Positions 1-64,000 of a stretch of 64,000 bases of DNA are shown in pieces. Origin of the DNA: an uncultured Chitinophaga sp. (GTDB lineage: Bacteria; Bacteroidota; Bacteroidia; 2-12-FULL-35-15); assembly GCA_964549315.1 (NCBI GenBank), contig CAZJUY010000007.1, positions 37,567 to 101,566 on the forward strand, in the 5' to 3' direction. The position numbers were made by a program, and so were the translations under genes. Numbering within the stretch: the first letter of the stretch is position 1; every line of letters begins with the position of its first letter. The notes below the pieces were generated by a model that saw nothing but the letters and a program-made list of their open reading frames with translations, was not told the origin of the DNA and did not search any database.

Positions 1-1352
1 ATGTCTCCATCATTTGCGTAAGAGCATGCTGTTTTTATTGCTTCGTGTCTATCAGCAATAGAAATTGTTTTTTTAAAATTTACCGCATCCACACCTGCTT
101 GCATTTCTTTTAATATTGCGTTTGGGTCTTCGCTTCTTGGATTGTCTGAAGTAAGAATTACTTTTGTACTTAAGTCACATGCAATTTTTGCCATTATTGG
201 TCTTTTTGCTGCATCTCTATCTCCCCCACAACCAACTACTGTTATTACTTTTTCATTTCCAGTACGTATGTCATTTATTGTTTTTAAAACATTTTGTAAA
301 GCATCTGGAGTGTGTGCATAATCTACAATTCCTATTACACCATTATTATTTCTGATGTATTGAAATCTTCCTTCAACTGATCCAAGTGTACTGATAGTAG
401 TTAATACATTGGTTTTATCTTCTTTTAATAAAATGGCGGTAGCATATACAGCTAATAAGTTATAAGCATTAAAACTTCCAATTAGTTTGCTCCACAAATC
501 GTTGTTATCAATATTTAAGTGTAAACCGCTGAATTGATTTTCTACTACTTTGCATTTAAAATCAGCCATAGAACGAAGCGAGTAAGTGCGTTTTAGTGCT
601 TTGGTATTTTGCAGCATCACTTCTCCATTTACATCATCTTTATTTGTTAAAGCAAATGCATTTGCACTTAAGCTATCAAAGAATTTCTTTTTTGCTTTTA
701 GATATTCATCAAATGTTTTATGATAATCTAAATGATCGTGAGTGATATTAGTAAATACAGCACCAGCGAACTGGATACCATTAATTCTATTTTGTACAAC
801 GGCATGAGAACTCACTTCCATAAAACAATGAGTGCAACCCTTTTCAATCATTTGATGCAACAAAGCGTTTAGTTGAATTGCATCAGGGGTAGTATGCGTT
901 GCAGCTATTACATCATTATTAATTTGGTTTTTTACAGTTGATAATAGCCCAGTTTTGTAGCCCAGTTTTTTAAATAAGTTAAAAAGCAAAGTAACTGTTG
1001 TTGTTTTTCCATTTGTTCCGGTAACACCAACTAGTTTAATTTTTTCTGAAGGATTATCATAAAAATTAGCAGCAATAATTCCTAAAGCAATACTTGAATC
1101 GTTAACTTTTATATATGCAATTTTTTCATTTAAAGTTTCAGGTATTTCATCACACACAATAGCAATTGCGCCTTTTGAAATGGTGTCATTTATATATTTG
1201 TGCCCATCACTTTGAGTTCCTTTAATAGCAATAAACAAACTGTCTTTTTCAATTTTTCTGGAATCAAAACTTAATGAGGTGATTGCAATGTTGGTAGAAC
1301 CAATTACTTCTACAATTCCCGCTTTATATAATATGTCTTTTAATAATTTCAT
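1..1352 (-). CDS. murE: UDP-N-acetylmuramoyl-L-alanyl-D-glutamate--2,6-diaminopimelate ligase, 3' end runs off the window
   Basis: Not in the ORF track; translated by hand from ATG at 1352 (MKLLKDILYKAG...), which overlaps the ftsI stop (TAATG). Motifs GVTGTNGKTT, MEVSSH, DYAHTPD, GCGGDRD and DNPR (meso-DAP specificity). Confidence 0.96.
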   Translation of the reverse strand, partial: MKLLKDILYKAGIVEVIGSTNIAITSLSFDSRKIEKDSLFIAIKGTQSDGHKYINDTISKGAIAIVCDEIPETLNEKIAYIKVNDSSIALGIIAANFYDNPSEKIKLVGVTGTNGKTTTVTLLFNLFKKLGYKTGLLSTVKNQINNDVIAATHTTPDAIQLNALLHQMIEKGCTHCFMEVSSHAVVQNRINGIQFAGAVFTNITHDHLDYHKTFDEYLKAKKKFFDSLSANAFALTNKDDVNGEVMLQNTKALKRTYSLRSMADFKCKVVENQFSGLHLNIDNNDLWSKLIGSFNAYNLLAVYATAILLKEDKTNVLTTISTLGSVEGRFQYIRNNNGVIGIVDYAHTPDALQNVLKTINDIRTGNEKVITVVGCGGDRDAAKRPIMAKIACDLSTKVILTSDNPRSEDPNAILKEMQAGVDAVNFKKTISIADRHEAIKTACSYANDGD

Positions 1353-3472
1353 TAAATCAATTCAAGTATTATTGATGTTCCTTTTTTAAATGGCTCTCCT
1401 GGTGCTATGGATTGTTTTGCAACACTTCCACTGCCAATTATTTTTACATGGATGCCATTGTTTTCTAATAAATAAAAAGCATCTCTAGCAGTCATTCCAA
1501 CCAGGTTTGGAACAATTCCTTTTTTAAAATTTTCTTGCAAATTTTTTGCTGTTAGTTTTATAGAAGTAGAATCAACAACTGAAGCACTCACGTATTCTGA
1601 ATTTGAATCAGAAGGGCTTACTTTTACTTTTAAAGCATTTAAAACGTATGCTACTTCATCTGAAGAACCAGTTTTTGTAACAGGAATTTTTGCAGCAAAC
1701 ATTTCTTCCGAAGAATTTATTTCTTTATGAATTTCCAAACTGGTTGAGTAAACTTTATCTGCTACATCTTTAAATACTGGACCTGCTACAGCACCACCAT
1801 AGTAAGAATCTCCTGTTGGTGCACTAATAACAACTATACAAGAATATTTTGGGTTGTCGGCAGGGAAATAACCTACAAAAGAAGCTTGGTAAGTCATTTT
1901 TCCATTCACCATTCCCATTTGTGCAGTTCCTGTTTTTCCTGCAATTTGATAATCAGCTGCACGTAAGCTTTTTGCTGTGCCATTCAGTACAACACCCTCC
2001 ATCATTGTTTTTGCTTTTTCAATTGTTGCTTCAGAACATATTGAGGGATTGATTACTTCTGTTTCAAACACTTTTGTTGTTTTTCCTCTTTTGCGAACCT
2101 CTTTCACAAAAATGGGTTTTACCATTTTTCCGTTGTTTGCAACAGCATTGTAGAAAGCCAAAATTTGTAATGGAGTTATTCTTGACTCATAGCCATAGCT
2201 AATCCAAGGCAAAGAAATTTTTGACCAAGTTTTATCACTTGTATTTTTTAGGTATGGATCTGCTTCTCCTGGAATGCTTATTCCCAAAGCATTTCCAAGC
2301 CCCATGTTGTGCAATCTATCAATATACTTTTGTGGATTTTTTGAATAATATTTTGTAATAATTTTTGTAACACCAACATTAGATGATTCTTCAAAAACTC
2401 GTTGAACATTTACTTTGCTTTCTTTTGGAGGATGGGAATCACGTACTTTAGAGCCATAATATTCGCATTCTCCATTTCCAATATCTACTACTTCGTTTAG
2501 TGAAACATTAAAATCTTCCATTGCAGCAATTAGAGAGGGAAGTTTAAATGTAGATCCAGGCACAGTTGCTACACCAACTGCATAATTTAAGTTTTCAAAA
2601 TAAATAGAAGTGTCTTTCTTATTACGTGTTAGATTCGCAATAGCCTTTACTTCACCTGTTTTTACTTCCATTAAAACCAAACATCCATGACTTGCACCAT
2701 GTTTTTTCAAACAATTCAGTAATGAATTTTCCGCTACATCTTGTACATTAATATCAATTGTTGATACGATGTCCGAACCATCTTGTGGCTCAATTTCATT
2801 ATCTGTTTCTATTGGTCTCCAAACACCTCCAGCAATTCTTTGCATAACTCGGTGTCCATTAACACCTTGCAGATAGTCATTATAGGCAACTTCTAATCCA
2901 TAGGATTTTCCTGTTCCATTTTCATTTAATTTTCCAATAGTACGTGCAGCTAAAAATTGAAATGGGCGTTCACGTTTGTTTGTTTGTAGATAAACAAATC
3001 CTCCTCTGTTTTTTCCTCTTCTTAAAAGAGGAAATTTTTTCATTTTTTGTAAATCTGGATATGAAACATTTTTTTGTAGGACTAACCATCTATCTCCTTC
3101 TGCTCTTGCTTTTCTGAGCATACGTTTATATTCTTTTGCAGTTTTGTCATTAAATAAATTAGACAAGCAAATAGCTAATGAGTCAACATGCTTCTCAAAT
3201 ATTTCATTTGTAATTGGTTCTGTGTTTACATCAATTCCTGTTTCATAATAGGGTAGAGAAGTTGCCAATAAGCTGCCATTTGCATCATAAATATTTCCTC
3301 TTACAGCTTCAATATCAAAAAATCGAGTTGAAAAGCTTTCTGCTTTTGCTCTCCATTCATCCCCTTCAGAAAATTGTATGATTGCGACTTTGGAAATAAT
3401 AGCGACACCAAGAAGGCATATAATAAAATATATGAGATATACACGCCACAGTATGTCTTTTTTAATTTCCAA
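1352..3472 (-). CDS. ftsI: Class B penicillin-binding protein (FtsI/PBP3) with C-terminal PASTA domain
   Basis: N-terminal TM helix; SxxK (GSTFK), SxN (SSN) and KTG (KTGT) motifs; PASTA-like tail VPNLVGMTARDA; position in dcw cluster; TTG start. Confidence 0.93.
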   Translation of the reverse strand: MEIKKDILWRVYLIYFIICLLGVAIISKVAIIQFSEGDEWRAKAESFSTRFFDIEAVRGNIYDANGSLLATSLPYYETGIDVNTEPITNEIFEKHVDSLAICLSNLFNDKTAKEYKRMLRKARAEGDRWLVLQKNVSYPDLQKMKKFPLLRRGKNRGGFVYLQTNKRERPFQFLAARTIGKLNENGTGKSYGLEVAYNDYLQGVNGHRVMQRIAGGVWRPIETDNEIEPQDGSDIVSTIDINVQDVAENSLLNCLKKHGASHGCLVLMEVKTGEVKAIANLTRNKKDTSIYFENLNYAVGVATVPGSTFKLPSLIAAMEDFNVSLNEVVDIGNGECEYYGSKVRDSHPPKESKVNVQRVFEESSNVGVTKIITKYYSKNPQKYIDRLHNMGLGNALGISIPGEADPYLKNTSDKTWSKISLPWISYGYESRITPLQILAFYNAVANNGKMVKPIFVKEVRKRGKTTKVFETEVINPSICSEATIEKAKTMMEGVVLNGTAKSLRAADYQIAGKTGTAQMGMVNGKMTYQASFVGYFPADNPKYSCIVVISAPTGDSYYGGAVAGPVFKDVADKVYSTSLEIHKEINSSEEMFAAKIPVTKTGSSDEVAYVLNALKVKVSPSDSNSEYVSASVVDSTSIKLTAKNLQENFKKGIVPNLVGMTARDAFYLLENNGIHVKIIGSGSVAKQSIAPGEPFKKGTSIILELI

Positions 3473-3477
3473 TTAAC

Positions 3478-3888
3478 TTAATCCGCTTTAGTTGTTGTTT
3501 GTTTGTTTATTACTATTTTTTTAGGAGGAACAACGCTTTCCTTTATACCTGTTTGCAATTTTGCCAATGCTTTTGCAACTTCTGTTTGTTTGCTTTTTAC
3601 AACTAGCGAATCTTTTACAACTATGTACTGTGTTCTTAATTCTTTTATTTCATTTGTTAATCTGTTTAATTTTCTAACTTGATCGTCTGCATAATACCCG
3701 TTTGCTATGTAGCAGATAGCCAAAAACGAAAGAAAAAAAATGAATGGTAAATGTTTTATTGTTGTTTGCTTTGACAAAAAACTACCACTTACAACATTTG
3801 CAACAGAACGCACCATTTTATTGTCCTTTGCAGGATTATCCTTTTTGGATTCTTCAACTTTTGGTTTTTCCTTAAACTTGTTTGTCAT
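3478..3888 (-). CDS. ftsL: FtsL-like cell division protein
   Basis: Single TM helix followed by a coiled coil; lies between rsmH and ftsI. Confidence 0.8.
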   Translation of the reverse strand: MTNKFKEKPKVEESKKDNPAKDNKMVRSVANVVSGSFLSKQTTIKHLPFIFFLSFLAICYIANGYYADDQVRKLNRLTNEIKELRTQYIVVKDSLVVKSKQTEVAKALAKLQTGIKESVVPPKKIVINKQTTTKAD

Positions 3889-4784
3889 TATAATTTTTCT
3901 GCTACTCTTAATTTTGCACTTCTTGCTCTATTGTTTTGCTCTATTTCTTGTTCTGTTGGAACAATTGGTTTTCTTGTTATTTGTTTGAATGGTGTTAGTT
4001 GGTTTCCATAAAAATCTTTTTCCACTTCTCCTTCAAATTTTCCACTTCTCATAAATTTTTTTACTAACCTATCTTCTAATGAGTGATAAGACATCACTAC
4101 TAATCTTCCGTTTGGTTTTAAAACATCTAAACTTTGTGTCAACAATTCTTGCAGCGCATCTAGTTCTTTATTTACTTCTATTCTCAAAGCTTGAAACACT
4201 TGTGCGTAGTACTGATTTTCTTTTCCTTTTCTTACACATTTTGTAATCGCAGCTTTTAAATCGTCTACCGTTTCAATTTTTTTTTCTTTTCGTGTATGAA
4301 AGATTATTGATGCCAGATAACCAGCATTATTTACTTCTCCATATAGTTTAAAAACACGTTTTAACTCTTCTTCGCTGTAAGTGTTTAAAATATCAGCAGC
4401 AGTTAGGTTGCTATTTCTATCCATTCTCATATCCAACTTTGCATTAAATCGAATTGAAAATCCTCTTTCTGCTTCGTCAAATTGATGAGATGAAACACCT
4501 AAATCTGCTAGTAGCCCATCAATTGGAAGTGCGTTGTACAGTTTTAAAAAATTTTTCAAAAACCTGAAATTTTGTTTTATCAAAACAAATTTTGGGTCAT
4601 CAATTTTGTTTTTTACTGCATCATCATCTTGATCAAAAGCAAATAATTTTCCTGTAGTTAAATGCTTTAATATTTCTTTTGAATGACCACCACCACCAAA
4701 TGTTACATCCACATAAATACCTTCTGGGTTGATGTTTAAACCGTCTATACACTCTTTTAAAAGAACTGGGTTGTGATATTCCAT
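3888..4784 (-). CDS. rsmH: 16S rRNA (cytosine1402-N4)-methyltransferase
   Basis: H.PVLL.E, DVTFGGGGHS, DLGVSSHQ, FQALRIEVN, SYHSLEDR and SAKLR motifs; dcw context. Confidence 0.97.
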   Translation of the reverse strand: MEYHNPVLLKECIDGLNINPEGIYVDVTFGGGGHSKEILKHLTTGKLFAFDQDDDAVKNKIDDPKFVLIKQNFRFLKNFLKLYNALPIDGLLADLGVSSHQFDEAERGFSIRFNAKLDMRMDRNSNLTAADILNTYSEEELKRVFKLYGEVNNAGYLASIIFHTRKEKKIETVDDLKAAITKCVRKGKENQYYAQVFQALRIEVNKELDALQELLTQSLDVLKPNGRLVVMSYHSLEDRLVKKFMRSGKFEGEVEKDFYGNQLTPFKQITRKPIVPTEQEIEQNNRARSAKLRVAEKL

Positions 4785-5251
4785 TACTCGCTTGGTGTTG
4801 GATTTATTCCACCCATAACATCTTCAGCAAGTTTTTCGAAATTGCTGGTGCCTTCATTGATAAATTTCTCATAGGATTTTTTATCCCATATTTCAATTCT
4901 ATCTCCAGCAGCAGCCATTACCACATTTTTATTAATTCCTGAGAACGACATCATATCTTTTGAAATCAACAATCGTCCTGTACTATCTAATTCTACTGGT
5001 ATCACACCGTAGTTGAACATTCTGATGAATTCCACATTTTTTTTCACAAACTTGTTTAGCTTGTTTACTTCCTTCACCATCTCATTCCATGTAGCCATTG
5101 GATAAAGCTCAAGCGACTTGCTAAATATGCTTCGCTTCATTACAAAGCCCGCATCAAGCACACTGGTAAGCTGTTTTTTGAATGCAACAGGCAGCATTAC
5201 ACGACCTTTCGCATCAGCATTACATTCATATACTCCAAATAGGCTATTCAT
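4784..5251 (-). CDS. mraZ: Division/cell wall cluster transcriptional repressor MraZ
   Basis: Two AbrB-like repeats (DAKGRVMLP, LDSTGRLLI). Likely start is ATG at 5251; the ORF-track extension to 5296 runs into the repeat boxes. Confidence 0.93.
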   Translation of the reverse strand: MNSLFGVYECNADAKGRVMLPVAFKKQLTSVLDAGFVMKRSIFSKSLELYPMATWNEMVKEVNKLNKFVKKNVEFIRMFNYGVIPVELDSTGRLLISKDMMSFSGINKNVVMAAAGDRIEIWDKKSYEKFINEGTSNFEKLAEDVMGGINPTPSE

Positions 5252-5290
5252 AGTGGTTTTAGCTTTGTGGCGTAAAAATAAAGAAAATTT

Positions 5291-5320
5291 TACCACTTTT
5301 TACCACTTTTTACCACTTTT
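5291..5320 (-). promoter_or_regulatory. Three perfect 10-bp direct repeats (AAAAGTGGTA on minus strand), MraZ binding boxes
   Basis: TACCACTTTT x3 on plus strand, about 40 bp upstream of the mraZ ATG; GTGG cores one helical turn apart, as in known MraZ operators. Confidence 0.85.
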
Positions 5321-5513
5321 GTTGAAAACTTTTGGTTTTGAACATATTTAAAAGCTTTTTTATTGATTATATAAATCGACTATAATGCCAATAAAATTGA
5401 TATTTGTAAGAGTTTTTGTACTTGTAAAATATGCTTCTTATTAGCTTCCCAATTTCTAATAAGTTTAGCTTTTAGGTAAAAAATCAAATTTTCAGTAAAA
5501 TGAAATAGAAAAG

Positions 5514-5521
5514 TATCTTTG
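5514..5521 (+). promoter_or_regulatory. Bacteroidota housekeeping sigma -7 box TATCTTTG upstream of pabB
   Basis: Matches TAnnTTTG; 3 nt before ATG 5525. Confidence 0.6.
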
Positions 5522-5524
5522 TCT

Positions 5525-6823
5525 ATGCTTCAAAAAGTATTACTAGAAAAAAAGTACAACGCAGTCAATGTCAATATTGAAGCACTTGATAGCCATTTTG
5601 ATACAGTATGTATTTTTGATTCTAATAATTCAAGTAATGTTTCCCAGGCGAATAATTATTCTAAATTAATAGCCATTGGTGCTGTTCGTGAGTTGATGTT
5701 GAACTCTAAAAAGGATAGCTTGAAACAATTACAAGCATTTATTGATTTCAAAAAATCCTGGTCATTTGGCTTCCTTTCTTACGATTTAAAAAATGAAATA
5801 GAAAATTTGAAGTCTGAAAATGATGATGGGCTTAATTTTCCATTGTTGCATTTTTTTGAACCAAAATTTATAGTAGAAATTTTTAAAGAAAAAATTGAAA
5901 TAAATTTTGACGATTCAATTGTCAATAATATTGAGTTGGATAATCTAAAAACAATTTTGTTTTCTGATAAAAAGAAAAATGATTCTTTGAATAGTTCAAT
6001 CCAATTGAATGAAAAGATAAACAAGTCAGGGTATATCGATGCAGTTAATGGTTTAAAAAAGCATATTGCTCTTGGTGATATATATGAAGTGAATTTTTGT
6101 AAGGAATTTTTTTCTTCTGATGCAGGTATTTTTCCAATCGCAGTTTACGAAAGGCTAAATAATATTTCAGCAGCACCATTTGCTTCTTTTTGTAAATTCA
6201 AAAATCATTACTTGCTCTCATCAAGCCCCGAACGTTTTATCCAAAAAAATGATAAAAAATTAATTTCTCAACCAATCAAAGGAACAGCAAAACGTTCAAT
6301 TGATAAAGAAGAAGATGATAATATAAAAAACGTGTTGAAGAATAATTTAAAAGAGCAAACAGAGAATGTAATGATTGTTGATTTGGTTCGAAATGATTTA
6401 TCAAAGCTTGCAAAAAAAGGAAGTGTATGTGTAGATGAATTATTTGGTGTACATAGTTTTAAGCAAGTGCATCAAATGATTTCTACCATAAGTTGTGAGC
6501 TGAAAAACGATTTAAAATTTACAGAAATTATTGCGGCAACATTTCCAATGGGTTCAATGACGGGTGCTCCAAAAGTAAGTGCAATGAAATTAATTGAACA
6601 GTTCGAAAAAACAAAAAGAGGACTGTACTCAGGTTCGGTTGGGTATATCAAACCTAATGGAGATTTTGATTTTAATGTAGTAATAAGGAGTATTTTGTAT
6701 AATAAGGAAAATAAATATTTATCATTTATGGTAGGCAGTGCAATTACTTCAAATGCAGATGCAGAACAAGAATATGAGGAGTGTATGTTAAAAGCAAAAG
6801 CAATGTTTGAAGTGTTGAAATAA
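5525..6823 (+). CDS. pabB: Aminodeoxychorismate synthase component I (chorismate-binding MST family)
   Basis: GDIYEVNF, SSSPERF, PIKGT, ENVMIVDLVRND, FPMGSMTGAPK, YSGSVG, NVVIRS motifs. ATG 5525 preferred over the ORF-track TTG at 5519. Confidence 0.85.
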   Translation: MLQKVLLEKKYNAVNVNIEALDSHFDTVCIFDSNNSSNVSQANNYSKLIAIGAVRELMLNSKKDSLKQLQAFIDFKKSWSFGFLSYDLKNEIENLKSENDDGLNFPLLHFFEPKFIVEIFKEKIEINFDDSIVNNIELDNLKTILFSDKKKNDSLNSSIQLNEKINKSGYIDAVNGLKKHIALGDIYEVNFCKEFFSSDAGIFPIAVYERLNNISAAPFASFCKFKNHYLLSSSPERFIQKNDKKLISQPIKGTAKRSIDKEEDDNIKNVLKNNLKEQTENVMIVDLVRNDLSKLAKKGSVCVDELFGVHSFKQVHQMISTISCELKNDLKFTEIIAATFPMGSMTGAPKVSAMKLIEQFEKTKRGLYSGSVGYIKPNGDFDFNVVIRSILYNKENKYLSFMVGSAITSNADAEQEYEECMLKAKAMFEVLK

Positions 6824-6841
6824 TACGAGTGCCTAAATTAA

Positions 6842-6849
6842 TATCTTTG
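6842..6849 (+). promoter_or_regulatory. -7 box TATCTTTG upstream of tilS
   Basis: Matches TAnnTTTG; 3 nt before ATG 6853. Confidence 0.55.
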
Positions 6850-6852
6850 TTT

Positions 6853-8184
6853 ATGCTTGAGTCATTTTTAAAATATATAAAAGAACAGAAACTGATTGAT
6901 CCCTCTGACAAAATTTTGTTGGCTGTTAGTGGAGGCGTTGATTCTGTTGTTTTGTGCAAACTACTCCATCAGGCAAAAATAAAATTTGCAATTGCTCATT
7001 GCAATTTTACTTTGAGAGGAGAAGAAAGCGATGAGGATGAATTATTTGTTGAAGGGTTAGCAGAACAATACAATGTTGCATTTCATTCAATTTCATTCGA
7101 TACGAATAGTTTTGCAAAAAAAAATAAATTATCTGTTCAAGTTGCAGCTCGTGAATTACGTTATAAGTGGTTTGATGAAATAAAAACTCAATTTAATTTT
7201 ACTTTAATTGCAACGGCTCATCATCAAGACGATTCCATCGAAACATTTTTTATTAACCTATTAAGAGGCTCAGGAATTAGAGGTTTGCATGGTATTTTAC
7301 CAAAACAAGGCGATATTATTCGACCGCTGTTGTTTGTGAATAAAGTAGAAATTGAAACATTTGCAAAAAAAAATAAACTTAAATTCAGACGAGATAGTAG
7401 CAATAATACGGATAAGTATTTACGAAATAAAATCCGTCATAAGCTAATTCCGTTGTTAAACACAATTAACCCAAGTGCAAACAAAAATATTGCTGATACA
7501 ATTGAAAACTTGAGAGAAGTAGAAGCTATTTATTTAAAGTCAATTGAAAAAAAGAAATTAAAGATTGTAGAAGAGAAAAATGGTTTAGTAAAAATTAGTA
7601 TTAAAGAACTTGAGAAGCTAAAACCCCTTTCTGCGTATTTGTTTGAATACCTTTATCCTCTTGGGTTTAATTCAAAAATGATTGATGATATTTTAGAATC
7701 ACTAAACTCAGAATCAGGTAAACAATTTTTTTCTGGAACTCATCGACTTATAAAGGATAGAAATTATTTAATCATTAGCACTAATGAAAAAATAATTGAT
7801 TCAAAAAATATAAATATTATCGTAAGTCAGAAAGAAATAAAAGTAGGCTCTAATAAGATTGTTTTTAAAAAAATGCTGCATTCAAAAAAAGTCGATTTAA
7901 AAGTATCTAAAGATATTGCTCAGATTGATTTTGAAAAACTGAAGTTTCCGCTTCAATTGAGAAAGTGGGAGCATGGAGATACTTTCCATCCAATCGGAAT
8001 GAAAGGTAAAAAGAAGTTAAGTGATTTTTTTATTGATCAAAAATTTAGTTTAATTGAGAAGGAAAACACAATGGTATTAATATCAGACAATAAAATAGTT
8101 TGGATTGTGGGACATAGAATAGATGATAGATTTAAAATCACTGACAAAACAAAACAAATATATTTTGCCAATTTGCTCAAGTAG
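6853..8184 (+). CDS. tilS: tRNA(Ile)-lysidine synthetase
   Basis: PP-loop AVSGGVDS, AARELRY, TAHHQDD, RPLL, D.SN...Y.RN.IR, C-terminal TilS_C (GMKGKKKLSDFFID). ATG 6853 preferred over GTG 6829. Confidence 0.95.
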   Translation: MLESFLKYIKEQKLIDPSDKILLAVSGGVDSVVLCKLLHQAKIKFAIAHCNFTLRGEESDEDELFVEGLAEQYNVAFHSISFDTNSFAKKNKLSVQVAARELRYKWFDEIKTQFNFTLIATAHHQDDSIETFFINLLRGSGIRGLHGILPKQGDIIRPLLFVNKVEIETFAKKNKLKFRRDSSNNTDKYLRNKIRHKLIPLLNTINPSANKNIADTIENLREVEAIYLKSIEKKKLKIVEEKNGLVKISIKELEKLKPLSAYLFEYLYPLGFNSKMIDDILESLNSESGKQFFSGTHRLIKDRNYLIISTNEKIIDSKNINIIVSQKEIKVGSNKIVFKKMLHSKKVDLKVSKDIAQIDFEKLKFPLQLRKWEHGDTFHPIGMKGKKKLSDFFIDQKFSLIEKENTMVLISDNKIVWIVGHRIDDRFKITDKTKQIYFANLLK

Positions 8185-8220
8185 ATTAACTTTGTAGATA
8201 TTAGAAATTCAAAGGATTTA

Positions 8221-8751
8221 ATGCAGAACAACTTACTTTTTGAAGAAAAACAATATTTAGGCTATAATAAATGGTCGATACTTTGGCGTACCGTTTTGGC
8301 TTTGTTCTGTTTTACTCTTTATTATTGGAGCGAAAATCCAAAGGCGGTTGATGTTGCAGTTATTTCAATCCCCAATTCACCCGTTGATGAAGATTCTGGA
8401 CAGCTGTTTTTTTTAATGGGTATTATTTTAATGCTACTTTCTTTAATCTTGATTTTTGTGTTGCATTTACACACAAAAGTAGATGGCAATAATCTGATAG
8501 TTGATGGCTTATGGACATCTCGAAAAGTAAAAATCGACTTAACGAATATAGTTGAAGTAAAAAAGGTTAAGTACAGTAAGTATTTACTTAATCGTCCTGT
8601 CTATAATCTTCATTTCAAAAATCGTATTCGTTTTTTTACCCAAGGAAATGATGCTGTAGAACTTACAGATAAGGAAGGGTTAAAATACAGAATAGGCACT
8701 CAAAAACAGGAAGATTTATATCAAATCCTTTCAGCAGCCATTTCAAAATAA
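8221..8751 (+). CDS. Membrane protein with two TM helices and a bacterial PH-like C-terminal domain (DUF6141-like)
   Basis: Two hydrophobic segments, then L.TKVD...L.V and G..AVEL....G.KY.IGTQK.E.L pattern; family call from memory. Confidence 0.5.
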   Translation: MQNNLLFEEKQYLGYNKWSILWRTVLALFCFTLYYWSENPKAVDVAVISIPNSPVDEDSGQLFFLMGIILMLLSLILIFVLHLHTKVDGNNLIVDGLWTSRKVKIDLTNIVEVKKVKYSKYLLNRPVYNLHFKNRIRFFTQGNDAVELTDKEGLKYRIGTQKQEDLYQILSAAISK

Positions 8752-8779
8752 AGGAATTTCAAAAGAATTCGATTTTACT

Positions 8780-8808
8780 GTAACGATTCCTTATCTCCAA
8801 ACGTACAA
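8780..8808 (+). promoter_or_regulatory. Putative ECF sigma promoter (GTAAC-N17-CGTACAA)
   Basis: AAC/CGT bipartite motif at canonical ECF spacing; AAACGTACAA recurs at 18191-18200 with the same spacing. Confidence 0.5.
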
Positions 8809-8854
8809 GAACTTGCTTTTGTTTTTTTAATACTCACCACTTAAATTATTTACC

Positions 8855-9154
8855 ATGACTAATGCTACTACAAACACGATGAAGCCGGTAAAAATTGAAA
8901 AGGAAAAAATCGCAGGTTTAACCTTTCCTGATACCGAAGTTTTGACATCCTCAGATGCAAAAAAAATAAGAATGGCTGGTTTGGATCGAGCCATGAAACT
9001 TGGTAATATTGAACACAATAAAATAAAGATTTTGTTTGAAGACAATGAAGGTTTAAAGCAGGTAGAAACTACCGTTTGGGCGGTTACAGATAATCGAATA
9101 ATTTTGAAGCAAGGAGTAACTATACCTATCAATAGGATTCATGAGGTGGTTTAA
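8855..9154 (+). CDS. Conserved hypothetical small protein (99 aa)
   Basis: Clean ORF with its own promoter-like motif and a strong terminator; natural composition; beta-rich C-terminal half. Confidence 0.8.
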   Translation: MTNATTNTMKPVKIEKEKIAGLTFPDTEVLTSSDAKKIRMAGLDRAMKLGNIEHNKIKILFEDNEGLKQVETTVWAVTDNRIILKQGVTIPINRIHEVV

Positions 9155-9186
9155 CAACTATTAACATCAATTACTAATAATATATT

Positions 9187-9219
9187 AAAAACAACCCTGA
9201 TTATTCAGGGTTGTTTTTT
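9187..9219. terminator. Intrinsic terminator hairpin
   Basis: AAAAACAACCCTGA-ttat-TCAGGGTTGTTTTT, followed by a T-rich run. Confidence 0.9.
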
Positions 9220-9265
9220 ATTTTTACGAGAGATTAAAACATAATATTCATAACTCCTATATTAT

Positions 9266-11368
9266 ATGAAATACGTAGTAAAATTTTGTCTTATAATTTT
9301 TAGTTCAATTGTATTGTTTAATAATGCTTTGGCTCAAGACAACCCAGTTAAATGGAAATTGAGTAGCAAAAAAATAAGTGATTGCGAATATGAATTAGTA
9401 TTCACTGGGACAATTGAAGAACATTGGCATGTTTATTCTCTTTTCCTAAAAGGAGATGATGGTCCAATGCCTGCAAATATTACTGTTGATAAAAGTAATG
9501 ATTACGAAATTCTCGGTAAACCAACAGAAACTAAGCCAATCAAAGCTTTTGATAAAGTATTTGAAATGGATGTAGCATACCATGAAAAAGTTGTAACATT
9601 CAAACAAAAGATAAAATTAAAAACAAATAAAGAGGTAGTTGTTAAAGGGAAATACGAGTACCAAGCCTGTACCGAAGAAAAATGCATTTTCCCGCCTGCT
9701 ACACCTTTTGAATTTAAACTGTCTGGCACCGAAGCTTGCATGGCTGCTAATAAGTCGCCTGAAGTTAAAGTGGAGACAAATTCTAATATAACAAATATAG
9801 ATTCTTCTATTTCAAACTCAGACTCAGCTATTCTTAAAAATACACCTATAAAAGAGACACAAATCTCAGAATCAAATTCAAAGCAAGATGATGAATCATC
9901 AATTGAAGGAAAAGTTTGGTGGGTAATTTTTTTAACGGGCTTTGCTTGGGGCTTTGCGGCTTTATTCACTCCTTGTGTGTTCCCGTTAATTCCAATGAAC
10001 GTTAGCTTTTTTCTTAAGCGCAGCCAAAATAAGGCAAAAGGAAAATTGAATGCTATTTTATATGCATTATCTATCATCATTATATTCGTTTCATTAGGGC
10101 TTGGTATTTCAGCTATTTGGGGCGGTGGGGCTTTGCACAGTTTTTCTACAAGTGCTGGTTTTAATATTGTGATTTTTCTTATGCTATTGATTTTTGGAGC
10201 ATCTTTTTTGGGTGCTTTTGAAATAGTTTTGCCATCTAGTTTTGTAAATAAAATAGATAAACAAAGCGATAGAGGTGGTTATGTAGGTATTTTCTTTATG
10301 GCATTGGCGCTCGTTGTAATTTCATTTTCATGTACTGGTCCAATGATTGGAAATGCTTTAGTTGCGGCATCTACATCTGGAAATACTTCTGGGGCTTTTT
10401 GGGCAATGTTTGGTTTTTCTGCTGGTTTAGCTTTGCCATTTGGTTTGTTTGCTTTTTTTCCTTCTATGCTTAATTCAATGCCTAAAAGTGGTGGTTGGCT
10501 AAATACAGTTAAGGTTGTTCTTGGGTTTTTAGAATTAGCCCTAGCGTTAAAATTTGCTTCCAATGTTGATTTAGTTTATCAATTAGGAATTTTAACCAGA
10601 GAGGTGTTTATCACATTATGGGTTGTAATTTTTGCTTTGATGACAATTTATTTATTAGGAGGATTTAAAACAGCTCATGATAGTGATGTAAAGCACTTGT
10701 CTGTAACTCGCATATTTTTTATTATATTTTCATTTTCGGTTACAGTATATTTAGTTCCAGGATTATGGGGTGCTCCTTTGAAATTGTTTAGCGGTGTTTT
10801 ACCTCCTGCCGAATATTCAGAATCCCCAAAAGGCTTTGGGGGAGGAGGGACTGAGTCTCATTCTACATCTAAGCCTTTAGATGCTGAATTTGGAAAATAT
10901 ATGGAAGTAAATAAACATGGTGTTCCATATTTTAAAAATGATTATGTACATGCTTTAGCATACGCAAAAAAAACAGGAAAACCTTTAATGGTTGATTTTA
11001 CTGGTCATGCTTGTGCGAATTGCAGAAAAACAGAAGATTTTATTTGGCCAGATGCTGGTGTTTCTAAAATATTAACGGATGATGTAGTTTTAGTTTCACT
11101 TTATGTTGATGATAAGAGAGAATTAGATGCTAAAGACTTTATGAAAGTATTTTGGTATGGTCAGGAAAGAGAAATTACAACCATAGGCGATAAGTTTAAA
11201 TATATGGAAGAAACATTATACAAACAAAGCACACAACCTTTATACGTTCTGTTGGACCATAATGAACAAACATTGATTGCACCTAGAGGTTATAAATCGG
11301 GAATCCTAGAATATATTGAATGGTTAAATAATGGAATAAAAGAATTTAAAAATCGTTCAGGTAAATAA
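9266..11368 (+). CDS. dsbD: Thiol:disulfide interchange protein DsbD family (DsbC-like N-terminal domain, TM domain, thioredoxin domain)
   Basis: Signal peptide; YQAC....C.PP; TM domain with TPCVFP and SCTGP cysteines; thioredoxin DFTGHACANC. Confidence 0.92.
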   Translation: MKYVVKFCLIIFSSIVLFNNALAQDNPVKWKLSSKKISDCEYELVFTGTIEEHWHVYSLFLKGDDGPMPANITVDKSNDYEILGKPTETKPIKAFDKVFEMDVAYHEKVVTFKQKIKLKTNKEVVVKGKYEYQACTEEKCIFPPATPFEFKLSGTEACMAANKSPEVKVETNSNITNIDSSISNSDSAILKNTPIKETQISESNSKQDDESSIEGKVWWVIFLTGFAWGFAALFTPCVFPLIPMNVSFFLKRSQNKAKGKLNAILYALSIIIIFVSLGLGISAIWGGGALHSFSTSAGFNIVIFLMLLIFGASFLGAFEIVLPSSFVNKIDKQSDRGGYVGIFFMALALVVISFSCTGPMIGNALVAASTSGNTSGAFWAMFGFSAGLALPFGLFAFFPSMLNSMPKSGGWLNTVKVVLGFLELALALKFASNVDLVYQLGILTREVFITLWVVIFALMTIYLLGGFKTAHDSDVKHLSVTRIFFIIFSFSVTVYLVPGLWGAPLKLFSGVLPPAEYSESPKGFGGGGTESHSTSKPLDAEFGKYMEVNKHGVPYFKNDYVHALAYAKKTGKPLMVDFTGHACANCRKTEDFIWPDAGVSKILTDDVVLVSLYVDDKRELDAKDFMKVFWYGQEREITTIGDKFKYMEETLYKQSTQPLYVLLDHNEQTLIAPRGYKSGILEYIEWLNNGIKEFKNRSGK

Positions 11369-12367
11369 TTACTGAACCAATAAATTACAACCTCTAATAT
11401 CACTATTATCAAAACGCCCTAACACTTCAAATGAACTGTTGGGTTTTGTTTTTCCTAAATCTTGAGTAGCAATAAAAGAACACGAATAGATATTTGCTAA
11501 ATCAATAATATTTATTCCCCCCGTTTTATTATTTGGTAAATAACTAAACGGGTCGTTGGTATCACGTATCATTATTTTCATCCAAGGTGGATAGTTAAAT
11601 ACCCCTTTTCCTTTTGAGTAGGCTTGAGACAATAATTCGGTCATTCCGTATTCGCTATGAATAGACTCTACTCCAAAACCATTGGATAAAATTTCGTGCA
11701 ATTCTTCGCGTATTAATTCTTTCCGTTTCCCTTTCATTCCTCCAGTTTCCATAACAATTAAGCTTCCTTTAGGAAATCTAAAAAGAGGAAACCGATCTAC
11801 TAAATCTAGTAAGGCATAAGTTACTCCAATCAAAAGTGTTTTTTGTTTTTTATCTGCAAGTTGTTGCAATTTTAAAATTAGTTCATCGTAATTTTTTAAA
11901 TAAAAACCACTTTCGATATGTTCGCTTTTTTTTATTAAATCATCTGCCATATATACGAGAGACGAACCTTCTCTCTCTAAATAACTTGGAAGAAGAGCTA
12001 AAATGCAATAGTCTTTTATGTTGCCATAAAATATCTCAAATGCTTTTAAATAACTCTTTTCGTAAATATGTTTGTCGATAACAATGTGCTTACTGGTAAT
12101 TTGTCCTGTGGTTCCACTGCTTGTGAATGTTATGGATGGGGTATAATCTGTCTCAGATGAAACAATGGTATGAGATTTAAATAACTCAATTGGTAAAAAA
12201 GGAATTTGTTCAAGCGATTGAACAGCATCAATATTAATTTTTAAAGAATCAATGTATTTTTTGTAAACAGAATTATTTTTCGATTGAAATTGAAAAATAT
12301 CAAGAGCATATTTCTTAAACTCTTCTTGAGTTCGGATATTAAATATATTATTGATTAGGGTATTCAT
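11369..12367 (-). CDS. LuxE/PaaK-like acyl-protein synthetase (ANL-related acyl transferase)
   Basis: FTSSGTTG loop, METGGMKG, HSEYGMTEL, FIATQDLG, FEVLGR...D.RGCN. ATG 12367 overlaps the upstream stop (ATGA). Confidence 0.85.
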   Translation of the reverse strand: MNTLINNIFNIRTQEEFKKYALDIFQFQSKNNSVYKKYIDSLKINIDAVQSLEQIPFLPIELFKSHTIVSSETDYTPSITFTSSGTTGQITSKHIVIDKHIYEKSYLKAFEIFYGNIKDYCILALLPSYLEREGSSLVYMADDLIKKSEHIESGFYLKNYDELILKLQQLADKKQKTLLIGVTYALLDLVDRFPLFRFPKGSLIVMETGGMKGKRKELIREELHEILSNGFGVESIHSEYGMTELLSQAYSKGKGVFNYPPWMKIMIRDTNDPFSYLPNNKTGGINIIDLANIYSCSFIATQDLGKTKPNSSFEVLGRFDNSDIRGCNLLVQ

Positions 12368-12933
12368 TCTTCTTTCACACAATATACATCCGATTGTTCT
12401 AGAGGATATTTTTTATCTAAATCAATGTTGTTAAACCCTCTTTTATTTCCCCATGAGAATAATTTTTCAAAAAATGGTAAAAGTTTGTTGTCTTTTATTT
12501 TATCTAAAAAATAAACTTCATGCTCTTTTTCTTTAATACCCATTTCGTATAAGACAATATCGTGTTCTTTAATACCAAGTGAATTAAAAAACTGTTTCAT
12601 TCTAAAATATTCGCATACGTTTCCACTTTCCAGCCTTCCAGCAAAATAAAATGGCATAAACCAGCCAATTACATAACAGCTATACCAAATAATTTTTCCA
12701 ATAACATAAAAACGGAACTCATACCATTTTGAAATAGGGATGTTGTATTGGGTCATAATTTTTAAAACTTCTTCTCTATGATTCCACTCATCTATTTCGA
12801 TTTGGCGGATGGCTATTTTTTCATCAGACTTTTTAACAGAACGAGCGTGACCAATATAGGCAAATGCTGCAGCTTTTTCAGCAGAATAAGCTTGTTGCAA
12901 AAGTTTTGTTAGTTCAGGATGATTGAGCTTCAT
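12364..12933 (-). CDS. Ferritin-like di-iron carboxylate protein (Coq7/DMQ-hydroxylase-like family)
   Basis: Ligand pattern E (AYSAE), ExxH (DEWNH), E (RLES), ExxH (EKEH), with a hydrophobic segment between the helix pairs. Confidence 0.75.
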   Translation of the reverse strand: MKLNHPELTKLLQQAYSAEKAAAFAYIGHARSVKKSDEKIAIRQIEIDEWNHREEVLKIMTQYNIPISKWYEFRFYVIGKIIWYSCYVIGWFMPFYFAGRLESGNVCEYFRMKQFFNSLGIKEHDIVLYEMGIKEKEHEVYFLDKIKDNKLLPFFEKLFSWGNKRGFNNIDLDKKYPLEQSDVYCVKEE

Positions 12934-12945
12934 AAAATATTTCTA

Positions 12946-14637
12946 TTAATTCTCTATGACCAAATTAGTTGTTTCCTGTTTCTCTATTCTGTTAAGATAT
13001 AAGGCTTTTGCTTTATTTACTCCATCGTACTGTAAAATTAAATTTGATTTATTTTTTTCTATTCTCAATTCTTTCTCAAAAATTTCGAAGTCAAAATCCA
13101 ATGGTAAAATTATAAATCTGAATTTATGATGGTTTAGTTTATTTTGTTCGATGATTGAAGTTTTTTCTTCTCTGCTTATTTCTTCTAAAAATAATGTTTG
13201 CGGCTTCACTTTGTGATGTAGGTAGTAATCAACAGCAATAAGTTGTTTGAGGGTTTTGTCTTCGGAGTAGTTTTGTTCAACAAAATCAGTAATTATATTA
13301 AAAATATCTGTGAGCGAATATTTGTGATAATCGCTTTTGATGCCAAAAAATATTCCAAGTTCTAATAAAAAATCAAAAATGCTATAATTGTTTGTTACAT
13401 ACTTTAGTGTGTTTATAGTTTTTTTGCCGTTCCAATAAATTTCTAAAGCATGTTCTAGCTGAACAATTTTGTTCAACTGTTCTTTTGATAAATAATTACT
13501 TTCAATTATTTGGTAAGGAGGTATGGGGTCAAATACATAGCCGTGTTGCTCATATTTATCACGAACAGGAGTGCCTTTTAAAAATTTTAAAAAGCCTAAT
13601 TGAAGTTCAGGTGCAAATAATTTGAATACTTCTTCTATGCTGTACTTAATGTCATCCCATTCGTCTAAAGGCAATCCAACAATCAAATCCAAATGCATTT
13701 CAATCCTTTGATCGAGCTGCTGAATGATGTTTTTTGTTTTATCAAAATTTTGTTTGCGACTTACCTGCAAATTTGCTTTTTGATTTACGGTTTGTATTCC
13801 AATTTCAAATCGAAACAAACCTTTAGGCACATGTTCGTTTATGAATGTAATAATATCAGGGTGAACAATGTCAGCCGTAATTTCAAACTGAAATACATTT
13901 TCGGGACGATGGTGTTCTAAAATGAATTTAAAAATATCTATTGTAAAATCTTTTTTAATATTGAATGTTCTATCTAAAAATTTGATAGTTCGTCCGTGTT
14001 GCATTAGGTATAACAACTGTGATTTTATTGTATCATTTGGAAGATAACGAACTTTATTATCTAAACTCGCCAAACAAAACTCACATTTGTAAGGGCAGCC
14101 TCTGGATGTTTCAATATAACAAACCTTATTGTTTAGTTCTTCTGGAGTATCATATATGTATGGATTTACATCTTTGAAATTTTGTAAATCAAACATTGGA
14201 GCAGCAGGATTTTCAATTATCTCATCTCCTTTTTTCCAAATTAAATTTGGAACCTTTTCTACTGATGGAAAATTATTTAAAAACTCTTTAAATGCAGTTT
14301 CGCCTTCACCACTCACAATATAATCAACATCTGATAGCGTAATAATATTTTTCCAATCGTAACTTACCTCTGGACCGCCCAGCATTATTTTACAATTAGG
14401 ATTAAGTTTTTTTATTTTTTTTATTACTTCTAGTGTTGGTGTAATGTTCCATATATAACAGCTAAAAGCAATTACATCATAATCTTTACAATAATCAGAA
14501 ATACCATCTTTATCTTCTTTGATTGTAAATTCCTTGAAAGCAATGTTTTTATAATCTTTATTCAGTTCATACAATAGGCGTACAGCCAAATTTATATGAA
14601 TGTATTTTGCATTTAAGGTGGTGAGTAAAACTTGCAT
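12946..14637 (-). CDS. B12-binding-domain radical SAM protein (DUF4080-type C-terminus)
   Basis: N-terminal cobalamin-binding-like domain (FSCYIWN, LGGPEVS, GEGE); CxxxCxxC (RGCPYKCEFC); FLDRTFN, FEIGIQT, HLDLIVGLP. Confidence 0.88.
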   Translation of the reverse strand: MQVLLTTLNAKYIHINLAVRLLYELNKDYKNIAFKEFTIKEDKDGISDYCKDYDVIAFSCYIWNITPTLEVIKKIKKLNPNCKIMLGGPEVSYDWKNIITLSDVDYIVSGEGETAFKEFLNNFPSVEKVPNLIWKKGDEIIENPAAPMFDLQNFKDVNPYIYDTPEELNNKVCYIETSRGCPYKCEFCLASLDNKVRYLPNDTIKSQLLYLMQHGRTIKFLDRTFNIKKDFTIDIFKFILEHHRPENVFQFEITADIVHPDIITFINEHVPKGLFRFEIGIQTVNQKANLQVSRKQNFDKTKNIIQQLDQRIEMHLDLIVGLPLDEWDDIKYSIEEVFKLFAPELQLGFLKFLKGTPVRDKYEQHGYVFDPIPPYQIIESNYLSKEQLNKIVQLEHALEIYWNGKKTINTLKYVTNNYSIFDFLLELGIFFGIKSDYHKYSLTDIFNIITDFVEQNYSEDKTLKQLIAVDYYLHHKVKPQTLFLEEISREEKTSIIEQNKLNHHKFRFIILPLDFDFEIFEKELRIEKNKSNLILQYDGVNKAKALYLNRIEKQETTNLVIEN

Positions 14638-14645
14638 TTGTAATG

Positions 14646-14653
14646 CAAAGGTA
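14646..14653 (-). promoter_or_regulatory. -7 box TACCTTTG upstream of the radical SAM operon
   Basis: CAAAGGTA on plus strand, 8 nt from the start codon at 14637. Confidence 0.6.
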
Positions 14654-14806
14654 AGCGTTTATTTATATATTTTATATTGAAAAACCGCAACATAATAATT
14701 GAAATAATAGCCATTTTAAGCAGAAAAGAGCATCTATTTATTGCCAAAATATTTTATCTTTACCTACTTGTTTTAATGCTACAAGATTTTTAAAATTTCA
14801 CATATT

Positions 14807-17800
14807 ATGAAACAAAAATTATTATTCATTTTCATTGCATTCTTTTCATTAAATGCATTGGCGCAGTTTCCTGAGAATACTTTTCAAAGTGTAAATAATA
14901 AATACTATTGGAAGAATAGAAAACCATTTGAGGGTTATTGGCAACAAGATGTTCATTATAAAATCAATGCAACATTAGATGATAAAACAAATATCATTGA
15001 TGGTAAAATTGAGTTGACATATTATAATAATTCTCCGGACGAATTGCCGTTTGTGTATTTTCACTTGTATAGCAATGCGCAAGCGAAAGACTCCTATTTA
15101 GCAGATTTGTATAAAAACAACAATATAAAACTAAAGTTTGGTAAATATCAAGAGCAAGGATTGGGAACAAATGTTTCTAAAATTTCTTCAAATGGAGTTG
15201 ATTTAAAAACAGAACAAGACAATACAGTATTAAAAGTATTTCTTTCAACTCCATTAAAATCTGGCGAAAGTATTACTTTTTCTATCGAATTTAAAACGTA
15301 TTACGATAACGGTACAATTCGTAATCGTATGAAACTGTTTAATTCATTTGGTTACAAACATTATGATGTGGTGCATTGGTATCCTCGTATTTCTGTGTAT
15401 GATAGAAAACAAGGTTGGGATACCGACCAGCACATGGACCATGAATTTTATGGTGATTTTGGAACGTATGACGTAGCGTTTTCATTACCTAATCATTATA
15501 TTTTAGATGCAACAGGAGTTTTAATTAATCAAAATGATGTTATGCCTGCTGATTTACGTGCAAAATTAGATATTAAGAATTTTAAAAATAAACCTTGGAA
15601 CGAAAAACCTTCTGTAATTATTGAACCCAATGGAACTAAAAAAACCTGGATGTTTCATGCTGAAAATGTTCATGATTTTGCACTTACTGCTGATCCAACT
15701 TATAGAATAGGTGAAGTAGAGTGGAATGGAATAAAATGTATTTCGCTATGCCAAGAGCCACATGCAGCACATTGGCAAAATGCTGCTGAATATGCAGCAA
15801 AAGTTATTAAAGTAAATTCAGAAGATTTTGGAATGTATGGTTATCCCAAAATGATTGTTGCCGATGCACAAGATGGCATGGAATATCCAATGCTCACACT
15901 TGACGGTGGTTGGGATCCTGATTATCGTGATTTGTTAGCTCATGAAATTTCTCACAATTGGTTTTTTGGAATGGTTGGTTCTAATGAGACTTATCGTGCT
16001 GCTTTGGATGAAGGATTCACACAATTTTTAACTGCTTGGACGTATGAACGCATAGATGGAAAGCAACGCATCCGTTATAAAAACAAATCAAAGTATGTAG
16101 AAAAATTTACAGAACCAGATTTTATTCATAATAGTGAAGTATATAATGGTTATATGGGGGATGCTGCAAGAGGTGGTGAAGCTAATTTAAATGTTCATTC
16201 AGATATGTACGGAGGAGCTATTCGTCATGGTGGTGGATACAGACAAGTTTATATGAAAACATCTACCATGTTGTATAATCTTCAATATACTTTGGGTGAT
16301 TCTTTGTTTTTAGCAGCTATGCAAAATTATTTTAATCAGTGGAAGTTCGCTCATCCTTATATCGAAGATTTTAGAAATTCAATTATTCAGTACACGCATG
16401 TTGATTTAAACTGGTTTTTTGACGAGTGGATTGAAAGTACCAAAACAATTGATTATGGTGTTAAGAAAGTGAAAAAAGGAAAAGGTGATGATGAATATCA
16501 AATCACATTCAAACGCAAAGGAATGCAAATGCCACTTGATTTTTCTGTTATTGCAAAGAATGATAGTATTTACAATTTTCATATTCCTAATACTTGGTTT
16601 GTAAAAGAAACAAAAGCAACTGTACTCCCAAGATGGATTGGTTGGGATAAAGTTCAACCAGAATACACTGCTATTGTTACTATTCCAAGTGGTGTTTACG
16701 ATGTTGTGATTGACCCAAGCACTCGATTAGCTGATGTAAATATGTTGGATAACAATAAAAAATTCCCATTAAAGTATCGTTTTGATTCTAAAATTTATAA
16801 TGTGAGTGATTGGACCAGATATGAGCTGTATGCACGACCAGATATTTGGTACAATGGTTATGATGGAATTAAAGTAGGTGTTCATATGAATGGTAATTAT
16901 ATGATGTACAAACATATTTTTGATTTAAATGTGTGGTTTAATTCCGGTTTGGGTCAAAATTATTTAGATTCATTAACAGAAAAAAATAAATACGATAATA
17001 TTAGTTTTAGAATAAATTACAGAACTTCTACAGATAAATTTATGAAAGGTTCGACATTTAATTTTTCGGCAAAAGCTTTAGATGGACTAAATGCATATAC
17101 AGTTGGGTTTGATAGAAAAGATATCAAGGGAAATAACAGAGTATATATGTATTTTAAATCAATGTATCGTAAAGGATTAAATGATTTAACTTATTTATTA
17201 TTACCAAACGAATGGCAAGTAAACAAATTAAATAATACACTCAATATCGGTATTGAGCATAGTTATAATTATAATGCAGGAACTGGTAATATTAATTTAG
17301 GATTACGTTCATCAGCAATAATGAGCGATTACGATTATCAAACAATTAATTTAAATGTGATTAATAGAACTCGATTAGGGAAGCTAGTATTAAACACAAG
17401 AGTTGTGGGGCAATATGGAACAGGAAAAGTTTGGGCAGATGAATCATCATTATTTTTAGCTGGAGCCAATCCAGAAGAAATGATGGATAATAAATATACT
17501 CGTTCAACGGGATTTTTTGACCCTACTTGGGCTAAATTTGGAGCAACCACAAACAACTTCCAATATGGAGGAGGTTTGAATTTAAGAGGATACGCAGGTT
17601 ATTTTGCTCCCCAATTGCAAAGTGATGCAAGTGTAGTTTATACTTATAAAGGACAAACAGGTGCAGCTGTAAATGCTGAATTAGAATTTAGTGGCTTAAT
17701 AAGACAAAAAAAATCTAACTGGCTAAACAGAACATTTAATTTAAAAACATACATTTTTGGAGATGCTGGAATTATAAATTATAGCAAACCAACAGATGTT

Positions 17801-17995
17801 ATTCTTAAAATGAGCGATTTTAGAGCAGATGCAGGATTAGGTCTCGCTCTTACTATAAAAAAGTTTGGAGTCTTACAAACTGTTGATCCGCTTACCATTC
17901 GTTTTGACATGCCTTTCTTTCTGAATAAAATTCCAGCAACAGATAAAGACTTTGTTCAATACAGATTTGTAATAGCTGTTAGCAGGGCTTTCTAA
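14807..17995 (+). CDS. M1 family zinc aminopeptidase with probable C-terminal outer-membrane beta-barrel
   Basis: Signal peptide; GMEYP, HEISH-x18-E (LDEG); C-terminal ~400 aa with alternating amphipathic strands, ending ...VIAVSRAF. Confidence 0.85.
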   Translation: MKQKLLFIFIAFFSLNALAQFPENTFQSVNNKYYWKNRKPFEGYWQQDVHYKINATLDDKTNIIDGKIELTYYNNSPDELPFVYFHLYSNAQAKDSYLADLYKNNNIKLKFGKYQEQGLGTNVSKISSNGVDLKTEQDNTVLKVFLSTPLKSGESITFSIEFKTYYDNGTIRNRMKLFNSFGYKHYDVVHWYPRISVYDRKQGWDTDQHMDHEFYGDFGTYDVAFSLPNHYILDATGVLINQNDVMPADLRAKLDIKNFKNKPWNEKPSVIIEPNGTKKTWMFHAENVHDFALTADPTYRIGEVEWNGIKCISLCQEPHAAHWQNAAEYAAKVIKVNSEDFGMYGYPKMIVADAQDGMEYPMLTLDGGWDPDYRDLLAHEISHNWFFGMVGSNETYRAALDEGFTQFLTAWTYERIDGKQRIRYKNKSKYVEKFTEPDFIHNSEVYNGYMGDAARGGEANLNVHSDMYGGAIRHGGGYRQVYMKTSTMLYNLQYTLGDSLFLAAMQNYFNQWKFAHPYIEDFRNSIIQYTHVDLNWFFDEWIESTKTIDYGVKKVKKGKGDDEYQITFKRKGMQMPLDFSVIAKNDSIYNFHIPNTWFVKETKATVLPRWIGWDKVQPEYTAIVTIPSGVYDVVIDPSTRLADVNMLDNNKKFPLKYRFDSKIYNVSDWTRYELYARPDIWYNGYDGIKVGVHMNGNYMMYKHIFDLNVWFNSGLGQNYLDSLTEKNKYDNISFRINYRTSTDKFMKGSTFNFSAKALDGLNAYTVGFDRKDIKGNNRVYMYFKSMYRKGLNDLTYLLLPNEWQVNKLNNTLNIGIEHSYNYNAGTGNINLGLRSSAIMSDYDYQTINLNVINRTRLGKLVLNTRVVGQYGTGKVWADESSLFLAGANPEEMMDNKYTRSTGFFDPTWAKFGATTNNFQYGGGLNLRGYAGYFAPQLQSDASVVYTYKGQTGAAVNAELEFSGLIRQKKSNWLNRTFNLKTYIFGDAGIINYSKPTDVILKMSDFRADAGLGLALTIKKFGVLQTVDPLTIRFDMPFFLNKIPATDKDFVQYRFVIAVSRAF

Positions 17996-18012
17996 GATAA
18001 ATTGATTTAATA

Positions 18013-18047
18013 AAAAAACACCTTGTAAAACTTACAAGGTGTTTTTT
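18013..18047. terminator. Intrinsic terminator hairpin
   Basis: AAAAAACACCTTGTAA-aac-TTACAAGGTGTTTTTT after the M1 peptidase stop. Confidence 0.9.
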
Positions 18048-18171
18048 GTTTTTAGAAGTCAAACTCTTCGTTCTACGTTCAGTATTTCAAAAGGTTTTGC
18101 ATTATTTTTTTCTTTCTAATTTTTCGAGTTGGATACTAACACACAATGTTTATATCTGCTGATTTTTATTG

Positions 18172-18200
18172 CAAACTTTTCTGAAACCTGAAACGTACAA
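18172..18200 (+). promoter_or_regulatory. Putative ECF sigma promoter (CAAAC-N17-CGTACAA)
   Basis: Same AAC-N17-CGTACAA arrangement as 8780-8808. Confidence 0.5.
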
Positions 18201-18327
18201 CCCAACAAATTTTAAAACAAACAGTCCTAAATCCCTTTTGTATTAATATATACAAAAGAACAATAATAAAACAGAAAATAAAAAACTTTTAAAATGAAAA
18301 TATTAAACTCATTAAACCCCATTTATT

Positions 18328-18954
18328 ATGAAAACAAAAATTTACATTGGAACATTGTTGGTAATTATCACTCATGCAGTGATGCAAAGCCAAACGCCCG
18401 CGAACCAAGTGTTTGAAAAAAACGAAAAATTTGTACTTGGATATGCTTATTATACCGAATTAGAAAAAAATGATTTTTCGAAAGTACAAGACCCTGCGGA
18501 ACTAATAATTAAATCAGAAAAATTGATGGTGATTGCGAATCAAATAAAAAAAGAATTAAAAACAAAAACAGGAGCAGAGCATGAAATGATGTTGGCCGAA
18601 GTTAAAACATTAGAAAATGAAGCACAAATTTGTCAAATAGCAGCAGCAGAAATAAAAGCAAGTTATAATAGAGATGAGTTTTTAGTATTTAAAAATTATT
18701 TTATTTCTTACCTAGATACGTGCGATGTTAGCTATAATACAGCCTATGAAGCAAAACTTATTTATTTTACCGCTGTACGTTATTTTAGAATTGCAAAAGA
18801 AATGAGAGAAGAAGCATATGCTCAATCGGTTAAATTGGCAACTATTGGAGGTTTGCTGAATGCCGAAGAAAAAGAAATGGTTGCTATAATAAAAATGAAT
18901 GAAGCAATTAAAACATTGCGAAGAGGAGTTACACTAATGATAGTGAAAAAATAA
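18328..18954 (+). CDS. Hypothetical exported alpha-helical protein
   Basis: N-terminal signal-like segment (MKTKIYIGTLLVIITHAVMQS); A/E/K-rich helical body; flanked by terminators. Confidence 0.7.
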   Translation: MKTKIYIGTLLVIITHAVMQSQTPANQVFEKNEKFVLGYAYYTELEKNDFSKVQDPAELIIKSEKLMVIANQIKKELKTKTGAEHEMMLAEVKTLENEAQICQIAAAEIKASYNRDEFLVFKNYFISYLDTCDVSYNTAYEAKLIYFTAVRYFRIAKEMREEAYAQSVKLATIGGLLNAEEKEMVAIIKMNEAIKTLRRGVTLMIVKK

Positions 18955-18966
18955 TTAAATCATCTT

Positions 18967-19009
18967 AAATAAAAAAGGCCTTGTGAATTTTACAAGGCCT
19001 TTTTTATTT
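18967..19009. terminator. Bidirectional intrinsic terminator between convergent genes
   Basis: AAATAAAAAAGGCCTTGT-gaatttt-ACAAGGCCTTTTTTATTT. Confidence 0.9.
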
Positions 19010-22000
19010 AAGATGATTTTTTACCAATTCGGCTAAAAATATTTTCTAATAAGTTGATGAACTTTTTAAGAATATCAAAATATAAGGTAATAGCCAAGAA
19101 TAAGCTCATAACCCATATTACAGATATATTGAACCAATAGGTGTCGTAATACTTGCCCAAGAATTTTTTGCGAGGTGCAAAGAAATGAGCTCGTCCTAAA
19201 TTAGACTCAACAGGATCTAAATAAACAGGGTCGATTTTTTGAATATATTCCCCATCTAAATCTAATATACGGTAAGGAGTAGTACGATTAGTAACTAAGT
19301 CTTTTAAACTTTCGTTTTCATAATCATCTTTACTTTTTAAATAAGCAACTCTTGATAAACTGTCTTTATTTAATTTTCCAATTTCAGTGTCTTTTAATTG
19401 TGTAGCACGTTTAAAATTATTTAAATAAACAGTTTTAAGCGTAGTGAAAAAATCACGAATTTGGTTAGCAACAGTAGGGCCGAAGCTACCAATGTTTAAA
19501 TTGTCTAAACCTCCGCATCTCAAATTTTCATTGCCAGGCAACATCAACTCTTTTTGGATTTCGCTTTTTATCATTAGCAATGCATCAATAACATCTTGCT
19601 TGTTTTCAGGTTTTTGATAGTTGCTTTCGCAGAAATCAATTTTTTTATTAAGTTCTGTTAGCCAATAATCTTTTTTGTATGTAGAAATACTCAACGCTTT
19701 GTCGTACTTGTAAAGTTTTTTGTTGAAAGCATTGTCTTTAAATTGTTTGATAGCAAGTGCTTCAAAAGCCCAGCGAGATGTCATTACTTCACCGCTAAAT
19801 GGAACCACATTTTGTGAAGTAATACTTGGGTTTAATTTGTCGAATTTTACAATTACACCACTTAATAATAATTGAGGAATAATTAAAAATGGAATTAAAA
19901 TATAAATAGTTACAGCAGAGTTAAAGCTAGCTGAAATATTTAAGCCCAACATATTAGCAAAGCAAGACGTAGTAAACAACACTAACCAATAAGAAAGTGT
20001 CATTCCTCCAATTTCTAAAACGTAGTTACCAACTAAAACAAACATAATCGTTTGTATAGCTGAAAGAACAAACATGATTACAATTTTGCTCCATAAATAA
20101 CTGCCTTTACTTAAGTTCAAGAATGATTCACGTTTTTGAATTTTTCTATCTCTGATAATTTCTTCGGCACTTACTGTTAAACCAATAAATAAAGCAACTA
20201 CAACAGCCATAAAAAGATAGGCAGGCATATTTTCGTTTTCTCTGAAAATGTATCCAACTTTGTTTGATAAATCAGTATTGTAAAATTTTATTAAGTAAGC
20301 AAGTATAAAAGCTAAAACAGGTGCTTCTAATAAATTGATTGATAAGTATTGTTTATTAGTTAATTTAGATAATACATCACGAGTAATAAATACTTTAAAT
20401 TGACTAAATTTGTTTGGGCGCTTAAATGTACTTTCTGGAATTTCAGTAAAATCAGTTACATCCTCAACTCTTTTTTCTAATTTCTCTCTGTAGTGTTTGT
20501 TCCATTCACTTGGAGACATTTTTCTGTTCAATGTCAAATTTCCATACTCATCTAATACTTTTGATTCAATAATATTAAATACTTGTTCTGGATTTACATT
20601 ACCACACTCAATACATTCGCTTTCGTTGCTATTTACATGGTTAACAACAGTTTTAAAGTATATAACTGAATCAACAGGGTTGCCATAATATATAGGATAA
20701 CCGCCCACATCTAAAATCATTAGTTTGTCAAACATTTTAAATATGTCTGACGATGGCTGATGGATTACAACAAAAACAAGTTTGCCTTTTAATGCAAGCT
20801 CTTTAAGTAAGTCCATAATATTTTCTGAGTCGCGAGAAGATAAACCAGAAGTAGGTTCATCTACAAATAGTACAGATGGTTCACGAATTAATTCCAACGC
20901 AATGTTTAATCGTTTACGTTGACCACCAGAAATTGTTTTTTCTAAAGGGCTACCAACTTTTAAATCACGTGTTTCAATTAAACCAATGTCGGTAAGTACT
21001 TCCACCACCATTTCAGAAATTTCAGCATCAGACTTGTTCCCAAAACATAGTTTAGCATTGTAAAATAAATTTTGAAAAACAGAAAGTTCTTCAATCAATA
21101 AATCATCTTGCGAAACGTGACCAATAACACCTTCAATTTGATTTTTTTCGGTGTGAATATTTATTCCATTTATTTTAACCGAACCAGCACTTGGTATTTC
21201 ATTTCCGTTTAATACGTTTAGTAATGTAGATTTACCCGCACCAGAACCTCCCATAATTCCAATTAATTTACCCGACTCTTCTCTGAAGTTGATATCACGT
21301 AAACCTAATTTTCCTCCTTTAAATTTGTACTCTAAATTTTGTACTACGAATGATACTTTTGCTTTAGAAGTGTCGCTCATAAATGAGCTTAAAATATCGC
21401 TATAATAAACTGGTTTTACTTTTGAACTTCTTAATGATGAACCAGGAGTTAGGATATAAACTTTTCCTTGAAATAAAATTTGTCCGTTAAGCAATAAATC
21501 ACTTTTTCCAAAATATACCAAAGCGTACATATTAACACTTGGTATCCAAAGCACTCGTGCTTGTCCAGTTACGCCTTCGGCATAGATATGTTTTGTTTCA
21601 ACTAATTTATGGTCGGTACGGTTGTCAATTATTAAAACTTTTGATGATTCAGGAATTTCGTTTTCTGATGCGCGAACAAATTTCATACAGCTTTTAAATT
21701 CTGTATCTTCAATATTAAATGTTTCTGCCACAGTAGTAACAAACTCTAACTCTTGTTCTGCAATTTCTTCATTAGAATTAATAAATTCAATCAAACGTAA
21801 TAACACAACCACTTTTTGAACCTGCGTAAGTTCCTCATTTATTTGAGTACAAATTCTTAAAACCTTAACAGAGTTTAATGAAGTACGTTTTGCTGTTCCA
21901 TCTTTCTTTTTGGTTACTTGATGATGCGCTTCTAAAAACTCATCAAATATTTTTAAATATTGGTCAACCAACTCTTGGTTAAGCTGTTGTTTCAAAAAGG

Positions 22001-22094
22001 ATTGTACAATTAATCGCCCGTTATCATTTATGCCATCAACTCTTGCAATAATTGCAAACATTTGCATCAGGGCTTTTAATATGCGTTCACTCAT
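19008..22094 (-). CDS. ABCG/White-type fused ABC transporter (NBD-TMD) with N-terminal TerB-like and FHA-like domains
   Basis: Walker A GGSGAGKST; signature ISGGQRKRLNIALEL; Walker B VLFVDEPTSGL; H-loop VIHQPS; six TM segments with SRWAFEAL before a ~200-aa loop. TerB/FHA calls rest on degenerate motifs. Confidence 0.85.
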   Translation of the reverse strand: MSERILKALMQMFAIIARVDGINDNGRLIVQSFLKQQLNQELVDQYLKIFDEFLEAHHQVTKKKDGTAKRTSLNSVKVLRICTQINEELTQVQKVVVLLRLIEFINSNEEIAEQELEFVTTVAETFNIEDTEFKSCMKFVRASENEIPESSKVLIIDNRTDHKLVETKHIYAEGVTGQARVLWIPSVNMYALVYFGKSDLLLNGQILFQGKVYILTPGSSLRSSKVKPVYYSDILSSFMSDTSKAKVSFVVQNLEYKFKGGKLGLRDINFREESGKLIGIMGGSGAGKSTLLNVLNGNEIPSAGSVKINGINIHTEKNQIEGVIGHVSQDDLLIEELSVFQNLFYNAKLCFGNKSDAEISEMVVEVLTDIGLIETRDLKVGSPLEKTISGGQRKRLNIALELIREPSVLFVDEPTSGLSSRDSENIMDLLKELALKGKLVFVVIHQPSSDIFKMFDKLMILDVGGYPIYYGNPVDSVIYFKTVVNHVNSNESECIECGNVNPEQVFNIIESKVLDEYGNLTLNRKMSPSEWNKHYREKLEKRVEDVTDFTEIPESTFKRPNKFSQFKVFITRDVLSKLTNKQYLSINLLEAPVLAFILAYLIKFYNTDLSNKVGYIFRENENMPAYLFMAVVVALFIGLTVSAEEIIRDRKIQKRESFLNLSKGSYLWSKIVIMFVLSAIQTIMFVLVGNYVLEIGGMTLSYWLVLFTTSCFANMLGLNISASFNSAVTIYILIPFLIIPQLLLSGVIVKFDKLNPSITSQNVVPFSGEVMTSRWAFEALAIKQFKDNAFNKKLYKYDKALSISTYKKDYWLTELNKKIDFCESNYQKPENKQDVIDALLMIKSEIQKELMLPGNENLRCGGLDNLNIGSFGPTVANQIRDFFTTLKTVYLNNFKRATQLKDTEIGKLNKDSLSRVAYLKSKDDYENESLKDLVTNRTTPYRILDLDGEYIQKIDPVYLDPVESNLGRAHFFAPRKKFLGKYYDTYWFNISVIWVMSLFLAITLYFDILKKFINLLENIFSRIGKKSS

Positions 22095-22124
22095 GGTTTA
22101 AGGTAGTTGTTGTTTTAAAAAATA

Positions 22125-22155
22125 AAAGCATTAATACCGCAGTAATTAATGCTTT
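22125..22155 (-). terminator. Intra-operon hairpin with U-tract between the 144-aa gene and the ABC gene
   Basis: Minus strand AAAGCATTAAT(T)AC-TGCG-GTATTAATGCTTT followed by TATTTTTT. Confidence 0.65.
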
Positions 22156-22175
22156 CAAAAATTTTATTTTAAAAA

Positions 22176-22610
22176 TTATTTTTGTTGTTTAAAGCCAATT
22201 AAAATTACAGCACGTCCAGAACCTGCAGAGCTACTTGCAAGTTTAGCTTCAATAATACAATCTAGTGTGTTCGTAATTTTAAAATCCCAGTATGGAGCAT
22301 TTTTATATTCACTGTTTGTAAACAATAAATTGTGTTCAGTGTCATAAACAGAAAAAATTAAATTACCATCGCTTAAGCCACTGCAAGCAGCAATACGATA
22401 AACAGTTCCACTGTAAAGTGTAGTGTGGAATTCAGCAGTTTCATCAGCATTCATTAACAAAGCACGGTATTGTTGCCCGTCAGATATAAATTGAGCTTCT
22501 AAGTGTTTTGCACAAGAATTAGCAACTGTATCAGATATTTGAGCTGATGCAGTATTAACCAAAATTACTGTTGCTAAGGTAAATGCTAATTGTAAAAATA
22601 TTTTTTTCAT
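22176..22610 (-). CDS. Small exported beta-rich hypothetical protein
   Basis: Sec signal peptide ending ASA/Q; three cysteines in the mature part; beta-sandwich-like pattern (AEFHTTLYSGTVYRIAAC). Confidence 0.8.
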   Translation of the reverse strand: MKKIFLQLAFTLATVILVNTASAQISDTVANSCAKHLEAQFISDGQQYRALLMNADETAEFHTTLYSGTVYRIAACSGLSDGNLIFSVYDTEHNLLFTNSEYKNAPYWDFKITNTLDCIIEAKLASSSAGSGRAVILIGFKQQK

Positions 22611-22660
22611 AATGTGTATGTTTTGTATAATCTTTAATCTAAAACTTGTTGTTCAATTGT

Positions 22661-23557
22661 TTATCCTACAATTTGTGATCTGATTGATTTCACTTTTTGA
22701 GTAATCAATTCAATTTGTTCAGGAGTAATGTTTACTTCTGATTTACTATTGATAGTTGTTGTTTTTTTATCAGCATCAGTAGTTGGTTTTTCAAAAGTGT
22801 ATTTAAACTCAACACCATCAAATACTGTAGATAAATCATTTAGGTTGTCAACAAATTCCATATACTCAGGTTGGCTGTAGTATTGTGTTAATAGTTTAAT
22901 TAAACTTTGTAAAGATGATTTTTGCTCAGCAATTCTGCGTTTTACAGCTTCGTTTGGTTTTGCTTTGTAAACATTTGTAGCAAAGTATAAACTCTCAATC
23001 CAGCCTCCTGCAAGTACTAAACCACTTACATCACTACGGTCGTTAGTTTTTAAATATGCATCACTTGAGCGGTATGCAATACCTACAAGAACAAGCATAG
23101 AATCTTTATTCCCTAAGTTTTTTTGAAAACGTTCAATTGTAGATAAATCAAATGCTCCAGAAACTCCTAATTCGTCACTCAATTTTTTAGCAGCGTTTAA
23201 GAAACCAATTGCATCTTGATTTTGGTCATAAATAGTAACATAACCTAAGTCAGCACCATAAATACCAAGATTTAAAGCTTTTGCAAAGTTGGTAGAATAT
23301 TGTGACGATTTATTTGAAGGATTTAATATGTCTTTGCTATAAGAAGCTCCACTGTTTTTAATCAAAAACGCAGTTTGGATAGGTGATGGAATACTGAAAA
23401 TTTCACCACTAATGTTTAAAATAGTGCTTTGAGTACTATCAACTGGAGGTAGTGAATCATCATTATTTCCGTTATCTGTGCCACAACCTGCTGCAACTAA
23501 AGCAGCAAAAGCAAATAAAGTATAATTTCTTTTAAGTGTAAAACGTTTAAATGTCAT
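22661..23557 (-). CDS. Hypothetical all-alpha lipoprotein
   Basis: Lipobox VAAG/C (Cys25) followed by acidic GTDNGNNDDS; conserved-looking motifs PSP...A, ALNLGIYGADLGY, GGWIESLY. Confidence 0.82.
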   Translation of the reverse strand: MTFKRFTLKRNYTLFAFAALVAAGCGTDNGNNDDSLPPVDSTQSTILNISGEIFSIPSPIQTAFLIKNSGASYSKDILNPSNKSSQYSTNFAKALNLGIYGADLGYVTIYDQNQDAIGFLNAAKKLSDELGVSGAFDLSTIERFQKNLGNKDSMLVLVGIAYRSSDAYLKTNDRSDVSGLVLAGGWIESLYFATNVYKAKPNEAVKRRIAEQKSSLQSLIKLLTQYYSQPEYMEFVDNLNDLSTVFDGVEFKYTFEKPTTDADKKTTTINSKSEVNITPEQIELITQKVKSIRSQIVG

Positions 23558-23595
23558 CTCGTTTTTTGGGTTAAATTATTTTTACAATGAAAGTC

Positions 23596-23625
23596 CAAAA
23601 ATAATACTTTATCTAATAAATCAAA
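23596..23625 (-). promoter_or_regulatory. Bacteroidota housekeeping promoter (TTTG-N18-TATTTTTG) for the lipoprotein/ABC operon
   Basis: Plus-strand CAAAAATA at 23596-23603 and CAAA at 23622-23625 match the -7 and -33 elements. Confidence 0.6.
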
Positions 23626-23762
23626 CAATTCGTACCTGTTTTTTTGCATTTTTATCAGAAACAGAGCAATATAAGCTGTTGCTCGTTCTAAAACATTGAT
23701 TTTCAGTAGCAACTAAGATAATTACTCATTTGCCTGTTTTTACAATATCTTTGCGCAAAATT

Positions 23763-24950
23763 ATGAAGACTTTAGATACTGATTTTAAGATGATTGCCAA
23801 AACCATTTTTGGTTTGGAAGAAACCTTAGCTGGCGAATTATCGCGCTTGGGAGCAAAAGATGTAGAAATACATAACCGTGCTGTAAGTTTTGTTGGTGAT
23901 AAAGGATTTATGTACAAAGCTAATTTGTGCTTACGTACGGCTTTACGCATTTTAGTTCCTATTGAAACATTTACAGTTGTGAACGAACAATCACTTTATG
24001 AATCGATTCAAACCATCAATTGGGAAGATTACATGAATGTGAACGATACATTGGCGATAGATACCGTTTTAAATTCCGAACTTTTTACACATTCACAATT
24101 TATTTCGCAAAAAGCAAAAGATGCAATTGTTGACCAATTTAGGGCTAAGCACAACGATAGGCCCAATGTAGATTTGGATAAACCCACTATCAGAATTAAT
24201 TTACATATTTTCAGAGATGTTTGTACCGTTTCTTTAGACAGTTCGGGTGAATCATTACACAAACGTGGGTACCGAGATAAAACCAATCTTGCACCTATAA
24301 ACGAAGTACTAGCAGCAGGTTTGGTAATGTTAAGTGGGTGGGATAAACGTACTAATTTTATTGACCCAATGTGTGGTTCGGGAACTATTTTGGTGGAAGC
24401 AGCATTGTATGCAAACAATATACCTCCTGGATATTTTAGAGAAGATTTTGGATTTATGCGTTGGCAAAAAATTATGCCTTTTGAAGAAGAATTATGGGAT
24501 ATAATTTTTGATGCGGCAATAAATAAAATTACCAATCACGAGCAAAAAATAATAGGAGGCGAAATTTCGCCTAACGTAACCAAAAAAGCAAAAGAAAATA
24601 TAAAACTTGCTAAAGTAGATGATGTGGTTACAATTAGAAATTGCGATATGAAAGATTTTGAAGTACCCGCTGGGCGAGGGGTAGTAGTAATAAATCCGCC
24701 TTATGGCGAGCGTATGGTAAAAGATAATATCGAAGAACTTTATAAAATGATGGGTGATACGTTTAAACAAAAATTTGCTGGTTACACTTGCTGGATTTTG
24801 AGTTCGAATTTAGAAGCATTTAAGCACGTAGGTTTACGCCCAACCCGAAAAATAACGTTGTTTAACGGACAATTGGAATGTAAATTTTTGAAATACGAAA
24901 TTTATGAGGGGACTAAAAAGATTCATAAATTAAGCAACAATGATAAGTAA
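23763..24950 (+). CDS. rlmL: THUMP-domain class I SAM-dependent RNA methyltransferase (RlmL-type, probably 23S rRNA m2G2445)
   Basis: GLEETLAGEL, THUMP region, SLDSSGESLHKRGYR, APINEVLAA, DPMCGSGT, NPPYGER. -7 box TATCTTTG at 23746-23753 supports a start at 23763 rather than 23730. Confidence 0.8.
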   Translation: MKTLDTDFKMIAKTIFGLEETLAGELSRLGAKDVEIHNRAVSFVGDKGFMYKANLCLRTALRILVPIETFTVVNEQSLYESIQTINWEDYMNVNDTLAIDTVLNSELFTHSQFISQKAKDAIVDQFRAKHNDRPNVDLDKPTIRINLHIFRDVCTVSLDSSGESLHKRGYRDKTNLAPINEVLAAGLVMLSGWDKRTNFIDPMCGSGTILVEAALYANNIPPGYFREDFGFMRWQKIMPFEEELWDIIFDAAINKITNHEQKIIGGEISPNVTKKAKENIKLAKVDDVVTIRNCDMKDFEVPAGRGVVVINPPYGERMVKDNIEELYKMMGDTFKQKFAGYTCWILSSNLEAFKHVGLRPTRKITLFNGQLECKFLKYEIYEGTKKIHKLSNNDK

Positions 24951-24968
24951 ATTTAAATAAGAACAAGG

Positions 24969-25598
24969 TTAGTCTCTCTCCAATATCACATTCAATTCAC
25001 TAATCATCATTGCCGTTGCGCCCCAAACAGTATGTCCCTCAATGTTGTAATAAGGTGATTTTATTTTGTAACCGCTGCTATGGGTAATTGTTTTTATTCC
25101 TTTTATGTTAGAATCATTTAAGCCAAGTATATCTGTGGTAATAATTTTTTCTACTTCTCTTGCATCAGCTTTAAAAATTGGTGTTTGTGAAGTGTAAGCA
25201 ATAAAAGGTGTAACTAAAAAATTGCTTGGGCTTATGTAAACATCTGTTAATTTGCCAATGATTTCAACTTGTTGCGTATTAATACCAACTTCTTCTTGTG
25301 TTTCGCGTAAAGCGGTATGTTGTAAGTCAATATCCGTTTCTTCAAACTTACCACCTGGAAATGCAATTTGTGCGCTATGCACCCCATCGTAAGTTGGGCG
25401 TTGAATTAAAACTGTTTTAAAGCTATCATTTTGATTGTAAATTAATACCAAAACAGCACTTTTTTTAGGTTTCAGAGCTACTAGGTTAAGCTCTTTCATT
25501 CTTTCGCGACTAACTGGAGCCATTGAAAATTGAGCGTTTTCGCCTGGCAGAGGTTCTTGAAGTTGTTTTTTTAGTTTATCAATAAAAGCATGAAACAT
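24969..25598 (-). CDS. Nudix hydrolase, CoA pyrophosphatase subfamily
   Basis: LIQR....GVHSAQIAFPGG, Nudix box E...D.....ALRETQEEVGI, VWGATAMM; ATG 25598 preferred. Confidence 0.88.
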   Translation of the reverse strand: MFHAFIDKLKKQLQEPLPGENAQFSMAPVSRERMKELNLVALKPKKSAVLVLIYNQNDSFKTVLIQRPTYDGVHSAQIAFPGGKFEETDIDLQHTALRETQEEVGINTQQVEIIGKLTDVYISPSNFLVTPFIAYTSQTPIFKADAREVEKIITTDILGLNDSNIKGIKTITHSSGYKIKSPYYNIEGHTVWGATAMMISELNVILERD

Positions 25599-25692
25599 AT
25601 CAAAACAAAAGTAACGTGTTATGAGCAAACAGCGAAACATAAAGTAAAATATTCCGTAATAATAGGCACAAACAAGCTAAAACTACAAACCC

Positions 25693-25863
25693 ATGAACAC
25701 TGAAAAACTACAAGAGGTGGTTCAATGGCTAAACCAACAAATTGCTCATTTAAATGATGCTATCAATGAAGCACGAAACACACAAAATTTTGGAAGAGAA
25801 TCACAATGCGAAGGAATGAGAGATGCTTTTATTAGATGCTTAAATAAAATAAACAATGCTTGA
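25693..25863 (+). CDS. Small hypothetical protein, 56 aa (below ORF-track cutoff)
   Basis: ATG-TGA ORF MNTEKLQEVVQWLNQQIAHLNDAINEARNTQNFGRESQCEGMRDAFIRCLNKINNA fills the intergenic gap; A-rich leader; ECF-like motif upstream. Confidence 0.6.
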   Translation: MNTEKLQEVVQWLNQQIAHLNDAINEARNTQNFGRESQCEGMRDAFIRCLNKINNA

Positions 25864-25868
25864 GTTTA

Positions 25869-26861
25869 CTATTGAACAACATTAATTGATTGTCCAACTT
25901 TGAGCTTCACTCTGCCTGAACTCATGTTGTTCATCTGTTTTAAACGAGTAGTGGTAGTACCAAATCGTTTAGCAATTTCAAAAAGAGTATCACCCCTTTC
26001 TACTGTATAATATTTTGCGTTGCTTGGAAAAGCGGCTATACCCCATTTTGTCTTTTTTATTGTAAGTTCTTCGCAAAATAGTTTTTGATCTTTTAATGCA
26101 ACAATATACTTTGGATTAATTGGAACGCCTTTTAATCTGATTTCAAAATGCAAATGAGTTCCAGTTGAATGCCCTGTACTGCCACCTAATCCAATAAGTT
26201 GACCAGCGGATACAATGTCACCAGGTTTTACTTTTATTTTCCAGAGGTGAGCATAAACAGTTTCTAAGCCATTGTAATGTCTGATGATAACCACATTTCC
26301 AAAACCTCCAAAACGTTTTGCAATACGTACCATTCCACCAAACGCAGCGGATACCTTATCTCCTTTATTCAAATCAATATCAATTCCGTTGTGCTGTGTA
26401 CTATCTCTCCATCCAAAATAAGACGTTATTGGCCCATCAAAAGGATGGAAATAATCATCTTGTCCGTCTGCTTTTAGGTTAATCGTTAAAGAGCTGTCAC
26501 CCTTTAGTTTTAACATGTCTTTTTCTGGAAATAGATTATTTATTTCCCAACCTGCGTATATGTCGGCTGCAGGGAATTTGTTTTTGTCAAAATATTTTGA
26601 ATTTGATTTAATATGTGAAATTGCCAAATTGATTTCTGAAATTAAATCGCTAGGAATTGTATCCATTTCTAATAAAAAATCAACCAGGGTGTATAGCTGT
26701 TCTTTATTCATGTTTTGAATTAAGCTAGAAACGGGCGGTTTAGTGGATACGGTATCGTCAGGACCAGAAATAAAATTTCTTGCCTTTGATTGAAAAGTGC
26801 TGCAAATCAATAAAAGACTTGCGATAAATGTGTATGAAATATGTTTTTTCAATTCAAACAA
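25869..26861 (-). CDS. M23 family metallo-endopeptidase with C-terminal LysM domain
   Basis: Signal peptide; HNGID (HxxxD) and HLH (HxH) zinc motifs; LysM YTVERGDTLFEIAKRFG. Confidence 0.92.
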   Translation of the reverse strand: MFELKKHISYTFIASLLLICSTFQSKARNFISGPDDTVSTKPPVSSLIQNMNKEQLYTLVDFLLEMDTIPSDLISEINLAISHIKSNSKYFDKNKFPAADIYAGWEINNLFPEKDMLKLKGDSSLTINLKADGQDDYFHPFDGPITSYFGWRDSTQHNGIDIDLNKGDKVSAAFGGMVRIAKRFGGFGNVVIIRHYNGLETVYAHLWKIKVKPGDIVSAGQLIGLGGSTGHSTGTHLHFEIRLKGVPINPKYIVALKDQKLFCEELTIKKTKWGIAAFPSNAKYYTVERGDTLFEIAKRFGTTTTRLKQMNNMSSGRVKLKVGQSINVVQ

Positions 26862-26937
26862 TTTGCTATTCAGGGGTTTTAAGGGTAGCTAAATTATCTA
26901 AATAAACTAAAAAAACAAATTTTTGATGGATTTAGGC

Positions 26938-29631
26938 TTATTTTTTAAGAAGCATTTTTTCTTTTTTATTTACACCAAACTCTAAAATACGATCAATAAA
27001 ATCGTATGGTTTGTAGCCATTGATGGCTGTTTGATGAAAGATACAAGTAGCGGGTGTCATACCTGGCAATGAATTTACTTCAATAAAAATTATTTCCACT
27101 TTTTCATCGTTGTTTATTCTTACAAAAGCATCAATACGGCAATATCCTTGAACATTTAGAGCTTTTGCTGCATTGCCCAATGTTTGTTTTACGATATCTG
27201 AAATTTTTTGTCGTTCTGCAGGGTCGGCAGAATAGCGAGCAGGTGTGATGTTTTGTCCTTGTCCTGCAAGGAATTTTTCTTCTAAGGATAAAACTTCTCC
27301 TTCGCTTAAGGCTTCAGATGCCTCAAATACTTCGTAAACAATATCTCCATTTTTATCATATTTTGTAAGCATTCCACCTGTAATTTCTAAAAAATGTTTT
27401 GCCTCTTTTCTGCTAATTAATTCTTCAACAAGTATTACATTTTTTTGTGGAAATTCTTCTTTATCTTTTATATGTAACAAATCTGCTGCTAATTGATTTA
27501 GCATTTCTTGTTTGCGGAAAATAAGTGTAGCAAAAGCATTAAACTCTTCGGGTGTTTTTATTTTTTTTACTGCAGAAGAACATCCATCGTCAACAGGCTT
27601 TGCTATAAAAGGATATTTTATTTTTTCTTTGATAGTTTTTAAAACGGAATCTTTATCAGAACTCCAATCTTTTTCGGCAACAAGTAAATGTTCTGCAACT
27701 AAAAAACCATTTTGTTTTAAAATTTCGTTTGTTCTGTATTTATCAATTGTAATTTGTGAACTATCTACACCACTTCCGTTATAAGGCAACCCTATTTTTT
27801 CTAAATTTGCTTGAACAGCACCGTCTTCGCCTGGCCTGCCATGCAGTGCAATAAATACAGCATCCACCGTTTTTGCTAATTCATCATAAGTAAACCGTTT
27901 TGGTTTTGCTAAATTATCTGCACTCACATATTTAGTTGTAATGGATGATGCTTCATCAATAATCTGTTTTACTAAATCATGAATTTTATAGTTTTCAATT
28001 TTTTCTTTTATATCATCTGCATTGTCCTTCAACAAAATATTGATTGGAATTTGATACATGATGTGTTCATCTGCATTGCCCGTTAAAAAAATGGGAATAG
28101 GTTCATATTTAGTAGAAGAAGCTAATTTTTCGTAAATATTTCTTCCGCTTTCAACAGAGATATGTCTTTCAGATGAGTAACCGCCAAGGATTACAGCAAC
28201 TTTGATTTTCTTAGTAGTTGATGATTTGTCCTGCTTTATTGATTCATCCAATTGATTTAATAATTTTTTAAATACAACTGCATATGAGTTAGCTTTTATT
28301 CGTTGTGCCAAAGAAGTACGAATAATATAGGTCAAAAATTGAGATGGATTCAATCCTATTTCTGCAGCTTGATGAAAGAAAAAAGAAGAAGGCATCATCC
28401 CAGAAGTAGTATTAGGATCATTCAAAAATATTTTTCCATCTGTAGAAAGGAAGCCATCAATACGAGCATACACATCAAAATTTAAAGCATAAAATAATCG
28501 TTCACATTCTTTTCTTATTGCTTGAATTTGCTCGTTAGGCAAATCAATTGGTGTAATTTTTCTTGATAAACCAGGCAAGTACTTTGAACGATAATCAAAC
28601 AATTCTTTTCCTTTTCTTATTTCAGTTGGAGGCAGAGCGATTGCTTTCCCATTTTCATCTTGAGCAACAATACATGAAAATTCTTTGCCATCAATAAATC
28701 CTTCAATTAACACAGTTGTTTCACCATCTATTGCTTCTAAAACGGCTCCTTCTTTTTCTGTTGTAAATAGTTTATCTAAAAAAGAAATTAAATCGGCAGG
28801 ATGATTTATGATTGTTGAATTGATTTTTACTGGTAACGAAATTCCTTCACGAATATCTGCAAGCACACGAACAAAATTATTTTTTTCTTCTGCTGATTTG
28901 TTTTTCCATTCTGTTGCATCTACCCATTTTGTGAAAAAAGCTTTCTCCACAGCTTCCATAAAAGAGAAATTATCATCTTTTGAAAGAATAGTTACACCAA
29001 TAGATGAACCTTGGTTAGCTGGTTTTATAACTAATGGAAATCCAATTTCTTTTTTTACTTTTTCAAAAACACCTTTGCAATTCCCAGTGATATAATCGTT
29101 TTTATCAATTGTAATAAATTTCGGACTATTGAATCCTGCACTCACCATCATTCTTTTTTGAATGCTTTTATCAATACCAATTGCAGAAGGCAAAACACCA
29201 GAGCCTGAATATGGGATTCCTAAAAATTCAAACAGACCTTGAATCTTCCCGTCTTCACCAAATGGACCATGTAAACACAAAAAAGCAAAATCAAAATAAG
29301 TTCTTAAATCATCTGCATTGATTTTTTTTCCAATTTTATTTATCATTTCAAGTTGATCTGAAGCGTCAAATTCTCCAATTTGCTCAGCATACACTTGAAA
29401 ATCGCCTTGTTTATTTGGTATAAATTCTACTGGAGGATAAAAATCACGAACACTGCCTTTGTAAATAAATTCCCAATTGAGTAAAACAAAATTTCCAAAA
29501 CTATCTACAAAAACAGGTACAGCATCAAAAAGTGATTTGTTTAAATTGTCATAAACAGTTCTTCCGCCAGCAAATGATATTTCTCGCTCCTTTGAAAATC
29601 CACCGAAAATGATTCCTATTTTTATTTTCAT
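26938..29631 (-). CDS. ddl: Tandem two-domain D-alanine--D-alanine ligase family protein (897 aa)
   Basis: Two full Ddl motif sets: GGFSKEREIS / GGYSSERHIS, LHGPFGEDG / LHGRPGEDG, KPANQGSS / KPVDDGCSS, RIDGF / RIDAF, DPNTTSGM / EVNSLPGM. Confidence 0.88.
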   Translation of the reverse strand: MKIKIGIIFGGFSKEREISFAGGRTVYDNLNKSLFDAVPVFVDSFGNFVLLNWEFIYKGSVRDFYPPVEFIPNKQGDFQVYAEQIGEFDASDQLEMINKIGKKINADDLRTYFDFAFLCLHGPFGEDGKIQGLFEFLGIPYSGSGVLPSAIGIDKSIQKRMMVSAGFNSPKFITIDKNDYITGNCKGVFEKVKKEIGFPLVIKPANQGSSIGVTILSKDDNFSFMEAVEKAFFTKWVDATEWKNKSAEEKNNFVRVLADIREGISLPVKINSTIINHPADLISFLDKLFTTEKEGAVLEAIDGETTVLIEGFIDGKEFSCIVAQDENGKAIALPPTEIRKGKELFDYRSKYLPGLSRKITPIDLPNEQIQAIRKECERLFYALNFDVYARIDGFLSTDGKIFLNDPNTTSGMMPSSFFFHQAAEIGLNPSQFLTYIIRTSLAQRIKANSYAVVFKKLLNQLDESIKQDKSSTTKKIKVAVILGGYSSERHISVESGRNIYEKLASSTKYEPIPIFLTGNADEHIMYQIPINILLKDNADDIKEKIENYKIHDLVKQIIDEASSITTKYVSADNLAKPKRFTYDELAKTVDAVFIALHGRPGEDGAVQANLEKIGLPYNGSGVDSSQITIDKYRTNEILKQNGFLVAEHLLVAEKDWSSDKDSVLKTIKEKIKYPFIAKPVDDGCSSAVKKIKTPEEFNAFATLIFRKQEMLNQLAADLLHIKDKEEFPQKNVILVEELISRKEAKHFLEITGGMLTKYDKNGDIVYEVFEASEALSEGEVLSLEEKFLAGQGQNITPARYSADPAERQKISDIVKQTLGNAAKALNVQGYCRIDAFVRINNDEKVEIIFIEVNSLPGMTPATCIFHQTAINGYKPYDFIDRILEFGVNKKEKMLLKK

Positions 29632-29660
29632 ATTTAAAGTTGATGCTTTATAGTCTTTTA

Positions 29661-29668
29661 CAAAAATA
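29661..29668 (-). promoter_or_regulatory. -7 box TATTTTTG upstream of ddl
   Basis: CAAAAATA on plus strand, 29 nt from the start codon. Confidence 0.5.
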
Positions 29669-29681
29669 AGATTAAGTGTTG

Positions 29682-30266
29682 CTAACTTTTGTTAATTGCA
29701 TTTAAGTATTCAACAAGTTTATTAACTGCAATAGCACGATGGGATATTTTGTTTTTTTCTGACAAGTCCATTTCTGCAAATGTTTGATTATGGCCATTCG
29801 GAACAAAAATAGGATCGTATCCAAAACCTTGCGTCCCTCTTTTTTCTTCCAAAATAGTCCCATTTACTACACCTTCAAATAGTTTTTCATTACCATTTAT
29901 CACAAGAGAAATAACCGTTTTAAAACGAGCTTTTCTGTTTGTAATTCCTTTTAATTCCGTTAAAATTTTATCCATATTAGCATTTGCATCTTTTGCCTCT
30001 CCCGCATATCTTGCCGACAATGCCCCAGGTTTACCACCTAAAGCTTCAACTTCTAAGCCCGTATCGTCAGCAAAACAATTGTAGTTGTAATTGTTTTGTA
30101 CAAAAAAAGCTTTTTGAGATGCGTTTCCTTCAATTGTAGCTTGTGTTTCTGGCACTTCTTCCAAACAGTTTATGTCTATTAAGCTAAGTATTTCAATGCT
30201 TTTAGGAATAAGCGATTGGATTTCTTTTGCTTTATTTTGATTGGCTGTGGCAAATACGAGTTTCAT
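29682..30266 (-). CDS. rdgB: Non-canonical purine NTP pyrophosphatase (RdgB/HAM1)
   Basis: [38 protein letters not shown]. Confidence 0.95.
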
Positions 30267-30355
30267 TAATTAGTGTTTTTAATAAATAAGAATACAAAAA
30301 TGACAATAATAGTTTCAAATTCTTAATTTTGGTAGCAATAAATGAAACATTAAAA

Positions 30356-31513
30356 ATGCCTATTTCAAAAATACCATTTAATAAACCTTATTTTACTGGA
30401 AAAGAAACGCAATATATTCAAAATGCTGTGAGGCTTGGTAAAATATCAGGTAATGGTATTTATACAAAAATGTGTCATGAGTTTTTTGAAGAAAAATATG
30501 AGTTTAATAAATGCCTTTTAACTACTTCGTGCACAGATGCATTGGAAATGGCAGCTATATTAATTGGTATAAAGCCTGGAGATGAAGTGATAATGCCTTC
30601 ATTCACATTTGTTTCTTCTGCTAATGCATTTGTGTTGAGAGGAGCAAAAATTAAATTTGTTGATAGTAAAAACGACCATCCAGGAATGGATGAAGAAAAA
30701 ATAGAAGAGTTAATTTCACTTCAAACAAAAGCAATAGTTGTTGTTCATTATGCTGGTGTTGCTTGTGATATGGATAGAATTATGGATATAGCGAATAAGC
30801 ATAATTTATTTGTTATTGAAGATGCTGCACAGGCAATTGATAGTTTTTATAGTGGGAAGGATGGCATAAAACGACCACTCGGTTCTATAGGACATTTAGC
30901 TGCTTTTTCGTTTCATGAAACAAAAAATATAATTTCAGGAGAAGGGGGAATGTTGGTTATTAATGATAAAAAATTTAAAAAACGAGCTGAAATTGTTTGG
31001 GAAAAAGGGACTAACCGTGCTGCATTTTATAGAGGCGAAGTTGATAAATACGAATGGATTGATATTGGATCTTCATTTTTACCTTCAGAAATTATTTCAG
31101 CTTTTCTATTTGCTCAATTGGAGCAGTTACAGAAAATCCAAAATAAAAGAAAAAAATTGTGGCAACATTATTTTTTAAAGTTGGAACAATTAGTTAAATT
31201 ACATGGGTTCAAATTGCCAATAATTCCTAGCTACGCAACAAATAATGCTCATATTTTTTATTTGGTTTGTAGTTCCGAAGAAGAGAAAAATGGTTTAATA
31301 AATCATTTAAAACAAAATGGTATTGATGCAATATTTCATTATCAATCATTAGCCGCATCAAAATTTTATTCAGAAATGATGGAAAATGAAACAAAAGAAA
31401 ATGCAAATAAATTTTCTAATTGTTTAATAAGGTTGCCTATGTTTTATGAATTAAAAATAAGAGAAGTGGATTTTATTTGTAATTCAATTTCAAACTTCTA
31501 TAGAAAGGAATAA
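30356..31513 (+). CDS. rffA: dTDP-4-amino-4,6-dideoxygalactose transaminase-like (DegT/DnrJ/EryC1/StrS family)
   Basis: IPFNKP, LTTSCTDALEM, VHYAGVACDM, EDAAQA, SFHETKN (PLP lysine), GEGG, WEKGTNR. ATG 30356; -7 box TAATTTTG at 30324-30331. Confidence 0.88.
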   Translation: MPISKIPFNKPYFTGKETQYIQNAVRLGKISGNGIYTKMCHEFFEEKYEFNKCLLTTSCTDALEMAAILIGIKPGDEVIMPSFTFVSSANAFVLRGAKIKFVDSKNDHPGMDEEKIEELISLQTKAIVVVHYAGVACDMDRIMDIANKHNLFVIEDAAQAIDSFYSGKDGIKRPLGSIGHLAAFSFHETKNIISGEGGMLVINDKKFKKRAEIVWEKGTNRAAFYRGEVDKYEWIDIGSSFLPSEIISAFLFAQLEQLQKIQNKRKKLWQHYFLKLEQLVKLHGFKLPIIPSYATNNAHIFYLVCSSEEEKNGLINHLKQNGIDAIFHYQSLAASKFYSEMMENETKENANKFSNCLIRLPMFYELKIREVDFICNSISNFYRKE

Positions 31514-31514
31514 T

Positions 31515-32597
31515 TTATTTTGGTAAAAGAGTTTTAAATGCATCAAGATAATTTTGCTTATTAGCTTCTACCGAGTAGTATTTTACCACTGTTTCTCTGC
31601 CAGTTTTTCCAATTTCTTTTCGTAATGATTCCGATTCAATTAATAAGGAAAGCTTCTCAACCCACTCATTTTCAGAAGAGGATAAAAAGCCATTTATTCC
31701 ATCTTGAATTATTTCTGTGTTTACACCAACGGGAGACATGATAGTAGGTATTTCCAAAGCCATGTATTGTAGCCCTTTTAATCCACATTTTCCTTTTGCC
31801 CATTCATCATCAGGTAAAGGCATAATGCCAATATCAAAAGATGATAAGTCCTCAATTTCTGTGTTTTTATTCCAAGCCATTCCTGTTATATCAAGTGCTT
31901 GGTTTTTGTAGTTTTTATCGCCAATAACTTTTATTTCAATCTTACTGCCATACTTATCTTTTATTTTCTTAAGAATGTTTACTGAAAATTCAAAATGCTG
32001 AATAGTAGTAATGCTACCGCTCCAGCCAATAGTAATTATGTTTTTGGGAGGGAGAATTGTTTTTTTATATTCTTCTGTATCTATTGTTGTTGGAATAATT
32101 ATTACGTTTTTATTAAACTGAGAGGCATAGTTTTTTAGATAATTATTGCCAGCTAAAATTAATGATGAATAGGATATTATTTTGGAAGTTTTATCTGGAT
32201 TTTTAAGCCACACAAACGTTTTGTTTGCATCGGAAACATTTTGTAGCCAAATAGAATCATCAAAATCGAAAATTAATTTTGCTCCAGATTTTGAAAAACG
32301 TTTTTCAAAAAAACTTGAACCAAGCATAAAACATTCACGTTGTATAAATATTATTTCAAATTCTTTAGCCCTGTTTAATTCTTTAATTCTTTTTAAAAAG
32401 CTTTTGAAAACAATGGCTACTTTAGGGAAAAAATGTCCTTTGCTGTAGAAAATAGCATCGTCTTTTTCATTCAATAAAAAGGAAAAATCGTATTCAAATC
32501 CATTAGCCTTAAAAAAATGGAGATATTGTTCAAAACGAAAACGTTGACTAGGAGAGCGGTTGGGGCGATGTAGTGTAAGAAATAAAATTTTTGGCAT
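31515..32597 (-). CDS. Glycosyltransferase family 4
   Basis: SQRFR, DFDDSIW, GWSGS, DIGIMPL, KCGLKGLQYMA; GT-B C-terminal motif. Confidence 0.88.
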   Translation of the reverse strand: MPKILFLTLHRPNRSPSQRFRFEQYLHFFKANGFEYDFSFLLNEKDDAIFYSKGHFFPKVAIVFKSFLKRIKELNRAKEFEIIFIQRECFMLGSSFFEKRFSKSGAKLIFDFDDSIWLQNVSDANKTFVWLKNPDKTSKIISYSSLILAGNNYLKNYASQFNKNVIIIPTTIDTEEYKKTILPPKNIITIGWSGSITTIQHFEFSVNILKKIKDKYGSKIEIKVIGDKNYKNQALDITGMAWNKNTEIEDLSSFDIGIMPLPDDEWAKGKCGLKGLQYMALEIPTIMSPVGVNTEIIQDGINGFLSSSENEWVEKLSLLIESESLRKEIGKTGRETVVKYYSVEANKQNYLDAFKTLLPK

Positions 32598-33599
32598 TTA
32601 ATCTTCTAACCAAACTTTTGGTAATTTTTCTAATATTTCAATTCCTTTAAACTTATCACTGCTTTTTACTCCTGTAGTTTTTGCCCAATCAGCCATTTTT
32701 TTTATTCCATCAGAGAGAGAAATAAAACCATCGCCTTTTATTCCAAAAATAGTTTTCATTTTACTATGATCGGAGTAAGCGTGTTGTACCTCATTTCTGG
32801 CATCTAAATGTCGTAATGGTTGTTGAATTTGCATAGCTCGCATAACCTCTGTTGCTAGTTCTTTTACAGAATATTCATTATCTCCACCAATGTTAAAAAC
32901 TTGGTTGTAGGCCTTTTGAATATTAACAGCATTTGCAATATGTGGAGCTACATCTCCAATATAACTGAAAGCTCTAGTTTGTGTTCCGTCTCCAAACACT
33001 GTTAATGCTTTACCTTGCATCAATTGATTCATAAATATTCCGACTACATTTCTGTATCTGTCGCCAATATTCTGATATTCTCCATAAACATTATGAGGTC
33101 TAAAGATTACATAATTTAAACCAAACATTTCGTGTGTGGTTTTTAAGTCCATCTCAACTGAATATTTAGCAATACCGTAAGGGTCTTCTGGCATTGGAAC
33201 CATATCTTCTCGCATGGGTAACTGCCCCTTACCATAAACGGCAATGGAGGAAGTAAAAACAAAGCATTTTATTTTATGAATAACAGATTGGTTGATTAGA
33301 TTAACACTACCAATTACATTGTTTGTGTAATTAAATCGTTTAATAAAATGACTTAACCCTTCAGCAGCATATGCTGCTAAATGATAGACATAATCAAATT
33401 TTTCTTCGGAAAATAATTTTTCTAATAAAGCGTAGTCATTTATTGAGCCATGGACAAATTTGGCATTCGGATTAATGTTTTCTTCAAAACCGCCACTAAG
33501 GTCATCTAAAACCACAACAGAATGCCCCATTTGAATCAAATGATTTGTAACGTGTGCTCCAATAAATCCTGCGCCTCCAGTAACTAGTGATTTTAGCAT
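32598..33599 (-). CDS. NAD-dependent nucleotide-sugar epimerase/dehydratase (extended SDR)
   Basis: TGGAGFIG, HLAAYA, SSIAVYG, YGIAK, NVYG. -7 box TACATTTG at 33621-33628 (minus). Confidence 0.9.
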   Translation of the reverse strand: MLKSLVTGGAGFIGAHVTNHLIQMGHSVVVLDDLSGGFEENINPNAKFVHGSINDYALLEKLFSEEKFDYVYHLAAYAAEGLSHFIKRFNYTNNVIGSVNLINQSVIHKIKCFVFTSSIAVYGKGQLPMREDMVPMPEDPYGIAKYSVEMDLKTTHEMFGLNYVIFRPHNVYGEYQNIGDRYRNVVGIFMNQLMQGKALTVFGDGTQTRAFSYIGDVAPHIANAVNIQKAYNQVFNIGGDNEYSVKELATEVMRAMQIQQPLRHLDARNEVQHAYSDHSKMKTIFGIKGDGFISLSDGIKKMADWAKTTGVKSSDKFKGIEILEKLPKVWLED

Positions 33600-33713
33600 A
33601 AGAACCTATGTTGATTTGTACAAATGTAATAAATAGAAACAAAAATCTGGCAATAAAATAATTTTGAGTCCAGTCAATTATATTTGTTAAATTTAACTCG
33701 AAAAACTAATTTT

Positions 33714-34535
33714 ATGGAATACGAGATAAAACCTGAAAAAAAGTTTAGTCTTAATTTTAAAGAAGTTTGGAGTTATAAAGAACTATTCTATTTTTTTACT
33801 TGGCGTGATATAAAAGTAAAATATAAACAAACTGTACTTGGTTTTTTGTGGGTTTTGCTTCAACCATTGGCCATGACTATCTTATTTAGTTTGAGTTTAG
33901 GGAAAGTTATTTCTAATGCTTCTGAAATTAATATGCCTTATCCTTTATTTGCTCTAAGTGGATTAATGATTTGGAATATTTTTTCTTCAGGAATTACGAA
34001 TTCAGGTAATAGTATGATTACGAATTCAAATATCATTAAAAAGGTTTATTTTCCTAGAATTATTATTCCTGTTTCTTCAATTTTGGTTTCCTTGTTCGAT
34101 TTTTTTGTTACGTTTTTTATTTTTTTTTGTGCTATCATTTATTATAACGTAACAATTGATATAACACATTTTTTATTTTTTATGCTTATTAGCATATTAA
34201 TTATTACCATTTCAACTTTGGGTCTAGGTTGTTTATTAGCCGCATTAAACTTAAAATACAGAGATTTTAGATATATTATTCCATTTTTATTACAAGGCTT
34301 ATTGTTTTTAAGCCCTATTATCTATCCAATTTCTATTATTACTAACCAAAAAATAAAATACTTTTTGGCTTTAAACCCTATTTATTCAGCAATTGAATTT
34401 TCAAGATACTCTATAATAAAGCAAGAGATGGATGTGACATTGATGTCGATAAGCGTTTCATCCGCATTGTTTTTTTTATTGTTTGGAGTTTATTATTTCA
34501 AAAAAACAGAATTGTTTTTTGCCGATATCGTTTAA
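33714..34535 (+). CDS. wzm: Polysaccharide ABC exporter permease (Wzm)
   Basis: WRDIKVKYKQTVLG.LW.LLQP, KKVYFPR, YRDFRYIIP, SPIIYP, LNP; ATG 33714 preferred. Confidence 0.92.
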   Translation: MEYEIKPEKKFSLNFKEVWSYKELFYFFTWRDIKVKYKQTVLGFLWVLLQPLAMTILFSLSLGKVISNASEINMPYPLFALSGLMIWNIFSSGITNSGNSMITNSNIIKKVYFPRIIIPVSSILVSLFDFFVTFFIFFCAIIYYNVTIDITHFLFFMLISILIITISTLGLGCLLAALNLKYRDFRYIIPFLLQGLLFLSPIIYPISIITNQKIKYFLALNPIYSAIEFSRYSIIKQEMDVTLMSISVSSALFFLLFGVYYFKKTELFFADIV

Positions 34536-34537
34536 CT

Positions 34538-35776
34538 ATGAAACCAATTTTAGAAATCCAAAATATTTCAAAAAGCTATAACATTCATTCTCAGAATCAA
34601 GCTTATTTGAGCTTTAGGGACTCCTTGGTATCGTTGTTAAATTTCACGAAAACGAAAAAAGAAAAGTTTTTCGCTTTACAAGACATATCATTTACTATTG
34701 AACCTGGTGATACATTTGGGATTCTTGGCAAAAATGGAGCTGGAAAATCTACACTTTTAAAAATTCTTTCAAAGATTACTCCTCCAGATTCTGGGAAGAT
34801 CATTTCTAGAGGAAGGATTGCAAGTCTATTAGAAGTGGGTACAGGTTTTCACGCAGAATTATCAGGTAGAGAAAATATTTTTATGAATGGTTCCATACTG
34901 GGGATGAAAAAAAATGAAATAAAGAAAAATTTTGATGCAATTGTAGAATTTTCAGGCGTAGAAAAATTTATAGATACTCCATTAAAACATTATAGTTCAG
35001 GTATGCAGTTGCGTTTGGCTTTTGCAGTTGCGGCATTTCTTGAAAATGAAATTTTAATTATTGATGAAGTTTTGGCGGTAGGAGATGCAGACTTCCAAAA
35101 AAAATGTATAGGTAAAATGAGCGAAATAAGTAAAAGTGGAAGAACTATATTATTTGTAAGTCATAATATTTCAGCTGTTAAGAATTTATGCAACAAAGGA
35201 ATAGTTTTAGAGGGAGGGAAATTAATATTTCAAGGAAATTCACAAGATTCAATTCAGTTTTATCAATCATCAAGCATATCAAACAATAGCTATTTACATA
35301 AAGGCGCCATTGATTCTGCAATTGGCAATGAAAATATTAGAATAATCGAATTTAAAGTAACTCCATTAAAAGGAAACATGATTGAAACTTCTTCTGGTTT
35401 TATATTTGAGTTAGTATTTTATAACTATTCTGAAAAAATTAATTTGGATGCAACATTCGAATTATCCTCGATTGACGATGTTGTAATTTTCCATTCGGGT
35501 GTAGTAATAACAGATTCAAAAGATTCTGAAATAGGATTATATAAGGTAAACTGTACGTTTCCTGCGAATATATTAAATGCAGGTATGTATAAATTCAAAA
35601 TTATTTTTGGAAAAAACAGAAAAGAGCTTCTCTATATGCATTCTAATATTGTAGATTTTGAAATATTGAATGAAAAACTTGGTGTGATTCATCAGCATAC
35701 TGTTCCAGGTGTACTGACGAATAAGATAATTTCAGACATAAAAATTTCTACAATAGAAGATAATATTTTAAATTAG
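34538..35776 (+). CDS. wzt: Polysaccharide ABC exporter ATPase (Wzt) with C-terminal carbohydrate-binding domain
   Basis: [46 protein letters not shown]; ~160-aa beta-rich C-terminal extension. Confidence 0.92.
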
Positions 35777-35799
35777 GAATAACTTATAAACTAGATTAC

Positions 35800-36249
35800 A
35801 TGATCCATAAACTTGCAGATGTGCAGACTTCAAATATTGGAAAAGATACAAAAATATGGCAATTTTGTGTTGTACTTAAAAGTGCTGTAATAGGTAAAAA
35901 CTGCAATATTAATTGCAATGTATTTATCGAGAATGATGTAATAATTGGTGATAATGTTACAATAAAACCTGGTGTTCAGATTTGGGACGGTATGAGAATA
36001 GAAGACAATGTTTTTATTGGATCTAATGTTACATTTACGAATGATAAATATCCAAAGTCAAAAGTTTACCCAGCAAAATTTGAAAAAATAATTATCAAAA
36101 AGGGTGCTTCTATTGGGGCTAATTCAACTGTGATTGGTTCTGTTACAATAGGAGAAAATGCGCTGATAGGGGCTGGAAGTTTGATTTCTAAAGATGTTCC
36201 TCCCAATACCACGTGGTATGGAAATCCAGCAAAAATGAAACAGTCTTAG
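35800..36249 (+). CDS. Hexapeptide-repeat sugar N-acetyltransferase (FdtC/WxcM-like)
   Basis: [35 protein letters not shown]. Confidence 0.85.
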
Positions 36250-36252
36250 TCT

Positions 36253-37209
36253 ATGGAAAACACTATTCTGGGGACCCCACAAGTAACAATAGGTGTTATA
36301 TGTTTTAATACAGGGAACTACGTAGTTGAGGCTATCGAATCTTTACTAAATCAGACGTATAAAAATTTCGAAGTAATTATTATTGATGATAATTCTACTG
36401 ATGGAAACTCAGTTCAAATTATTGATGATTATTTGAAAAGGGAAAAACTTAATTTTAAATTTATAAAGAAGGATAAAAATCAGGGATTAGCAAAAAATTT
36501 TATTGAAATATCTAATCTAGCGAGTTTAAATAGTAAATATTTTTCCTGTATTGGAGATGATATTTGGCATCCTGATTTTTTATATGAAAATATTATGGCA
36601 TTAGAAAACTCTGATAATTCTGTTATTGCAGCATTTTCAGATTCTTTAGTTGTCGACTATAAAACAAAAAAAACAATTCGTGAAGACGTATTTTTTTCCA
36701 AAAAAAATACAAATAAGTTGTATGAGAAAATTTTAGTCAATAAACAGGGTAACTATTATCATCTAAAAAGTGAAATTTTATTCGATGCACTGCTTGTGGC
36801 CAATTTTATTAATGCAATTTCTGTAGTGTTTAAAATTGAGCAATATAGCATTGCTGGGAAGCATGATGTTGATTATAATGTAGAGGATTATCCTACTTGG
36901 GTTAAGTGGGCAAAAAACGGTTATGATTTTATATATATCCCCAAAACATTATCTACTTATAATATTCATGGTGCAAATTATTCAGTTAGATATTCATCAA
37001 AAGTTTATGATGCAGGTTTGAAAGTTCAAATGAAATATTTTAAATATTCTACATCTTCGGAGGTTTTGGTAAGTGTTTATTTTAAATTGTTAGGAGAAAG
37101 CAAATCCTTTATTCAAAAGTTTAATTCCTTTTTTAGAATTGTTAAGCTTAAGCCAAAAGCTTTTTTTATTATTCCAGTTGCTATAGCTATTAGAAAGTTA
37201 AACTTTTAA
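36253..37209 (+). CDS. Glycosyltransferase family 2
   Basis: IESLLNQTY, IIIDDNSTD, NQGL, GDD.W, EDY..W. Confidence 0.88.
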   Translation: MENTILGTPQVTIGVICFNTGNYVVEAIESLLNQTYKNFEVIIIDDNSTDGNSVQIIDDYLKREKLNFKFIKKDKNQGLAKNFIEISNLASLNSKYFSCIGDDIWHPDFLYENIMALENSDNSVIAAFSDSLVVDYKTKKTIREDVFFSKKNTNKLYEKILVNKQGNYYHLKSEILFDALLVANFINAISVVFKIEQYSIAGKHDVDYNVEDYPTWVKWAKNGYDFIYIPKTLSTYNIHGANYSVRYSSKVYDAGLKVQMKYFKYSTSSEVLVSVYFKLLGESKSFIQKFNSFFRIVKLKPKAFFIIPVAIAIRKLNF

Positions 37210-37263
37210 TCAAAGAAATAAATCTAATATATCATTATATTTGTTTTGTTTTTAAACGTCAAC

Positions 37264-38421
37264 ATGTTACAAAATAAAATTGTGGGTTATCAGGCTTGCA
37301 GCAAATGTATTTTAGACACAAACGATGATTCGGAAATTTATTTTGATGAACGTGGTATCTGTAATTATTGTAAGGAATATGAGGTCATTAATAGTAAAAA
37401 TCGATTAGAGGATAGTGCATTTAAAGAAGAGGAGCTTAAAATATTAGTTGATAAAATAAAAAGTAGAGGCCATAAAAATAAATATGATTGTGTAATTGGA
37501 GTAAGTGGAGGTGTAGATAGTACATACTTGATATACAAAGCCACAGAGTTAGGTCTACGCCCACTAATCGTTCATTATGACAATGGATGGGATTCTGAGT
37601 TGGCTGTTATTAATATCGAGAATATTGTTAAAAAACTAGATTTAGATTTAATAACTTATGTTAATGATTGGCATGAATTTAAAGATATCCAATTAGCTTT
37701 TTTAAAAGCGTCAGTTTTGGATATTGAATTAATAACAGATCAAGCAATTTTAGCGGTATTATATAATACTGCAATTCAATATAAAATTAAATATATCCTA
37801 TACGGCACAAACATAACAACTGAGGCTATTTTGCCAAAAAGTTGGTATCATTGGAAGATCGATTTATTGAATATTACTGGAATTCATAAGAAATTTGGAA
37901 CTTTACCGATAAAAACATACCCTCAATTGGGTTTTTTTAAGCATTATTTTATCACAAAATTTATTAAAATTGAAAGTGTCCATTTATTAAATTATTTAAA
38001 TTATAATAAAAATAAAGCCAAAGAAACAATTGTTAAGGAGTTGAATTGGAGGGATTACGGAGGGAAGCATTATGAGTCAATTTTTACTAGGTTTTATCAA
38101 GCGTATATTTTACCCGCTAAATTTAAGATTGACAAAAGAAAAGCTCACTTGTCAACTCTTATATGTTCAGGACAAATTTCTAGGGAAGAAGCCTTAAAAG
38201 AATTGACAAAGCCTTTGTATGAAAAAGACAAGTTTCAAGACGATTATGAGTATGTTTTGAAAAAATTAGGATTAGAAGTGAGCGAGTTCGAAGATTATAT
38301 GTCTTTACCTGTTAAGTCTCACTTGGACTATCCTTCATATTTTAAAAGCCATTATAAATATCAAAAATGGCTTTCATTATTTCTTAGTAATACTATATTT
38401 TTATTTAAAAAAAAGAAATGA
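37264..38421 (+). CDS. N-acetyl sugar amidotransferase (WbuX/WbpG-like, PP-loop ATPase)
   Basis: CSKC and CNYC, YDCVIGVSGGVDS, DNGW, GGKHYES, SREEAL; directly upstream of the hisH/hisF-like pair. ATG 37264 preferred. Confidence 0.88.
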   Translation: MLQNKIVGYQACSKCILDTNDDSEIYFDERGICNYCKEYEVINSKNRLEDSAFKEEELKILVDKIKSRGHKNKYDCVIGVSGGVDSTYLIYKATELGLRPLIVHYDNGWDSELAVINIENIVKKLDLDLITYVNDWHEFKDIQLAFLKASVLDIELITDQAILAVLYNTAIQYKIKYILYGTNITTEAILPKSWYHWKIDLLNITGIHKKFGTLPIKTYPQLGFFKHYFITKFIKIESVHLLNYLNYNKNKAKETIVKELNWRDYGGKHYESIFTRFYQAYILPAKFKIDKRKAHLSTLICSGQISREEALKELTKPLYEKDKFQDDYEYVLKKLGLEVSEFEDYMSLPVKSHLDYPSYFKSHYKYQKWLSLFLSNTIFLFKKKK

Positions 38422-39029
38422 TAACGATTGTCGATTATGGTTTAGGGAATTTAGCATCAATTAAAAATATGTTAAAAAAAATACATATTTCTTCTGTTAT
38501 AACGTCTGATCCAAATTTAATAGCAAATTCTACTAAATTAATATTACCAGGAGTTGGTTCTTTTGATTTTGGTATGGAACAATTAAAACAGTTGGATTTA
38601 ATCTCAATTTTGAACCAAAAAGTACTGATTGAAAAAACACCAATACTAGGGATTTGTCTCGGAATGCAGCTGCTTACGAAGCGAAGTGAAGAAGGTGTTT
38701 TGTCTGGCCTTGGGTGGATAGATGCTGAAACATTAAAATTTGACTTTCCAAGCCATGAGAATTTAAAAGTACCTAATATGGGTTGGAATGAAGTAAGCAT
38801 TCAAAAAAAAAGCAGATTAACTCAAAATCTTGAAAACAACTCTAGGTTTTATTTTGTTCATTCATACTATGTAAAGTGCAACATTGAAGAAGATACATTG
38901 TTAAAAACCAATTATGGAATTGAATATACATGTGCTATAGAAAAAGAAAATATTTTTGGTGTTCAATTTCATCCTGAAAAAAGTCACAAATTTGGTATGC
39001 ATATATTAAATAATTTTTCGAAAATATAA
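38418..39029 (+). CDS. Glutamine amidotransferase HisH-like (WbuY/HisH2), glycan-locus copy
   Basis: DYGLGN, PGVGSF, GICLGMQ (catalytic Cys), FYFVHSY, QFHPEKS. Confidence 0.9.
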   Translation: MITIVDYGLGNLASIKNMLKKIHISSVITSDPNLIANSTKLILPGVGSFDFGMEQLKQLDLISILNQKVLIEKTPILGICLGMQLLTKRSEEGVLSGLGWIDAETLKFDFPSHENLKVPNMGWNEVSIQKKSRLTQNLENNSRFYFVHSYYVKCNIEEDTLLKTNYGIEYTCAIEKENIFGVQFHPEKSHKFGMHILNNFSKI

Positions 39030-39032
39030 ATT

Positions 39033-40958
39033 ATGAGGCGTCCAAGAGTTATTCCAACACTTTTATATAATTACAGGGGTCTTGTAAAGTCTAAAAAATT
39101 CAAGGGTCATGTTTACATAGGAGATCACCTGAATGCAATAAAGATATTTAATGAAAAAGAGGTAGATGAAATAATATTTTTGGATATCGAAAAAGGGATA
39201 AAAAATAAAAAACCTGATTTAGAATTAATAAAAGAAATAGCGAGTGAATGTTTTATGCCTTTGTGTTATGGCGGTGGAATATCAACAGTGGATGAAGTTA
39301 GAGAGATATTAAGATTGGGAGTTGAGAAAGTTGCAATAAACAGCAACGCATACAGAAAACCCGAATTGATAAAAAGTATTGTTCAATCTTTTGGAAGTCA
39401 AAGTGTGGTTATATCGATTGACGTAAAAAAAAATAAAAATTCTAGATATAGTGTTTATATAGACAACGGGCAAACAGATACAGGAATAGATCCCATTTCC
39501 TATGCTGTAAATATGGAAAGACTTGGTGCTGGAGAACTATTATTAAATTCAATTGATAGAGATGGTACTTATGATGGATATGATACTTGGCTTATAGAAC
39601 AAGTAAGCAAGGCGGTATCTATTCCTGTAATTGCTTGTGGAGGAGGAAACGGGGTAAAAGATTTTTTAAATGCTATTAGAAATGGGGCATCTGCAGTAGC
39701 AGCTGGTAGTTTGTTTGTTTTTTATGGAAGACTAAAAGCTGTGCTAATTAATTTTCCTACAAACGAAGAACTTTTTTTAATATTCAATAAACAAGAAACA
39801 TATACAAGAGACTATTTTAATTTAAAAATTTTTCATATTACAACTTGGTATCCTCATAAAAAACAGGAGATAGAGGCAGGATTCATTAAGGAGCACATTG
39901 ATTCTTTGAGAAACTATTGTTATAACTATGTGTTTAATCTTGATTTTGTTGAATCGGAAAGAACATTATTAAAATTTGAATTTTTCAAAGAATCGAATTA
40001 CGAGTATATTTATACATGTAAAACTAGGATAAAAAATACTTTAATAAAAGAGTTGATTGCTTCAGCTTGGTTTTTTTATGTATTCTTAAAGCACAAAGGA
40101 AACAAATTTGATGTTGTTAATATTCATATTGCATATCCTGTTGCTACTTTTCTTTCTTTCTTTAAAAGAATTATTAGGATTCCAATTGTAATAAATGAAC
40201 ATTGGTCTGCATACCATTTTAATTTCTATGTTGATAAAAATAAGAGGGGGTTAAGAAAAGTGAAAAAAATATTTTTTATGTGTGAAAAAATTTTTGTAGT
40301 ATCAAAATCATTAGCGTTAGATATAGTTAATTTTTCTGGTAATAAAAGATTAGAATATTCAATAATACCTAATATCGTAGATAATAAAATTTATTCCATA
40401 AAACGAGATTTTTTGCCTTCGTCTCCAACATTTTTAATGGTTAGTATTTGGTCAAATATTAAAAAACCAATAATTATAATTGAAGTTTTTAAAAAAATAG
40501 TTTCAGCTTTTCCAGATGCAATTTTAAGAATAGGAGGATATGGTATTCAAATTGAAGCTATGGAAAAAAAAATAAAAGAATTAGATTTGGAAGAAAATGT
40601 GTTCTTATTAGGTAAATTAAATAGAATAGAGGTTGCGAATGAGCTTAATAAATCAACAGCTTTAATACATTCATCTTCATATGAAACATTTTCGGTAATT
40701 TGTGCAGAAGCTATTTCCTGTGGCGTCCCTGTTATAGCTTCAAATGTTGGTGGAATTCCAAGTTTTATTAACAACCAAAATGGGATTTTGGTTGATGACG
40801 AAAGTATTGAGGAATGGTACGATGCTATAACTAAAATGATAAAAGACAGGGCTATTTTTAATGATGTTGACATTTCCAAAAAAGCACATTTACAGTTCTC
40901 TCCAGATAATGTTGGCGAAAAATATTTTGAAGAATTAAAGAAACTTATCCAGAAATGA
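39033..40958 (+). CDS. Fusion: HisF-like cyclase (WbuZ/HisF2, ~aa 1-255) plus GT4 glycosyltransferase (~aa 264-641)
   Basis: HisF part: VDEIIFLDI, PLCYGGGI, GAGELLLNSIDRDGT, VIACGG, AVAAGSLFVF. GT4 part: KIFHITTWYP, NEHWS, IPNIVD, ETFSVICAEAISCGVPVIASNVGG. One uninterrupted frame. Confidence 0.88.
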   Translation: MRRPRVIPTLLYNYRGLVKSKKFKGHVYIGDHLNAIKIFNEKEVDEIIFLDIEKGIKNKKPDLELIKEIASECFMPLCYGGGISTVDEVREILRLGVEKVAINSNAYRKPELIKSIVQSFGSQSVVISIDVKKNKNSRYSVYIDNGQTDTGIDPISYAVNMERLGAGELLLNSIDRDGTYDGYDTWLIEQVSKAVSIPVIACGGGNGVKDFLNAIRNGASAVAAGSLFVFYGRLKAVLINFPTNEELFLIFNKQETYTRDYFNLKIFHITTWYPHKKQEIEAGFIKEHIDSLRNYCYNYVFNLDFVESERTLLKFEFFKESNYEYIYTCKTRIKNTLIKELIASAWFFYVFLKHKGNKFDVVNIHIAYPVATFLSFFKRIIRIPIVINEHWSAYHFNFYVDKNKRGLRKVKKIFFMCEKIFVVSKSLALDIVNFSGNKRLEYSIIPNIVDNKIYSIKRDFLPSSPTFLMVSIWSNIKKPIIIIEVFKKIVSAFPDAILRIGGYGIQIEAMEKKIKELDLEENVFLLGKLNRIEVANELNKSTALIHSSSYETFSVICAEAISCGVPVIASNVGGIPSFINNQNGILVDDESIEEWYDAITKMIKDRAIFNDVDISKKAHLQFSPDNVGEKYFEELKKLIQK

Positions 40959-42028
40959 AATTAATAAATCAGAATATAATCATTGTTTCAAATGAGAAAT
41001 GGGGTAATATGTGGTACTCTAAACATAATTATGCAAATCAATTGTCTAAGAAAAACAATGTGTTTTTTTTGAATCCTCCACATCCCTTTCACATGTTTAA
41101 TCTTTTCAAAAAAAAAATTACATCATTTAGGGTTTCTGATTCTTTAACTGTATTAGAGTATAAAAATATATTGCCTACAAGCCTGCCATTCTTGTGGAAA
41201 ATTAATGATTTTATCATTATTAGGGCTATTAATATTTTTTTTAAAAAAAATAAAATTAACAATATCATTTTTTGGACATTTGATCCAATTAGATTATCCC
41301 TGCCAGAATTATTAAATCCTAAAAAAATTATTTTTCATGCAGTCGATAAATATCAATTTAAATATCCTTCTGAAGAAATACTTTCAAAAAAAAGCGACTT
41401 AATATTATGTGTTTCTGACACAATATCATCCCAATATAAATCATATAATAAAAACATTTATACAATACCTCATGGTGTCCCTGACGATGAGTTTTTGCCA
41501 GTTGAGCTTGTTAAAAATGATAGAATTACAGGACTTTTTATAGGGAATAATGATAGTCGAATTGATTTTGAATTTACAAAAAAAATTATCGAGGCATTCC
41601 CTTCTATCATTTTTAAGTTTGTTGGAAGAGTTAATGTTGATAATGAAGAGTCATTAAATATATTTTCAGGAAAATATCCCAATGTTTTATTTATTGGTGA
41701 AATCCCATATCCTCAGCTTAAATATCAAATACGGGAGTCTAATTTTTGTTTTATATTTAAAAAAGAAAATTATCCTGGAAATAATATATCTAGCCATAAA
41801 ATGCTGGTTTACCTTTCTCAAGGAAAACCTATTGTGTCTACAATTTTTTCAGAATTTCAAACAGAAAGAGATTTGTTATTTATGTCTAATGATTTAAACA
41901 ACACAATTGAAAATATTAATAATATTGTATCAAATGAAGAGGAGATGTATTTAATTCAAAAAAGAATCGAATTTGCAAAAAAACATTCGTATAAAAATAT
42001 ATTAATAAACATTGAAAAACTCCTATAG
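40955..42028 (+). CDS. Glycosyltransferase, GT-B fold (TuaH-like)
   Basis: W...W.SKH.YA, FHAVD, IPHGV, S.HKMLVYLSQGKPIVST. Confidence 0.75.
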   Translation: MKLINQNIIIVSNEKWGNMWYSKHNYANQLSKKNNVFFLNPPHPFHMFNLFKKKITSFRVSDSLTVLEYKNILPTSLPFLWKINDFIIIRAINIFFKKNKINNIIFWTFDPIRLSLPELLNPKKIIFHAVDKYQFKYPSEEILSKKSDLILCVSDTISSQYKSYNKNIYTIPHGVPDDEFLPVELVKNDRITGLFIGNNDSRIDFEFTKKIIEAFPSIIFKFVGRVNVDNEESLNIFSGKYPNVLFIGEIPYPQLKYQIRESNFCFIFKKENYPGNNISSHKMLVYLSQGKPIVSTIFSEFQTERDLLFMSNDLNNTIENINNIVSNEEEMYLIQKRIEFAKKHSYKNILINIEKLL

Positions 42029-42032
42029 AGCA

Positions 42033-43151
42033 ATGAAGCACGTTGTAATGATAATTTCTAATAGTCCTAATCCTTCTTATTTTAGGCCATTTGCAGCGTT
42101 CTGTAGAAATGATACGGAAGTTAAAATTAGTTTTGTTTTTTTGCATACAGCACCCCCAAGCTTAATGGAAGAACTTGAAAACTTGGGTTCAAAATGTTAT
42201 TACTTACCTTTTTTTCAAGAAAAGCCAAAGCCTTTTCAGTACATTCGATTAACAATTCAACTCTTTTTTTTATTTTTGAAAATAAAACCTGATGTTGTTC
42301 AAACGAATCTTTTTGATGACAGTTTACCTGGATTATTAGCTGCCAGAATAGCAAGAGTAAAAAGCAGAATTATTACCAAGCAAGATACCAATTTTCATAT
42401 TTTATATTATCCTCAGTATATTAAATTTGATAAATTCAATAATTTTAATGCCACTATAATTGTTCCTGTATCTGCTGAGGTTTTAGATTTAATAATGAAT
42501 TACGAACATCCTTCTAAGTACAAAATTAGAAATGTTCATCACGGGATGGATGAAAATTTTATTACAAGTGCAACAACATCTGAAATTAGTCAGTTTAAGA
42601 AAAAATATGGTTTAGAGAATAAATTTGTTATTGGTTGTGTTAGCAGGTATGTTGAAATAAAAGGGTACAAGCAAATAATAGAAGCAGCTGAAATTTTATG
42701 CAGCAAACATGAAAATTTTGTTTTTTTAGGTATGGGAAGTGGACCCCAAAAAACGGAATTGTTAGAACTTATTAAAGAAAAAAAATTAAGTGATAAATTT
42801 ATTTTGACCGATAAAATTGAATATTCGCTTATTCCTTCAGCATATAAAAGTTTTGATGTTTTTATTCATAATTCAATAAATGAAGCTTTTGGTTTTGTGT
42901 TTCCTGAGGCTATGTTTAATAAAATACCAATTGTGTCCACAAATGTTGGGGCAGTTAGAGATGTTCTTAAACATAAAGAAAGTTGTTATTTTACTCAATT
43001 TAATTCTGTAGCGGATATTGTCAATGGAATTGAATATATGTTAGAAGAAGATCGTGCTCAAATTGCGGAACGAGCATTTGAAATTTGTAAAAATAATTTT
43101 TCTATAGAAAAAATGTGGAAAAACTATAGAGAACTCTTTTTATTAAATTAA
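42033..43151 (+). CDS. Glycosyltransferase family 4
   Basis: VHHG, EIKG, DVFIHNSINEAFGFVFPEAM...PIVSTNVG; ATG 42033 preferred. Confidence 0.88.
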   Translation: MKHVVMIISNSPNPSYFRPFAAFCRNDTEVKISFVFLHTAPPSLMEELENLGSKCYYLPFFQEKPKPFQYIRLTIQLFFLFLKIKPDVVQTNLFDDSLPGLLAARIARVKSRIITKQDTNFHILYYPQYIKFDKFNNFNATIIVPVSAEVLDLIMNYEHPSKYKIRNVHHGMDENFITSATTSEISQFKKKYGLENKFVIGCVSRYVEIKGYKQIIEAAEILCSKHENFVFLGMGSGPQKTELLELIKEKKLSDKFILTDKIEYSLIPSAYKSFDVFIHNSINEAFGFVFPEAMFNKIPIVSTNVGAVRDVLKHKESCYFTQFNSVADIVNGIEYMLEEDRAQIAERAFEICKNNFSIEKMWKNYRELFLLN

Positions 43152-43158
43152 TCGTACC

Positions 43159-44214
43159 ATGATAAAATATATCAAAGGGTTTGATGGATTGAGAGCATTA
43201 TCTATTATTATGGTATTAATAACCCATTTGGGAGTCATTTCTCTTTTTCCTAAGACAGATTTTTTTACCATCAGAATAGCATCATTGATATCGGGTAGTA
43301 CAGGAGTAAATGTTTTTTTTACTTTAAGCGGTTTTTTGATAACATATATTCTTATAGTGGAACAAACTAAGAATGGGAAAATAAACATTAAAAATTTTTT
43401 TATTAAGAGATTTTTAAGATTGCTTCCTCCTTTTTTCATTTTACTTTCAATAGTATTTTTGTTAATGCAGTTTAATTTTGTTGAAAAAAATTATGGTTCT
43501 CTTTTATTGTCTTTTTTTTATTTATCAAACTTTTCTCCAAATAAATATTATTTAATAGAACTCGGACATTCTTGGTCATTAGCTGTGGAAGAGCAGTTCT
43601 ATCTTACATGGCCTTTTATTTTACAAATACTAAAAAGATCTAGGATGTATTTGTTTTTGTTATCGCTGATTATTCTGTCTGTTGCAGTAATTTTTATCCA
43701 AAAAGATTTAACTATCCAAATTTCAAATACATTTTTAGTGTTTTCAAATACTAATAGATGGACTATTCCTGCGATTGCTCCTATTGCAATTGGGAGTCTA
43801 GCAGCAACATTGTTACATAAAAATAAGAACTTAATTGTACTTCTTTTTCAAAATAAATATAAGATGTTTGTATTGTCGGTATTGGTATTTATCTCGCCAC
43901 TATACTTATCCTTATCTTTTTTTAATTTTTTTAATATAATACAAGCATTTGGGATAGGAATATTACTGATTTGGGTGTTTACTAATCAGGATTCTAAAAT
44001 TACTGAAATCTTAAATATCAGACCTTTAAGATATGTCGGGAGAATATCTTATGGATTATATATATACCAGGGATTATTTTTAACAACAGGTCCTACAAAT
44101 AAATTATTTATTCAATCTTTTCCTCAAAATATATTATTTACTTTTATAGTTGCTGTTTTTTCGTATCATTTTATTGAAAAGAAAATTTTGGCTTTAAAAA
44201 ATAAATTTAATTGA
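43159..44214 (+). CDS. Acyltransferase_3 family O-acyltransferase (OafA-like)
   Basis: FDGLRALS, VFFTLSGFLIT, RFLRL.P, GHSWSLAVEEQFYL.WP, ISYGLY; multi-TM. Confidence 0.9.
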   Translation: MIKYIKGFDGLRALSIIMVLITHLGVISLFPKTDFFTIRIASLISGSTGVNVFFTLSGFLITYILIVEQTKNGKINIKNFFIKRFLRLLPPFFILLSIVFLLMQFNFVEKNYGSLLLSFFYLSNFSPNKYYLIELGHSWSLAVEEQFYLTWPFILQILKRSRMYLFLLSLIILSVAVIFIQKDLTIQISNTFLVFSNTNRWTIPAIAPIAIGSLAATLLHKNKNLIVLLFQNKYKMFVLSVLVFISPLYLSLSFFNFFNIIQAFGIGILLIWVFTNQDSKITEILNIRPLRYVGRISYGLYIYQGLFLTTGPTNKLFIQSFPQNILFTFIVAVFSYHFIEKKILALKNKFN

Positions 44215-44217
44215 ATT

Positions 44218-45090
44218 ATGGATTTACTTGTTTCTGTTATTATTCCTGTTTACAATTCAGAAAAGTACATTCACGAAACAATCCAATCTGTTTTAAATCA
44301 AACATATAAAAATTTTGAACTCATAATCGTAAATGATGGTTCGACAGATAATTCCTTATCAATAATTGAAAATTCACAAAAAAAAGATAATAGGATAAAA
44401 ATATTAAATAAAATTAATTCTGGAGTTTCAGAAACAAGAAACTTTGGGTTAAATATCGCTAAAGGCGAGTATGTAGCATTTTTAGATTCTGATGATGTTT
44501 GGCTGCCAAATAATTTGGAGCTGAAAGTGAATTGCATTAATCAAAATTTTCTTGATGCAGTATATTCTTACTGTGAAATTATAGATGAAGAATCTTTTAA
44601 AACAGGAATTGTTAAAACAGGTTTAAGCCCACTGTTGCTTAAAAATATTTTATGTTGGGAGGGCAACTACATTACAATTCCGTCAGGATATTTGTTTAAA
44701 AAAGATTCTATACTTTTGATTGGTGGATTTAATAAATCTCTTTCCAATAATGCGGATCAAGAAATCATTATTAGGCTACTGTCTTTTGGTTCTAAAATAT
44801 CATCAATTAGTGAAGTAACATGGCTATATAGAAGACATAATTTAAATATGTCATCAAATATACAGTTAATGGAAAAAGAATCGATTCTTGTATATAAAAT
44901 TGCAGCTAAAAATAACTTATACTCAAATTTCTTTTTTAGAATGAAATGTTATTCAAAAATGAATTTAGTGCTTTCTGGTTGTTGGTACAGAGATGGAGGA
45001 AGTGTTAGAAAGGCTATTTATAGGTTTATAATTGCTTTTTGCACTTCCCCCCTTAGCACCATTATTTTAATGTTGAAAAAATTAAAATGA
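44218..45090 (+). CDS. Glycosyltransferase family 2
   Basis: SVIIPVYN, VNDGSTD, NSGVSETRN.G, FLDSDD. Confidence 0.92.
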   Translation: MDLLVSVIIPVYNSEKYIHETIQSVLNQTYKNFELIIVNDGSTDNSLSIIENSQKKDNRIKILNKINSGVSETRNFGLNIAKGEYVAFLDSDDVWLPNNLELKVNCINQNFLDAVYSYCEIIDEESFKTGIVKTGLSPLLLKNILCWEGNYITIPSGYLFKKDSILLIGGFNKSLSNNADQEIIIRLLSFGSKISSISEVTWLYRRHNLNMSSNIQLMEKESILVYKIAAKNNLYSNFFFRMKCYSKMNLVLSGCWYRDGGSVRKAIYRFIIAFCTSPLSTIILMLKKLK

Positions 45091-46310
45091 AAAATAAAAA
45101 TTTTATTGTCTATTCTTTTCAAAGTATCAATGATCCATTATTAAAGGGATTAATGTTGGAATATATGATAAAAACTGCCCAAAATAACAGTTCATATATT
45201 TTCCATTTAATTTCACATGAACAGGAATCATTTAAACTATCAGAAATTCAAGCTAAGAAACTTAAAGATGAGCTTTTAAAAATAAATATATACTGGTATC
45301 CTATAAATTATATATCAGGTAAATATTTGCTCTTAAAAAAACTAATTAATTTTATTCAATCTTTTATTATATGTTACAAAATAAATAAAAAGCATAATCC
45401 TCATGCGATAATTGGATTTCTTTCTATTGCCGGAGCGTTTAGTTTTATAATTTCTAAAATTTTAAAACTAAAACTTGGGATATTTTGTTTTGAGCCTCAT
45501 AGTGGGTATATGTTAGATTTTAAACGATGGAAAAAGTACTCATTAAAATATATATTGTTGAATAAATTTGAATATTGGCAAATAAAATATGCAACTCATA
45601 TGGTTTTGCCTACAAATTATTCGATTGATTTAGCCAATAAAATTAATTCGAAAAGTAAAAAGTATTTGGTCCCAATATCAATTGATACGGATAAATTTAC
45701 TTTCAGTGTTGAGGGAAGGCAAAGAATAAGAAATGAGATAAATGCAAATGAAAAATTTGTGATTATTTATACTGGAAAATTTGGAGGTATATATTATACA
45801 TCTTCTGAGGTACTTTTATTTTTTAGTAACTTGCTTAAAACCAACTCTAAATATTTTTTATATATTATTACGCCACATTTCGATGAAGTAGTAAAAAATA
45901 TTTGCAGTTTTGATATTCCTAAAGGCAGCTATTTTATTTCTAAAGAGGTTCCATATGATGAGCTTAAAGACCATATTTCTGCATCTGACATTGGATTGAT
46001 TGCAATTCCTTCATTGCCTTCTCAAAAATATAGAACTCCTGTGAAGACTGGTATATACTTGTCCTGTGGAGTACCTTATATTATTAATAAGGGCATTGCA
46101 GAAGACGATATTTTAGCTCAACAAAGCAATGTTGGATTAGTTGTTGATAGTTTGTCTCTTATATCATTTGATAATTTGAATCAGGAAATTATTAGTTTGC
46201 TCTCCGAAGAAATATCGGATCTTAGAAATAGATGTAGAAAAGTTGCGATAGAAAATAGAGGACTTCAAAATTCAATTAGTGCTTTAGAGTCAATCTTAAA
46301 AGAAATTTGA
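45087..46310 (+). CDS. Glycosyltransferase, GT4-like
   Basis: VPISID..KF, YTGKFGG.Y, D.G.I, PVKTGIYL.CG.P. Confidence 0.75.
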   Translation: MKNKNFIVYSFQSINDPLLKGLMLEYMIKTAQNNSSYIFHLISHEQESFKLSEIQAKKLKDELLKINIYWYPINYISGKYLLLKKLINFIQSFIICYKINKKHNPHAIIGFLSIAGAFSFIISKILKLKLGIFCFEPHSGYMLDFKRWKKYSLKYILLNKFEYWQIKYATHMVLPTNYSIDLANKINSKSKKYLVPISIDTDKFTFSVEGRQRIRNEINANEKFVIIYTGKFGGIYYTSSEVLLFFSNLLKTNSKYFLYIITPHFDEVVKNICSFDIPKGSYFISKEVPYDELKDHISASDIGLIAIPSLPSQKYRTPVKTGIYLSCGVPYIINKGIAEDDILAQQSNVGLVVDSLSLISFDNLNQEIISLLSEEISDLRNRCRKVAIENRGLQNSISALESILKEI

Positions 46311-46321
46311 TAAATTAGCAT

Positions 46322-47236
46322 ATGCGAATACTTATAACAGGAGGATTTGGTTTTATTGCCTCACATTGTGCTGCAAAATTGCTTCAAAATAATGAAATTA
46401 CTATAATTTCTAAGTCCTCAAAAATCCCTGATATTTTAGATACTTCAATTGAAAAAATTAATATAATTAATGGTAGTTATGAAGATTCATCTATTTTGGA
46501 CGATATATTACCAAAAATTGATATCGTATTGCATGCTGCCTGCACTACAGTTCCAGAAAATTCCACCAAAAATCCTATTTTTGATATTGAGTCTAATGTA
46601 ATACCCTTTTTAAGGCTATTGGAACATTGCATAAAATCTAAAGTAAAAAAAATTGTTTATTTATCTTCTGGCGGTGTTGTATATGGTGATACAAAAAAGA
46701 AATTTTTAAATGAGTTAGAATTGACAAATCCTGTTTCATCCTATGGAATAACAAAGTTAACAATCGAAAAATATTTGCAGTGCTATTCTCAAATTTATGG
46801 CTACGAAAGTTTAATATTTAGAATTGGTAATGCATATGGTCCCCATCAAATTACTAAAAATAATCAGGGAGTTATTGCAAACTGGTTGGAAAAATGTAAA
46901 AACAATCAGGATATAGAAATTTGGGGAGATGGTGAAATAGTAAGAGATTATGTATTTATTGATGATATTGTTAATGCTGTTTCTATTGGAATAGAAAAAA
47001 ATATTGTTGGATTATATAATATAGGATCTTCAGAATCATTATCGTTAAAAGAATTGGCCAGGCTGATAATTAATATTACATCATCAAAATCCAATATTAA
47101 ATTTATCGCGGACAAGCCTAGGCCTTTTGATGTATTGTTTAACCAATTAGATACTACGTTATACCAGTCTGTGTCTGGTTGGAAACCAATTGTTAAAATA
47201 AAAGAAGGTATTATAAAATGTTATAAAGGGATTTAG
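46322..47236 (+). CDS. NAD-dependent epimerase/dehydratase
   Basis: ITGGFGFI, SSGGVVYG, YGITK, RIGNAYGP, RDYVFIDD. Confidence 0.88.
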   Translation: MRILITGGFGFIASHCAAKLLQNNEITIISKSSKIPDILDTSIEKINIINGSYEDSSILDDILPKIDIVLHAACTTVPENSTKNPIFDIESNVIPFLRLLEHCIKSKVKKIVYLSSGGVVYGDTKKKFLNELELTNPVSSYGITKLTIEKYLQCYSQIYGYESLIFRIGNAYGPHQITKNNQGVIANWLEKCKNNQDIEIWGDGEIVRDYVFIDDIVNAVSIGIEKNIVGLYNIGSSESLSLKELARLIINITSSKSNIKFIADKPRPFDVLFNQLDTTLYQSVSGWKPIVKIKEGIIKCYKGI

Positions 47237-48603
47237 TCTTTTATTTTATTTTTTTCGTAAATTATTAACAGTGCAGAGATAAAAAATGGGATGAGTGGAA
47301 TTTTAAACCTAACCAATGCACCAAAGTTAGAAGTTGTAAGACCAATCATAAAAGAGAAAAGTATAGCAAAGGACACAGAAAACAATAAAATAGGATTTTG
47401 TCCGATAATTTTAAAAAAGTTTTTAATCTTAGTTTTAATTAAAAGATAGATAACAAGAAATAATATTATAGTATTTTCTACCCCGGCCATTAAAAGCACC
47501 AAGCTATTACTTTCCCATAAATAAGGCCTAAATAATCCAGCATTTACTGCTGGTAAAAAAAGTTTAAGCATTCCTTCTGTACTCCCGTCAAAATCTCCAA
47601 TATTAAAACTAGAGCCTTTGTAATAGTCCTGTTTTAAATCATAGTTTGTTGCGGCAGCAGTTTGTAAAGCATTGTCCAATGAAAATTTCGACATACTATC
47701 ACCAAGTTGACTAAGAGCAAAAAATGAAATCCCTATTACAGCAGCTATTATTAAGGGAAACAGTACTATGAGTAAAAATTTGTTTTTAAATTTTGCTATT
47801 CTTTCATAAAATATCCATAAAACTCCTCCTGGGAATAATACTAAAAGAATATATGGTTTGATACTCAAAATTAACCAGATACTAAACACTAGAATTGGAA
47901 GAAGACCTATGGATCGATTTTTCTTTATAAAAAACTGATGGGCACAGTAAACAAACAATGCAGTTCCAAAAAATGTAAAAGTATCTTTTGATACACCGCT
48001 TCCCCAAAATAATGGAGATGGAAAATATAACACAGCCCATGCAATTTTATTCTCAAATCCTTTTGAATAGGAAGCAAAGACTTGGAATAATTTCCATGTG
48101 CCTAAATAGGATAAAAATGCAAGTATAAGAGACGTAAGTAGGTAACCTTTCCCAGTAAGAATTGTAAAAATGCTAGTAAGTTTAATTACCATGCAAGTTG
48201 ACGTTTCAAAATACATATATGACCATGGGAAACCAGTTGCATCACTGAATAAAAAGTAGTTTTCTACTGTTGGAGGAGATGTTATTACTTCAAAATATTT
48301 CTCTGGGCTAACTTGAAAAAGCTTTGCCATAGCCATGGTAGATTCAAAATAATTTATTGTATCTCCTCCTCCATAATAATATAGATAAATCAAACAAAAA
48401 AACAATGAGCCTAGTATTTTTAAAATAAGTCCTTTGAAAAAAAAGCGTTGAAAAATTAAATCTGATTTGTTACGAATAGAATAAATAAAAGCAAAGACAA
48501 AAAAAAGCAAAATTAATAGTGGAGCAGCAACTATTTCCCATGTTTCAATTGAAACTTGTTGTTCATATTCCCAAGCGGCTCTGGCTATAACTTGTAATAG
48601 CAT
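47233..48603 (-). CDS. Polytopic membrane protein, GT-C/Wzy-like (glycan polymerase, ligase or transferase)
   Basis: About 11 TM segments; YYYGGGDT..Y in the first external loop; WGSG.SKD, IKPY, LFRP..WE, NFGALVRFK; located in the glycan locus. Exact family not determinable by eye. Confidence 0.5.
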   Translation of the reverse strand: MLLQVIARAAWEYEQQVSIETWEIVAAPLLILLFFVFAFIYSIRNKSDLIFQRFFFKGLILKILGSLFFCLIYLYYYGGGDTINYFESTMAMAKLFQVSPEKYFEVITSPPTVENYFLFSDATGFPWSYMYFETSTCMVIKLTSIFTILTGKGYLLTSLILAFLSYLGTWKLFQVFASYSKGFENKIAWAVLYFPSPLFWGSGVSKDTFTFFGTALFVYCAHQFFIKKNRSIGLLPILVFSIWLILSIKPYILLVLFPGGVLWIFYERIAKFKNKFLLIVLFPLIIAAVIGISFFALSQLGDSMSKFSLDNALQTAAATNYDLKQDYYKGSSFNIGDFDGSTEGMLKLFLPAVNAGLFRPYLWESNSLVLLMAGVENTIILFLVIYLLIKTKIKNFFKIIGQNPILLFSVSFAILFSFMIGLTTSNFGALVRFKIPLIPFFISALLIIYEKNKIKD

Positions 48604-48618
48604 TATTTTAAATTGTTG

Positions 48619-49740
48619 TTAAATGAATTGTTGAAATTTGTTTTTTATATTTAGAAATGGCCTTTCGTAGTAATGATAGCTTAACTTACTTAAAATAATT
48701 GTAATTGCAATTGAAATTAAAGTATCAACGATAATTATTTGCCATAATTGTTTTTCCGGAATGATTTTATTAATTAAAGTAATTGTAATTAATATTCCAA
48801 TAAAATGGAAACAATAGAGTCCATAGCTAATTGTACCTAAACTACTTATATTTTTAAATTTCCTCATTTTAAAAAAAGAGTTTTTTGAATAACATTGTTC
48901 TAAAATTATTAGGATAATTAATACTGCTAGTATAGTTCTTTCAAAAATACGTATATAAATATTCGAATACAGCAATTCGCTACGAAAGAAAAAACAAATA
49001 AAGAATAAAAAATATATTGCAGCAATTTTAATTGGCTTAAGCGTTGTTAAGTAATTTTTAAAATTTTTAAATTGAATAATTAGCCAAGCTCCTAGTCCTC
49101 CTACTGCCATATCACCTATACAAGAAAAAGTATGATACTCATGAAAAATATAGGAATTGTTATGATATCTAAACAGCCAAGTAAAGCAAATTATAGAAAT
49201 AAACACAACCCAATATTTTTCTAATGGAAAAACAAACAAAATAATAGGCCAAATTAAATAAAACTGCTCTTCTATAGCTATACTCCATAGCACTCCCAAT
49301 ATTGATGAGTCTGGTGGGCCATTGTTAATAAAATCGAAATTATTAATAAATAATATGTAGTAAAAAAAATTAGCAGTCTCGTTTGGGGTTTGTCCTAGCA
49401 AAGATTTTAAATAGGGGAAAATAAAAAAACCAAAAAACACACAAAAAAAATACAATGGCCAAATTCTTAATATTCTTCTTAACCAAAAGAAAACAATATT
49501 AATAGATCCTTTAGCTTTTTTTTCTTCAATTAACAGATACGTTATTAGGAAACCACTTATTACAAAAAAGAAATTAACGCCTATATTTCCATTCCCAAAT
49601 AAATCTACTTTAATAAAGTGGTATAATCTTGATGATTTAATAGTGATGTTATTTGTTTGAAAACAATGATAGAAGAATACAGAAAGGAAACAAAAAAAAC
49701 GCAATCCGTCTAAGTTCTCAAAATAGATTTTTTTGTTCAT
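48619..49740 (-). CDS. Acyltransferase_3 family O-acyltransferase, second copy
   Basis: LDGLRF, FFFVISGFLIT, RRILRIWP, LWSIAIEEQFYLIWP, ISYGLYCFH. Confidence 0.9.
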   Translation of the reverse strand: MNKKIYFENLDGLRFFCFLSVFFYHCFQTNNITIKSSRLYHFIKVDLFGNGNIGVNFFFVISGFLITYLLIEEKKAKGSINIVFFWLRRILRIWPLYFFCVFFGFFIFPYLKSLLGQTPNETANFFYYILFINNFDFINNGPPDSSILGVLWSIAIEEQFYLIWPIILFVFPLEKYWVVFISIICFTWLFRYHNNSYIFHEYHTFSCIGDMAVGGLGAWLIIQFKNFKNYLTTLKPIKIAAIYFLFFICFFFRSELLYSNIYIRIFERTILAVLIILIILEQCYSKNSFFKMRKFKNISSLGTISYGLYCFHFIGILITITLINKIIPEKQLWQIIIVDTLISIAITIILSKLSYHYYERPFLNIKNKFQQFI

Positions 49741-50775
49741 CTATATTTTGTTTATATGCTTTTCCCACTTCCAAGCACTTTCCATCATTTCGTCTAAAGA
49801 ATATTTTGCTTTCCAACTCAACTCTTTTTCTGTAAAAGATGTGTCCGAGTATATTGCTTTCACATCTCCTGGTCTGCGTTCCCCAATTTTGTAATTTAAT
49901 TTTATTCCGCTAATTTTTTCAAATGATTGAATTGCTTCAAATACACTCACACCATTTCCAGAACCAAGATTGAAGATGGAGAAATTAGATTTTTGCTTTT
50001 TCTCAATTAAATAATTTAGCGCTTTAATATGTGCAGTAGCAATATCCGAAACATGTATGTAGTCTCTTATACATGATCCGTCTCTTGTGTTGTAATTATT
50101 TCCATGTACTGTCATTTCTTTTATTTTACCAATAGCAGTTTGAGTTATTATTGGTACTAGATTGCTAGGTTTGTTTATCGGATTTTCTCCATTTAACCCG
50201 GAAGTGTGTGCTCCAACTGGATTAAAATAACGTAATGCAATAGTTTGCAATTTGTTAAATGTTTTACAATAATCTTTTAATATTTCTTCCCCAATTTGTT
50301 TTGTGTATGCATATGGAGATTCGGCTTTGTTTAGATTGGTCTTCTCATTAACTGGTAATAAATTTATGTTCCCATAAACAGAACAAGAAGAAGAAAAAAT
50401 GAAATTATTAATTCCTCGTTTAATGCAAGCTTGTAAAATGTTTAGTTGAGAATTTATATTATTATGGTAATATTTAAAAGGATTTTCAACCGATTCAGAT
50501 ACTGATTTGAATGCAGCAAAATGTATAACACCAATAATATCAGGGTAACCATCTAAAACGTTATTTAAATTGTTTGAGTCACATAAATCCAATTCAAGCA
50601 CTTCAAATTTTTTGCTGGTTATTTTCGAAATTCTTTCGTAAGTTTCTTTTGATGAATTCGAATAATTATCAATTGAAATAATGTTGTAATCTGTATTCTC
50701 TAGTAACTCAATAATGGTATGAGAGCCTATGTAACCCGCTCCTCCTGTAATTATAATTGTTTTTTTTGAATTCAT
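49741..50775 (-). CDS. galE: UDP-glucose 4-epimerase
   Basis: TGGAGYIGSH, HFAAFKSV.ES, FSSSCSVYG, YAYTK, LRYFNPVGAH, DGSCIRDYIHV.D.A, NLGSG.G.SV. Confidence 0.93.
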   Translation of the reverse strand: MNSKKTIIITGGAGYIGSHTIIELLENTDYNIISIDNYSNSSKETYERISKITSKKFEVLELDLCDSNNLNNVLDGYPDIIGVIHFAAFKSVSESVENPFKYYHNNINSQLNILQACIKRGINNFIFSSSCSVYGNINLLPVNEKTNLNKAESPYAYTKQIGEEILKDYCKTFNKLQTIALRYFNPVGAHTSGLNGENPINKPSNLVPIITQTAIGKIKEMTVHGNNYNTRDGSCIRDYIHVSDIATAHIKALNYLIEKKQKSNFSIFNLGSGNGVSVFEAIQSFEKISGIKLNYKIGERRPGDVKAIYSDTSFTEKELSWKAKYSLDEMMESAWKWEKHINKI

Positions 50776-50778
50776 AAA

Positions 50779-51195
50779 TTATTTTTTCTTTTTTGTAAAA
50801 TATTTTTCTCCAGGTAAAACATAAAATGTTTTTAACCATTTTAATCCATTTTCTTTATTTGAAAACATTTTAGTTGGCACTTTTGGTTTGTATACTTTAA
50901 GATAGAGATTAAACATTAATTTGTTGGTAATAGATTTTGTAATGTATGCTATTGCTATTCTATATTTTGTTGCTTCTTCGGTCTGTCCATATGCTTTTGC
51001 ATCTTCAGTTGCGGTATAATCTTCAGTAGCATCGAATAAAACCAATGCTTTTTTTCCATCGAGCAATTTATTAGTAACATCAAAATATTCTTTTATTTTT
51101 TCGATAGTTAAATGTGCGTTTTTTTTGATTTTAATTTGCAAAATTCCATCCTCGTCAATATGCATTTCTGCAATTGAAGTTTCTACTTTATTCAT
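50779..51195 (-). CDS. STAS/SEC14 (SpoIIAA-like) domain protein
   Basis: Small alpha/beta protein with LVLFD, AIAYI, P.KMF.N.E.GLKWL pattern. Confidence 0.6.
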   Translation of the reverse strand: MNKVETSIAEMHIDEDGILQIKIKKNAHLTIEKIKEYFDVTNKLLDGKKALVLFDATEDYTATEDAKAYGQTEEATKYRIAIAYITKSITNKLMFNLYLKVYKPKVPTKMFSNKENGLKWLKTFYVLPGEKYFTKKKK

Positions 51196-51319
51196 CTAAT
51201 ATTTAATAATAACTATTTGCGGGGATGCATTTCAAAATTAAGCAAAATAATCAAAGGATAATTTAAAAAAACATACTAAATTTATAGTCGAAATTTTGTC
51301 AATTATTTCAAAACTATTT

Positions 51320-53542
51320 ATGCAAAAACAGGTTGAGATAGATTTAGAAGCTGAAAAAAAGGAAATACTCAAAAGATACCGTGCATTACTTAGGGCTTGC
51401 CGGAGATCTATTGAAAAAGGTGATAAAGCCTTAATAAGGAAAGCATTTAATATTGCATTAGAAGCGCATAAAGATATGCGAAGAAAATCAGGAGAGCCTT
51501 ATATTTATCATCCTATTGCTGTTGCACATATTTGTGCTGAAGAAATTGGGCTTGGGACAACTTCTGTTGTTTGTGCTCTTTTGCATGATGTTGTTGAAGA
51601 TACTGATCTAACTCTTGATGATATTAAAGGTCTGTTTGGTGAAAAGGTTTCAAAAATTATTGATGGTCTCACAAAAATCTCTGGAGTATTTGATCAAAGT
51701 TCTTCCATACAAGCCGAAAATTTTAGAAAAATACTTTTAACACTTGCAGAGGATGTTCGAGTTATCTTAATTAAGCTTGCAGATAGAATGCATAATATGC
51801 GTACGCTTGATAGTATGAAGCGTGATAAACAGCTAAAAATTGCTTCTGAAACATTGTATTTGTATTCCCCTCTTGCTCATCGCTTGGGGCTGAATGCTAT
51901 AAAAACAGAACTTGAAGATTTGTGCTTAAAATATACGGAACCTGAAGTTTATAATGAAATTCAGTTCAAACTACAAGAAGGTGAGCCTGAACGCAAAAAA
52001 TTTATTTCAAAATTTATTGAGCCAATAAAAGAAATACTGGCAGAACAAGGACTAAAAGCCAAAATTATTGGTAGACCAAAATCTATTTATTCAATTAATA
52101 ACAAAATAAAAACTAAAGGAGTAACCTTCGAAGAAATTTTTGATTTGTTTGCAATACGCATTATTATTGATACTGTTCCTGAGAAAGAAAAATCGGATTG
52201 TTGGCGCGTTTATTCTATTGTAACCGATTTTTATCAGCCTAGTCCAGATAGATTGAGAGATTGGGTGAGTACGCCAAAATCAAATGGATATGAAAGTTTG
52301 CATACTACTGTTATGGGGCCAGAAGGCAAATGGGTGGAAGTTCAAATTAGAACGGTTAGAATGGATGAGTTGGCAGAAAAAGGTTATGCAGCGCATTGGA
52401 AATATAAAGACAGCACGAGTGAAAGTCAACTAGATGATTGGATTCGAAAAATTCGTGAAATACTTGATAACCCTCAAGAAAATGCATTAGAATTTTTAGA
52501 TGATTTTAAATTAAATTTATTTGCTGAAGAAATTTTTGCATTTACACCAAAAGGTGAAATGAAAACATTGCCAGTTGGTGCTACCGCTTTGGATTTTGCA
52601 TTTGATATCCATACAAAAGTTGGAGAAAAATGTATAGGTGCTAAAGTAAATCATAAGCTTGTCCCATTAAGTTACAAATTAAAAAGTGGTGACCAAGTTG
52701 AAGTGCTTACATCCAGCAAACAAACGCCTAAAGAAGATTGGTTGGGTTATGTTGTTACAGCTAGAGCAAAATCAAAAATTAAAAATGCACTTAAAGAAGA
52801 AAGAAAAAAAATTGCAGAGGACGGGAGAGAAATGCTTGAAAGAAAGTTTAACCATTTGAAAATTGATTTTACAATACAAAATATCAATGAGTTGGCGAAC
52901 TATTTTAAATTACCGAGTAGTCAAGAACTTTTCTATAGAGTAGCAGTAGGTAATATCAATTTAAAACATCTAAAAGATTTTCATCAGGAACACGGAAAAA
53001 TTGCTCATAAATCTGGAAACTTAAGTAAGAAGAAAGAGTCAACTAAAAGCCTTGAACAAATGGTCTCTTCTGTTCGAGGAAAATCTGATTTACTTGTAAT
53101 TGGTGAAAATCTAAATAAAATTGATTATAAATTATCGCCTTGTTGTAGCCCAATATCAGGTGATGATGTGTTTGGCTTTATTACAATAAATGAAGGAATA
53201 AAAATACATCGAGTAAATTGTCCTAATGCCATCCAGTTGCTTTCAAATTACGCATACAGAGTTGTAAAAGCAAAATGGACTAGTCAAGAATTAATCTCAT
53301 TTTTAGCCGGAATAAAAATTACAGGTATTGATGAGGTTGGACTAGTCAATAATATTACAAAAATCATCTCAAATGAGCTGAATGTAAATATGCGATCCAT
53401 CAGTTTTGATACCAATGATGGTACATTTGAGGGTAATGTTACAGTGTTTGTTCATGATACAGATCACTTGACTGAGCTAATGAAAAAACTTAAAAAAGTA
53501 AACGGAGTTTTGACAGTTACACGTCTCGATAGTAGTAATTAA
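51320..53542 (+). CDS. rel: Bifunctional (p)ppGpp synthetase/hydrolase (long RSH)
   Basis: RKSGEPYIYHP, intact HD (LLHDVVED), KLADRMHNMRTL, GRPKS, DLFAIR, NGYESLHT, EVQIRT, TGS (FTPKG) and C-terminal ACT; ATG 51320 preferred. Confidence 0.95.
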   Translation: MQKQVEIDLEAEKKEILKRYRALLRACRRSIEKGDKALIRKAFNIALEAHKDMRRKSGEPYIYHPIAVAHICAEEIGLGTTSVVCALLHDVVEDTDLTLDDIKGLFGEKVSKIIDGLTKISGVFDQSSSIQAENFRKILLTLAEDVRVILIKLADRMHNMRTLDSMKRDKQLKIASETLYLYSPLAHRLGLNAIKTELEDLCLKYTEPEVYNEIQFKLQEGEPERKKFISKFIEPIKEILAEQGLKAKIIGRPKSIYSINNKIKTKGVTFEEIFDLFAIRIIIDTVPEKEKSDCWRVYSIVTDFYQPSPDRLRDWVSTPKSNGYESLHTTVMGPEGKWVEVQIRTVRMDELAEKGYAAHWKYKDSTSESQLDDWIRKIREILDNPQENALEFLDDFKLNLFAEEIFAFTPKGEMKTLPVGATALDFAFDIHTKVGEKCIGAKVNHKLVPLSYKLKSGDQVEVLTSSKQTPKEDWLGYVVTARAKSKIKNALKEERKKIAEDGREMLERKFNHLKIDFTIQNINELANYFKLPSSQELFYRVAVGNINLKHLKDFHQEHGKIAHKSGNLSKKKESTKSLEQMVSSVRGKSDLLVIGENLNKIDYKLSPCCSPISGDDVFGFITINEGIKIHRVNCPNAIQLLSNYAYRVVKAKWTSQELISFLAGIKITGIDEVGLVNNITKIISNELNVNMRSISFDTNDGTFEGNVTVFVHDTDHLTELMKKLKKVNGVLTVTRLDSSN

Positions 53543-53597
53543 AGGATGTTATAGTCCTCATATTTTTTTGTACTTTTATACCTCATTTTAAAAAAGC

Positions 53598-54092
53598 ATG
53601 TCGGTTACAGAAACCAAAGAAACAGTAAAACAAATTTTTGCAGAATATTTGCAAAAGTACGGGCACAGAAAAACACCTGAACGTTTTGCTATACTCAGTG
53701 AAATATATTCTCATGGAGGTCATTTTGATATAGAGAGTTTATACATTCACATGAAAAATAAAAAATATCGTGTAAGTAGAGCTACTCTTTATAATACCAT
53801 TGAGCTTTTGCTGAATTGTAATTTAGTTACAAAACACCAATTTGGAAAAAATTTAGCTCAATTCGAAAAAGCTTTTGAATATAAACAACACGATCATTTA
53901 ATTTGTAGTGATTGCGAAAAGGTATTTGAATTTTGTGATCCAAGGATTCAGCAAATTCAAAAAATGGCTGGAGAAATTTTAGGATTTTCGATTACACATC
54001 ATTCATTGAATTTTTACGGTAAGTGTAATACTCTCAACAATAATGGAAGCTGCGAACATAAAAACCAAAAGAAAAAAACCAAAGCAATATGA
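53598..54092 (+). CDS. fur: Fur family transcriptional regulator
   Basis: [31 protein letters not shown]; metal specificity unknown. Confidence 0.85.
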
Positions 54093-54433
54093 TATTTGAT
54101 TTTAAAAAAAGCAAGGAAAAAAACGTTTCTGTATTTTTAATGCGAGGCGAATTGATTGACCAAAATCAGGCTTCAAAATTAATGAGTGAAGTCGAATCTG
54201 ATCTGATTGCAAATGAAAATAAAATTATATTAAATTTAGCTGATTTAAAATATTTGAATAGTAGTGGACTAAATGTCTTGATTCATATTTTAACAAAAGC
54301 AAGAAAAGCTGGTGGTGATGTAGCAATTTGTTGTGTTAATTCTAAAATCACAGAGTTATTGGTAATTACAAAACTTAATAATGTTTTTAATGTTTCAGAA
54401 TCAGTAGAAAAGGCATTAGAAGTATTAAATTAA
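54089..54433 (+). CDS. STAS domain anti-sigma factor antagonist (SpoIIAA/RsbV-like)
   Basis: [19 protein letters not shown] with the phosphorylatable Ser, L.ITKL..VF. Confidence 0.88.
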
Positions 54434-54451
54434 AACTAAAAAAATTAAATA

Positions 54452-55732
54452 ATGAAGGTAGATGTATTGTTAGGTCTTCAGTGGGGAGACGAAGGAAAAG
54501 GAAAAATTGTTGATGTGTTAACACCAAAATATGATATTATTGGTCGTTTTCAAGGTGGACCAAATGCTGGGCATACGCTTGAGTTTAACGGAATAAAACA
54601 CGTATTGCATACAATTCCTTCTGGTATTTTTCATGATAAAGCAATAAATATTGTTGGTAATGGAGTAGTAATTGACCCAGTTATATTCAAAAAAGAAATA
54701 GATGCTTTAGTAAAATTAGGAGTTGATATCAAATCAAAGCTAATACTTGCAAAACGTGCGCACCTTATACTCCCAACACATAGATTGTTGGACGCAGCTT
54801 CAGAAGCTGCAAAAGGAAAAGAAAAAATTGGTTCTACTTTAAAAGGTATTGGCCCAACTTATATGGATAAAACAGGACGTAATGGTTTACGAGTTGGAGA
54901 TATAAGTTTGCCTAATTTTAAAGAAAAATACGATGTCTTAATTGAAAAACACAAACAGATATTAAGCCATCATAATTTTGAGTACAATCTTGCAGAACTT
55001 GAGCCGGCTTGGTTTGAAGGAATTGAAGTTTTAAAATCATTACAACATATTGAAAGTGAACATTACATAAACAATGCTTTAAATTCAAATAAATCAATAT
55101 TAGCAGAAGGAGCGCAAGGTTCATTATTAGATATTGATTTTGGGTCTTACCCTTTTGTTACTTCATCTAATACTATATGCGCTGGGGCTTGCACAGGTCT
55201 GGGCATCGCTCCAAATAAAATTGGTAATGTAATCGGAATATTTAAAGCATATTGTACACGTGTTGGTAGTGGACCTTTTCCAACTGAATTAAATGATGAA
55301 GTTGGGGAGCAAATTCGAAAAACAGGAAATGAGTTTGGCTCTACCACAGGGCGAGCACGCAGAACAGGTTGGTTGGATATGCCAGCTTTGAAATACGCTG
55401 TTATGATAAATGGAGTTACGGAATTAATGATGATGAAAGCAGATGTATTAAGTGGTTTTGATACACTTAAAGTTTGTGTTGGATATAATTATCAAGGTAA
55501 AAAAATAGATTATCTGCCTTATGACTATTCTCCTGAATTATTAACTCCTATCTATACAGAGCTAAAAGGTTGGAATCAGGATTTAACAGGATTAAATAGT
55601 CCAGATCAAATGCCAGAGGCTCTTAACGAGTATATTTCTTTTATTGAAAAAGAAACAGGAGTTCCTATTTCTATTGTGTCTGTTGGTCCAGACAGAACTC
55701 AAACGCTTATTCGTAATAAAGAACTGGTATAG
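54452..55732 (+). CDS. purA: Adenylosuccinate synthetase
   Basis: QWGDEGKGK, GGPNAGHT, EGAQG..LDIDFGSYPFVTSS, KAYCTRVG.GPFPTE, TTGR.RR.GW, SVGPDR. Confidence 0.98.
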   Translation: MKVDVLLGLQWGDEGKGKIVDVLTPKYDIIGRFQGGPNAGHTLEFNGIKHVLHTIPSGIFHDKAINIVGNGVVIDPVIFKKEIDALVKLGVDIKSKLILAKRAHLILPTHRLLDAASEAAKGKEKIGSTLKGIGPTYMDKTGRNGLRVGDISLPNFKEKYDVLIEKHKQILSHHNFEYNLAELEPAWFEGIEVLKSLQHIESEHYINNALNSNKSILAEGAQGSLLDIDFGSYPFVTSSNTICAGACTGLGIAPNKIGNVIGIFKAYCTRVGSGPFPTELNDEVGEQIRKTGNEFGSTTGRARRTGWLDMPALKYAVMINGVTELMMMKADVLSGFDTLKVCVGYNYQGKKIDYLPYDYSPELLTPIYTELKGWNQDLTGLNSPDQMPEALNEYISFIEKETGVPISIVSVGPDRTQTLIRNKELV

Positions 55733-55769
55733 TAATTGCGTTTAAGCAACACCATTTTATACCATTATA

Positions 55770-57383
55770 ATGATTCAAACAGAAAATAATAGATTGTGCT
55801 TTAATACAATAACATTATTTTCTGTTTTGTTTTTTACAAACCTTTTTTGCTTTTCGCAAAACACTACAAATGGTGGCGGAAAACAAATCGAAATTGTAAA
55901 TGCTGGAACTTTAAAGTCTGCAAATAATATCGCAAATGGCGCAAAACGTTTGATTGGCAATGTTCAGTTCAAACAAGACAATACGCTGATGTTTTGTGAT
56001 AGTGCTTATTTCTATAAAGATAATTCCTTAGATGCTTTTGGTCATATTCATATCCAGCAAGGTGATAGCATTAACTTATTTGGCGAGTTATTAAAATACG
56101 ATGGAAATACTAAAAAGGCTGTAATTACAAAAAATGTAATTGTTACAAAAGGTGATATGCATTTGACTACTGAAGCGCTAAATTATGACGTTTCTACAAG
56201 TGTTGGTTATTATATCACTCCTGCAAAAATTGTAAATAGAGATAATACGCTAACGAGTTCTACCGGTTATTTTTTCGCTAAATCAAGCGATTTAACTTTT
56301 AAAAAAGATGTTGTACTTACCAACCCGCAGTTTATAATCAATTGTGATACAATGCGCTATAACACCAATTCAAAAGTTACTTATTTTAAAGGACCAACAA
56401 CTATAAAAAGCAAAGAAAATTTAATCTATTGCGAAGATGGTTGGTATGATACTTTTAAAGATCAATCCCGATTTAGTAAAAACTCCTATATTCTTACTGA
56501 AGAACAAAAAATGTTTGGCGATAGTTTGTATTACGATAGAAAAAAAGGAATTGGAAAAGCTTTAAAAAATGTTCAAATAATTGATACTACTCAAAAAATA
56601 ACAATAATCGGGGATTATGCTAAACACCTTGAATTTGATGATATTTCTATTGTAACAGGTAAAGCCATGTTGATTCAATATTTTGAAAAAGATACTTTAT
56701 ACTTACATGCCGATACTTTAAAAGCAATAGGTGATGATAAAAGAATAGTGAATGATAAAAATAAATCGCTTGGAGATAAAAAAATAATAAGGGATTCTAC
56801 TCAAAATGACAATAAACAATTATATGCATATCGAAAAGTAAAGTTTTATAAAAACGACATTCAAGGCAAATGCGATTCGTTATATTATAACGTAAATGAT
56901 TCTGTTATGAAGTTGAGAGGAAAGCCTATATTGTGGAGTGATGAAAATCAGCTAACAGCAGATAGTATAGACATAAATACTGGGAAAAAATCTTTAAAAA
57001 CAATGAATTTAAAAGGGAATTGTTTTATAATATCAGAAGAAGATAGTTTGCATTATAACCAGATAAGAGGGAAGTATATGAAAGGGTTTTTTGAAGAAAA
57101 CAAACTTGTGCGTGTGAATATTCAGGGTAATGGACAAACGATATATTATGTGAATGAAACGAATAAGGAAACAAAAAAGGAAGAAATAAAAGCAGTTAAT
57201 AGAGCAGAATGTAGCGACTTAATTATTTATTTGAAGGATAACGAAATTCAAAAAATTAATTTTATTACTAAACCCGATGCTACGCTTTTTCCAATTGAAA
57301 AAATTGATGCTAAAGAATTTAAGCTAAAAGATTTTATTTGGCGAAAAAAAGAGCGACCTTTGGATAAGACCTCTATTTTTTAG
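55770..57383 (+). CDS. OstA-like (LptA/LptD N-terminal beta-jellyroll) exported protein
   Basis: Signal peptide; repeated CDSA / CDT / GDSL / ADTL / CDSL / ADSI beta-taco repeats; C-terminal F.L..F.WR...RP. Confidence 0.75.
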   Translation: MIQTENNRLCFNTITLFSVLFFTNLFCFSQNTTNGGGKQIEIVNAGTLKSANNIANGAKRLIGNVQFKQDNTLMFCDSAYFYKDNSLDAFGHIHIQQGDSINLFGELLKYDGNTKKAVITKNVIVTKGDMHLTTEALNYDVSTSVGYYITPAKIVNRDNTLTSSTGYFFAKSSDLTFKKDVVLTNPQFIINCDTMRYNTNSKVTYFKGPTTIKSKENLIYCEDGWYDTFKDQSRFSKNSYILTEEQKMFGDSLYYDRKKGIGKALKNVQIIDTTQKITIIGDYAKHLEFDDISIVTGKAMLIQYFEKDTLYLHADTLKAIGDDKRIVNDKNKSLGDKKIIRDSTQNDNKQLYAYRKVKFYKNDIQGKCDSLYYNVNDSVMKLRGKPILWSDENQLTADSIDINTGKKSLKTMNLKGNCFIISEEDSLHYNQIRGKYMKGFFEENKLVRVNIQGNGQTIYYVNETNKETKKEEIKAVNRAECSDLIIYLKDNEIQKINFITKPDATLFPIEKIDAKEFKLKDFIWRKKERPLDKTSIF

Positions 57384-57408
57384 TTGACAAATTCATAAAA
57401 AACTAGCC

Positions 57409-58662
57409 ATGAAACAAATCGTTTTTACATTTAGTTTATTAGTTTTATTATCTACTAATATTTATTCTCAATCTAATCCTTTAGATAAAAAGCTTGATAA
57501 AGCAAAGGAACTTGTTCAAAAAGACAAACTTACTGAAGCAGAAACTTATTTAGAAAAGGTACTTGTTGATAATCCCGAGTTTGGTGATGGTTGGACTTTG
57601 CTTTGTAAAATAAGATACAAGCAATACAAGGATGCTAAAATGTCTGACAACTTATTTAATAACATGGTTATTACAACTAAAGACAAAGATGGTAAAGAGA
57701 TAAAAAACGACTCGATGGCTAATGCTTTGAAAGATTTAATGTCGAATATTAAACCTTCAAAGCGAGCATTTAATAAGTATGTATTTACTATGCGTAAAGC
57801 ATTACTTACATCAAATGATGCTTCTTATTGTAGTATTATTTTAAGAAATTATTTTGTTGATGAAGAAATAGATACTACACTCACAAAAAAGGCTTTAAAA
57901 TACTATAATGAAGCTGAAGAAGAATTTTCAAAAAAAAATTATGATAAAGCAGCGAAACTATACAAGCGAGCTGTTGACGAACAACCTAGTTTTTATAAAG
58001 CAAGTCTATATTTAGGAGATTCTTACTATTTTATGGGAAATTATATTGAGGCTATAAAATATTTTAAAGAATCATCTCAAAAATTTCCAAATCAATTAGA
58101 ACCAAGAAAATATTTAGTAGATGCCTATGCAAAAGAAAGATTATATAAGCAATCATTGGATGAGGCTATTGCTACAATGGCGGTATATCCAGATTTAAAT
58201 ATGGTTGAAAAATTGGAAGATGCAGCATATTTAAACGATAAAAAATTAGATATTAAATGGACACCAAGAGGAGCCTTCCCAAATAAAATTAAAGACAGTA
58301 CGAAAACTGACTTTAATGAATATGTAGAGGAAAATAAAAAAGAAACAAAAGAACCTTGGATACAATACGAAAAAGCATTTATTAGTATAAAACCTTTTTG
58401 TAACGATAAAGGAATAATAACAACTAAAAATAATCTAACTGCGTCTAATTATATGGAAGTATATTGTTGGGAAGAAATGCTTAAAAATTCTTCCGATAAA
58501 TCTTTAGATGAAGCTAAAAGAATGCAGAAAGATGGATATTTGGATTGTTATGTGTTAGTTACTTGTTATCACATTGATTTTTATGACCAGTACAAGGATT
58601 TTGCTTCAAAAAATGCTGCAAAAATTATTGAGTATTATAACAAATATATTATCACAAAATAA
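57409..58662 (+). CDS. Exported TPR-repeat protein
   Basis: Signal peptide; TPR-like repeats (AAKLYKRAVDEQP, YLGDSYYFMGNY..AIKYF). Confidence 0.75.
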   Translation: MKQIVFTFSLLVLLSTNIYSQSNPLDKKLDKAKELVQKDKLTEAETYLEKVLVDNPEFGDGWTLLCKIRYKQYKDAKMSDNLFNNMVITTKDKDGKEIKNDSMANALKDLMSNIKPSKRAFNKYVFTMRKALLTSNDASYCSIILRNYFVDEEIDTTLTKKALKYYNEAEEEFSKKNYDKAAKLYKRAVDEQPSFYKASLYLGDSYYFMGNYIEAIKYFKESSQKFPNQLEPRKYLVDAYAKERLYKQSLDEAIATMAVYPDLNMVEKLEDAAYLNDKKLDIKWTPRGAFPNKIKDSTKTDFNEYVEENKKETKEPWIQYEKAFISIKPFCNDKGIITTKNNLTASNYMEVYCWEEMLKNSSDKSLDEAKRMQKDGYLDCYVLVTCYHIDFYDQYKDFASKNAAKIIEYYNKYIITK

Positions 58663-58664
58663 AA

Positions 58665-59147
58665 ATGAAGATTATCTTATACGCATTTATTGCAATTCTA
58701 TTTGCGCCTTGCAATAGCTCAAAAAAAATTGCTGCAAGCACTAATAATTCTGATTATGATAAATTAGAAATTATATATCAACGCACAGTTTGCTTTGGAA
58801 GATGCCCAGTTTACACTCTTACAATAAATGGGATGTCACAATTGGCTACATTTAAAGGGGAACAGAATACAGAAAAAATTGGAAACTACACAAAAAAAAT
58901 CACTCCTGATGAGTTGAAACAATGGGTTGAAGCTTTTGAAAAGGCAAATTTTAATGCTTTAAATGATGAATATTTGGGGATGATTACTGATTTCCCAATC
59001 AAATATATTAGCTACTCTAATAAAGGAAAAACAAAAAAAATAAAAGAAAGAAGTGGCGCACCAAAAGAACTTACTGATTTAGAAAAAATGCTTGATGCTT
59101 TTGCCGAAAGCGAAGGGTGGACAAAAGATAATAAAGCAGATAATTAA
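58665..59147 (+). CDS. Putative lipoprotein, DUF6438-like
   Basis: Short signal with Cys16; YQRTVCFGRCPVY.L.I and TDFP motifs; family call from memory. Confidence 0.6.
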   Translation: MKIILYAFIAILFAPCNSSKKIAASTNNSDYDKLEIIYQRTVCFGRCPVYTLTINGMSQLATFKGEQNTEKIGNYTKKITPDELKQWVEAFEKANFNALNDEYLGMITDFPIKYISYSNKGKTKKIKERSGAPKELTDLEKMLDAFAESEGWTKDNKADN

Positions 59148-59632
59148 TTGTTGAGATGTTTATTATGCCAACTATTTTTCGCTGCTACTTCCCATTCATT
59201 GTCAAACCCTAATTTTGTTGTAACCATATTATTATATACAACTGTATCGCCATTTATTTTGTTCTGTTTAGCCAATTGCTCAAACTCTGAAAGGGATACA
59301 ATACTTATTTTATTTAATTCATTCTTATAAGCTATTTTTAATCTATCAAATAAATTAATGTTGAATTGCAGTTCTAGTTCTTTCATGAACTGAGCTGATT
59401 TATCAATACTGCATCCGCTTGCCATAGCTTGTTGTTCGTCCACAGAAATCACAATAAATAAATTATATAAAATATCGAAACTGGCTTTGAGAGCAGCACC
59501 ATGCGCACTCCATTGGTTTATAAAAATATTTCCTTGCTCGATAATTTTTGCTATCTGTTCATCGTTTAAAAGTGTATTGCTTTGATACACCCAAACACGT
59601 GCATTTTTAGGCATATTATTAATAGTTTCCAT
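59144..59632 (-). CDS. Conserved Bacteroidota hypothetical protein
   Basis: RVWVYQS, W.AHG, VDE...ASGCSID.S, LFDR motifs; no Walker motifs. Confidence 0.75.
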   Translation of the reverse strand: METINNMPKNARVWVYQSNTLLNDEQIAKIIEQGNIFINQWSAHGAALKASFDILYNLFIVISVDEQQAMASGCSIDKSAQFMKELELQFNINLFDRLKIAYKNELNKISIVSLSEFEQLAKQNKINGDTVVYNNMVTTKLGFDNEWEVAAKNSWHNKHLNN

Positions 59633-59652
59633 TGTTTTGTTTTAAATAAATA

Positions 59653-59676
59653 GAGCGAAAAGTTTACTTTTCGCTC
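59653..59676. other. Perfect 11-bp inverted repeat (hairpin or operator)
   Basis: GAGCGAAAAGT-TT-ACTTTTCGCTC between the kinase stop and the next start. Confidence 0.6.
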
Positions 59677-59703
59677 TGAAATAATAATTATCGTTTCTTA
59701 TTT

Positions 59704-60330
59704 TTAAAATAGACCATTAATTTCAGCATCTATTTTGTTGATGATTTCGCCTAAATCTTCTGATTTTTCAGCAAAATTATTATTGTCAACATCAATGATT
59801 AAAACTTTAGCTTTTTTATGTTCTTGTTCGTATGAAGAAATAAATGCTTCATAACGTTCATTTAACTTTTTTAGGTAATCCAAGCGGATAGCATTCTCAT
59901 AATCTCTACCACGCTTTTGAATCTGATTTACCAACGTTGGTACCGAAGCGCGTAGATAAATTAATAAATCTGGAGGAGAAATAAAAGACTCCATTAATTT
60001 GAAAAGAGAAAAATAATTTTCAAAATCTCTGGTGGTCATTAAACCCATTGAATGTAAGTTAGGAGCAAAAATATATGCGTCTTCATATATTGTTCGATCT
60101 TGAATAACTGTTTTGCCGCTATTTTTTATTTGTTGTACCTGACTAAAACGACTATTTAAGAAATATACTTGCAGGTTAAAAGACCAACGTTGCATTTCTT
60201 CATAAAAGTCATTTAGGTAAGGATTGTCATCAGCATCTTCAAAATGTGCTTCCCATTTATAATGTTTTGCTAGTAAAGTAGTAAGGGTTGTTTTTCCCGA
60301 GCCTATGTTTCCCGCTATTGCTATATGCAT
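59704..60330 (-). CDS. Deoxynucleoside kinase (dCK/dGK family)
   Basis: AGNIGSGKTT, Q.YFL..R, QDRTIYED, PDLLIYL, RGRDYE. Confidence 0.92.
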   Translation of the reverse strand: MHIAIAGNIGSGKTTLTTLLAKHYKWEAHFEDADDNPYLNDFYEEMQRWSFNLQVYFLNSRFSQVQQIKNSGKTVIQDRTIYEDAYIFAPNLHSMGLMTTRDFENYFSLFKLMESFISPPDLLIYLRASVPTLVNQIQKRGRDYENAIRLDYLKKLNERYEAFISSYEQEHKKAKVLIIDVDNNNFAEKSEDLGEIINKIDAEINGLF

Positions 60331-60436
60331 AATGTGTAAATAATTTTAATAATTCAAAAAAACCGAAAACGAAAATACAAAATCTTTTGGGCTATACAAG
60401 TAAAAAAGCGCAAATTGTGAATAAATAATTACTTGC

Positions 60437-61225
60437 TTAATTGGCAGTATATACAAGTATTTTATCGATAGTCTGTAAAAACAGATAGTCCATTTCTACC
60501 CTAAAATTAGTAAACACCTGATTAGGGATTTCAAATTTTTTTTCTTCAGTAGTTTTAATATTATATGCCATTATTTCGTTACCAATTTGGTAATATATCC
60601 AATCATTGATGGGTTGAAAGTGTGAAATGTTTTTTAATGGAATTGTTTTATAATAAGTGCCATAAATATCAAATACCATTATTCCAGTTTGGGGGTTGTT
60701 TAGATAGAGTTTATTGTCATTTTCCAATAGTTGGGTAGGTTGTAAATTTATATTCAACAGTAGATTTAAGTTAGTAGTAATTTGTGTTTTTTCAAATGAT
60801 TGATTAAATCGAATTAATTCAAAATTTTGTTGGTTATATACCCAAATACCACTATTGTAAGATGTGCCTGTTAATTGTACTTGTGGCAATCCTAAAACAT
60901 CAAAACTTGTAGGTTCTCCATTCGCGCTAAGGGTATTGTCTAAAAAAACAACTTGTAAAAAATTTTTATAAAAGACAAGTATCCTCAGCGGATTTGTGGC
61001 ATCTATGTAATCTATATTTCCTAAGTTTTTATTACTGTATTGGTATAACAATTTTCCAGTCTTATTGTATTTTGTTAACTCATTACCATTCACTGTATAA
61101 ACATTACTTTGATTGTCGGTAGTAAAAAAACTTGCCGTTGTTGTAATAGCAGTAACTTGCTTAAAGCCTTCTTGTGCTATTGCGTTGAAATTTATAAAAA
61201 AGAGTAAATAGATTATTTTTTTCAT
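60437..61225 (-). CDS. Hypothetical exported beta-rich protein (propeller-like)
   Basis: Signal peptide ending AIA/Q; repeated beta-strand units. Confidence 0.65.
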   Translation of the reverse strand: MKKIIYLLFFINFNAIAQEGFKQVTAITTTASFFTTDNQSNVYTVNGNELTKYNKTGKLLYQYSNKNLGNIDYIDATNPLRILVFYKNFLQVVFLDNTLSANGEPTSFDVLGLPQVQLTGTSYNSGIWVYNQQNFELIRFNQSFEKTQITTNLNLLLNINLQPTQLLENDNKLYLNNPQTGIMVFDIYGTYYKTIPLKNISHFQPINDWIYYQIGNEIMAYNIKTTEEKKFEIPNQVFTNFRVEMDYLFLQTIDKILVYTAN

Positions 61226-61279
61226 TTAGCTAAATCGATTAAGCCATTATAATGCCAAATCTAACATAAAGATAAATAT

Positions 61280-61762
61280 TTATAATAGATGAACATCTAA
61301 CTCATCTTTGCAAAGCGTTAATAAATCTTTTACTGTTCTGTTTAATGTAGGATGCAAAAACTCTGGACATAATTCATTTAATGGTATTAGCACAAATTTT
61401 CTTTCATGTAAATAAGGATGTGGTATTTTTAGGTTAGGAAGATTGATTACTTCCTTGTTAAAAAACAATATATCAATATCAATTGTTCGTTCCTCCCATT
61501 TTTCCGTAGTTCGAATTCTTCCTAATTCTTGTTCGATAGATAATAGTTCAGTTAATAATTTTGTTGGGCTTAGTTCACAATTAATCGCTATTGCTTGATT
61601 CAAAAAATCAGGTTGTTGGGTATTGCCCCATGCCTTTGTAACAAAGATGTTGGATTTTTTAGTAATTGCTCCAACTTTTGAGTTTATTAACAGATTAGCT
61701 TTTTCAATAGATTCAATAGGTTTACCTTTATTACCTCCTAATATCAAATATGCTGTATTCAT
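61280..61762 (-). CDS. folK: 2-amino-4-hydroxy-6-hydroxymethyldihydropteridine diphosphokinase
   Basis: FLNQ, IEQELGR.R, ERTIDIDIL, PHP.LHERKFVLIPL; -7 box TATATTTG at 61768-61775 (minus). Confidence 0.93.
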   Translation of the reverse strand: MNTAYLILGGNKGKPIESIEKANLLINSKVGAITKKSNIFVTKAWGNTQQPDFLNQAIAINCELSPTKLLTELLSIEQELGRIRTTEKWEERTIDIDILFFNKEVINLPNLKIPHPYLHERKFVLIPLNELCPEFLHPTLNRTVKDLLTLCKDELDVHLL

Positions 61763-61828
61763 TGTGTCAAATATATTTCAAAAATTAAATGGTTTTACTA
61801 CATTTGTTTAAATTAAAAAACATTTAAG

Positions 61829-63322
61829 ATGAAAAAATTGATACATACCTTTTTAGCATTTGCTTTTGTTTTACCAGCAATAGCACAAACTTTGCCATCA
61901 CAATACGTACAAACTACTATTGTTAGTGGCTTGCGATATCCTGTTGCCTTTGCATTTACACCAGATGGAAGATATTTAGTTACCCAAAAAGGTGACAACA
62001 CATTTCCTGCTGCGAATGCATTTATTAAAATATATAGTTCTACAGGGACTTCTTTAGGCAACTTTTATGATTTAACATCTGTTGTAGATTCTGATTTTGA
62101 AAGAGGATTACTAGGAATTGTAGTAGACCCTGACTTTGCTACTAATAAATATGTATATGTTTATTATACATACCGAAATACAGCGCAAAATGATTTGCGT
62201 ATGAGGGTTTTGAGGCTCACTGAAAATGCAAATGTAGGAACGGCACCGTTCTTAATTTTCGATCATCAATACGCAACTTCTGCATCTACATTTCCAGGAA
62301 ATCACTTTGGTGGAATTATAGGAATTAGACCATCTGAACCAACGAAAATATACATTGAAACAGGAGATTTGGCATACAATCAAGGTAACCCTACTTTAAA
62401 TTATGCAAATAAACTAACAAATCCATATGGTAAGGTACTACGAATAAATACAGACGGAACAATTCCTACGGATAATCCTTTTTATGATGATGGAAATCCT
62501 TTAACTGGTAATGATGATAGAATTTGGAGCTATGGGCACCGTAATTTATTTGGAATGTGCTTTAACCCTAATACGGATAGCATGTATGTGAGTGAAAATG
62601 GTTGGAATGCGTGGGATGAATTTAATATAATACATAAAGGGGGAAATTATGGATGGGCAACCTGTGAGGGAAATTTTGTTTATAACACTAGTACTCCATG
62701 TACAGGTTTTATTAATCCAATAGAAGATTGGGGAACACCATTGCCAGCTATAACAGGGTGTGTATATTATACTAATTCTTTAATGCCAGAATTTCAAAAC
62801 CATATTTTAGTTGTAGATAACGATTATGGTCGTATTTATGATTTAACAATGGGAAATGCTCCTGCTTATGATGTAGTTACTAGCAGAGTAACATTTGCCG
62901 ATATTACCGCCACTGGTGGATTAACAGATATAAAACAAGGTGCTGAAGGGTGTTTGTATGCTATGAAAGGCGGTTACACTACTGCTGGAGCTATTTACAG
63001 AATATGTCCAACATCATTAAATACTGCCAGTTTAGATAAGTTCGAGAATTTAATAGGGCAAAATTATCCTAATCCTGCTTCTGGGAAAACAGATATTGAT
63101 TTTACTGTTTCGCAAACTAGTAATGTAAATATTGAATTGTTTGATGTTACTGGAAGAATTGTGAAAACAATTTATAATGGAGATGTGCAAACAGGGAAAC
63201 ATACTGTTTCTATTGATGATTTAGCTTCTTTCGCTGATGGTAGTTATTTTTATAAGATGGAAGTAAAACAAAACAATAAAATTGTTTATTCTGAAACTAA
63301 AAGAATGATGATTGTGAAATAA
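61829..63322 (+). CDS. PQQ-dependent sugar dehydrogenase-like (GSDH propeller) with T9SS C-terminal sorting domain
   Basis: Signal peptide; ERGLLG, HFGG, GKVLRINTDG.IP.DNPF, SYGHRN, GGNYGW; CTD QNYPNP...G.YFYK. -7 box TACATTTG at 61799-61806. Confidence 0.88.
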   Translation: MKKLIHTFLAFAFVLPAIAQTLPSQYVQTTIVSGLRYPVAFAFTPDGRYLVTQKGDNTFPAANAFIKIYSSTGTSLGNFYDLTSVVDSDFERGLLGIVVDPDFATNKYVYVYYTYRNTAQNDLRMRVLRLTENANVGTAPFLIFDHQYATSASTFPGNHFGGIIGIRPSEPTKIYIETGDLAYNQGNPTLNYANKLTNPYGKVLRINTDGTIPTDNPFYDDGNPLTGNDDRIWSYGHRNLFGMCFNPNTDSMYVSENGWNAWDEFNIIHKGGNYGWATCEGNFVYNTSTPCTGFINPIEDWGTPLPAITGCVYYTNSLMPEFQNHILVVDNDYGRIYDLTMGNAPAYDVVTSRVTFADITATGGLTDIKQGAEGCLYAMKGGYTTAGAIYRICPTSLNTASLDKFENLIGQNYPNPASGKTDIDFTVSQTSNVNIELFDVTGRIVKTIYNGDVQTGKHTVSIDDLASFADGSYFYKMEVKQNNKIVYSETKRMMIVK

Positions 63323-63340
63323 TCTTACTTATTTATATCT

Positions 63341-63374
63341 AAAAAAACGCCTCAAACTTTGAGGCGTTTTTTTT
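63341..63374. terminator. Bidirectional intrinsic terminator
   Basis: AAAAAAACGCCTCAAA-c-TTTGAGGCGTTTTTTT between convergent genes. Confidence 0.88.
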
Positions 63375-64000
63375 ATTCATTTACTTTATGTTGTAACGAT
63401 TCTTCTGCAGCTTGTTTTATAATATCTTGTGATTTTTCTTGTCCAAAGTATTTGTCAATCATATTATGTCCTAAATAGATTAATGGTGTTAATCCCACAG
63501 CAATAATTAGTTTAAATGTATATCCAGTTAAAGCCGCATTGATAAATGTAGAAGTAGTCATTTTCCCTGGCAACCAAAATGCAATTCCTAAAACCACAAA
63601 TGTGTCAATTAATTGAGAAATAATAGTAGAACCAGTACTTCTTAACCAAATCATTTTTCCTCCTGTTTTATCTCGTAGCAACCAAAAAATGGATACATCA
63701 ACAAATTGAGAAAACAGAAAAGCAACAATGCTACCTACTATTATCCACATGCTTTGTCCAAAAACAGCAATAAATTGTTCGTCCGACACGGTTGAAATTC
63801 CTTTCGCTGCAGGAACAACCATTGCAAAAAATAAAACAACAAATGCATATGCAATTAAACTTGCAGTAATTAAGGATAATTTTTTTACCCCAGATTTTCC
63901 ATAAAATTCATTTATTAAATCGGTTGTTAAAAATACAATAGGCCAAGGGATGATACCTATGCTCATTATAAAAGGACCAATTTGTATTAGCTTTCCTCCA
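63373..64000 (-). CDS. yhhQ: Queuosine precursor transporter (YhhQ/Vut_1 family), 5' end outside the window
   Basis: Frame stays open past the ORF-track ATG to the window edge (GGKLIQIGPF-MSIG...); TDLINEFYG, SQFVD, WLRSTGST.ISQLIDT motifs. Confidence 0.85.
   Translation of the reverse strand, partial: GGKLIQIGPFIMSIGIIPWPIVFLTTDLINEFYGKSGVKKLSLITASLIAYAFVVLFFAMVVPAAKGISTVSDEQFIAVFGQSMWIIVGSIVAFLFSQFVDVSIFWLLRDKTGGKMIWLRSTGSTIISQLIDTFVVLGIAFWLPGKMTTSTFINAALTGYTFKLIIAVGLTPLIYLGHNMIDKYFGQEKSQDIIKQAAEESLQHKVNE

Follow-up and report, generated by a model that had tools for sequence, protein, structure and literature searches.

This locus raises the question of what an ABCG-type transporter does in a bacterium when its core carries domains of other families. 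The window analysed was a stretch of 64,000 nucleotides from an uncultured Chitinophaga sp. The sequence-only reading had placed an ABC gene at 19008-22094, and these coordinates were exact: the interval contained a single ORF of 1028 residues, on the minus strand, which that reading had missed. The plus-strand reading of 19008..22094 was riddled with stops and was dismissed. The top 120 matches were all full-length relatives with 72-94% identity, indicating that the ABC gene was not a chance ORF. All motifs quoted earlier were found at the expected residues of the protein, namely IARVDG (aa 15-21), E..EQELEFV..VAETFNI (aa 110-128), LLLNG (aa 200-204, with N203), KVYILTPGSSL (aa 211-221), the Walker A GGSGAGKS (aa 282-289), the SGGQRKR signature (aa 389-395), the Walker B VLFVDE (aa 408-413), IHQPS (aa 444-448, with HQ at 445) and C494-I-E-C497. 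The domain order was TerB-like domain, FHA-like domain, ABC ATPase, CxxC with an NPE..F...E element, TM1-5, re-entrant helix, three-helix stalk and TM6. The features of the gene are as follows.

19008..22094, minus strand: ABC gene, one ORF of 1028 aa with an ATG start
21672..22094, minus strand: TerB-like seven-helix domain, aa 1-141 (Pfam, AF2, Foldseek)
21375..21647, minus strand: degenerate FHA-like beta domain, aa ~150-240 (AF2, Foldseek, hhalign)
20655..21347, minus strand: ABC ATPase domain, aa ~250-480 (PF00005, ABCG-type motifs)
20565..20621, minus strand: C494-x-x-C497-G-N-V-N-P-E-x-[IV]-F-x-I-I-E element, aa 492-510 (column counts)
19824..20402, minus strand: TM helices 1-5, ABC-2 type, aa 565-757 (PF01061, hydropathy)
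19140..19811, minus strand: re-entrant helix and periplasmic helical stalk, aa 762-985, replacing ABCG extracellular loop 3 (AF2)
19008..19139, minus strand: TM6 and basic C-terminal tail, aa 986-1028 plus stop (hydropathy)

The core of the protein was of the ABCG type. PF00005 matched aa 265-416 (E 2.3e-30, 106 bits against a cut-off of 25), and the Walker A, SGGQ, Walker B with the catalytic Glu and H-loop were all present. PF01061 (ABC2_membrane) matched aa 565-757 with an E of 4.8e-19, and the hydropathy profile placed TM segments at ~583-604, 625-645, 668-690, 697-718, 724-752 and 985/988-1010. The NBD thus stood N-terminal to a six-segment ABC-2 TMD, as in a half-transporter. The tail KKFINLLENIFSRIGKKSS was basic, which was consistent with a cytoplasmic C-terminal end. 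TIGR00955 matched aa 254-800 (E 1.7e-73), and its 248.3 bits were far under the curated cut-off of 736.35, indicating that the protein was not in the eukaryotic pigment permease subfamily. The best PDB sequence matches were Cdr1, Pdr5, ABCG1, ABCG5/8 and ABCG2 (E 1e-44 to 1e-30), and the alignments ran across NBD and TMD, covering query residues 256-755 for ABCG1 (7fdv), 277-750 for ABCG2 and 265-662 for ABCG5. The Pfam, TIGR00955 and PDB sequence matches agreed on the ABCG-like NBD-TMD that had been proposed earlier.

The hydropathy profile also revealed ~225 non-hydrophobic residues between TM5 and TM6. The external insert previously placed at aa ~782-985 was present there, where ABCG proteins have extracellular loop 3; according to ABCG topology, this stalk should face the periplasm. 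The AF2 model of aa 762-990 had a mean pLDDT of 94.9 and a pTM of 0.89, and showed long helices at ~795-825, 829-850 and 873-908, with two small hairpins after them. As estimated from helices of 31-36 residues in the model, the stalk would project by roughly 45-55 Å. Its surface was variable and its base was conserved, the conserved residues P765, R774, W775, E778, N927, K976, T985 and N989 lying at the membrane-proximal ends. Foldseek returned no PDB counterpart of the stalk, all matches having an E of at least 0.6. Smac, EmrA, EnvC and SMC arms were rejected as stalk homologues, being generic coiled-coil matches with an E of at least 0.65.

The CxxC pair was near-invariant, as the column counts among 51 diverse full-length relatives showed: C494 and C497 were each kept in 49, G498 in 48 and E503 in 49. 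In the remainder of the element, F506 was kept in 40 of the same relatives, I508 in 45 and E510 in 44. The pair stood immediately upstream of NPE..F...E, which is like the ABCG element NPxDFxxD. It has been reported that NPXDFXXD forms a fixed NBD dimer interface in ABCG5/G8 (PMC8100176). The placement of the CxxC at the ABCG site C-P-x-x-x-N-P-x-D-F-x-x-D was a motif correspondence made by eye; N501-P-E503-x-[IV]-F506-x-I-I-E510 was spaced differently from NPxDFxxD, and the phmmer alignment to ABCG5 was ambiguous here. Because the pair would lie within an ABCG NBD-dimer element, a structural role was at least as likely as sensing. We infer that the CxxC, beside the presumed NBD-NBD pivot motif, may stabilise this contact, or that zinc or a disulfide may make the contact switchable.

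For the N-terminal part, both the profile and the fold matched the proposed TerB-like cap at aa ~1-140. Pfam PF05099 (TerB) scored 26.9 bits on aa 1-140 against a gathering cut-off of 24.4, and the match spanned aa 8-135, corresponding to profile positions 3-115 of 118. The score fell with query length, to 24.8 bits for aa 1-250 and 22.3 bits for the full protein, the latter just under the cut-off. TerB was matched in 27 of 36 diverse relatives (best E 1.3e-9). The AF2 model of this domain was all-helical, with seven helices at 3-16, 24-35, 40-62, 70-86, 91-106, 113-125 and 130-141, and Foldseek matched it to PG1108 (2h5n) with a TM(target) of 0.53-0.58 over 143-144 columns, a probability of 0.92-0.99 and an E of 0.05-0.14. 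A PDB profile search with the N-terminal alignment gave a chance match to staphostatin (E 0.05) and nothing else meaningful.

The FHA-like assignment was borne out at the fold and profile level. AF2 modelled strands at 153-157, 168-171, 177-184, 189-196, 212-215 and 220-222 with a pLDDT of 85-97. FHA domains made up 46 of the top 50 Foldseek PDB matches, with a TM(target) of 0.33-0.56 and an E of 0.013-0.3, so the beta-sandwich fold was recovered weakly. The hhalign comparison with six Pfam-validated FHA domains scored 23.6 (P 8.8e-4), and column shuffles scored 9.9±2.0 with a maximum of 14.6; the match was weak in absolute terms, with a probability of 23% over 40 columns of the C-terminal half alone. 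Neither Pfam FHA (PF00498) nor Yop-YscD_cpl (PF16697) was matched by the query at E<=10 or by 36 relatives at E<=0.1. The retained FHA-like positions were N203 (46/51), G204 (42/51) and G218 (49/51). Taken together, the N-terminal ~240 residues did model as TerB-like and FHA-like folds, the similarity to FHA being weak.

The architecture, which the sequence-only reading had called unusual, was found as described; it is nevertheless the norm within a large Bacteroidota family. With the N-terminal 250 residues as query, 817 clusters were found in a 50%-identity library, and complete members had ~1000-1050 residues. The family was encoded in >577 species genomes. The members inspected were all from Bacteroidota, bar two oddly labelled MAG bins, and all had a generic annotation, the source annotations being 'ABC-type multidrug transport system ATPase subunit'. 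The automated JGI annotation of one close relative (P0012) already named ABC and 'tellurite resistance protein' parts. A literature search for TerB, FHA and ABC transporter found no paper on this architecture.

The neighbourhood and the free-standing copies of the N-terminal module added two observations to those of the earlier reading: conserved upstream partner genes and free-standing paralogues of the module. The features around the gene are as follows.

18965..19011, bidirectional: terminator-like hairpin at the 3' end of the ABC gene, 20-pair stem with A- and T-run flanks
22114..22157, minus strand: stable RNA hairpin and U-run between the 144-aa gene and the ABC gene, MFE -14.2 kcal/mol
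22176..22610, minus strand: gene for a 144-aa secreted protein of an orphan family, signal peptide ...ASA/Q, upstream partner
22661..23557, minus strand: gene for a 298-aa lipoprotein of an orphan family, lipobox AAG-C25, upstream partner

Among 80 related genomes, the 144-aa gene immediately preceded the ABC gene in 66 (38-81% identity) and the lipoprotein gene lay upstream of it in 64, both on its strand. These 80 genomes were the closest ones; 64-66 of them had the order lipoprotein, 144-aa protein, ABC gene, even at identities as low as ~40%. These two orphan exported proteins were the only neighbour clusters that recurred in most of the 80 loci, and neither carried a kinase domain. C25 of the lipoprotein was invariant in 38 orthologues, and the 144-aa family had invariant residues as well. 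No Pfam, NCBIfam or PDB family was found for either protein with single sequences or 38-member sets; scattered sub-threshold matches to ArlS_N (8/38, E at least 0.016) and BspA_V (0.018) were dismissed. The partner genes were not adjacent in 13 of 80 close genomes, nor in the distant Bacteroidales members checked, which kept the stalk. These results suggested that a coupling of stalk and partners may not be general.

The hairpin at 22114..22157 had a z of -5.1 against 200 shuffles, and a hairpin of -12 kcal/mol or stronger was found in about 33 of 47 related intergenic regions. Because the hairpin and its U-run split the partner genes from the ABC gene, a shared transcript cannot be assumed. 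The terminator-like hairpin at 18965..19011 was common to the ABC gene and a convergent 208-aa ORF. A sigma-70 promoter scan gave 18 sites against 23.9 in shuffles, the sigma-70 model being unsuited to Bacteroidota. In one locus, L018, a thioredoxin gene followed the ABC gene. A link to LPS was also rejected: the L018 cassette follows a Kdo transferase and an LptB-like ATPase, and such neighbours occurred in only 7-8 of 80 loci. In L023, a free-standing 243-aa TerB and FHA-like paralogue (53% identity) immediately preceded a full-length family gene, and the same arrangement was found in L081 and one other contig. The presence of such a separate copy beside the transporter gene suggested that the unit probably acts by protein-protein or module-module contacts.

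On balance, the sequence and models lean somewhat towards a half-size ABCG / ABC-2 (type V) exporter that would act as a homodimer in envelope export and carry a phospho-independent cytoplasmic regulatory module. In this uncultured Bacteroidia bacterium, the homodimer would sit in the inner membrane, and ATP binding and hydrolysis at the NBD dimer would power export via the ABC-2 TMD, as in ABCG transporters. A hydrophobic or envelope-destined molecule is the candidate substrate class. The periplasmic stalk may take the substrate or dock periplasmic partners; the products of the two genes just upstream, the lipoprotein and the 144-aa secreted protein, would be the candidate partners in this lineage. 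The TerB and FHA-like unit would be an autonomous cytoplasmic regulatory or interaction module that does not recognise phosphothreonine, and the CxxC may steady the NBD-NBD contact or serve there as a zinc or disulfide switch. A bolder version, which we regard as unlikely to hold in full, pictures a hitherto unrecognised, Bacteroidota-specific envelope machine. In it, an ABCG-type dimer with two periplasmic three-helix stalks would work with the dedicated lipoprotein and small secreted protein as a channel or relay point through which a lipid of the envelope or a surface component passes. The TerB and FHA-like module, which could also come in trans from a separate protein, would make up a cytoplasmic allosteric switch together with a four-cysteine site between the subunits at the NBD pivot.

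Four other explanations were weighed against the regulated exporter, two of them concerning the cytoplasmic part. Rv1747 of Mycobacterium tuberculosis, an FHA-FHA-NBD-TMD exporter, is positively regulated by PknF (PMC3138270). On this model, the FHA-like domain would bind phosphothreonine and a Ser/Thr kinase would turn the transporter on. The FHA-type fold N-terminal to an ABCG-like NBD-TMD is indeed the same arrangement (PMC3138270), but the binding residues were lacking, as had been noted from the sequence (no GR/SRxH): G177 was kept in 41 of 51 relatives, the following position was Arg in 4 of 51, S186 was kept in 31 of 51, and there was no conserved His. Moreover, the Pfam FHA profile was not matched, and no kinase was found among the window neighbours or the recurrent neighbour clusters of 80 loci, nor any kinase or phosphatase nearby or conserved nearby. 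Canonical kinase regulation was dismissed on the residue counts and the absent kinase, and we consider the Rv1747 model extremely improbable here. The earlier proposal, that the TerB-like cap and the CxxC sense metal, redox or membrane stress and gate the ATPase, fared better and is nonetheless fairly unlikely, the data adding little to it. Members of the TerB family have been tied to stress from tellurite and metals, and envelope signalling has been associated with the TerB-like domain of DjlA. The TerB assignment here is real, as Pfam, the relatives and Foldseek all indicate, and several acidic positions are well conserved (E103 47/51, E117 as E or D 42/51), with E115 kept in 28/51; a correspondence of these to the TerB metal positions would be presumptive. 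If the two cysteines (kept in 49/51) are located at the two-fold contact of the NBDs, they could make up a zinc site of four cysteines or act as a disulfide switch. In contrast, the canonical TerB Asp-Gly positions are about half kept (D20 24/51, G21 16/51, D108 25/51), and no ter, tellurite, metal-transporter, thioredoxin-type or stress-regulator gene was a conserved neighbour in the 80 loci. In addition, a two-cysteine motif alone is no metal site, and its apparent place in an ABCG structural element would suit a structural function just as well.

The remaining two explanations concern the membrane part and its stalk. The protein might be a mechanotransducer and not a transporter: ATP hydrolysis would move the stalk, and this movement would activate, free or remodel the lipoprotein or the 144-aa protein, in the manner of FtsEX on EnvC and LolCDE on lipoproteins. 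In favour of this, the stalk is long and looks rigid, its surface varies and its base is conserved, the two exported proteins are conserved partners in most close genomes, and EnvC (of the FtsEX complex) and EmrA were among the coiled-coil matches, at a non-significant E of 0.8-1.6. However, the TMD has the six-helix ABC-2 fold (PF01061) and not the four-helix FtsX/MacB fold, and distant members keep the stalk without adjacent partners, so we consider such a mechanism improbable. An ordinary multidrug or xenobiotic efflux pump, whose extra domains would be accessory and of little mechanistic role, appears about as doubtful. It would agree with the source annotation and with the closest solved relatives, which include the drug pumps Cdr1, Pdr5 and ABCG2. 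Yet the three extra elements are kept over 30-94% identity and hundreds of species, which is unexpected for dispensable decorations; the conserved partner genes are likewise unexpected, and the multidrug label, a generic COG name, does not count as evidence.

The family can be described as an ABCG core with three decorations in hundreds of Bacteroidota species, namely the TerB and FHA-like module, probably phospho-independent, the near-invariant CxxC by the presumed pivot motif and the confidently predicted periplasmic helical domain. To our knowledge, work on ABCG-type transporters has been confined almost entirely to eukaryotes, Rv1747 being the single bacterial relative that is well known and bears a regulatory FHA module. 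The present family could serve as a tractable bacterial system for learning how add-on domains in the cytoplasm control an ABCG-type engine. The biogenesis of the outer membrane and surface lipoproteins in Bacteroidota is incompletely understood, and the family provides a lead to an unrecognised envelope export pathway in this phylum, to which two orphan envelope proteins are linked in many lineages.

The protein was also compared with known systems. The TerB family (PF05099), which includes PG1108 of Porphyromonas gingivalis and the TerB-like domain of DjlA, has the same helical fold and nearly the whole profile in common with the N-terminal domain. Known members stand alone or on a J-domain, whereas the domain is fused to a transporter here, and the characteristic acidic and Gly positions are partly kept. 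The FHA-like domain resembles the N-terminal FHA of EssC (type VII secretion; 5fwh, rank 12 in the Foldseek matches) and the cytoplasmic domain of YscD, both FHA-type sandwiches attached to a secretion machine or membrane ATPase at its cytoplasmic face. The FHA-type domains of EssC and YscD likewise lack the canonical phosphothreonine-binding residues; no sequence relationship to them was detectable, and about six strands are modelled here.

Mechanotransmission ABC systems (type VII; MacB, FtsX, LolC) have the four-helix FtsX/MacB fold with a periplasmic domain between TM1 and TM2. In contrast, the TMD here is ABC2_membrane with the insert between TM5 and TM6, and the six-helix ABC-2 fold translocates substrates in studied cases. 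The eukaryotic ABCG/PDR proteins (ABCG1, ABCG2, ABCG5/G8, Cdr1, Pdr5) share the NBD before a six-helix ABC-2 TMD, the SGGQRKR signature, the IHQPS H-loop, a re-entrant helix ('SRWAFEALA') after TM5, and a loop between TM5 and TM6; a Cys and NP-acidic-F element after the NBD would, by eye, be common to both as well. The bacterial protein differs by its ~245-aa N-terminal TerB and FHA-like module, by CxxC-G-N-V-NPE..F...E in place of CP...NPxDFxxD, and by a ~200-aa helical stalk in place of extracellular loop 3, which in ABCG2 has a few tens of residues. Finally, the protein and Rv1747 are both bacterial ABCG-like half-transporters with an FHA-type cytoplasmic regulatory module N-terminal to the NBD. 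Both FHA domains of Rv1747 are canonical and bind phosphothreonine, and its operon includes a cognate kinase. The present protein differs in having a single degenerate FHA-like domain that lacks the Arg and His, no kinase neighbour, an extra TerB-like domain and a large periplasmic insert.

The open reading frame at window positions 19008-22094 was located on the minus strand; it starts with ATG and comprises 1028 codons. The plus-strand frame at these positions was not open and contained many stops. The sequence-only reading had described the domains and motifs of this frame accurately, and each motif that it quoted was found at the residue stated, but it had not noted the minus strand. The motifs of the encoded transporter were as follows.

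aa 15-21: IARVDG
aa 110-128: E..EQELEFV..VAETFNI
aa 200-204: LLLNG
aa 211-221: KVYILTPGSSL
aa 282: Walker A, GGSGAGKS
aa 389: SGGQRKR
aa 408: Walker B, VLFVDE
aa 444: IHQPS
aa 494-497: C494-I-E-C497

Hydropathy analysis placed TM segments near aa 583-604, 625-645, 668-690, 697-718 and 724-752, and a single last TM segment at aa 988-1010, after approximately 225 polar residues. The G+C content of the window was approximately 30%.

PF00005 matched aa 265-416, and PF01061 (ABC2_membrane) matched aa 565-757. The TIGR00955 model (White/pigment permease family) matched aa 254-800 with an E-value of 1.7e-73, at 248 bits versus a curated cut-off of 736 bits. The best PDB sequence matches were Cdr1, Pdr5, ABCG1, ABCG5/G8 and ABCG2. 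We are nearly certain that the protein has the architecture of an ABCG-type half-transporter with conserved extra parts. C494 and C497 were each present in 49 of 51 diverse full-length relatives, and the counts of the following residues among the same 51 were G498 in 48, N499 and V500 in 43 each, N501 and P502 in 38 each, E503 in 49, F506 in 40, I508 in 45 and E510 in 44. By inspection, this CxxC element appeared to correspond to the ABCG sequence C-P-x-x-x-N-P-x-D-F-x-x-D, and the automatic alignment across the stretch was ambiguous. In ABCG5/G8, the NPXDFXXD helices of both halves form a symmetric, permanent NBD-NBD contact (PMC8100176).

The Pfam TerB profile matched aa 8-135, with positions 3-115 of its 118 aligned. 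Against a gathering score of 24.4 bits, the isolated domain passed with 26.9 bits; aa 1-250 scored 24.8 bits and the full protein 22.3 bits. A TerB match was also observed in 27 of 36 diverse relatives, with a best E-value of 1.3e-9. The AlphaFold2 model of aa 1-250, built on a 36-sequence alignment, had a mean pLDDT of 86.4 and a pTM of 0.83, and it contained seven helices up to residue 141. In a Foldseek search, PG1108 of Porphyromonas gingivalis (2h5n), a structure classified as TerB-like, matched over approximately 143 columns with a TM(target) of 0.53-0.58.

The following β domain (aa ~150-240) was modelled with confidence (pLDDT 85-97), and no Pfam FHA or YscD-type match was detected in the transporter or in 36 relatives. 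FHA domains accounted for 46 of the 50 best Foldseek PDB matches, including CEP170, Rad53 FHA1, Mek1, KIF1A, EssC, DgcB, Chk2 and RNF8, with E-values of 0.013-0.3 and none below 0.001. Six FHA sequences, each recognised by Pfam (E 1e-12 to 1e-21), were aligned and compared by hhalign with the aa 141-250 part of the family alignment. The comparison yielded a score of 23.6 across 40 columns (P 8.8e-4; 23% probability), in which LLLNG aligned to the 'NG' strand of FHA domains and PGSSLR to their 'GD.I.iG' strand. As controls, 100 column shuffles scored 9.9±2.0 (maximum 14.6), and 9-10 was obtained when the alignment was reversed or the TerB part was used. Of the FHA G-R pair, the glycine (G177) was kept in 41 of 51 relatives and the arginine in only 4; the FHA serine was partly kept (S186, 31/51), and no histidine was conserved; N203 (46/51), G204 (42/51) and G218 (49/51) were conserved. 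The fold matches, the hhalign score and these counts indicated that the domain is FHA-like in fold and descent and is devoid of the phosphothreonine-binding set, with the FHA assignment itself holding at fold level only. The counts bore out the earlier suspicion that these residues were missing.

The TerB+FHA-like module was also encoded as a free-standing gene. In a related locus (L023:5173-5904), a 243-aa gene with 53% identity to the transporter's own module was located directly upstream of a full-length ABC gene. Such a gene was paired with a family ABC gene in two further contigs; in both, it lay well inside the contig, with the ABC gene approximately 90 bp later. At locus L081, the module gene occupies 796-1527 and the ABC gene starts at 1616 and begins MSERILRALMQMFAIIARVDG. 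The module and the ABC body were separate ORFs in locus L045 (6001-6765 and 6841-9075); this could reflect a true split of the gene or a fault in the assembly. Because free-standing copies are encoded, the module is probably an autonomous folding and functional unit, and the pairing of free and fused modules suggests module-module or module-NBD interactions in trans.

An insert was found after TM5 and a segment resembling a re-entrant helix (SRWAFEALAIKQF, aa 773-785), and before TM6. It occupies the position of ABCG extracellular loop 3 and therefore should face the periplasm; the C-terminal tail is basic, which fits a cytoplasmic end. The AlphaFold2 model of aa 762-990, based on 34 relatives, had a mean pLDDT of 94.9 and a pTM of 0.89, and revealed three long helices (31, 22 and 36 residues) besides a pair of shorter ones and two small hairpins. 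From the modelled helix lengths, we estimated that the stalk would project approximately 45-55 Å. A Foldseek search with the insert returned no PDB structure at E <0.6, and generic coiled coils only. Conservation was concentrated near the membrane (P765, R774, W775, E778, N927, K976, T985 and N989), and the distal stalk helices were variable. The stalk of some relatives holds a CxxC pair (e.g., NLECVECVE, FKCENCITD and NLECKGCFE); that of the window protein has two separated cysteines instead, C822 and C860.

In the whole-protein search, the best 120 matches, from Bacteroidota MAGs, were full-length relatives of 1016-1033 aa with 72-94% identity, except for three truncated entries. When the first 250 aa were searched against 1.84 billion cluster representatives, 817 clusters were matched at E≤1e-3 and 134 at E≤1e-30; the complete proteins among them were approximately 980-1110 aa long, and the module was N-terminal in every case. 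A scan with one genome per species detected the module in more than 577 genomes, which is a lower bound. Nearly all of the best 80 of these were labelled Bacteroidota (Bacteroidia, Flavobacteriales, Vicingus, Crocinitomix, Salibacteraceae and Parvicellaceae), with one bin labelled Akkermansia and one 'bacterium'. The closest genome among the matches listed was a Bacteroidia MAG (L001; 92% identity over the module), and distant members included Bacteroidales, Geofilum rhodophaeum (WP_088654299.1) and Marinifilaceae. A full-text literature search on TerB, FHA and ABC transporter found nothing relevant. The transporter family is real, well conserved, generically annotated and unstudied.

The features surrounding the ABC gene were as follows.

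22661-23557, minus strand: 298-aa lipoprotein gene with a lipobox, upstream of the ABC gene
22176-22610, minus strand: 144-aa gene with a signal peptide, upstream of the ABC gene
22114-22157, minus strand: hairpin in the gap separating the 144-aa and ABC genes, stable (-14.2 kcal/mol, z -5.1) and with a U-run after it
18965-19011: bidirectional terminator-like hairpin, perfect 20-pair stem flanked by A- and T-runs

The order lipoprotein gene, 144-aa gene, ABC gene was kept in 64-66 of 80 related loci, down to approximately 40% identity. All-against-all ORF clustering of the 80 loci indicated that both partner genes were the only widely recurring neighbours, the next cluster occurring in 18 loci. 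The lipobox Cys25 was invariant in 38 orthologues; Pfam, NCBIfam and PDB searches with single sequences or 38-member sets yielded no family for either partner. The association depends on the lineage: both partners were missing nearby in 13 of the 80 loci, and in the distant Bacteroidales members checked, the ABC gene stands alone. An additional ORF of approximately 159 aa without a Pfam match lay between the 144-aa and ABC genes in 14 of the 80 loci (L015:4875-5354, L016:5500-5979, L018:5499-5978 and 11 others). Hairpins comparable to that at 22114-22157 occurred in related intergenic regions (approximately 33 of 47). The element may set the ratio of expression, acting as an attenuator or by partial termination; given this hairpin and U-run, co-transcription of the partner genes with the ABC gene is plausible but unproven. 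Between a convergent 208-aa ORF and the ABC gene, the hairpin at 18965-19011 resembles a terminator that works in both directions, and the ABC stop codon overlaps with it.

The Bacteroidota -33/-7 promoter consensus is TTTG / TAnnTTTG, and a similar element (TTTG, 18 nt, then TATTTTTG) was observed at 23596-23625 on the minus strand, approximately 40 nt upstream of the lipoprotein ATG. In locus L018, an LptB-like ABC ATPase, a 248-aa ORF and a Kdo transferase (1098-3831) precede the three-gene cassette and a thioredoxin gene (9200-9598) follows it; these flanking neighbours recur in only a few loci. In the window, a B12-binding radical SAM protein with DUF4080 (12946-14637) and a 1062-aa M1-family peptidase (14807-17995) are encoded, neither conserved beside the transporter. 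An 897-aa ORF (26938-29631, minus strand) looks like two Ddl-type units fused in tandem: it contains the D-Ala-D-Ala ligase N-terminal domain twice, as well as several stretches of C-terminal/ATP-grasp type.

On balance, we lean towards an exporter. The transporter would dimerise, hydrolyse ATP and export a substrate that is hydrophobic or bound for the envelope; the periplasmic stalk would take over the substrate or dock partners, here the two upstream proteins. The N-terminal module would regulate or localise the pump without phosphothreonine recognition, and the CxxC would support the NBD pivot or make it switchable. The partner and regulatory parts of this explanation have perhaps an even chance of being right. 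The metal, redox or stress gating proposed in the sequence-only reading is speculative and rather unlikely; acidic residues of the TerB part are well kept (E103 in 47 of 51 relatives, E117 as E or D in 42), the typical TerB Asp-Gly positions are half conserved (D20, 24/51; D108, 25/51), and neither a ter gene nor a metal-related one was found among the window neighbours of the ABC gene. We consider it quite improbable that the protein is a mechanotransmission device acting on its partners, a reading that the long modelled stalk would suit and that meets loci where the ABC gene has no such partners. We give equally little weight to a plain multidrug pump; the best 120 matches of the whole protein are named only 'ABC-type multidrug transport system ATPase subunit' or 'ATP-binding cassette domain-containing protein' ('uncharacterized tellurite resistance protein' is added in one JGI name), and the architecture includes the conserved extra parts.

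Compared with Rv1747 (PMC3138270), the likeness is an FHA-type domain ahead of the NBD. However, Rv1747 has phosphothreonine-binding residues and a cognate kinase, and neither was found for the transporter, whose window neighbours include no kinase or phosphatase gene; kinase control in the style of Rv1747 is thus hardly credible here. No known relatives were found for the periplasmic domain in the PDB or for either partner protein in Pfam, NCBIfam or the PDB. Confirmation of a conduit between stalk and partners, and of a cysteine site at the pivot, would raise the interest of the family. The transporter scores below the cut-off curated for the subfamily of eukaryotic pigment permeases (TIGR00955), and by structure it belongs to the broad class of ABCG/ABC-2 exporters.

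What the first reader, a model, noticed from the sequence alone, without database searches (positions are those of the whole stretch)
26938..29631. Tandem Ddl: two ligase domains in one chain
Ddl is normally a ~300-370 aa homodimer. Here residues ~1-450 and ~475-897 each carry the full ATP-grasp Ddl motif set and have clearly diverged, giving a covalent pseudo-heterodimer whose two active sites can specialise. It is outside the visible dcw genes and directly upstream of an M23/LysM endopeptidase, suggesting a peptidoglycan stem-peptide module.
Basis: partly seen in the sequence, partly recalled or inferred. Interest (0 to 1): 0.65.

Follow-up and report, generated by a model that had tools for sequence, protein, structure and literature searches.

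The report
Two-unit D-Ala-D-Ala ligase, sole copy

Summary
Observation confirmed. Window 26938-29631 (-) is one 897-aa ORF with two complete Ddl units (25% identical) joined by an unconserved helical linker. It is not an artefact: the same fused ORF occurs in at least 584 species genomes, including closed ones. It is the only Ddl in a 99.98%-complete genome.

The two units differ in a fixed way. Unit 1 keeps the canonical Glu15/Ser150/Tyr216 triad, with an invariant E270D change. Unit 2 keeps every ATP, Mg and catalytic residue but always has Cys150, Phe216, Thr281 and a remodelled omega-loop. This signature holds down to about 30% identity, in forms of 705-1285 aa, and in lineages where the gene later split in two. 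A tree shows one ancient duplication-fusion.

The M23/LysM neighbour is a local rearrangement (near ddl in 1 of 68 loci). The real recurrent partner is a TM+PASTA gene: adjacent in 26 of 71 loci, fused in some lineages, and on another contig here.

A fused two-DDL gene is already described for Arabidopsis and moss, so the architecture is not new. What unit 2 makes is unknown. My best guess is an active ligase with altered second-substrate specificity.

The parts
26938..29631 (-). Tandem ddl ORF, 897 aa, including the stop codon
28297..29631 (-). Unit 1 (residues 1-445). Canonical-type Ddl with E15, S209 (=S150), K350/Y351 (=K215/Y216), R390, D392, D405 (=E270, always Asp) and N407. Inserts relative to DdlB at residues 41-99 and 221-303.
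28558..28611 (-). Omega-loop of unit 1 (residues 341-358, LFDYRSKY). Low pLDDT, as expected for a mobile lid.
28417..28419 (-). Codon for D405, where Asp replaces the Mg-ligand Glu270. Invariant in 77 of 77 homologs and in nearly all distant representatives.
28213..28296 (-). Linker (residues 446-473). Predicted helical; 29% mean identity to the query and no invariant column.
26941..28212 (-). Unit 2 (residues 474-897). Variant Ddl with E488, H490, K631, K678, C684 (=S150), A687, K786/F787 (=K215/Y216), R832, D834, E851, N853, T862 (=S281) and C863. Inserts at residues 515-575 and 708-729.
27580..27582 (-). Codon for C684, at the position of Ser150 of the substrate triad. Invariant Cys.
27247..27294 (-). 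Omega-loop of unit 2 (residues 780-795, VLSLEEKF). All three loop tyrosines of DdlB are replaced; F787 sits at the Tyr216 position.
29682..30266 (-). Upstream Ham1/RdgB-type NTP pyrophosphatase gene. It is the only window neighbour that recurs next to the tandem ddl (30 of 65 loci). No functional link is claimed.
25869..26861 (-). Downstream M23 peptidase + LysM gene. The adjacency is specific to this lineage, and the gene is not part of the system.

Best explanation
The ORF encodes the cell's only D-alanine-D-alanine ligase, built as a covalent pair of two non-equivalent Ddl units. The pair arose from one ancient duplication-fusion. Unit 1 has the full canonical substrate and catalytic set, apart from a conservative Glu270-to-Asp change at one Mg ligand. 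It most likely makes the D-Ala-D-Ala that MurF adds to UDP-MurNAc-tripeptide. Unit 2 keeps every residue needed for ATP binding, Mg binding and acyl-phosphate chemistry, so it is most likely an active ligase too. However, its substrate lid and pocket are rebuilt (Ser150 to Cys, Tyr216 to Phe, Ser281 to Thr, and the omega-loop FDY..KY replaced by LSL..KF). I infer that it handles the second (nucleophile) substrate differently: a relaxed or different D-Ala-D-X specificity, possibly including a D-hydroxy acid. In most relatives the enzyme is genetically coupled to, or fused with, a single-pass membrane protein carrying periplasmic PASTA repeats, which suggests membrane tethering or feedback from the wall. 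In this genome that partner gene has been moved to another contig. Shown: the architecture, sole-copy status, the signatures and their conservation, the single origin, and the PASTA linkage. Inferred: catalytic activity of each unit, the division of labour, and any PASTA-mediated regulation.
For: The ORF and both complete units are established. PF01820 hits only this ORF in a 99.98%-complete genome, and TIGR01205 gives no other Ddl-grade hit. Every tandem-bearing relative also has only the two in-frame units. MurF is present. The signature is fixed in 77 of 77 homologs at 60-85% identity and in about 70 of 81 full-length representatives down to about 30% identity, across the 705-, 800-, 900- and 1250-aa classes. 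The two units are equally constrained: pairwise identity 67.3% vs 68.1%, invariant columns 131/445 vs 137/416. There is a natural contrast: some PASTA-fused paralogs have lost the catalytic residues in both units, which shows what relaxed selection looks like in this fold. In the tree, the unit 1 clade has support 95, the unit 2 clade 100, and unit 1 plus unit 2 together 97, excluding 37 single-unit Bacteroidota Ddl and E. coli DdlA/B; the two sub-trees mirror each other. Stand-alone unit-1-type and unit-2-type genes nest inside the tandem clades and keep their signatures. The AF2 model has pTM 0.85. The PASTA gene is adjacent in 26 of 71 loci and fused behind a TM helix in P0123, P0126 and P0127. 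In lactic acid bacteria the Tyr/Phe position decides dipeptide vs depsipeptide synthesis (PMC5996685). A tandem Ddl-MurF fusion exists (P0261), tying the family to stem-peptide synthesis.
Against: There are no biochemical data for any bacterial member. The Phe216 analogy comes from distantly related lactic-acid-bacterial enzymes, and unit 2 is sister to unit 1 rather than to those enzymes. Its omega-loop also differs from theirs, so the analogy may not transfer. DdlB Y216F still makes D-Ala-D-Ala (my recollection of the Walsh-lab mutant work; not read here). No VanH/VanX-type genes flank the gene. A VanX-family peptidase and two MurF-type genes exist in the genome, but they also occur in single-Ddl relatives or controls, so they say nothing. 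The Glu270-to-Asp change could instead mean that unit 1 is the slowed or regulatory unit. The pseudo-dimer geometry was not measured.
Confidence: 0.5

Rival explanations
1. Both units make D-Ala-D-Ala. The fixed differences tune kinetics or regulation rather than product: for example one high-affinity and one high-capacity site, different product inhibition, or different sensitivity to D-cycloserine-like natural inhibitors. The fusion only secures 1:1 stoichiometry of an obligate pair.
For: Both units keep all catalytic residues. The protein is the only Ddl. Knock-out of the fused DDL in moss gives giant chloroplasts because D-alanine can no longer be dimerised (as summarised in PMC9954125), so the fused type does supply D-Ala-D-Ala in vivo. 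Moss precursors are ordinary pentapeptides (PMC9434261). No D-lactate or D-serine pathway genes lie at the locus.
Against: Kinetic tuning alone would not obviously hold Cys150, Phe216, Thr281 and a rebuilt omega-loop invariant across several phyla. In other Ddl enzymes the Tyr/Phe position does change the product (PMC5996685).
Confidence: 0.3
2. Unit 2 (or unit 1) is not a ligase in vivo. It would be a nucleotide- or substrate-binding regulatory or scaffolding module that stabilises the active partner or docks it to the PASTA membrane protein.
For: Ddl works as a dimer with a recurrent interface (PMC6899670), so a partner unit could be kept for structure alone. Related PASTA-fused paralogs with dead catalytic sites exist (P0174, P0177, P0183, P0185, P0232), which shows the fold can be kept without catalysis. 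The triad is broken in unit 2, and the Mg ligand is shortened in unit 1.
Against: Where catalysis is dispensable, the catalytic residues decay quickly, as in those same paralogs. Here K97, K144, E180, E187, K215, R255, D257, E/D270, N272 and G276 are invariant in both units. After gene fission, each unit persists as a separate gene with its site intact.
Confidence: 0.12
3. The fusion is an assembly or gene-calling artefact that joins two adjacent ddl genes.
For: The genome is a draft in 89 contigs. Split two-gene versions exist elsewhere.
Against: The frame is uninterrupted here and in 76 full-length homologs from independent assemblies, including single-contig genomes. The linker is translated in frame and modelled as helices with pLDDT above 80.
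Confidence: 0.01

Closest known systems
Plant 'fused' DDL (Arabidopsis At-DDL, Physcomitrium PpDDL BAE45860, rice OsDDL BAF22630)
   Same: It is one gene encoding two putative complete DDL enzymes in tandem (PMC9954125, main text and Fig. S3 legend). It is needed for D-Ala dimerisation for plastid peptidoglycan in moss. Moss Ddl is reported as closest to Fibrobacteres-Chlorobi-Bacteroidetes homologs (PMC9434261).
   Different: The plant proteins carry transit peptides and work in plastids. I could not retrieve a plant sequence, so whether they share the unit 1 / unit 2 signatures and fall inside this clade is untested here. Earlier scan notes say they do, but those notes are unverified. The papers I could read report no dissection of the two modules.
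Canonical single-unit D-Ala-D-Ala ligases (E. coli DdlB 2DLN/1IOV; DdlA-type such as Salmonella 3I12)
   Same: Same fold and domain set for each unit (TM about 0.8) and the same catalytic residues. Unit 1 has the same Glu/Ser/Tyr triad.
   Different: Here there are two units in one chain instead of a homodimer. Each unit is 90-140 aa longer through inserts. Unit 1 has Asp for Glu270. Unit 2 has Cys150/Phe216/Thr281 and a different omega-loop. Each unit alone scores below the NCBIfam cut-offs.
Phe-type depsipeptide ligases of lactic acid bacteria (Leuconostoc LmDdl2, PDB 1EHI; Lactobacillus Ddl)
   Same: Phe occupies the Tyr216 position, which in those enzymes switches the product from D-Ala-D-Ala to D-Ala-D-lactate (PMC5996685).
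   Different: Unit 2 is sister to unit 1 in the tree that was built, which held no lactic-acid-bacterial ligases. It also has Cys for Ser150 and lacks the aromatic FDY part of the loop. The hosts are Gram-negative, and no D-lactate genes lie at the locus.
MurC-Ddl bifunctional enzyme of Chlamydia (NF011171)
   Same: A Ddl unit fused to another peptidoglycan-precursor ligase in one chain. The tandem family also has a tandem Ddl-MurF variant (P0261).
   Different: That fusion joins different enzymes. This one joins two paralogous Ddl units. The query scores 194 bits against a cut-off of 1015 for that model.

Membership tests
D-alanine--D-alanine ligase (EC 6.3.2.4; Pfam PF01820 + PF07478) | Ddl N-terminal and C-terminal (ATP-grasp) domains | tested here: met
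   Both domains are present twice. The whole protein passes the subfamily cut-offs (391.5 bits vs 243 for NF002378). Each unit alone falls below the cut-offs (234 and 166 bits).
D-alanine--D-alanine ligase (EC 6.3.2.4; Pfam PF01820 + PF07478) | ATP, Mg and catalytic residues K97, K144, E180, E187, K215, R255, D257, E270, N272 (DdlB numbering) | tested here: met
   All are present in unit 2. All are present in unit 1 except E270, which is an invariant Asp.
D-alanine--D-alanine ligase (EC 6.3.2.4; Pfam PF01820 + PF07478) | Substrate triad Glu15-Ser150-Tyr216 | tested here: inconclusive
   Unit 1 meets it (E15/S209/Y351). Unit 2 does not (E488/C684/F787). Both states are invariant in 77 of 77 homologs.
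D-alanine--D-alanine ligase (EC 6.3.2.4; Pfam PF01820 + PF07478) | ATP-dependent synthesis of D-Ala-D-Ala | not testable with these tools
   Inferred from sole-copy status in a near-complete genome that has MurF.
Fused two-module DDL (plant type) | Two complete Ddl enzymes encoded in one reading frame | tested here: met
   The plant architecture is taken from PMC9954125.
Fused two-module DDL (plant type) | Common descent with the plant genes, and the same unit-specific signatures | not tested
The literature says only that moss Ddl is closest to FCB-group homologs.
D-Ala-D-lactate (depsipeptide) ligases, applied to unit 2 | Non-Tyr residue (Phe or His) at the Tyr216 position | tested here: met
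   F787 is invariant.
D-Ala-D-lactate (depsipeptide) ligases, applied to unit 2 | Rest of the omega-loop as in Ddl and LmDdl2 (aromatic FDY...K motif); accompanying VanH/VanX-type genes | tested here: not met
   The loop reads VLSLEEKF. The neighbours are Ham1 and M23/LysM genes. Only the DdlB part of this loop comparison was tested here; the LmDdl2 loop motif is recalled from memory. The lone M15 peptidase elsewhere in the genome is not informative.
Tandem ddl + PASTA gene pair | A TM+PASTA-repeat gene directly downstream of, or fused to, the tandem ddl | tested here: not met
   The pair is adjacent in 26 of 71 related loci. In this genome the PASTA gene is on contig C3, followed by the same T9SS-tail protein and RluD that follow it in relatives.

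The most novel reading that the evidence does not exclude
Unit 2 defines an unrecognised, ancient class of Ddl-like ligase, marked by Cys150, Phe216, Thr281 and the LS[LI]xEKF lid, with its own product: a D-Ala-D-X dipeptide or depsipeptide. The tandem enzyme would then be a dual-output machine. In Bacteroidota, its output would be tuned directly by a periplasmic PASTA sensor tethered to it, giving a kinase-free feedback from wall status to precursor supply.
Probability: 0.25. Interest if true: 0.8.

Novelty: new member of a known kind. Interest (0 to 1): 0.45.

Why it matters
Ddl is an essential, long-studied antibiotic target (D-cycloserine), and textbooks treat it as a homodimer of identical sites. 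A very large set of bacteria, and by the literature also plant plastids, instead use a fused pair with two fixed, different sites. These bacteria include many uncultured freshwater and soil Bacteroidia, Patescibacteria-labelled MAGs and some actinomycetes. If the second site has its own chemistry, the ends of peptidoglycan precursors in these groups may differ from what is assumed. The puzzling phenotypes of Arabidopsis ddl insertion lines, in which the 3' half is still transcribed, would then need re-reading. The recurrent PASTA link offers a testable route by which wall status could act on precursor synthesis. For this particular window, the gene is simply a typical member of the family.

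Tried and rejected
1. M23/LysM as a functional partner: rejected. tblastn of the window's neighbours against 80 related loci finds it near ddl once in 68 loci.

2. MurF copy number as a correlate of the two Ddl units: rejected. Two MurF-type genes (about 440 aa and about 830 aa) occur in tandem-Ddl and single-Ddl genomes alike.

3. A VanX-type M15 peptidase as a sign of D-Ala-D-Lac metabolism: uninformative. There is one copy, and the family also occurs in control genomes.

4. Stand-alone unit-1-type and unit-2-type genes as pre-fusion ancestors: rejected. They nest inside the ~900-aa tandem clades, so they are secondary fissions.

5. P0254's N-terminal extension as an algal transit peptide, as a route to plant DDL: wrong. 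Its relatives are Dactylosporangium, Pseudofrankia and other actinomycetes.

6. Getting a plant DDL sequence from paper supplements: the sequence figure is an image, and Hirano 2016 and Machida 2006 are not held.

7. Measuring the intrachain interface: model coordinates are not exposed, and Foldseek compares single chains only.

8. PASTA next to single-unit ddl genes: tblastn found none downstream in 10 loci. However, only 3-4 kb on one side was examined, and at BLAST sensitivity.

9. Literature searches for a bacterial tandem Ddl or a Ddl-PASTA link found nothing.
Full report
**The object.** The window holds one uninterrupted ORF at 26938..29631 on the minus strand: ATG start, 897 aa. Pfam places a Ddl N-terminal domain and a Ddl C-terminal ATP-grasp domain in each half. 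The whole protein passes NCBIfam's Ddl subfamily cut-offs (391.5 bits vs 243). Each half scanned alone matches the same models end to end but falls below the cut-offs (234 and 166 bits). This reflects divergence and 20-80-aa inserts. The halves are only 25% identical to each other. I place unit 1 at residues 1-445, a linker at 446-473 and unit 2 at 474-897.

**Not an artefact, and the only Ddl.** The genome is 99.98% complete. The Ddl-specific N-terminal domain occurs only twice in it, both times inside this ORF. The full-length Ddl model finds nothing else of Ddl grade; the other hits are weak matches (23-50 bits, no Ddl N-terminal domain; not individually identified) in frames of other sizes. 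MurF is present. The same fused ORF is found in more than 4,700 proteins of about 900 aa and in at least 584 species-level genomes, all of them uncultured Bacteroidia MAGs. One is the closed genome of 'Ca. Pollutiaquabacter aromativorans' at 61% identity. Every genome of the same genus has two N-domains in one ~900-aa frame and no other. Seven other families of the class do the same, while nine have an ordinary single Ddl of 330-370 aa. In an even sample of 250 high-quality Bacteroidota genomes the tandem form is rare: G192, G204 and G252, the last two being single-contig genomes. Where it occurs, it again replaces the single gene.

**Two different active sites, frozen.** I aligned 77 full-length homologs (60-85% identical to the query) with E. 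coli DdlB taken from the K-12 record.
- Unit 1 has E15, S150, K215, Y216, R255, D257, N272 and S281 unchanged. Glu270 is always Asp (the motif reads N-D-P-N-T).
- Unit 2 has K97, K144, K215, R255, D257, E270 and N272 unchanged. It always has Cys for Ser150, Phe for Tyr216, His for Glu17, Ala for Gly153, Thr for Ser281 and Cys for Leu282.
- A refined alignment shows that E180 and E187 (adenine and ribose contacts) are present in both units.
- The whole omega-loop of unit 2 is rebuilt. DdlB reads FYDYEAKY and unit 1 reads LFDYRSKY, but unit 2 reads VLSLEEKF.
- The two units are equally constrained: mean pairwise identity 67.3% vs 68.1%, and invariant columns 131/445 vs 137/416. The linker has no invariant column.

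**The family is much wider than this clade.** A search of 1.84 billion representatives gave 798 hits at E≤1e-30. The full-length hits fall into size classes:
- about 870-930 aa (41-59% identical);
- compact, about 790-830 aa (32-36%);
- about 705-754 aa;
- about 1,200-1,285 aa with a C-terminal PASTA domain;
- a 1,262-aa tandem Ddl-MurF fusion;
- about 900-aa forms with an N-terminal HTH domain.

In about 70 of 81 full-length representatives the key residues read E[EG]HKKSGKYRDDNSF in unit 1 and E[HQE]HKKC[AG]KFRDENT[CV] in unit 2. The exceptions are instructive. Several PASTA-fused ~1,200-aa proteins have lost the catalytic residues in both units; one of them NCBI calls 'PASTA domain-containing protein' of Haliscomenobacter. 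This is what decay looks like in this fold, and it contrasts with the intact sites of the query. The compact class has more than 3,000 members. They are labelled Patescibacteria, Legionellales and other taxa, and are often called 'hypothetical protein'. The class also includes cultured Dactylosporangium and Pseudofrankia.

**Origin.** I built a maximum-likelihood tree of 103 sequences. It contained the units of 32 tandem proteins from all size classes, 37 single-unit Ddl from across Bacteroidota, and E. coli DdlA and DdlB. Unit 1 forms one clade (SH-aLRT 95), unit 2 forms one clade (100), and the two together form a clade (97) that excludes every single-unit enzyme sampled. The two sub-trees have the same internal order of classes. 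This indicates one duplication-fusion followed by co-divergence.

Complete stand-alone genes of unit-2 type exist (P0223, 402 aa, among unrelated genes), as do genes of unit-1 type (P0229, 423 aa, just upstream of ftsZ; also P0217, P0224 and P0227). They nest inside the ~900-aa tandem clades with support of 95-98, so they are later fissions. Each keeps its own signature. This argues that each unit is needed in its own right.

Caveats: the tree used the quick search, and single-unit Ddl from outside Bacteroidota are represented only by E. coli.

**Structure.** AlphaFold2 on the 77-sequence alignment gave mean pLDDT 83.5 and pTM 0.85. The low-confidence stretches are residues 16-19 and the two omega-loops (341-358 and 782-795). 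The linker is modelled as two helices. A pTM this high for a two-unit chain implies a defined mutual arrangement. I could not access the coordinates, so I cannot say that it matches the recurrent Ddl dimer described in PMC6899670. Foldseek finds only single-unit Ddl chains (TM about 0.8 per unit, at most 0.34 for the whole query), so no tandem Ddl has been solved.

**Context.** The window begins with dcw genes: murE, ftsI with a PASTA domain, rsmH and mraZ. The tandem ddl lies about 22 kb away from them. Its downstream neighbour is indeed an M23+LysM protein, but that adjacency appears in only 1 of 68 related loci. The upstream Ham1/RdgB gene recurs in 30 of 65 loci.

The recurrent downstream gene in relatives encodes a single-pass membrane protein with three PASTA repeats. 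It lies on the same strand, 2-35 nt after the stop codon, in 26 of 71 loci. In P0123, P0126 and P0127 it is fused in frame, behind an ~80-aa low-complexity linker and one TM helix. In this genome the orthologous PASTA gene sits on contig C3. It is followed by the same T9SS-tail protein and RluD that follow it in relatives. A rearrangement therefore separated ddl from PASTA and brought the M23/LysM gene alongside. Ten single-unit ddl loci showed no PASTA gene downstream by tblastn, which is a limited test.

**What is known.** Searches for a bacterial tandem Ddl or a Ddl-PASTA link found nothing. A lead from earlier scan notes took me to the plant literature. [quoted passage not shown]' The same paper draws the layout for the rice protein too (PMC9954125). 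Loss of the moss gene gives giant chloroplasts because D-alanine is no longer dimerised (same source). Moss Ddl is said to be closest to homologs from the Fibrobacteres-Chlorobi-Bacteroidetes group (PMC9434261). So the fused architecture is published, and its likely bacterial kin are this family. I could not fetch a plant sequence, so shared descent and shared signatures remain untested here. None of the papers I could read dissects the two modules.

**Mechanism.** In lactic acid bacteria, Tyr vs Phe at this position decides dipeptide vs depsipeptide synthesis (PMC5996685). On that analogy, and given the rebuilt lid, I think unit 2 is an active ligase that treats the second substrate differently, while unit 1 supplies D-Ala-D-Ala. 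The analogy is weak: unit 2 arose independently, its loop differs from the lactic-acid-bacterial loop, and no D-lactate genes accompany it. The main rival is that both sites make D-Ala-D-Ala with different kinetics or regulation. A pure scaffold role is unlikely given the intact catalytic sets. The MurF copy number and M15 peptidase checks did not discriminate between these.

**Verdict.** The M23/LysM module idea is wrong. The gene is a typical member of a huge, annotated family whose architecture is already known from plants. What remains open, and worth an experiment, is the chemistry of the Cys/Phe unit and the meaning of the PASTA coupling.

Noticed in passing
Proteins P0164, P0170, P0174, P0177, P0183, P0185, P0232, P0269 (not in the window): These proteins of about 1,200 aa have two Ddl-like units plus a TM helix and PASTA repeats, but the catalytic residues have decayed in both units. 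One is NCBI's 'PASTA domain-containing protein' of Haliscomenobacter (MBK7477711.1). They look like pseudoenzyme paralogs that kept the PASTA link.
   Followed up: partly
Proteins P0261, P0284, P0285, P0287, P0288 (about 1,260-1,307 aa); P0300, P0303, P0308 and others (about 900 aa): The compact tandem class has variants fused to a MurF-type Mur ligase at the C-terminus, and variants with an N-terminal XRE/HigA-type HTH domain.
   Followed up: partly
Proteins P0445, P0447, P0453, P0455, P0484, P0502: Cultured actinomycetes (Dactylosporangium spp., Pseudofrankia sp.) encode the compact ~800-aa tandem form, mostly annotated as 'hypothetical protein'. They would be convenient culturable sources for biochemistry.
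   Followed up: no
L158 4001-5209 and L161 4001-5272: Secondary gene fissions. A stand-alone unit-2-type gene (402 aa) sits among unrelated genes, and a stand-alone unit-1-type gene (423 aa) sits directly upstream of ftsZ. Whether both occur in the same genome is unknown.
   Followed up: partly
G000 C11:14311-15579 (837-aa frame) and C38:4722-5981: The genome has two MurF-type genes, one inside an ~830-aa frame that is presumably a fusion with another enzyme. The same pair occurs in nearly all Bacteroidia sampled, whatever their Ddl type. The fused partner was not identified.
   Followed up: partly
G000 C3 (L145 4905-5723, 5710-7590, 7597-8727): This genome's TM + three-PASTA protein is followed, with a short overlap, by a 626-aa protein with a T9SS C-terminal sorting domain and then by RluD. 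The same string follows the tandem ddl in many relatives.
   Followed up: partly
window 1352-3472 (-): The dcw-cluster FtsI-type transpeptidase carries a C-terminal PASTA domain, so the genome has two PASTA-bearing envelope proteins.
   Followed up: no
G137 and G141: Two complete Bacteroidia genomes show only two weak Ddl N-domain hits (E about 1e-8) and no strong one. This suggests a highly diverged or degenerate Ddl arrangement there.
   Followed up: no

Follow-up and report, generated by a model that had tools for sequence, protein, structure and literature searches.

The open reading frame (ORF) analysed here almost certainly encodes a hetero-tandem D-alanine ligase, in which two anciently diverged Ddl modules are joined in one polypeptide, as judged from its architecture and homology. 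The first module (A) has Tyr and the second (B) has Phe at the omega-loop position that governs second-substrate specificity, and judging from the aligned relatives this pairing is the rule of a large tandem family common to Bacteroidota and Patescibacteria, not the quirk of one genome. The window, i.e. the whole stretch of 64,000 nucleotides that was analysed, carries the gene on its minus strand:
26938..29631, minus strand: tandem (A+B) D-Ala-D-X ligase ORF, 897 amino acids and a TAA stop codon at 26938-26940 (ORF list, Pfam)
28288..29631, minus strand: module A, residues 1-448, Tyr-type Ddl (alignments to DdlB)
28216..28287, minus strand: helical linker between the modules, residues ~449-472 (AF2 secondary structure)
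26941..28215, minus strand: module B, residues 473-897, Phe/Cys-type Ddl (alignments and family counts)

Pfam matched this ORF twice with Dala_Dala_lig_N and twice with Dala_Dala_lig_C (PF01820 as two stretches, 173.6 bits; PF07478 in both halves, 199.3 bits). Both domains score above the gathering threshold in each half, as is characteristic of the superfamily of D-Ala-D-Ala ligases (ATP-grasp). The AF2 model of the whole protein has a pLDDT of 89.8 and a pTM of 0.89, the latter suggesting that the two modules may be held in a fixed arrangement. Around the linker it shows helices at 429-447 and 451-470, and module B opens with a strand at 476-483. Contigs of four independent metagenome runs match the ORF without indels or joints, one of them (1,417 bases) spanning the A-B junction, so the tandem arrangement is no assembly artefact. 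No account of tandem or fused Ddl-Ddl enzymes was found in the literature searched.

Among antibiotic targets Ddl is a textbook case, and the Tyr/Phe residue of its omega loop is the textbook switch of its specificity. In DdlB, the triad Y216-E15-S150 governs dipeptide versus depsipeptide activity, and the Y216F mutant gains depsipeptide synthesis; Phe at this position marks the enzymes of Leuconostoc and Lactobacillus, in which the changes F261Y (Leuconostoc) and F258Y (L. reuteri) reverse depsipeptide activity (PMC3378904, PMC5996685). The two omega loops of the tandem protein are as follows:
28549..28611, minus strand: module A omega loop, residues 341-361, GKELFDYRSKYLPGLSRKITP, with the Y351 codon at 28579-28581 and the K350 codon at 28582-28584
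27241..27303, minus strand: module B omega loop, residues 777-797, EGEVLSLEEKFLAGQGQNITP, with the F787 codon at 27271-27273 and the K786 codon at 27274-27276

The preliminary description, relying on an alignment by eye, had assigned FDYRSK-Y351 of the first domain to the Tyr state of the switch and LSLEEK-F787 of the second to the Phe state. Three independent alignments uphold this. MAFFT, run on three sequences including E. coli DdlB (translated from NC_000913), places both K350-Y351 and K786-F787 on K215-Y216, and Y351 and F787 again occupy the Y216 column in a 79-sequence family alignment. Profile-profile comparison of module B with DdlB, VanA, VanG and Xanthomonas DdlA by hhalign placed EVLSLEEKF on TFYDYEAKY and DGCSS on EGSSV with a probability of 100%. 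F787 does correspond to DdlB Y216, as Y351 does in the first half. The residue equivalence rests on MAFFT and hhalign, since phmmer searches with module B against PDB sequences left the omega-loop region unaligned. Y351, encoded by TAC, closes FDYRSKY, and F787, encoded by TTC, closes LSLEEKF. In module A the pLDDT falls to ~73 at the omega loop, in keeping with the mobility expected of a lid.

Tyr occupies the Y216 position in module A of 273 out of 274 tandem proteins, which fall into three size classes, and Phe occupies it in module B of all 272 that could be aligned there. Judged by these counts, the Tyr/Phe pattern is far beyond chance. The module B motif LSLEEKF[LQ]xGxGxNxTP is kept in all three size classes, and the loop tyrosines Y210 and Y212 of DdlB are both replaced by Leu.

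Further differences between the modules were found at the positions of DdlB Ser150 and S281-L282:
27580..27582, minus strand: C684 codon TGT, module B counterpart of DdlB Ser150 (MAFFT, family alignment, hhalign)
29005..29007, minus strand: S209 codon TCA, module A counterpart of DdlB Ser150 (alignment to DdlB)
27043..27048, minus strand: T862-C863, module B counterparts of DdlB S281-L282 (alignments, family counts)

The hydrogen-bond triad Glu15-Ser150-Tyr216 is thus preserved in module A as E15-S209-Y351, whereas module B has E488-C684-F787. Cys at the Ser150 position is shared by module B of 273 of the 274 tandem proteins. Thr at position 862 is nearly invariant in module B; at position 863, Bacteroidota have Cys and the Patescibacteria class has Val. 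In DdlB structures, S281-L282 bind the second substrate through its carboxylate, and the counterpart of Glu488 binds the amino group of D-Ala1. Codons mapped through the alignment in 76 species vary only synonymously at the Tyr/Phe and Ser/Cys sites: TTC/TTT 20/56 for F787, TAC/TAT 25/51 for Y351, and TGT 35, TGC 41 for C684. The single-base change that would turn F787 into Tyr occurs in none of these 76 species. F787, C684 and the Leu pair replacing Y210/Y212 are fixed across phyla, and module B has invariant residues of its own as well as an inserted conserved motif, LLKDNADDI, at 533-541. Two other roles for the cysteines were considered and rejected: Cys684 is no catalytic nucleophile, as a few family members have Ser at that site, and a Cys684-Cys863 redox switch is no general mechanism, position 863 being Val in the Patescibacteria class.

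Both modules otherwise keep the catalytic apparatus. Counterparts of DdlB E15, H63, K97, K144, K215, R255, D257, E270, N272 and G276 are present in each, E270 being represented by Asp (D405) in module A. The residues characteristic of the superfamily (E15, K97, K144, K215, R255, D257, E270, N272, G276, S281) are likewise found in both, with E270D in A and S281T in B. The module A set (E15, H121, K155, K203, S209, K350, Y351, R390, D392, D405, N407, S416, F417) is invariant in 76 orthologues, and among 39 diverse representatives it varies only at S416, F417 and K203 (Lys in 32, Arg in 7). The corresponding module B residues are E488, H597, K631, K678, C684, S685, K786, F787, R832, D834, E851, N853, G857, T862 and C863. 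Among the diverse representatives, the departures are Arg for K144 in 7 of 39 A modules and Ala for G276 in 3 of 39 B modules. From this residue conservation, both modules are probably catalytically active. With the catalytic residues kept in both halves, it is plausible that the protein has a second active site whose pocket for the second substrate is altered, and the Cys684 and Leu replacements in module B make this case stronger than it was in the preliminary description.

We compared the modules with curated profiles and structures. The NCBIfam Ddl models TIGR01205, NF002378 and NF002528 give the whole protein 387-391 bits against cut-offs of 243-262, a score that is only the sum of two modules: module A alone reaches 228-234 bits, just below the cut-offs, and module B alone 158-167 bits, well below them, so that its top score of 167 bits lies under every NCBIfam Ddl cut-off (243 for the lowest). 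Module B scores 106 bits with the D_ala_D_lac model NF000206 (cut-off 550) and 73-88 bits with the VanA/B/D/F/M/O models (cut-offs 700-775), the VanA model itself giving 83 against 775. In a neighbour-joining tree, A and B form separate clades, B being a clade of its own. Given these sub-cut-off scores and this separate clade, module B is, as far as profiles and tree can tell, no relative of the known D-Ala-D-Lac ligases. The modules are ~25% identical to each other and 25-29% identical to DdlB, VanA, VanG and Xanthomonas DdlA; judging from the tree, they are ancient paralogues, and the A/B split is ancient and maintained. The Phe of module B seems to have become fixed independently of that of lactic acid bacteria and much earlier. 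With Foldseek, the top 50 matches of the AF2 model are all Ddl-family structures, including VanA, VanG and LmDdl2. The top target-normalised TM-score among the matches listed is 0.94, to 1iow (DdlB Y216F), for an aligned module that the output does not specify, and such TM-scores have no power to separate Ddl subtypes.

The preliminary description had presented a possible D-Ala-D-Lac activity as unexpected in a Gram-negative Bacteroidota. This framing is not supported, the pairing being no peculiarity of one Gram-negative genome: hundreds of uncultured Bacteroidota and Patescibacteria share it, in a large tandem family that extends to the latter phylum. Fused A+B proteins come in size classes of ~900 amino acids (uncultured Bacteroidia), ~800 (Patescibacteria) and ~700. 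The modules also occur as adjacent genes in the order A, B, PASTA, fused to MurF, or fused to a membrane anchor and PASTA domains, and in a Kaiserbacteria locus the tandem gene lies between those for glutamate racemase and alanine racemase. Relatives of ~1,200 amino acids with a tandem-Ddl-PASTA organization have lost the catalytic residues in both halves. The PASTA fusions and operons, together with these catalytically dead relatives, suggest that precursor synthesis is linked to wall sensing, and the widespread pairing suggests that module B has its own substrate preference. All named matches are metagenome-assembled genomes, and no cultured host with known peptidoglycan chemistry was found among them.

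The tandem gene is flanked in the window by two genes on the same strand:
29682..30266, minus strand: Ham1/RdgB-type NTP pyrophosphatase gene (Pfam), 50 bases upstream of the tandem ORF
25869..26861, minus strand: peptidoglycan hydrolase-type gene (Peptidase_M23 and LysM by Pfam, signal peptide by eye), 76 bases downstream of the tandem ORF

The Ham1/RdgB-type gene is the most conserved neighbour, lying upstream on the same strand in 30 related loci. The M23/LysM gene fills the slot held by a PASTA gene in 29 related loci and falls outside their 16 most recurrent neighbour families. A Pfam scan of 40 of the 56 long ORFs in the window revealed no gene for a VanH-like D-lactate dehydrogenase, a VanX-like dipeptidase or serine racemase, and none was found among the recurrent neighbours of 80 related loci. 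No second Ddl gene was found in the window or within 10 kb of any related locus. The tandem enzyme is probably the housekeeping Ddl of the source lineage and probably the sole Ddl of the minimal-genome Patescibacteria.

As an overall explanation, a hetero-tandem ligase whose module B is altered in its choice of second substrate has, in our judgement, about an even chance of being correct. Module A (Glu15-Ser209-Tyr351) would be a conventional D-Ala-D-Ala ligase. Module B, which retains the residues binding ATP, Mg, acyl phosphate and carboxylate, would activate D-Ala normally; having lost both triad hydroxyls (Cys684 for Ser, Phe787 for Tyr) and with the substrate-facing side of its omega loop remodelled, it would show lower or different selectivity for the incoming nucleophile. 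A relaxed second-substrate choice fits the absence of both hydroxyls and is predicted by analogy with DdlB Y216F and the Phe-type ligases of lactic acid bacteria; the chances that module B differs from module A in nucleophile preference are about even. The leading candidate nucleophile would be D-lactate or another D-2-hydroxy acid; module B would probably make some D-Ala-D-Ala too, and the products of both modules would feed MurF. Park and Walsh (in 1997) and Park, Lin and Walsh (in 1996) reportedly found that LmDdl2 and DdlB Y216F still make D-Ala-D-Ala, and the latter authors that DdlB S150A also gains D-Ala-D-Lac activity. In a cell without cytosolic D-lactate, module B would then act simply as a second D-Ala-D-Ala ligase. 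The analogy with the ligases of lactic acid bacteria is also imperfect, because those keep the triad Ser where module B has Cys. D-Lac-ended precursors are unlikely to be present in vivo. It is just as doubtful that module B is dedicated to depsipeptide synthesis or to an alternative nucleophile, so that Patescibacteria and the source lineage of freshwater and wastewater Bacteroidia would build a constitutive mix of D-Ala-D-Ala and D-Ala-D-Lac (or D-Ala-D-X) stems with a single bifunctional housekeeping enzyme. In that case non-canonical peptidoglycan termini would have an ancient chromosomal origin that owes nothing to van clusters or to the enzymes of lactic acid bacteria.

It is possible, although we would not put it at even chances, that both modules make D-Ala-D-Ala only in the cell, the fusion linking covalently, as a pseudo-dimer, what is normally a dimeric enzyme, and Cys and Phe in module B tuning kinetics or regulation. 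The tunable traits could be drug insensitivity, inhibition by product, pH profile or how tightly the second D-Ala binds. The presence of all catalytic residues in both modules agrees with such a role, as do a pTM compatible with a fixed two-module body, the D-Ala-D-Ala activity reportedly kept by DdlB Y216F, and the gene's place in other lineages, where its neighbour is MurF or the racemase for alanine or glutamate and no alternative-substrate gene is present. Mere redundancy, however, leaves unexplained why Phe/Cys/Thr in B versus Tyr/Ser/Ser in A are fixed across phyla, including the genome-reduced Patescibacteria, why the one-base change from Phe to Tyr is never tolerated, and why the substrate face of the module B omega loop differs throughout (Y210L, Y212L). 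Module B's failure to reach any curated Ddl cut-off, its B-specific invariant residues and LLKDNADDI insertion, and the small residues (Cys, Val or Ala) that take the place of L282 and would make the pocket larger could instead mean that it joins another substrate pair (a non-D-Ala first substrate, or a product that does not end up at the tip of the peptidoglycan stem), the fusion coupling two distinct steps. We consider this very unlikely, given that Glu488 is invariant, as are R832 and T862, counterparts of transition-state and carboxylate binders, and that the MurF, Alr and MurI associations all point to a D-Ala-D-X step. Slightly less probable still is a non-catalytic module B serving as nucleotide-binding or regulatory partner of module A: the ~1,200-residue tandem-Ddl-PASTA relatives indicate that the scaffold can persist without catalysis, but all module B catalytic residues are kept in the tandem protein and at least 270 relatives, with synonymous-only codon variation, which is the signature of an active site.

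A single polypeptide combines both states of the specificity switch, and at least two phyla have conserved this combination. If the Phe/Cys head of this hetero-tandem ligase makes a different product, very abundant uncultured bacteria would have an unrecognised peptidoglycan chemistry, and precursors of the depsipeptide type would appear to have an old origin independent of van. Should D-Ala-D-Ala be the product of both heads, the family would still be a natural experiment on the role of the triad and on what turned a dimeric enzyme into an obligate single-chain heterodimer.

Compared with known ligases, the tandem enzyme shares the three-domain ATP-grasp fold of canonical D-Ala-D-Ala ligases such as E. 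coli DdlB (EC 6.3.2.4; 2dln, 1iov; target-normalised TM 0.92-0.94), and module A matches them in its Glu-Ser-Tyr triad and its catalytic residues. It differs from them in having two modules per chain, conserved insertions of large size in the central and N-terminal domains of both modules, Asp for E270 in module A, and Cys and Phe for Ser150 and Tyr216 in module B. The VanA/B/D D-Ala-D-Lac and VanC/E/G D-Ala-D-Ser ligases belong to the Ddl family and have altered second-substrate specificity. The paper on the VanA structure reportedly places His244 at the site of DdlB Y216; in the HMMER sequence alignment of VanA, H244 is not in the Y216 column. In VanG, Tyr258 occupies the Y216 position, Phe252 matching DdlB Y210 in the VanA-VanG alignment, which excludes Phe at Y216 as a mark of D-Ala-D-Ser ligases of the VanC/VanG type. 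Unlike van systems, the tandem gene has no van operon context among the window ORFs scanned or the conserved neighbours. Enterobacterial DdlA and DdlB, paralogues that are both Tyr-type and unfused, are a precedent for two Ddl isozymes per genome. The MurC-Ddl fusion of Chlamydiae (NF011171) is a precedent for a Ddl fused to another peptidoglycan enzyme, whereas the fusion partner in the tandem enzyme is a second, differentiated Ddl module. The Phe-type ligases of Leuconostoc, Lactobacillus, Pediococcus and Weissella (LmDdl2, 1ehi) share with module B the Phe at the Y216 position (PMC5996685, PMC3378904). The structural match to 1ehi is no better than that to other Ddl (target-normalised TM 0.80), and these lactic acid bacterial enzymes are single-module proteins that keep the triad Ser (S186 in L. 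reuteri, PMC3378904), where module B has Cys.

By Pfam, the tandem Ddl contains Dala_Dala_lig_N and Dala_Dala_lig_C twice each, and so consists of two Ddl modules joined head to tail. A helical linker joins them in the AlphaFold2 secondary structure.

26938..29631 (-): tandem Ddl ORF, 897 residues
Residues 1-448 of the tandem Ddl: module A, Tyr-type
Residues 473-897 of the tandem Ddl: module B, Phe/Cys-type

The preliminary description had placed Y351 and F787 by eye at the omega-loop specificity site of Ddl enzymes. Residue equivalence with E. coli DdlB (sequence from NC_000913) was determined from a three-sequence MAFFT alignment, a family alignment of 79 sequences and, for module B, a profile-profile alignment by hhalign with DdlB, VanA, VanG and Xanthomonas DdlA (probability 100%). 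All three match K215-Y216 of DdlB with K350-Y351 in module A and K786-F787 in module B, and S150 with S209 and C684, respectively. The by-eye placement was thus right, and the equivalence of Y351 (TAC, 28579-28581, last residue of FDYRSKY) and F787 (TTC, 27271-27273, last residue of LSLEEKF) with Y216 can be regarded as solid on these alignments. An assembly artefact was rejected as the origin of the fusion: the ORF is covered, free of indels and joints, by contigs from four independent metagenome runs, and one contig spans the A-B junction. Bioreactor, wastewater, biofilm, lake, drinking-water and seawater metagenomes all contain near-identical copies of the gene, so its host is evidently a bacterium widespread in aquatic or engineered systems.

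AlphaFold2 modelled all 897 residues from a 41-sequence alignment with a mean pLDDT of 89.8 and a pTM of 0.89, confidence dipping only at the two omega loops. From the model, the two modules seem to hold a defined position relative to each other. Each of the 50 matches that Foldseek listed is a structure of the Ddl family; VanA, VanG and LmDdl2 are included. The best target-normalised scores among them belong to DdlB Y216F (1iow, 0.94) and DdlB (2dln, 0.92), with LmDdl2 and VanA at about 0.80-0.82; these scores, which are not assigned to A or B, confirm the fold and do not discriminate Ddl subtypes.

Among the DdlB residues checked, counterparts of E15, H63, K97, K144, K215, R255, D257, E270, N272, G276 and S281 are retained in both modules. 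In module A the sole change among these catalytic residues is Asp for E270 (D405), and in its pocket L282 is replaced by Phe (F417). Module B carries Cys684 for S150, Phe787 for Y216, Thr862 for S281 and Cys863 for L282, and both omega-loop tyrosines of DdlB, Y210 and Y212, are Leu. The Mg-binding Glu270 of DdlB is Asp (window 28417-28419 for D405) in nearly every module A of all three size classes described below, a member of about 700 residues (P0215) keeping Glu there; in module B this position is Glu. The N-terminal domains of both modules also contain an insertion, located at the same site and with a conserved motif of its own in each; DdlB has neither motif.

Window 29431-29478, residues 52-67: module A motif WxFxYKGSxRDFYPP, with Y57, G59, D63 and F64 invariant
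Window 28009-28035, residues 533-541: module B motif LLKDNADDI, with D540 invariant

In 76 orthologues from species-level genomes (61-85% identical), the listed A and B residues are invariant except at position 863 (Cys in 74, Ala in 2). Across these species the codons of the F, Y, C, T, K and E residues vary only synonymously, without replacement, and TTY is one transversion from TAY. This is direct evidence that the A/B difference is itself under purifying selection. A set of 39 diverse representatives, reaching down to about 40% identity, likewise shows no change at the triad (Glu15-Ser150-Tyr216 in DdlB) and core catalytic positions; the sites that vary are K144 in A, G276 in B and the L282 position. 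When all fetched sequences were pooled (274 tandem proteins), module A had Tyr at the Y216 position in 273, and module B had Phe there in all 272 that could be aligned; 273 of the 274 had Cys in module B where DdlB has S150. An exhaustive search of representatives revealed three size classes.

About 900 residues: insertions in both modules
About 800 residues: A compact, B expanded
About 700 residues: A and B both compact

In every class A has Ser/Tyr/Asp270 and B has Cys/Phe/Thr281; judged from these sequences, the pattern is a family rule and not a local accident. The largest class is confined to uncultured Bacteroidota or Bacteroidia genomes, and the hosts of the middle class are mostly Patescibacteria (Peregrinibacteria, Kaiserbacteria, Taylorbacteria), where annotation is often hypothetical. 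A scan of species genomes gave at least 584 stretches encoding a relative, one carrier being the closed genome of Candidatus Pollutiaquabacter aromativorans. The Phe/Cys tandem Ddl is widespread in uncultured Bacteroidia and Patescibacteria. The preliminary description had called a D-Ala-D-Lac or other D-Ala-D-X product unexpected in a Gram-negative Bacteroidota; the feature is not peculiar to this genome, as tandem proteins across both groups follow the same rule. The initial observation thus holds and is much strengthened, and its interpretation is borne out in part: the residue equivalence is solid, as is the case for a functional differentiation of the two heads. Counted over conserved columns, identity is about 25% between A and B and 25-29% between either of them and DdlB, VanA, VanG and Xanthomonas DdlA. 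A neighbour-joining tree groups all A modules together with the A-like single genes in one clade and all B modules together with the B-like single genes in a second, all reference enzymes lying outside both. As A and B are no closer to each other than to the references, we infer an ancient, maintained duplication rather than a recent one.

The genomic associations point to the housekeeping step that makes D-Ala-D-X, where X stands for the second substrate. On a Kaiserbacteria contig the tandem gene is flanked by glutamate racemase and alanine racemase genes, with murA and mreB near. In one locus (L085:485-9939) the tandem Ddl is fused to MurF (P0260, 1,262 aa), together with MurL (MurL_N + epimerase), a Mur ligase and a Mur ligase/alanine racemase fusion (876 aa); the peptidoglycan precursor enzymes of this cluster are unusually fused. 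A recurrent order in Bacteroidota is Ham1, tandem ddl, PASTA-domain protein, T9SS-tailed protein and RluD-like pseudouridine synthase; its ddl-PASTA-rluD part is presumably similar to the ddl locus that other Bacteroidota usually have. The PASTA-domain gene lies directly downstream in 29 of 80 related loci (L003, L004, L070 and 26 others). The window has none near the tandem ddl, and the slot directly downstream is filled by an M23+LysM peptidase gene. Three proteins (P0122, P0125, P0126) combine tandem Ddl, linker, one membrane helix and C-terminal PASTA domains in a single chain. Conversely, L088:8001-11671 is a split system of consecutive genes on one strand for an A-type Ddl (477 aa), a B-type Ddl (425 aa) and a PASTA protein (274 aa), where the Cys/Phe motifs, DEGCSAAV and LSVEEKFLAGAGQNITP, belong to the second gene. 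A stand-alone B-type (Cys/Phe) gene also exists (P0222, 402 aa; L082:8001-9209, also L083 and L084), with no other Ddl gene within some 7-8 kb to either side in L082 and over a shorter distance downstream in L083 and L084. If its genome has no A-type gene elsewhere, module B must be able to supply the wall alone. Neither the 64-kb window nor the 10 kb around any related locus contains a second Ddl gene.

Nine proteins of about 1,200 residues (P0163, P0169, P0173, P0176, P0182, P0184, P0198, P0231, P0268) also join a tandem Ddl to a membrane helix and PASTA domains. Most catalytic residues are gone from both Ddl halves, so they look like pseudoenzymes that keep the scaffold. In L091 a canonical ddl is absent from the 10 kb around such a gene, as it is from the 5.5 kb upstream and 240 bases downstream covered in L092; in both loci a MatE transporter gene is upstream.

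Elsewhere in the window, 1352-5296 (-) is the start of a division/cell-wall cluster. PASTA-ended penicillin-binding proteins are more typical of Gram-positives.

4784-5296 (-): 170-aa ORF, in the usual position of mraZ
3888-4784 (-): MraW/RsmH
3478-3888 (-): 136-aa ORF
1352-3472 (-): FtsI-type penicillin-binding protein with a C-terminal PASTA domain
19008-22094 (-), outside that cluster: 1,028-aa ORF with an N-terminal TerB-like domain (weak match, 22.3 bits, below the 24.4 gathering score), ABC ATPase and ABC-2 membrane domain

A large polysaccharide or O-antigen-type cluster (30329-50775) contains a DegT aminotransferase, several GT1/GT2 glycosyltransferases, an ABC-2 transporter pair, epimerases/dehydratases and two Acyl_transf_3 genes; at 38418-40958 a glutamine amidotransferase adjoins a HisF-like domain fused to a GT1 glycosyltransferase.

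In DdlB, the choice between dipeptide and depsipeptide is linked to a hydrogen-bond triad of Y216, E15 and S150; with Y216F the enzyme acquires D-Ala-D-Lac synthesis, F261Y in Leuconostoc and F258Y in L. reuteri move specificity the opposite way, and in lactic acid bacteria a Phe is predictive of intrinsic vancomycin resistance (PMC3378904, PMC5996685). Module B lacks both triad hydroxyls in the alignment (Cys684, Phe787). Like DdlB Y216F, DdlB S150A reportedly gains depsipeptide activity (Park, Lin and Walsh 1996). Module B keeps the Glu that we take to hold the amino group of the first D-Ala in DdlB structures, and the Arg and Ser/Thr that presumably hold the transition state and the second-substrate carboxylate. 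The most economical reading is that module A would be a normal D-Ala-D-Ala ligase, that module B would activate D-Ala normally and accept a different or broader nucleophile, and that both products would pass to MurF. We hold the chances of such an altered or relaxed nucleophile choice to be about even. The main rival, that both heads make D-Ala-D-Ala and the changes in B tune kinetics or regulation, seems to us a serious possibility, if a somewhat doubtful one.

If the nucleophile of module B is altered, D-lactate would be the leading candidate by analogy with Y216F, and the D-Ala-D-Lac product proposed in the preliminary description is a reasonable hypothesis. This candidacy is weakened, since Phe-type enzymes are said, in papers of the Walsh group, still to make D-Ala-D-Ala, and since the window ORFs scanned and the conserved neighbours included no gene for a D-lactate dehydrogenase, a VanX-like protein or an alternative racemase. 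The Cys of module B and its low scores against curated D-Ala-D-Lac families, both described below, weaken it further. D-Lac-ended precursors in vivo are unlikely in our estimation. The product question is directly testable with recombinant protein.

The domains and catalytic residues found place the tandem Ddl in the Ddl superfamily. No paper describing a Ddl-Ddl tandem was found in the literature searched, and databases name it D-alanine--D-alanine ligase, UDP-N-acetylmuramate--alanine ligase or hypothetical protein. Against the NCBIfam Ddl models module A alone scores 234 bits (cut-off 262) and resembles a divergent canonical Ddl; module B alone scores 167 bits (cut-off 243). Module B also stays below NF000206, the D_ala_D_lac model (106 bits, cut-off 550), and the VanA-type models (73-88 bits, cut-offs 700-775). 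Module B is a distinct Phe/Cys subfamily, which resembles the Phe-type ligases at the key position but belongs to neither the lactic acid bacterial nor the Van families; the triad Ser is retained in the lactic acid bacterial enzymes and replaced by Cys in module B.

Follow-up and report, generated by a model that had tools for sequence, protein, structure and literature searches.

The locus and its fused gene

The window analysed here, a stretch of 64,000 nucleotides from an uncultured Chitinophaga sp. with a GC content of about 30% and synteny with metagenome-assembled genomes labelled Bacteroidia and Arcticibacter, contains a polysaccharide locus flanked by Ham1 and RelA/SpoT. All features of the window described below lie on the + strand. 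The ORFs of a Wzm/Wzt ABC exporter (33684..35776), whose orthologues in the related loci L088 and L089 are annotated as ABC2_membrane and ABC_tran, belong to this locus, which implies polymer assembly at the cytoplasmic side. The amidotransferase WbuX (37246..38421) scores 289 bits against TIGR03573 (cutoff 203) and contains a Cys4 motif, CSKC...CNYC, as well as the PP-loop sequence SGGVDS (residue 87); its true start is probably the ATG at 37264, and the corresponding gene call in L088, a sister strain, has 385 aa. The stop of wbuX overlaps the start of hisH (ATGA). The product of the latter, the glutaminase subunit HisH2/WbuY (38418..39029; TIGR01855, 241 bits, above the cutoff of that model; Pfam GATase), has its catalytic Cys in GICLGMQ (residue 78 onward) and its His-x-Glu in FHPE (185 onward). 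After a gap of 3 nt follows a gene in which a HisF2 domain is joined to a glycosyltransferase of family GT4 (HisF2::GT4).

Downstream, the stop of the GT4 shares an ATGA overlap with the start of the gene for a protein that we call U357 (40955..42028), the partner of this GT4 subfamily that lies directly downstream of it in most of 80 species loci. U357 has no sequence match in Pfam or the PDB and resembles TuaH weakly (1e-10); from its sequence it is probably a divergent GT-B protein. A second GT4, GT379 (42012..43151; Pfam Glycos_transf_1), comes next. The triad of HisH, the PP-loop and Cys4 motif of WbuX and the EX7E motif of the fused GT4 are all intact. Searches of the locus found neither fnl, wbp, pse or leg pathway genes nor any other dedicated pathway to the precursor of an amidinated sugar (FucNAc, ManNAc3NAcA, Pse/Leg). 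L089, an otherwise identical locus, keeps the block of genes described above, but three genes of the window have no counterpart there, those for the WecE-like aminotransferase, a 333-aa SDR and the hexapeptide acetyltransferase.

HisF2::GT4 is encoded by a single uninterrupted ORF (39033..40958) with an ATG start and, according to both the ORF list and a direct reading of the DNA, no internal stop. It is a genuine gene encoding a fused protein of 641 aa with a predicted mass of 73.5 kDa, and both domains are complete, as the original prediction of an in-frame fusion had it. Residues 1-252 (39033..39788) make up a HisF2/AglZ/WbuZ (beta-alpha)8 barrel. Pfam His_biosynth covers residues 6-231 (E 1e-58), and the match to NCBIfam AglZ_HisF2_fam NF038364 (338 bits, cutoff 310) spans residues 3-246 and positions 2-246 of the 248-position model; the score against TIGR03572 (WbuZ) falls narrowly under its cutoff (290.3 versus 299.7). 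In a Foldseek search the predicted barrel matches HisF structures with a TM-score of about 0.8. The domain is 39% identical to Thermotoga maritima HisF and keeps R5, E46, K99, D130 and E167(168) of that enzyme, with Leu in place of D11. R5, E46, K99 and E168, which align to the T. maritima gate, are invariant together with D130 in 11 fused homologues. Also invariant are GGG80-82, N103, G203-G204 and A224-G225-S226, glycine-rich segments which we take to bind phosphate in T. maritima HisF. In the window and all fused loci examined, the domain has the context typical of its family, namely WbuX-HisH directly upstream within a glycan locus. It does not fit the bifunctional IGP synthases (HisHF/HIS7), as it has Leu at D11 (D130 is kept) and no his operon around it. 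The barrel is presumed to be an ammonia conduit from HisH2 to the amidotransferase.

Residues 264-641 (39822..40958) form a complete GT4 domain of the GT-B type, with Pfam Glyco_transf_4 at residues 348-450 and Glycos_transf_1 at 464-606. It combines two Rossmann-like domains with an EX7E motif (E551-x7-E559), features expected of CAZy GT4 and GT-B enzymes, and this motif is invariant among the fused homologues. From its sequence it is predicted to be a retaining-type glycosyltransferase, and the solved folds nearest to its AlphaFold2 model in Foldseek are BshA and MshA (TMt about 0.75). In the model of the whole protein both domains fold (mean pLDDT 87.5), and the pLDDT drops below 50 at residues 253-260 of the linker. 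With a disordered linker and a pTM of only 0.60, the model predicts no fixed interface between HisF2 and GT4.

The original prediction placed a linker of about 10 residues between the domains and the beginning of the glycosyltransferase at the TTA at 39822. The linker, KQETYTRDYFN (39789..39821), in fact has 11 residues (253-263) and low model confidence, and codon 264 (39822-39824) is indeed TTA (Leu), the first residue of the GT4 part and the alignment partner of Met1 in stand-alone GT4 homologues. At the loci where we read the junction DNA, the codon at this ancestral Met position reads TTA, TTC or CTN and is never a start codon. An in-frame codon scan of the fusion ORF found no ATG, GTG or TTG across codons 238-291. 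The nearest alternative start, a TTG, is codon 292 and lies 28 residues into the glycosyltransferase fold. From the junction onward, the first in-frame ATG is codon 416, at a distance of 152 codons, close to the roughly 150 that had been foreseen. Since no usable start exists near codon 264, the glycosyltransferase is not plausibly translated alone, as predicted, and separate translation from an internal start can be set aside. An ATG within the linker occurs only in P0005/L001 and is not conserved.

Conservation and recurrence of the fusion

Sister strain L088, from another sequencing run, is 98.7% identical in nucleotides to the window over a gapless 17.9 kb and has the same junction. In all, we found 10 full-length homologues with identities of 45 to 98%; this count comes from 90% clusters, as a library clustered at 50%, in which P0003 is the only HisF2::GT4 representative, gave an undercount. 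Among GTDB species representatives, the closest homologue is 45% identical. The junction is in frame, and its DNA diverged, in 8 further homologues from independent assemblies, with identities down to 45%; those at 45 to 66% come from NCBI, JGI, ENA and Logan assemblies. Reading through the junction without a stop was seen in the window, L088, L089, L001/L002, L003, L006, L007 and L012. Neither a separate stop and start at the junction nor a fusion unique to this assembly, the two outcomes named beforehand as speaking against the prediction, was therefore found, and the fusion is genuine. The block WbuX–HisH–HisF2::GT4–U357–GT4 is present in all loci examined. Within this family, which we call family A, the length of the linker is near-constant and its sequence is not conserved. 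In a neighbor-joining tree of the GT domains, the fused sequences fall into two subclades beside a WbuX::GT4 sequence and two unlinked sequences; the resolution of the tree is too weak to tell one origin of the family A fusion from two. Judged from these sequence comparisons, the fusion is under selection.

A search for other architectures that combine HisF with GT4, which the original prediction had called for, found HisF2 joined to three unrelated GT4 families. For families B and C we checked a single locus apiece (34% and 68% GC), and both again have WbuX-HisH directly upstream. Fusions of HisF2 are frequent, with HisH and WbuX as well as with several GT4 families, and the rarity that the prediction implied is thus wrong. 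WbuX itself is fused to a GT4 in two sister lineages, L017 (ORF 4837..7146, 769 aa) and P0122/L090 (768 aa). Aligned end to end, these two proteins share 53% identity; their loci are syntenic, and their GT4 is orthologous to that of the window. Around them, neither HisH nor HisF occurs within the DNA covered (6 kb on each side for L017, 22 kb for L090). GT379 belongs to the block in all HisF2::GT4 and WbuX::GT4 loci whose downstream region is covered (L001, L003, L006, L007, L017 and L090 are syntenic here). HisF2::WbuX, HisH::HisF2 and GT4::U357 (P0137) fusions were also found. This chain of fusions, read from sequence, supports an assembly HisH·HisF2·WbuX·GT4(·U357). Architecture, conservation, recurrence and gene context are direct observations.

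What does the GT4 do when it is not fused? In about 70 of the 80 species loci that contain this subfamily, WbuX, HisH and HisF are absent within 6 kb, and the GT4 is therefore not intrinsically an enzyme of amidino sugars. The close relatives L009 and L011 keep the GT4-U357-GT4 arrangement without WbuX. We propose that the GT4 represents a subfamily of Bacteroidota whose members as a rule act together with the U357 protein encoded next to them. The same subfamily is also fused to other neighbours, another GT4 (P0121) and U357 (P0137), and its fusion to an adjacent gene may be easy.

A proposed coupling of amidination to sugar transfer

As rare positive charges, acetamidino groups influence adhesion and serotype as well as recognition by phages. 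The fusion bears on the stage at which they are added to bacterial and archaeal surface sugars and on the question of whether the amidotransferase acts in a complex with glycan-assembly enzymes. King et al. (2008) reportedly described membrane association of LfnA and WbuX. A tether that is conserved and has evolved repeatedly, and that joins either the ammonia channel or the amidotransferase to a glycosyltransferase, names a likely partner enzyme.

We consider it probable that the 73.5-kDa protein is bifunctional and that its linker tethers the ammonia-supply/WbuX complex to glycan assembly. The barrel, with the cyclase acid lost (D11 is Leu) and the gate residues of the ammonia tunnel kept, would dock the separately encoded glutaminase HisH2 and pass NH3 to the ATP-dependent PP-loop amidotransferase WbuX, which would turn the N-acetyl group of a sugar into an acetamidino group. 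The short linker would tie this soluble complex of ammonia supply and amidotransferase to the glycan-assembly enzymes, and amidination would occur at or beside the glycosyl-transfer step. In this proposal we infer three things, namely that a complex forms with WbuX, that the fusion acts as a scaffold, and when amidination takes place. HisF2 and HisH2 are thought to supply ammonia to the amidotransferase, and the binding of HisF2 to WbpG was predicted and then confirmed by coimmunoprecipitation in Pseudomonas aeruginosa (PMC11445079). The structure of the amidotransferase NASAT (8WEX) has a PP-loop and a Zn-Cys4 site (PMC10607449). Of the coupling by channelling or on-polymer modification that the original prediction put forward, the physical link has gained ground through the WbuX::GT4 proteins, the three HisF2::GT4 families and the published coimmunoprecipitation, but channelling of an amidinated nucleotide sugar and modification after transfer are not distinguished by these data. 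The tether is conserved, but with a linker predicted to be flexible and a pTM of 0.60 the arrangement of the domains is uncertain. No dedicated nucleotide-sugar pathway co-varies with the gene block, and for this reason we lean towards the view that a common HexNAc is amidinated while it is being transferred or afterwards.

Could the fusion be neutral? The stop of hisF2 might simply have been lost between two neighbouring operon genes that are translationally coupled, leaving two independent domains that gain nothing except co-expression and fixed stoichiometry, with no channelling complex implied. The genes of the operon abut or overlap (ATGA overlaps and the 3-nt gap), and a single mutation would suffice. 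A flexible linker and the pTM also fit this explanation, as do the fusions of the same GT4 to another GT4 and to U357 and the fact that most orthologous GT4s are unlinked to amidination. However, HisF2::GT4 has been kept although its GT domain diverged to about 40% identity, the linker of family A has a near-constant length, and fusions to three unrelated GT4 families have independent origins. Moreover, where HisH and HisF2 are missing, it is WbuX that is joined to the same GT4, and this fusion too is conserved (53% identity). We therefore see neutral fusion as a possible but rather unlikely explanation. Much less probable is a new role for the HisF2 domain, which would then bind a phosphorylated ligand or acceptor, or provide the ammonia for a reaction in the GT4 site, instead of serving WbuX. 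The replacement of D11 by Leu and the invariance of the putative phosphate-binding, glycine-rich segments would suit such a role, but both features may be shared with stand-alone HisF2, the domain scores over the curated cutoff of the ordinary AglZ/HisF2 family, HisH and WbuX are always directly upstream, and binding of HisF2 to WbpG was shown experimentally elsewhere (PMC11445079). A pseudogene or an error of sequencing or assembly can be rejected in practice. A T7 run (39768-39774) stands just before the linker, and a frameshift there might hide a stop and a GT start (one T fewer would give a stop at ...NEELF*); however, L088, an independent strain and run, has the same T7 run and junction, the frame is kept in 7 more loci whose junction DNA differs, and a separate GT would have no frame-compatible start codon.

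The tethering of amidination to glycan assembly thus remains the reading that we prefer. In a stronger form of it, HisH2, HisF2, WbuX, GT4 and U357 would make up one membrane-proximal complex, and the sugar would be amidinated on the GT4 or just after transfer, on the lipid-linked or growing glycan and not as a free nucleotide sugar. The fusions suggest one enzyme complex for amidination and sugar transfer, although this specific version is a speculative and rather unlikely one. If it is true, HisF2::GT4, WbuX::GT4, HisF2::WbuX and GT4::U357 would be interchangeable tethers, and the housekeeping UDP-HexNAc pool would be spared from amidination. HisF2::GT4 and WbuX::GT4 are natural, ready-made constructs for testing the coupling.

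Comparison with known systems

Full-text literature searches found no description of a HisF2-glycosyltransferase fusion. HisF2::GT4 is a new architecture within the known acetamidino system, present in databases but unremarked; such proteins are named simply 'HisF' there (e.g., P0006 at NCBI), which is an annotation issue. The HisH/HisF pair of IGP synthase (T. maritima 1GPW; fused HIS7 in eukaryotes) shares with the window protein the fold, the gate residues R5/E46/K99/E167 and the partner glutaminase. However, the window protein has Leu in place of the catalytic D11, and hence no PRFAR cyclase chemistry is expected; it is also encoded outside a his operon and fused to GT4 rather than to HisH. 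BshA and MshA, retaining GT4 enzymes with UDP-GlcNAc as donor, are the best sequence and fold matches of the GT4 domain and have the GT-B fold and EX7E motif in common with it, but they lack a HisF domain, and donor and acceptor are not transferable from them because the identity is only about 17 to 21%.

The closest functional relatives are WbuX/WbuY/WbuZ of Escherichia coli O145, WbpG/HisH2/HisF2 of P. aeruginosa O5 and AglX/AglY/AglZ of Methanococcus maripaludis, which represent the same three families in the same type of locus. In these trios HisF2 is a stand-alone protein of about 250 aa, whereas the HisF2 of the window carries a complete GT4 at its C terminus, and the FucNAc, ManNAc3NAcA and Pse/Leg precursor pathways known for such systems have no counterpart in the window locus. 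The HisF2::WbuX and HisH::HisF2 fusions (e.g., P0053 of Kordiimonas lacus, annotated 'N-acetyl sugar amidotransferase', and P0136) likewise join HisF2 to a pathway partner. In HisF2::WbuX, the amidotransferase takes the C-terminal position held by GT4 in the window; the partner in these proteins is the amidotransferase or the glutaminase, while in the window it is a glycosyltransferase. The WbuX::GT4 proteins (L017 and P0122/L090) contain a GT4 orthologous to that of the window (38 to 46% identity) and are followed by the same U357 and GT4 genes, in L090 even at the same Ddl-Ddl/Ham1 chromosomal site. In these two lineages, where HisH and HisF2 are missing from the flanks given above, the amidotransferase itself is tethered to the glycosyltransferase.

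One reading frame for HisF2 and a GT4 glycosyltransferase

The HisF2::GT4 fusion gene (window 39033..40958, + strand) is one ATG-started open reading frame of 641 codons without an internal stop. Its product contains the Pfam domains His_biosynth (residues 6-231), Glyco_transf_4 (348-450) and Glycos_transf_1 (464-606), and residues 3-246 match essentially the whole length of the NCBIfam AglZ/HisF2 equivalog model with 338 bits (cutoff, 310 bits). The linker KQETYTRDYFN spans residues 253-263. Residue 1 of stand-alone GT homologues aligns to fusion residue 264; the GT domain is therefore whole, and its first residue falls where a start codon "should" stand; junction codon 264 (39822-39824) is TTA, the closest alternative start is a TTG at codon 292, 28 residues into the GT fold, and the first in-frame ATG after the junction is codon 416. 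The original prediction had described the single in-frame ORF, the linker, the TTA at 39822 and the distant next ATG, all of them correctly. The stop of WbuX overlaps the start of hisH, the fusion gene begins 3 nt after hisH, and its own stop overlaps the next start. The mechanically assigned TTG starts of WbuX (37246..37264) and of the downstream GT4 (42012..42033) are probably too far upstream; the gene calls at locus L088 give 385 and 372 aa, and the window ORFs 391 and 379 aa, respectively.

Is the fusion unique to this assembly, as the original prediction allowed? It recurs in L088 and in diverged homologues. L088, on a contig of 91 kb that stems from another sequencing run (SRR18313630), is 98.7% identical to the window over 17.9 kb without gaps, with 26 differing positions within the fusion gene and an identical junction, including a T7 run. 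A frameshift, which this T7 run might have suggested, is ruled out by the same run and junction in L088 and by the diverged loci being in frame. Full-length homologues at 66, 64, 50 and 45-47% identity occur in NCBI MAGs, JGI and ENA metagenomes, and Logan assemblies. Free divergence of the junction DNA in seven further loci has left it in frame with no stop, and wherever it is readable the ancestral GT start position is TTA, TTC, CTA, CTC or CTT, none of them a start codon. Linker length is nearly constant, though its sequence varies. A GT-only scan, which took one genome per species, recovered the fusion in the representatives of four species, each of them a Bacteroidota MAG (L006, Arcticibacter sp.; L007; L008; L012). 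The fusion is confirmed, and an artefact is excluded.

The HisF2 domain (window 39033..39788) shares 39% identity with Thermotoga maritima HisF and keeps D130 as well as R5, E46, K99 and E167(168), the last four being the tunnel gate of HisF (1GPW). The cyclase residue D11 is replaced by Leu and the gene lies outside a his operon; we therefore rejected an identity as IGP synthase. Positions GGG80-82, N103, G203-G204 and A224-G225-S226 are invariant among fused homologues. These are the glycine-rich segments with which HisF binds the substrate phosphates, and the domain may have retained binding of a phosphorylated ligand. The motifs of the other parts are kept: Cys and His-x-Glu in HisH, the PP-loop SGGVDS and a Cys4 motif in WbuX, and EX7E in the GT4. 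AlphaFold2 folds both domains of the fusion confidently (mean pLDDT, 87.5), but pLDDT below 50 at residues 253-260 and a pTM of only 0.60 indicate a flexible linker and a domain orientation that is not confidently predicted. In Foldseek searches the N-terminal domain matched HisF structures and the C-terminal domain MshA/BshA; no solved chain matched both.

Recurrent fusions and the case for coupling

Three GT4 families without detectable mutual similarity beyond the nucleotide-binding motif are fused to the HisF2 C terminus: family A (the window and P0001-P0009), family B (P0011 and P0017; locus L087, 34% GC) and family C (P0036, P0043, P0048, P0052 and P0058; locus L086, 68.5% GC, with a Pro-rich linker). 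In the one locus examined for family B, and likewise in that for family C, WbuX-HisH lies directly upstream. In two lineages it is WbuX that shares a reading frame with the orthologous GT4 (L017:4837-7146, + strand, 769 aa; L090:10001-12307, + strand, P0122, 768 aa). These two proteins are 53% identical over their full length and are followed by the same U357 and GT4 genes, and HisH and HisF2 are absent within 6 kb on either side in L017 and 22 kb in L090. The L090 locus adjoins the same Ddl-Ddl and Ham1 genes, and its synteny with HisF2::GT4 loci suggests that WbuX::GT4 arose by excision of hisH and the hisF2 domain with retention of the tether. Together with HisF2::WbuX, HisH::HisF2 and GT4::U357, which were also found, these proteins make up a chain in which fusions connect HisH, HisF2, WbuX, GT4 and U357. 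In Pseudomonas aeruginosa, binding of HisF2 to WbpG was predicted and then confirmed by coimmunoprecipitation (PMC11445079).

The GT4 subfamily has a wider distribution. In about 70 of 80 species loci there is no WbuX, HisH or HisF within 6 kb, and most of these still pair the GT4 with U357; the central task of this GT4 is therefore independent of amidination. The nearest relatives, L009 and L011, have GT4-U357-GT4 and no WbuX. U357 (about 360 aa; window 40955..42028, + strand) lies immediately downstream of the GT4 in most of the 80 species (loci L004-L085), some Campylobacterales MAGs among them; it has no Pfam or PDB match and is weakly TuaH-like. P0137 fuses U357 to the GT4, and P0121 (773 aa) carries two tandem copies of the GT4 subfamily in one polypeptide. 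GT4 and U357 make up a conserved, uncharacterised two-gene module.

The proposal that the fusion couples amidination to sugar transfer thus stands in part: the recurrent fusions and the HisF2-WbpG interaction speak for it, and the flexible linker and a GT4 mostly unlinked to amidination limit it. The main rival, a neutral fusion of operon neighbours, can draw on the same limits and has the recurrence against it; we regard it as possible but rather unlikely. We think it probable that the fusion is a selected scaffold, by which the complex of ammonia supply and amidotransferase is bound to one particular GT4 that usually partners with U357.

A conserved core and its possible target

The WbuX-HisH-HisF2::GT4-U357-GT4 block is common to the window, L088, L089, L001/L002, L003/L008, L006 and L007, and to L012 up to the limit of its contig. 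The locus start adjoins a Ham1 gene in the window, L001, L003, L089 and L090, and its end is RelA/SpoT in the first three. A Wzm/Wzt ABC exporter (window 33684..35776) accompanies the block in the window, L088 and L089, and a Wzx-type flippase (Polysacc_synt) in L001 (5033-6370), L003 and L090 (3731-5068). Judged from gene order, the export route is swapped around one conserved amidination/GT core at the same Ham1-adjacent site. The Wzt ATPase (34538..35776, + strand, 412 aa) greatly exceeds the length of an ABC ATPase domain; its C-terminal extension could be a domain that binds the glycan terminus, like its counterpart in other ABC exporters of O antigen. An 897-aa protein (26938..29631, - strand) is a tandem of two D-Ala-D-Ala ligase units (two Dala_Dala_lig_N matches and four stretches of Dala_Dala_lig_C) and is kept at 893-895 aa, adjoining Ham1, in L089 and L090.

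What is amidinated? The window locus has no dedicated precursor pathway for an amidinated sugar, and its aminotransferase and acetyltransferase are missing from the otherwise identical L089, a pattern consistent with amidination of a common HexNAc. Such a target would give a rationale for restricting amidination to the site of transfer. The observations do not tell amidination of the nucleotide sugar from amidination after transfer. With the recurrent HisF2::GT4 and WbuX::GT4 tethers, the place and time of amidination, long a matter of debate, can be put to a direct test.

WbuXYZ, WbpG/HisH2/HisF2 and AglXYZ are names of one acetamidino system. Its three components are established under these names, to which the NCBIfam models and published work attest (PMC10607449, PMC11445079). 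Our full-text searches turned up no account of a fusion between HisF2 and a glycosyltransferase, and a survey of Bacteroidota his genes notes hisF2 and hisH2 as additional copies and nothing more (PMC8305728); HisF2::GT4 proteins do, however, have entries in public databases, where they go by the plain name "HisF." The finding overturns nothing established. By sequence, fold, gate residues and gene context the N-terminal domain belongs to the AglZ/HisF2 family, and the GT domain to the GT4 family. The novelty is the architecture, built on an acetamidino system that was already known.
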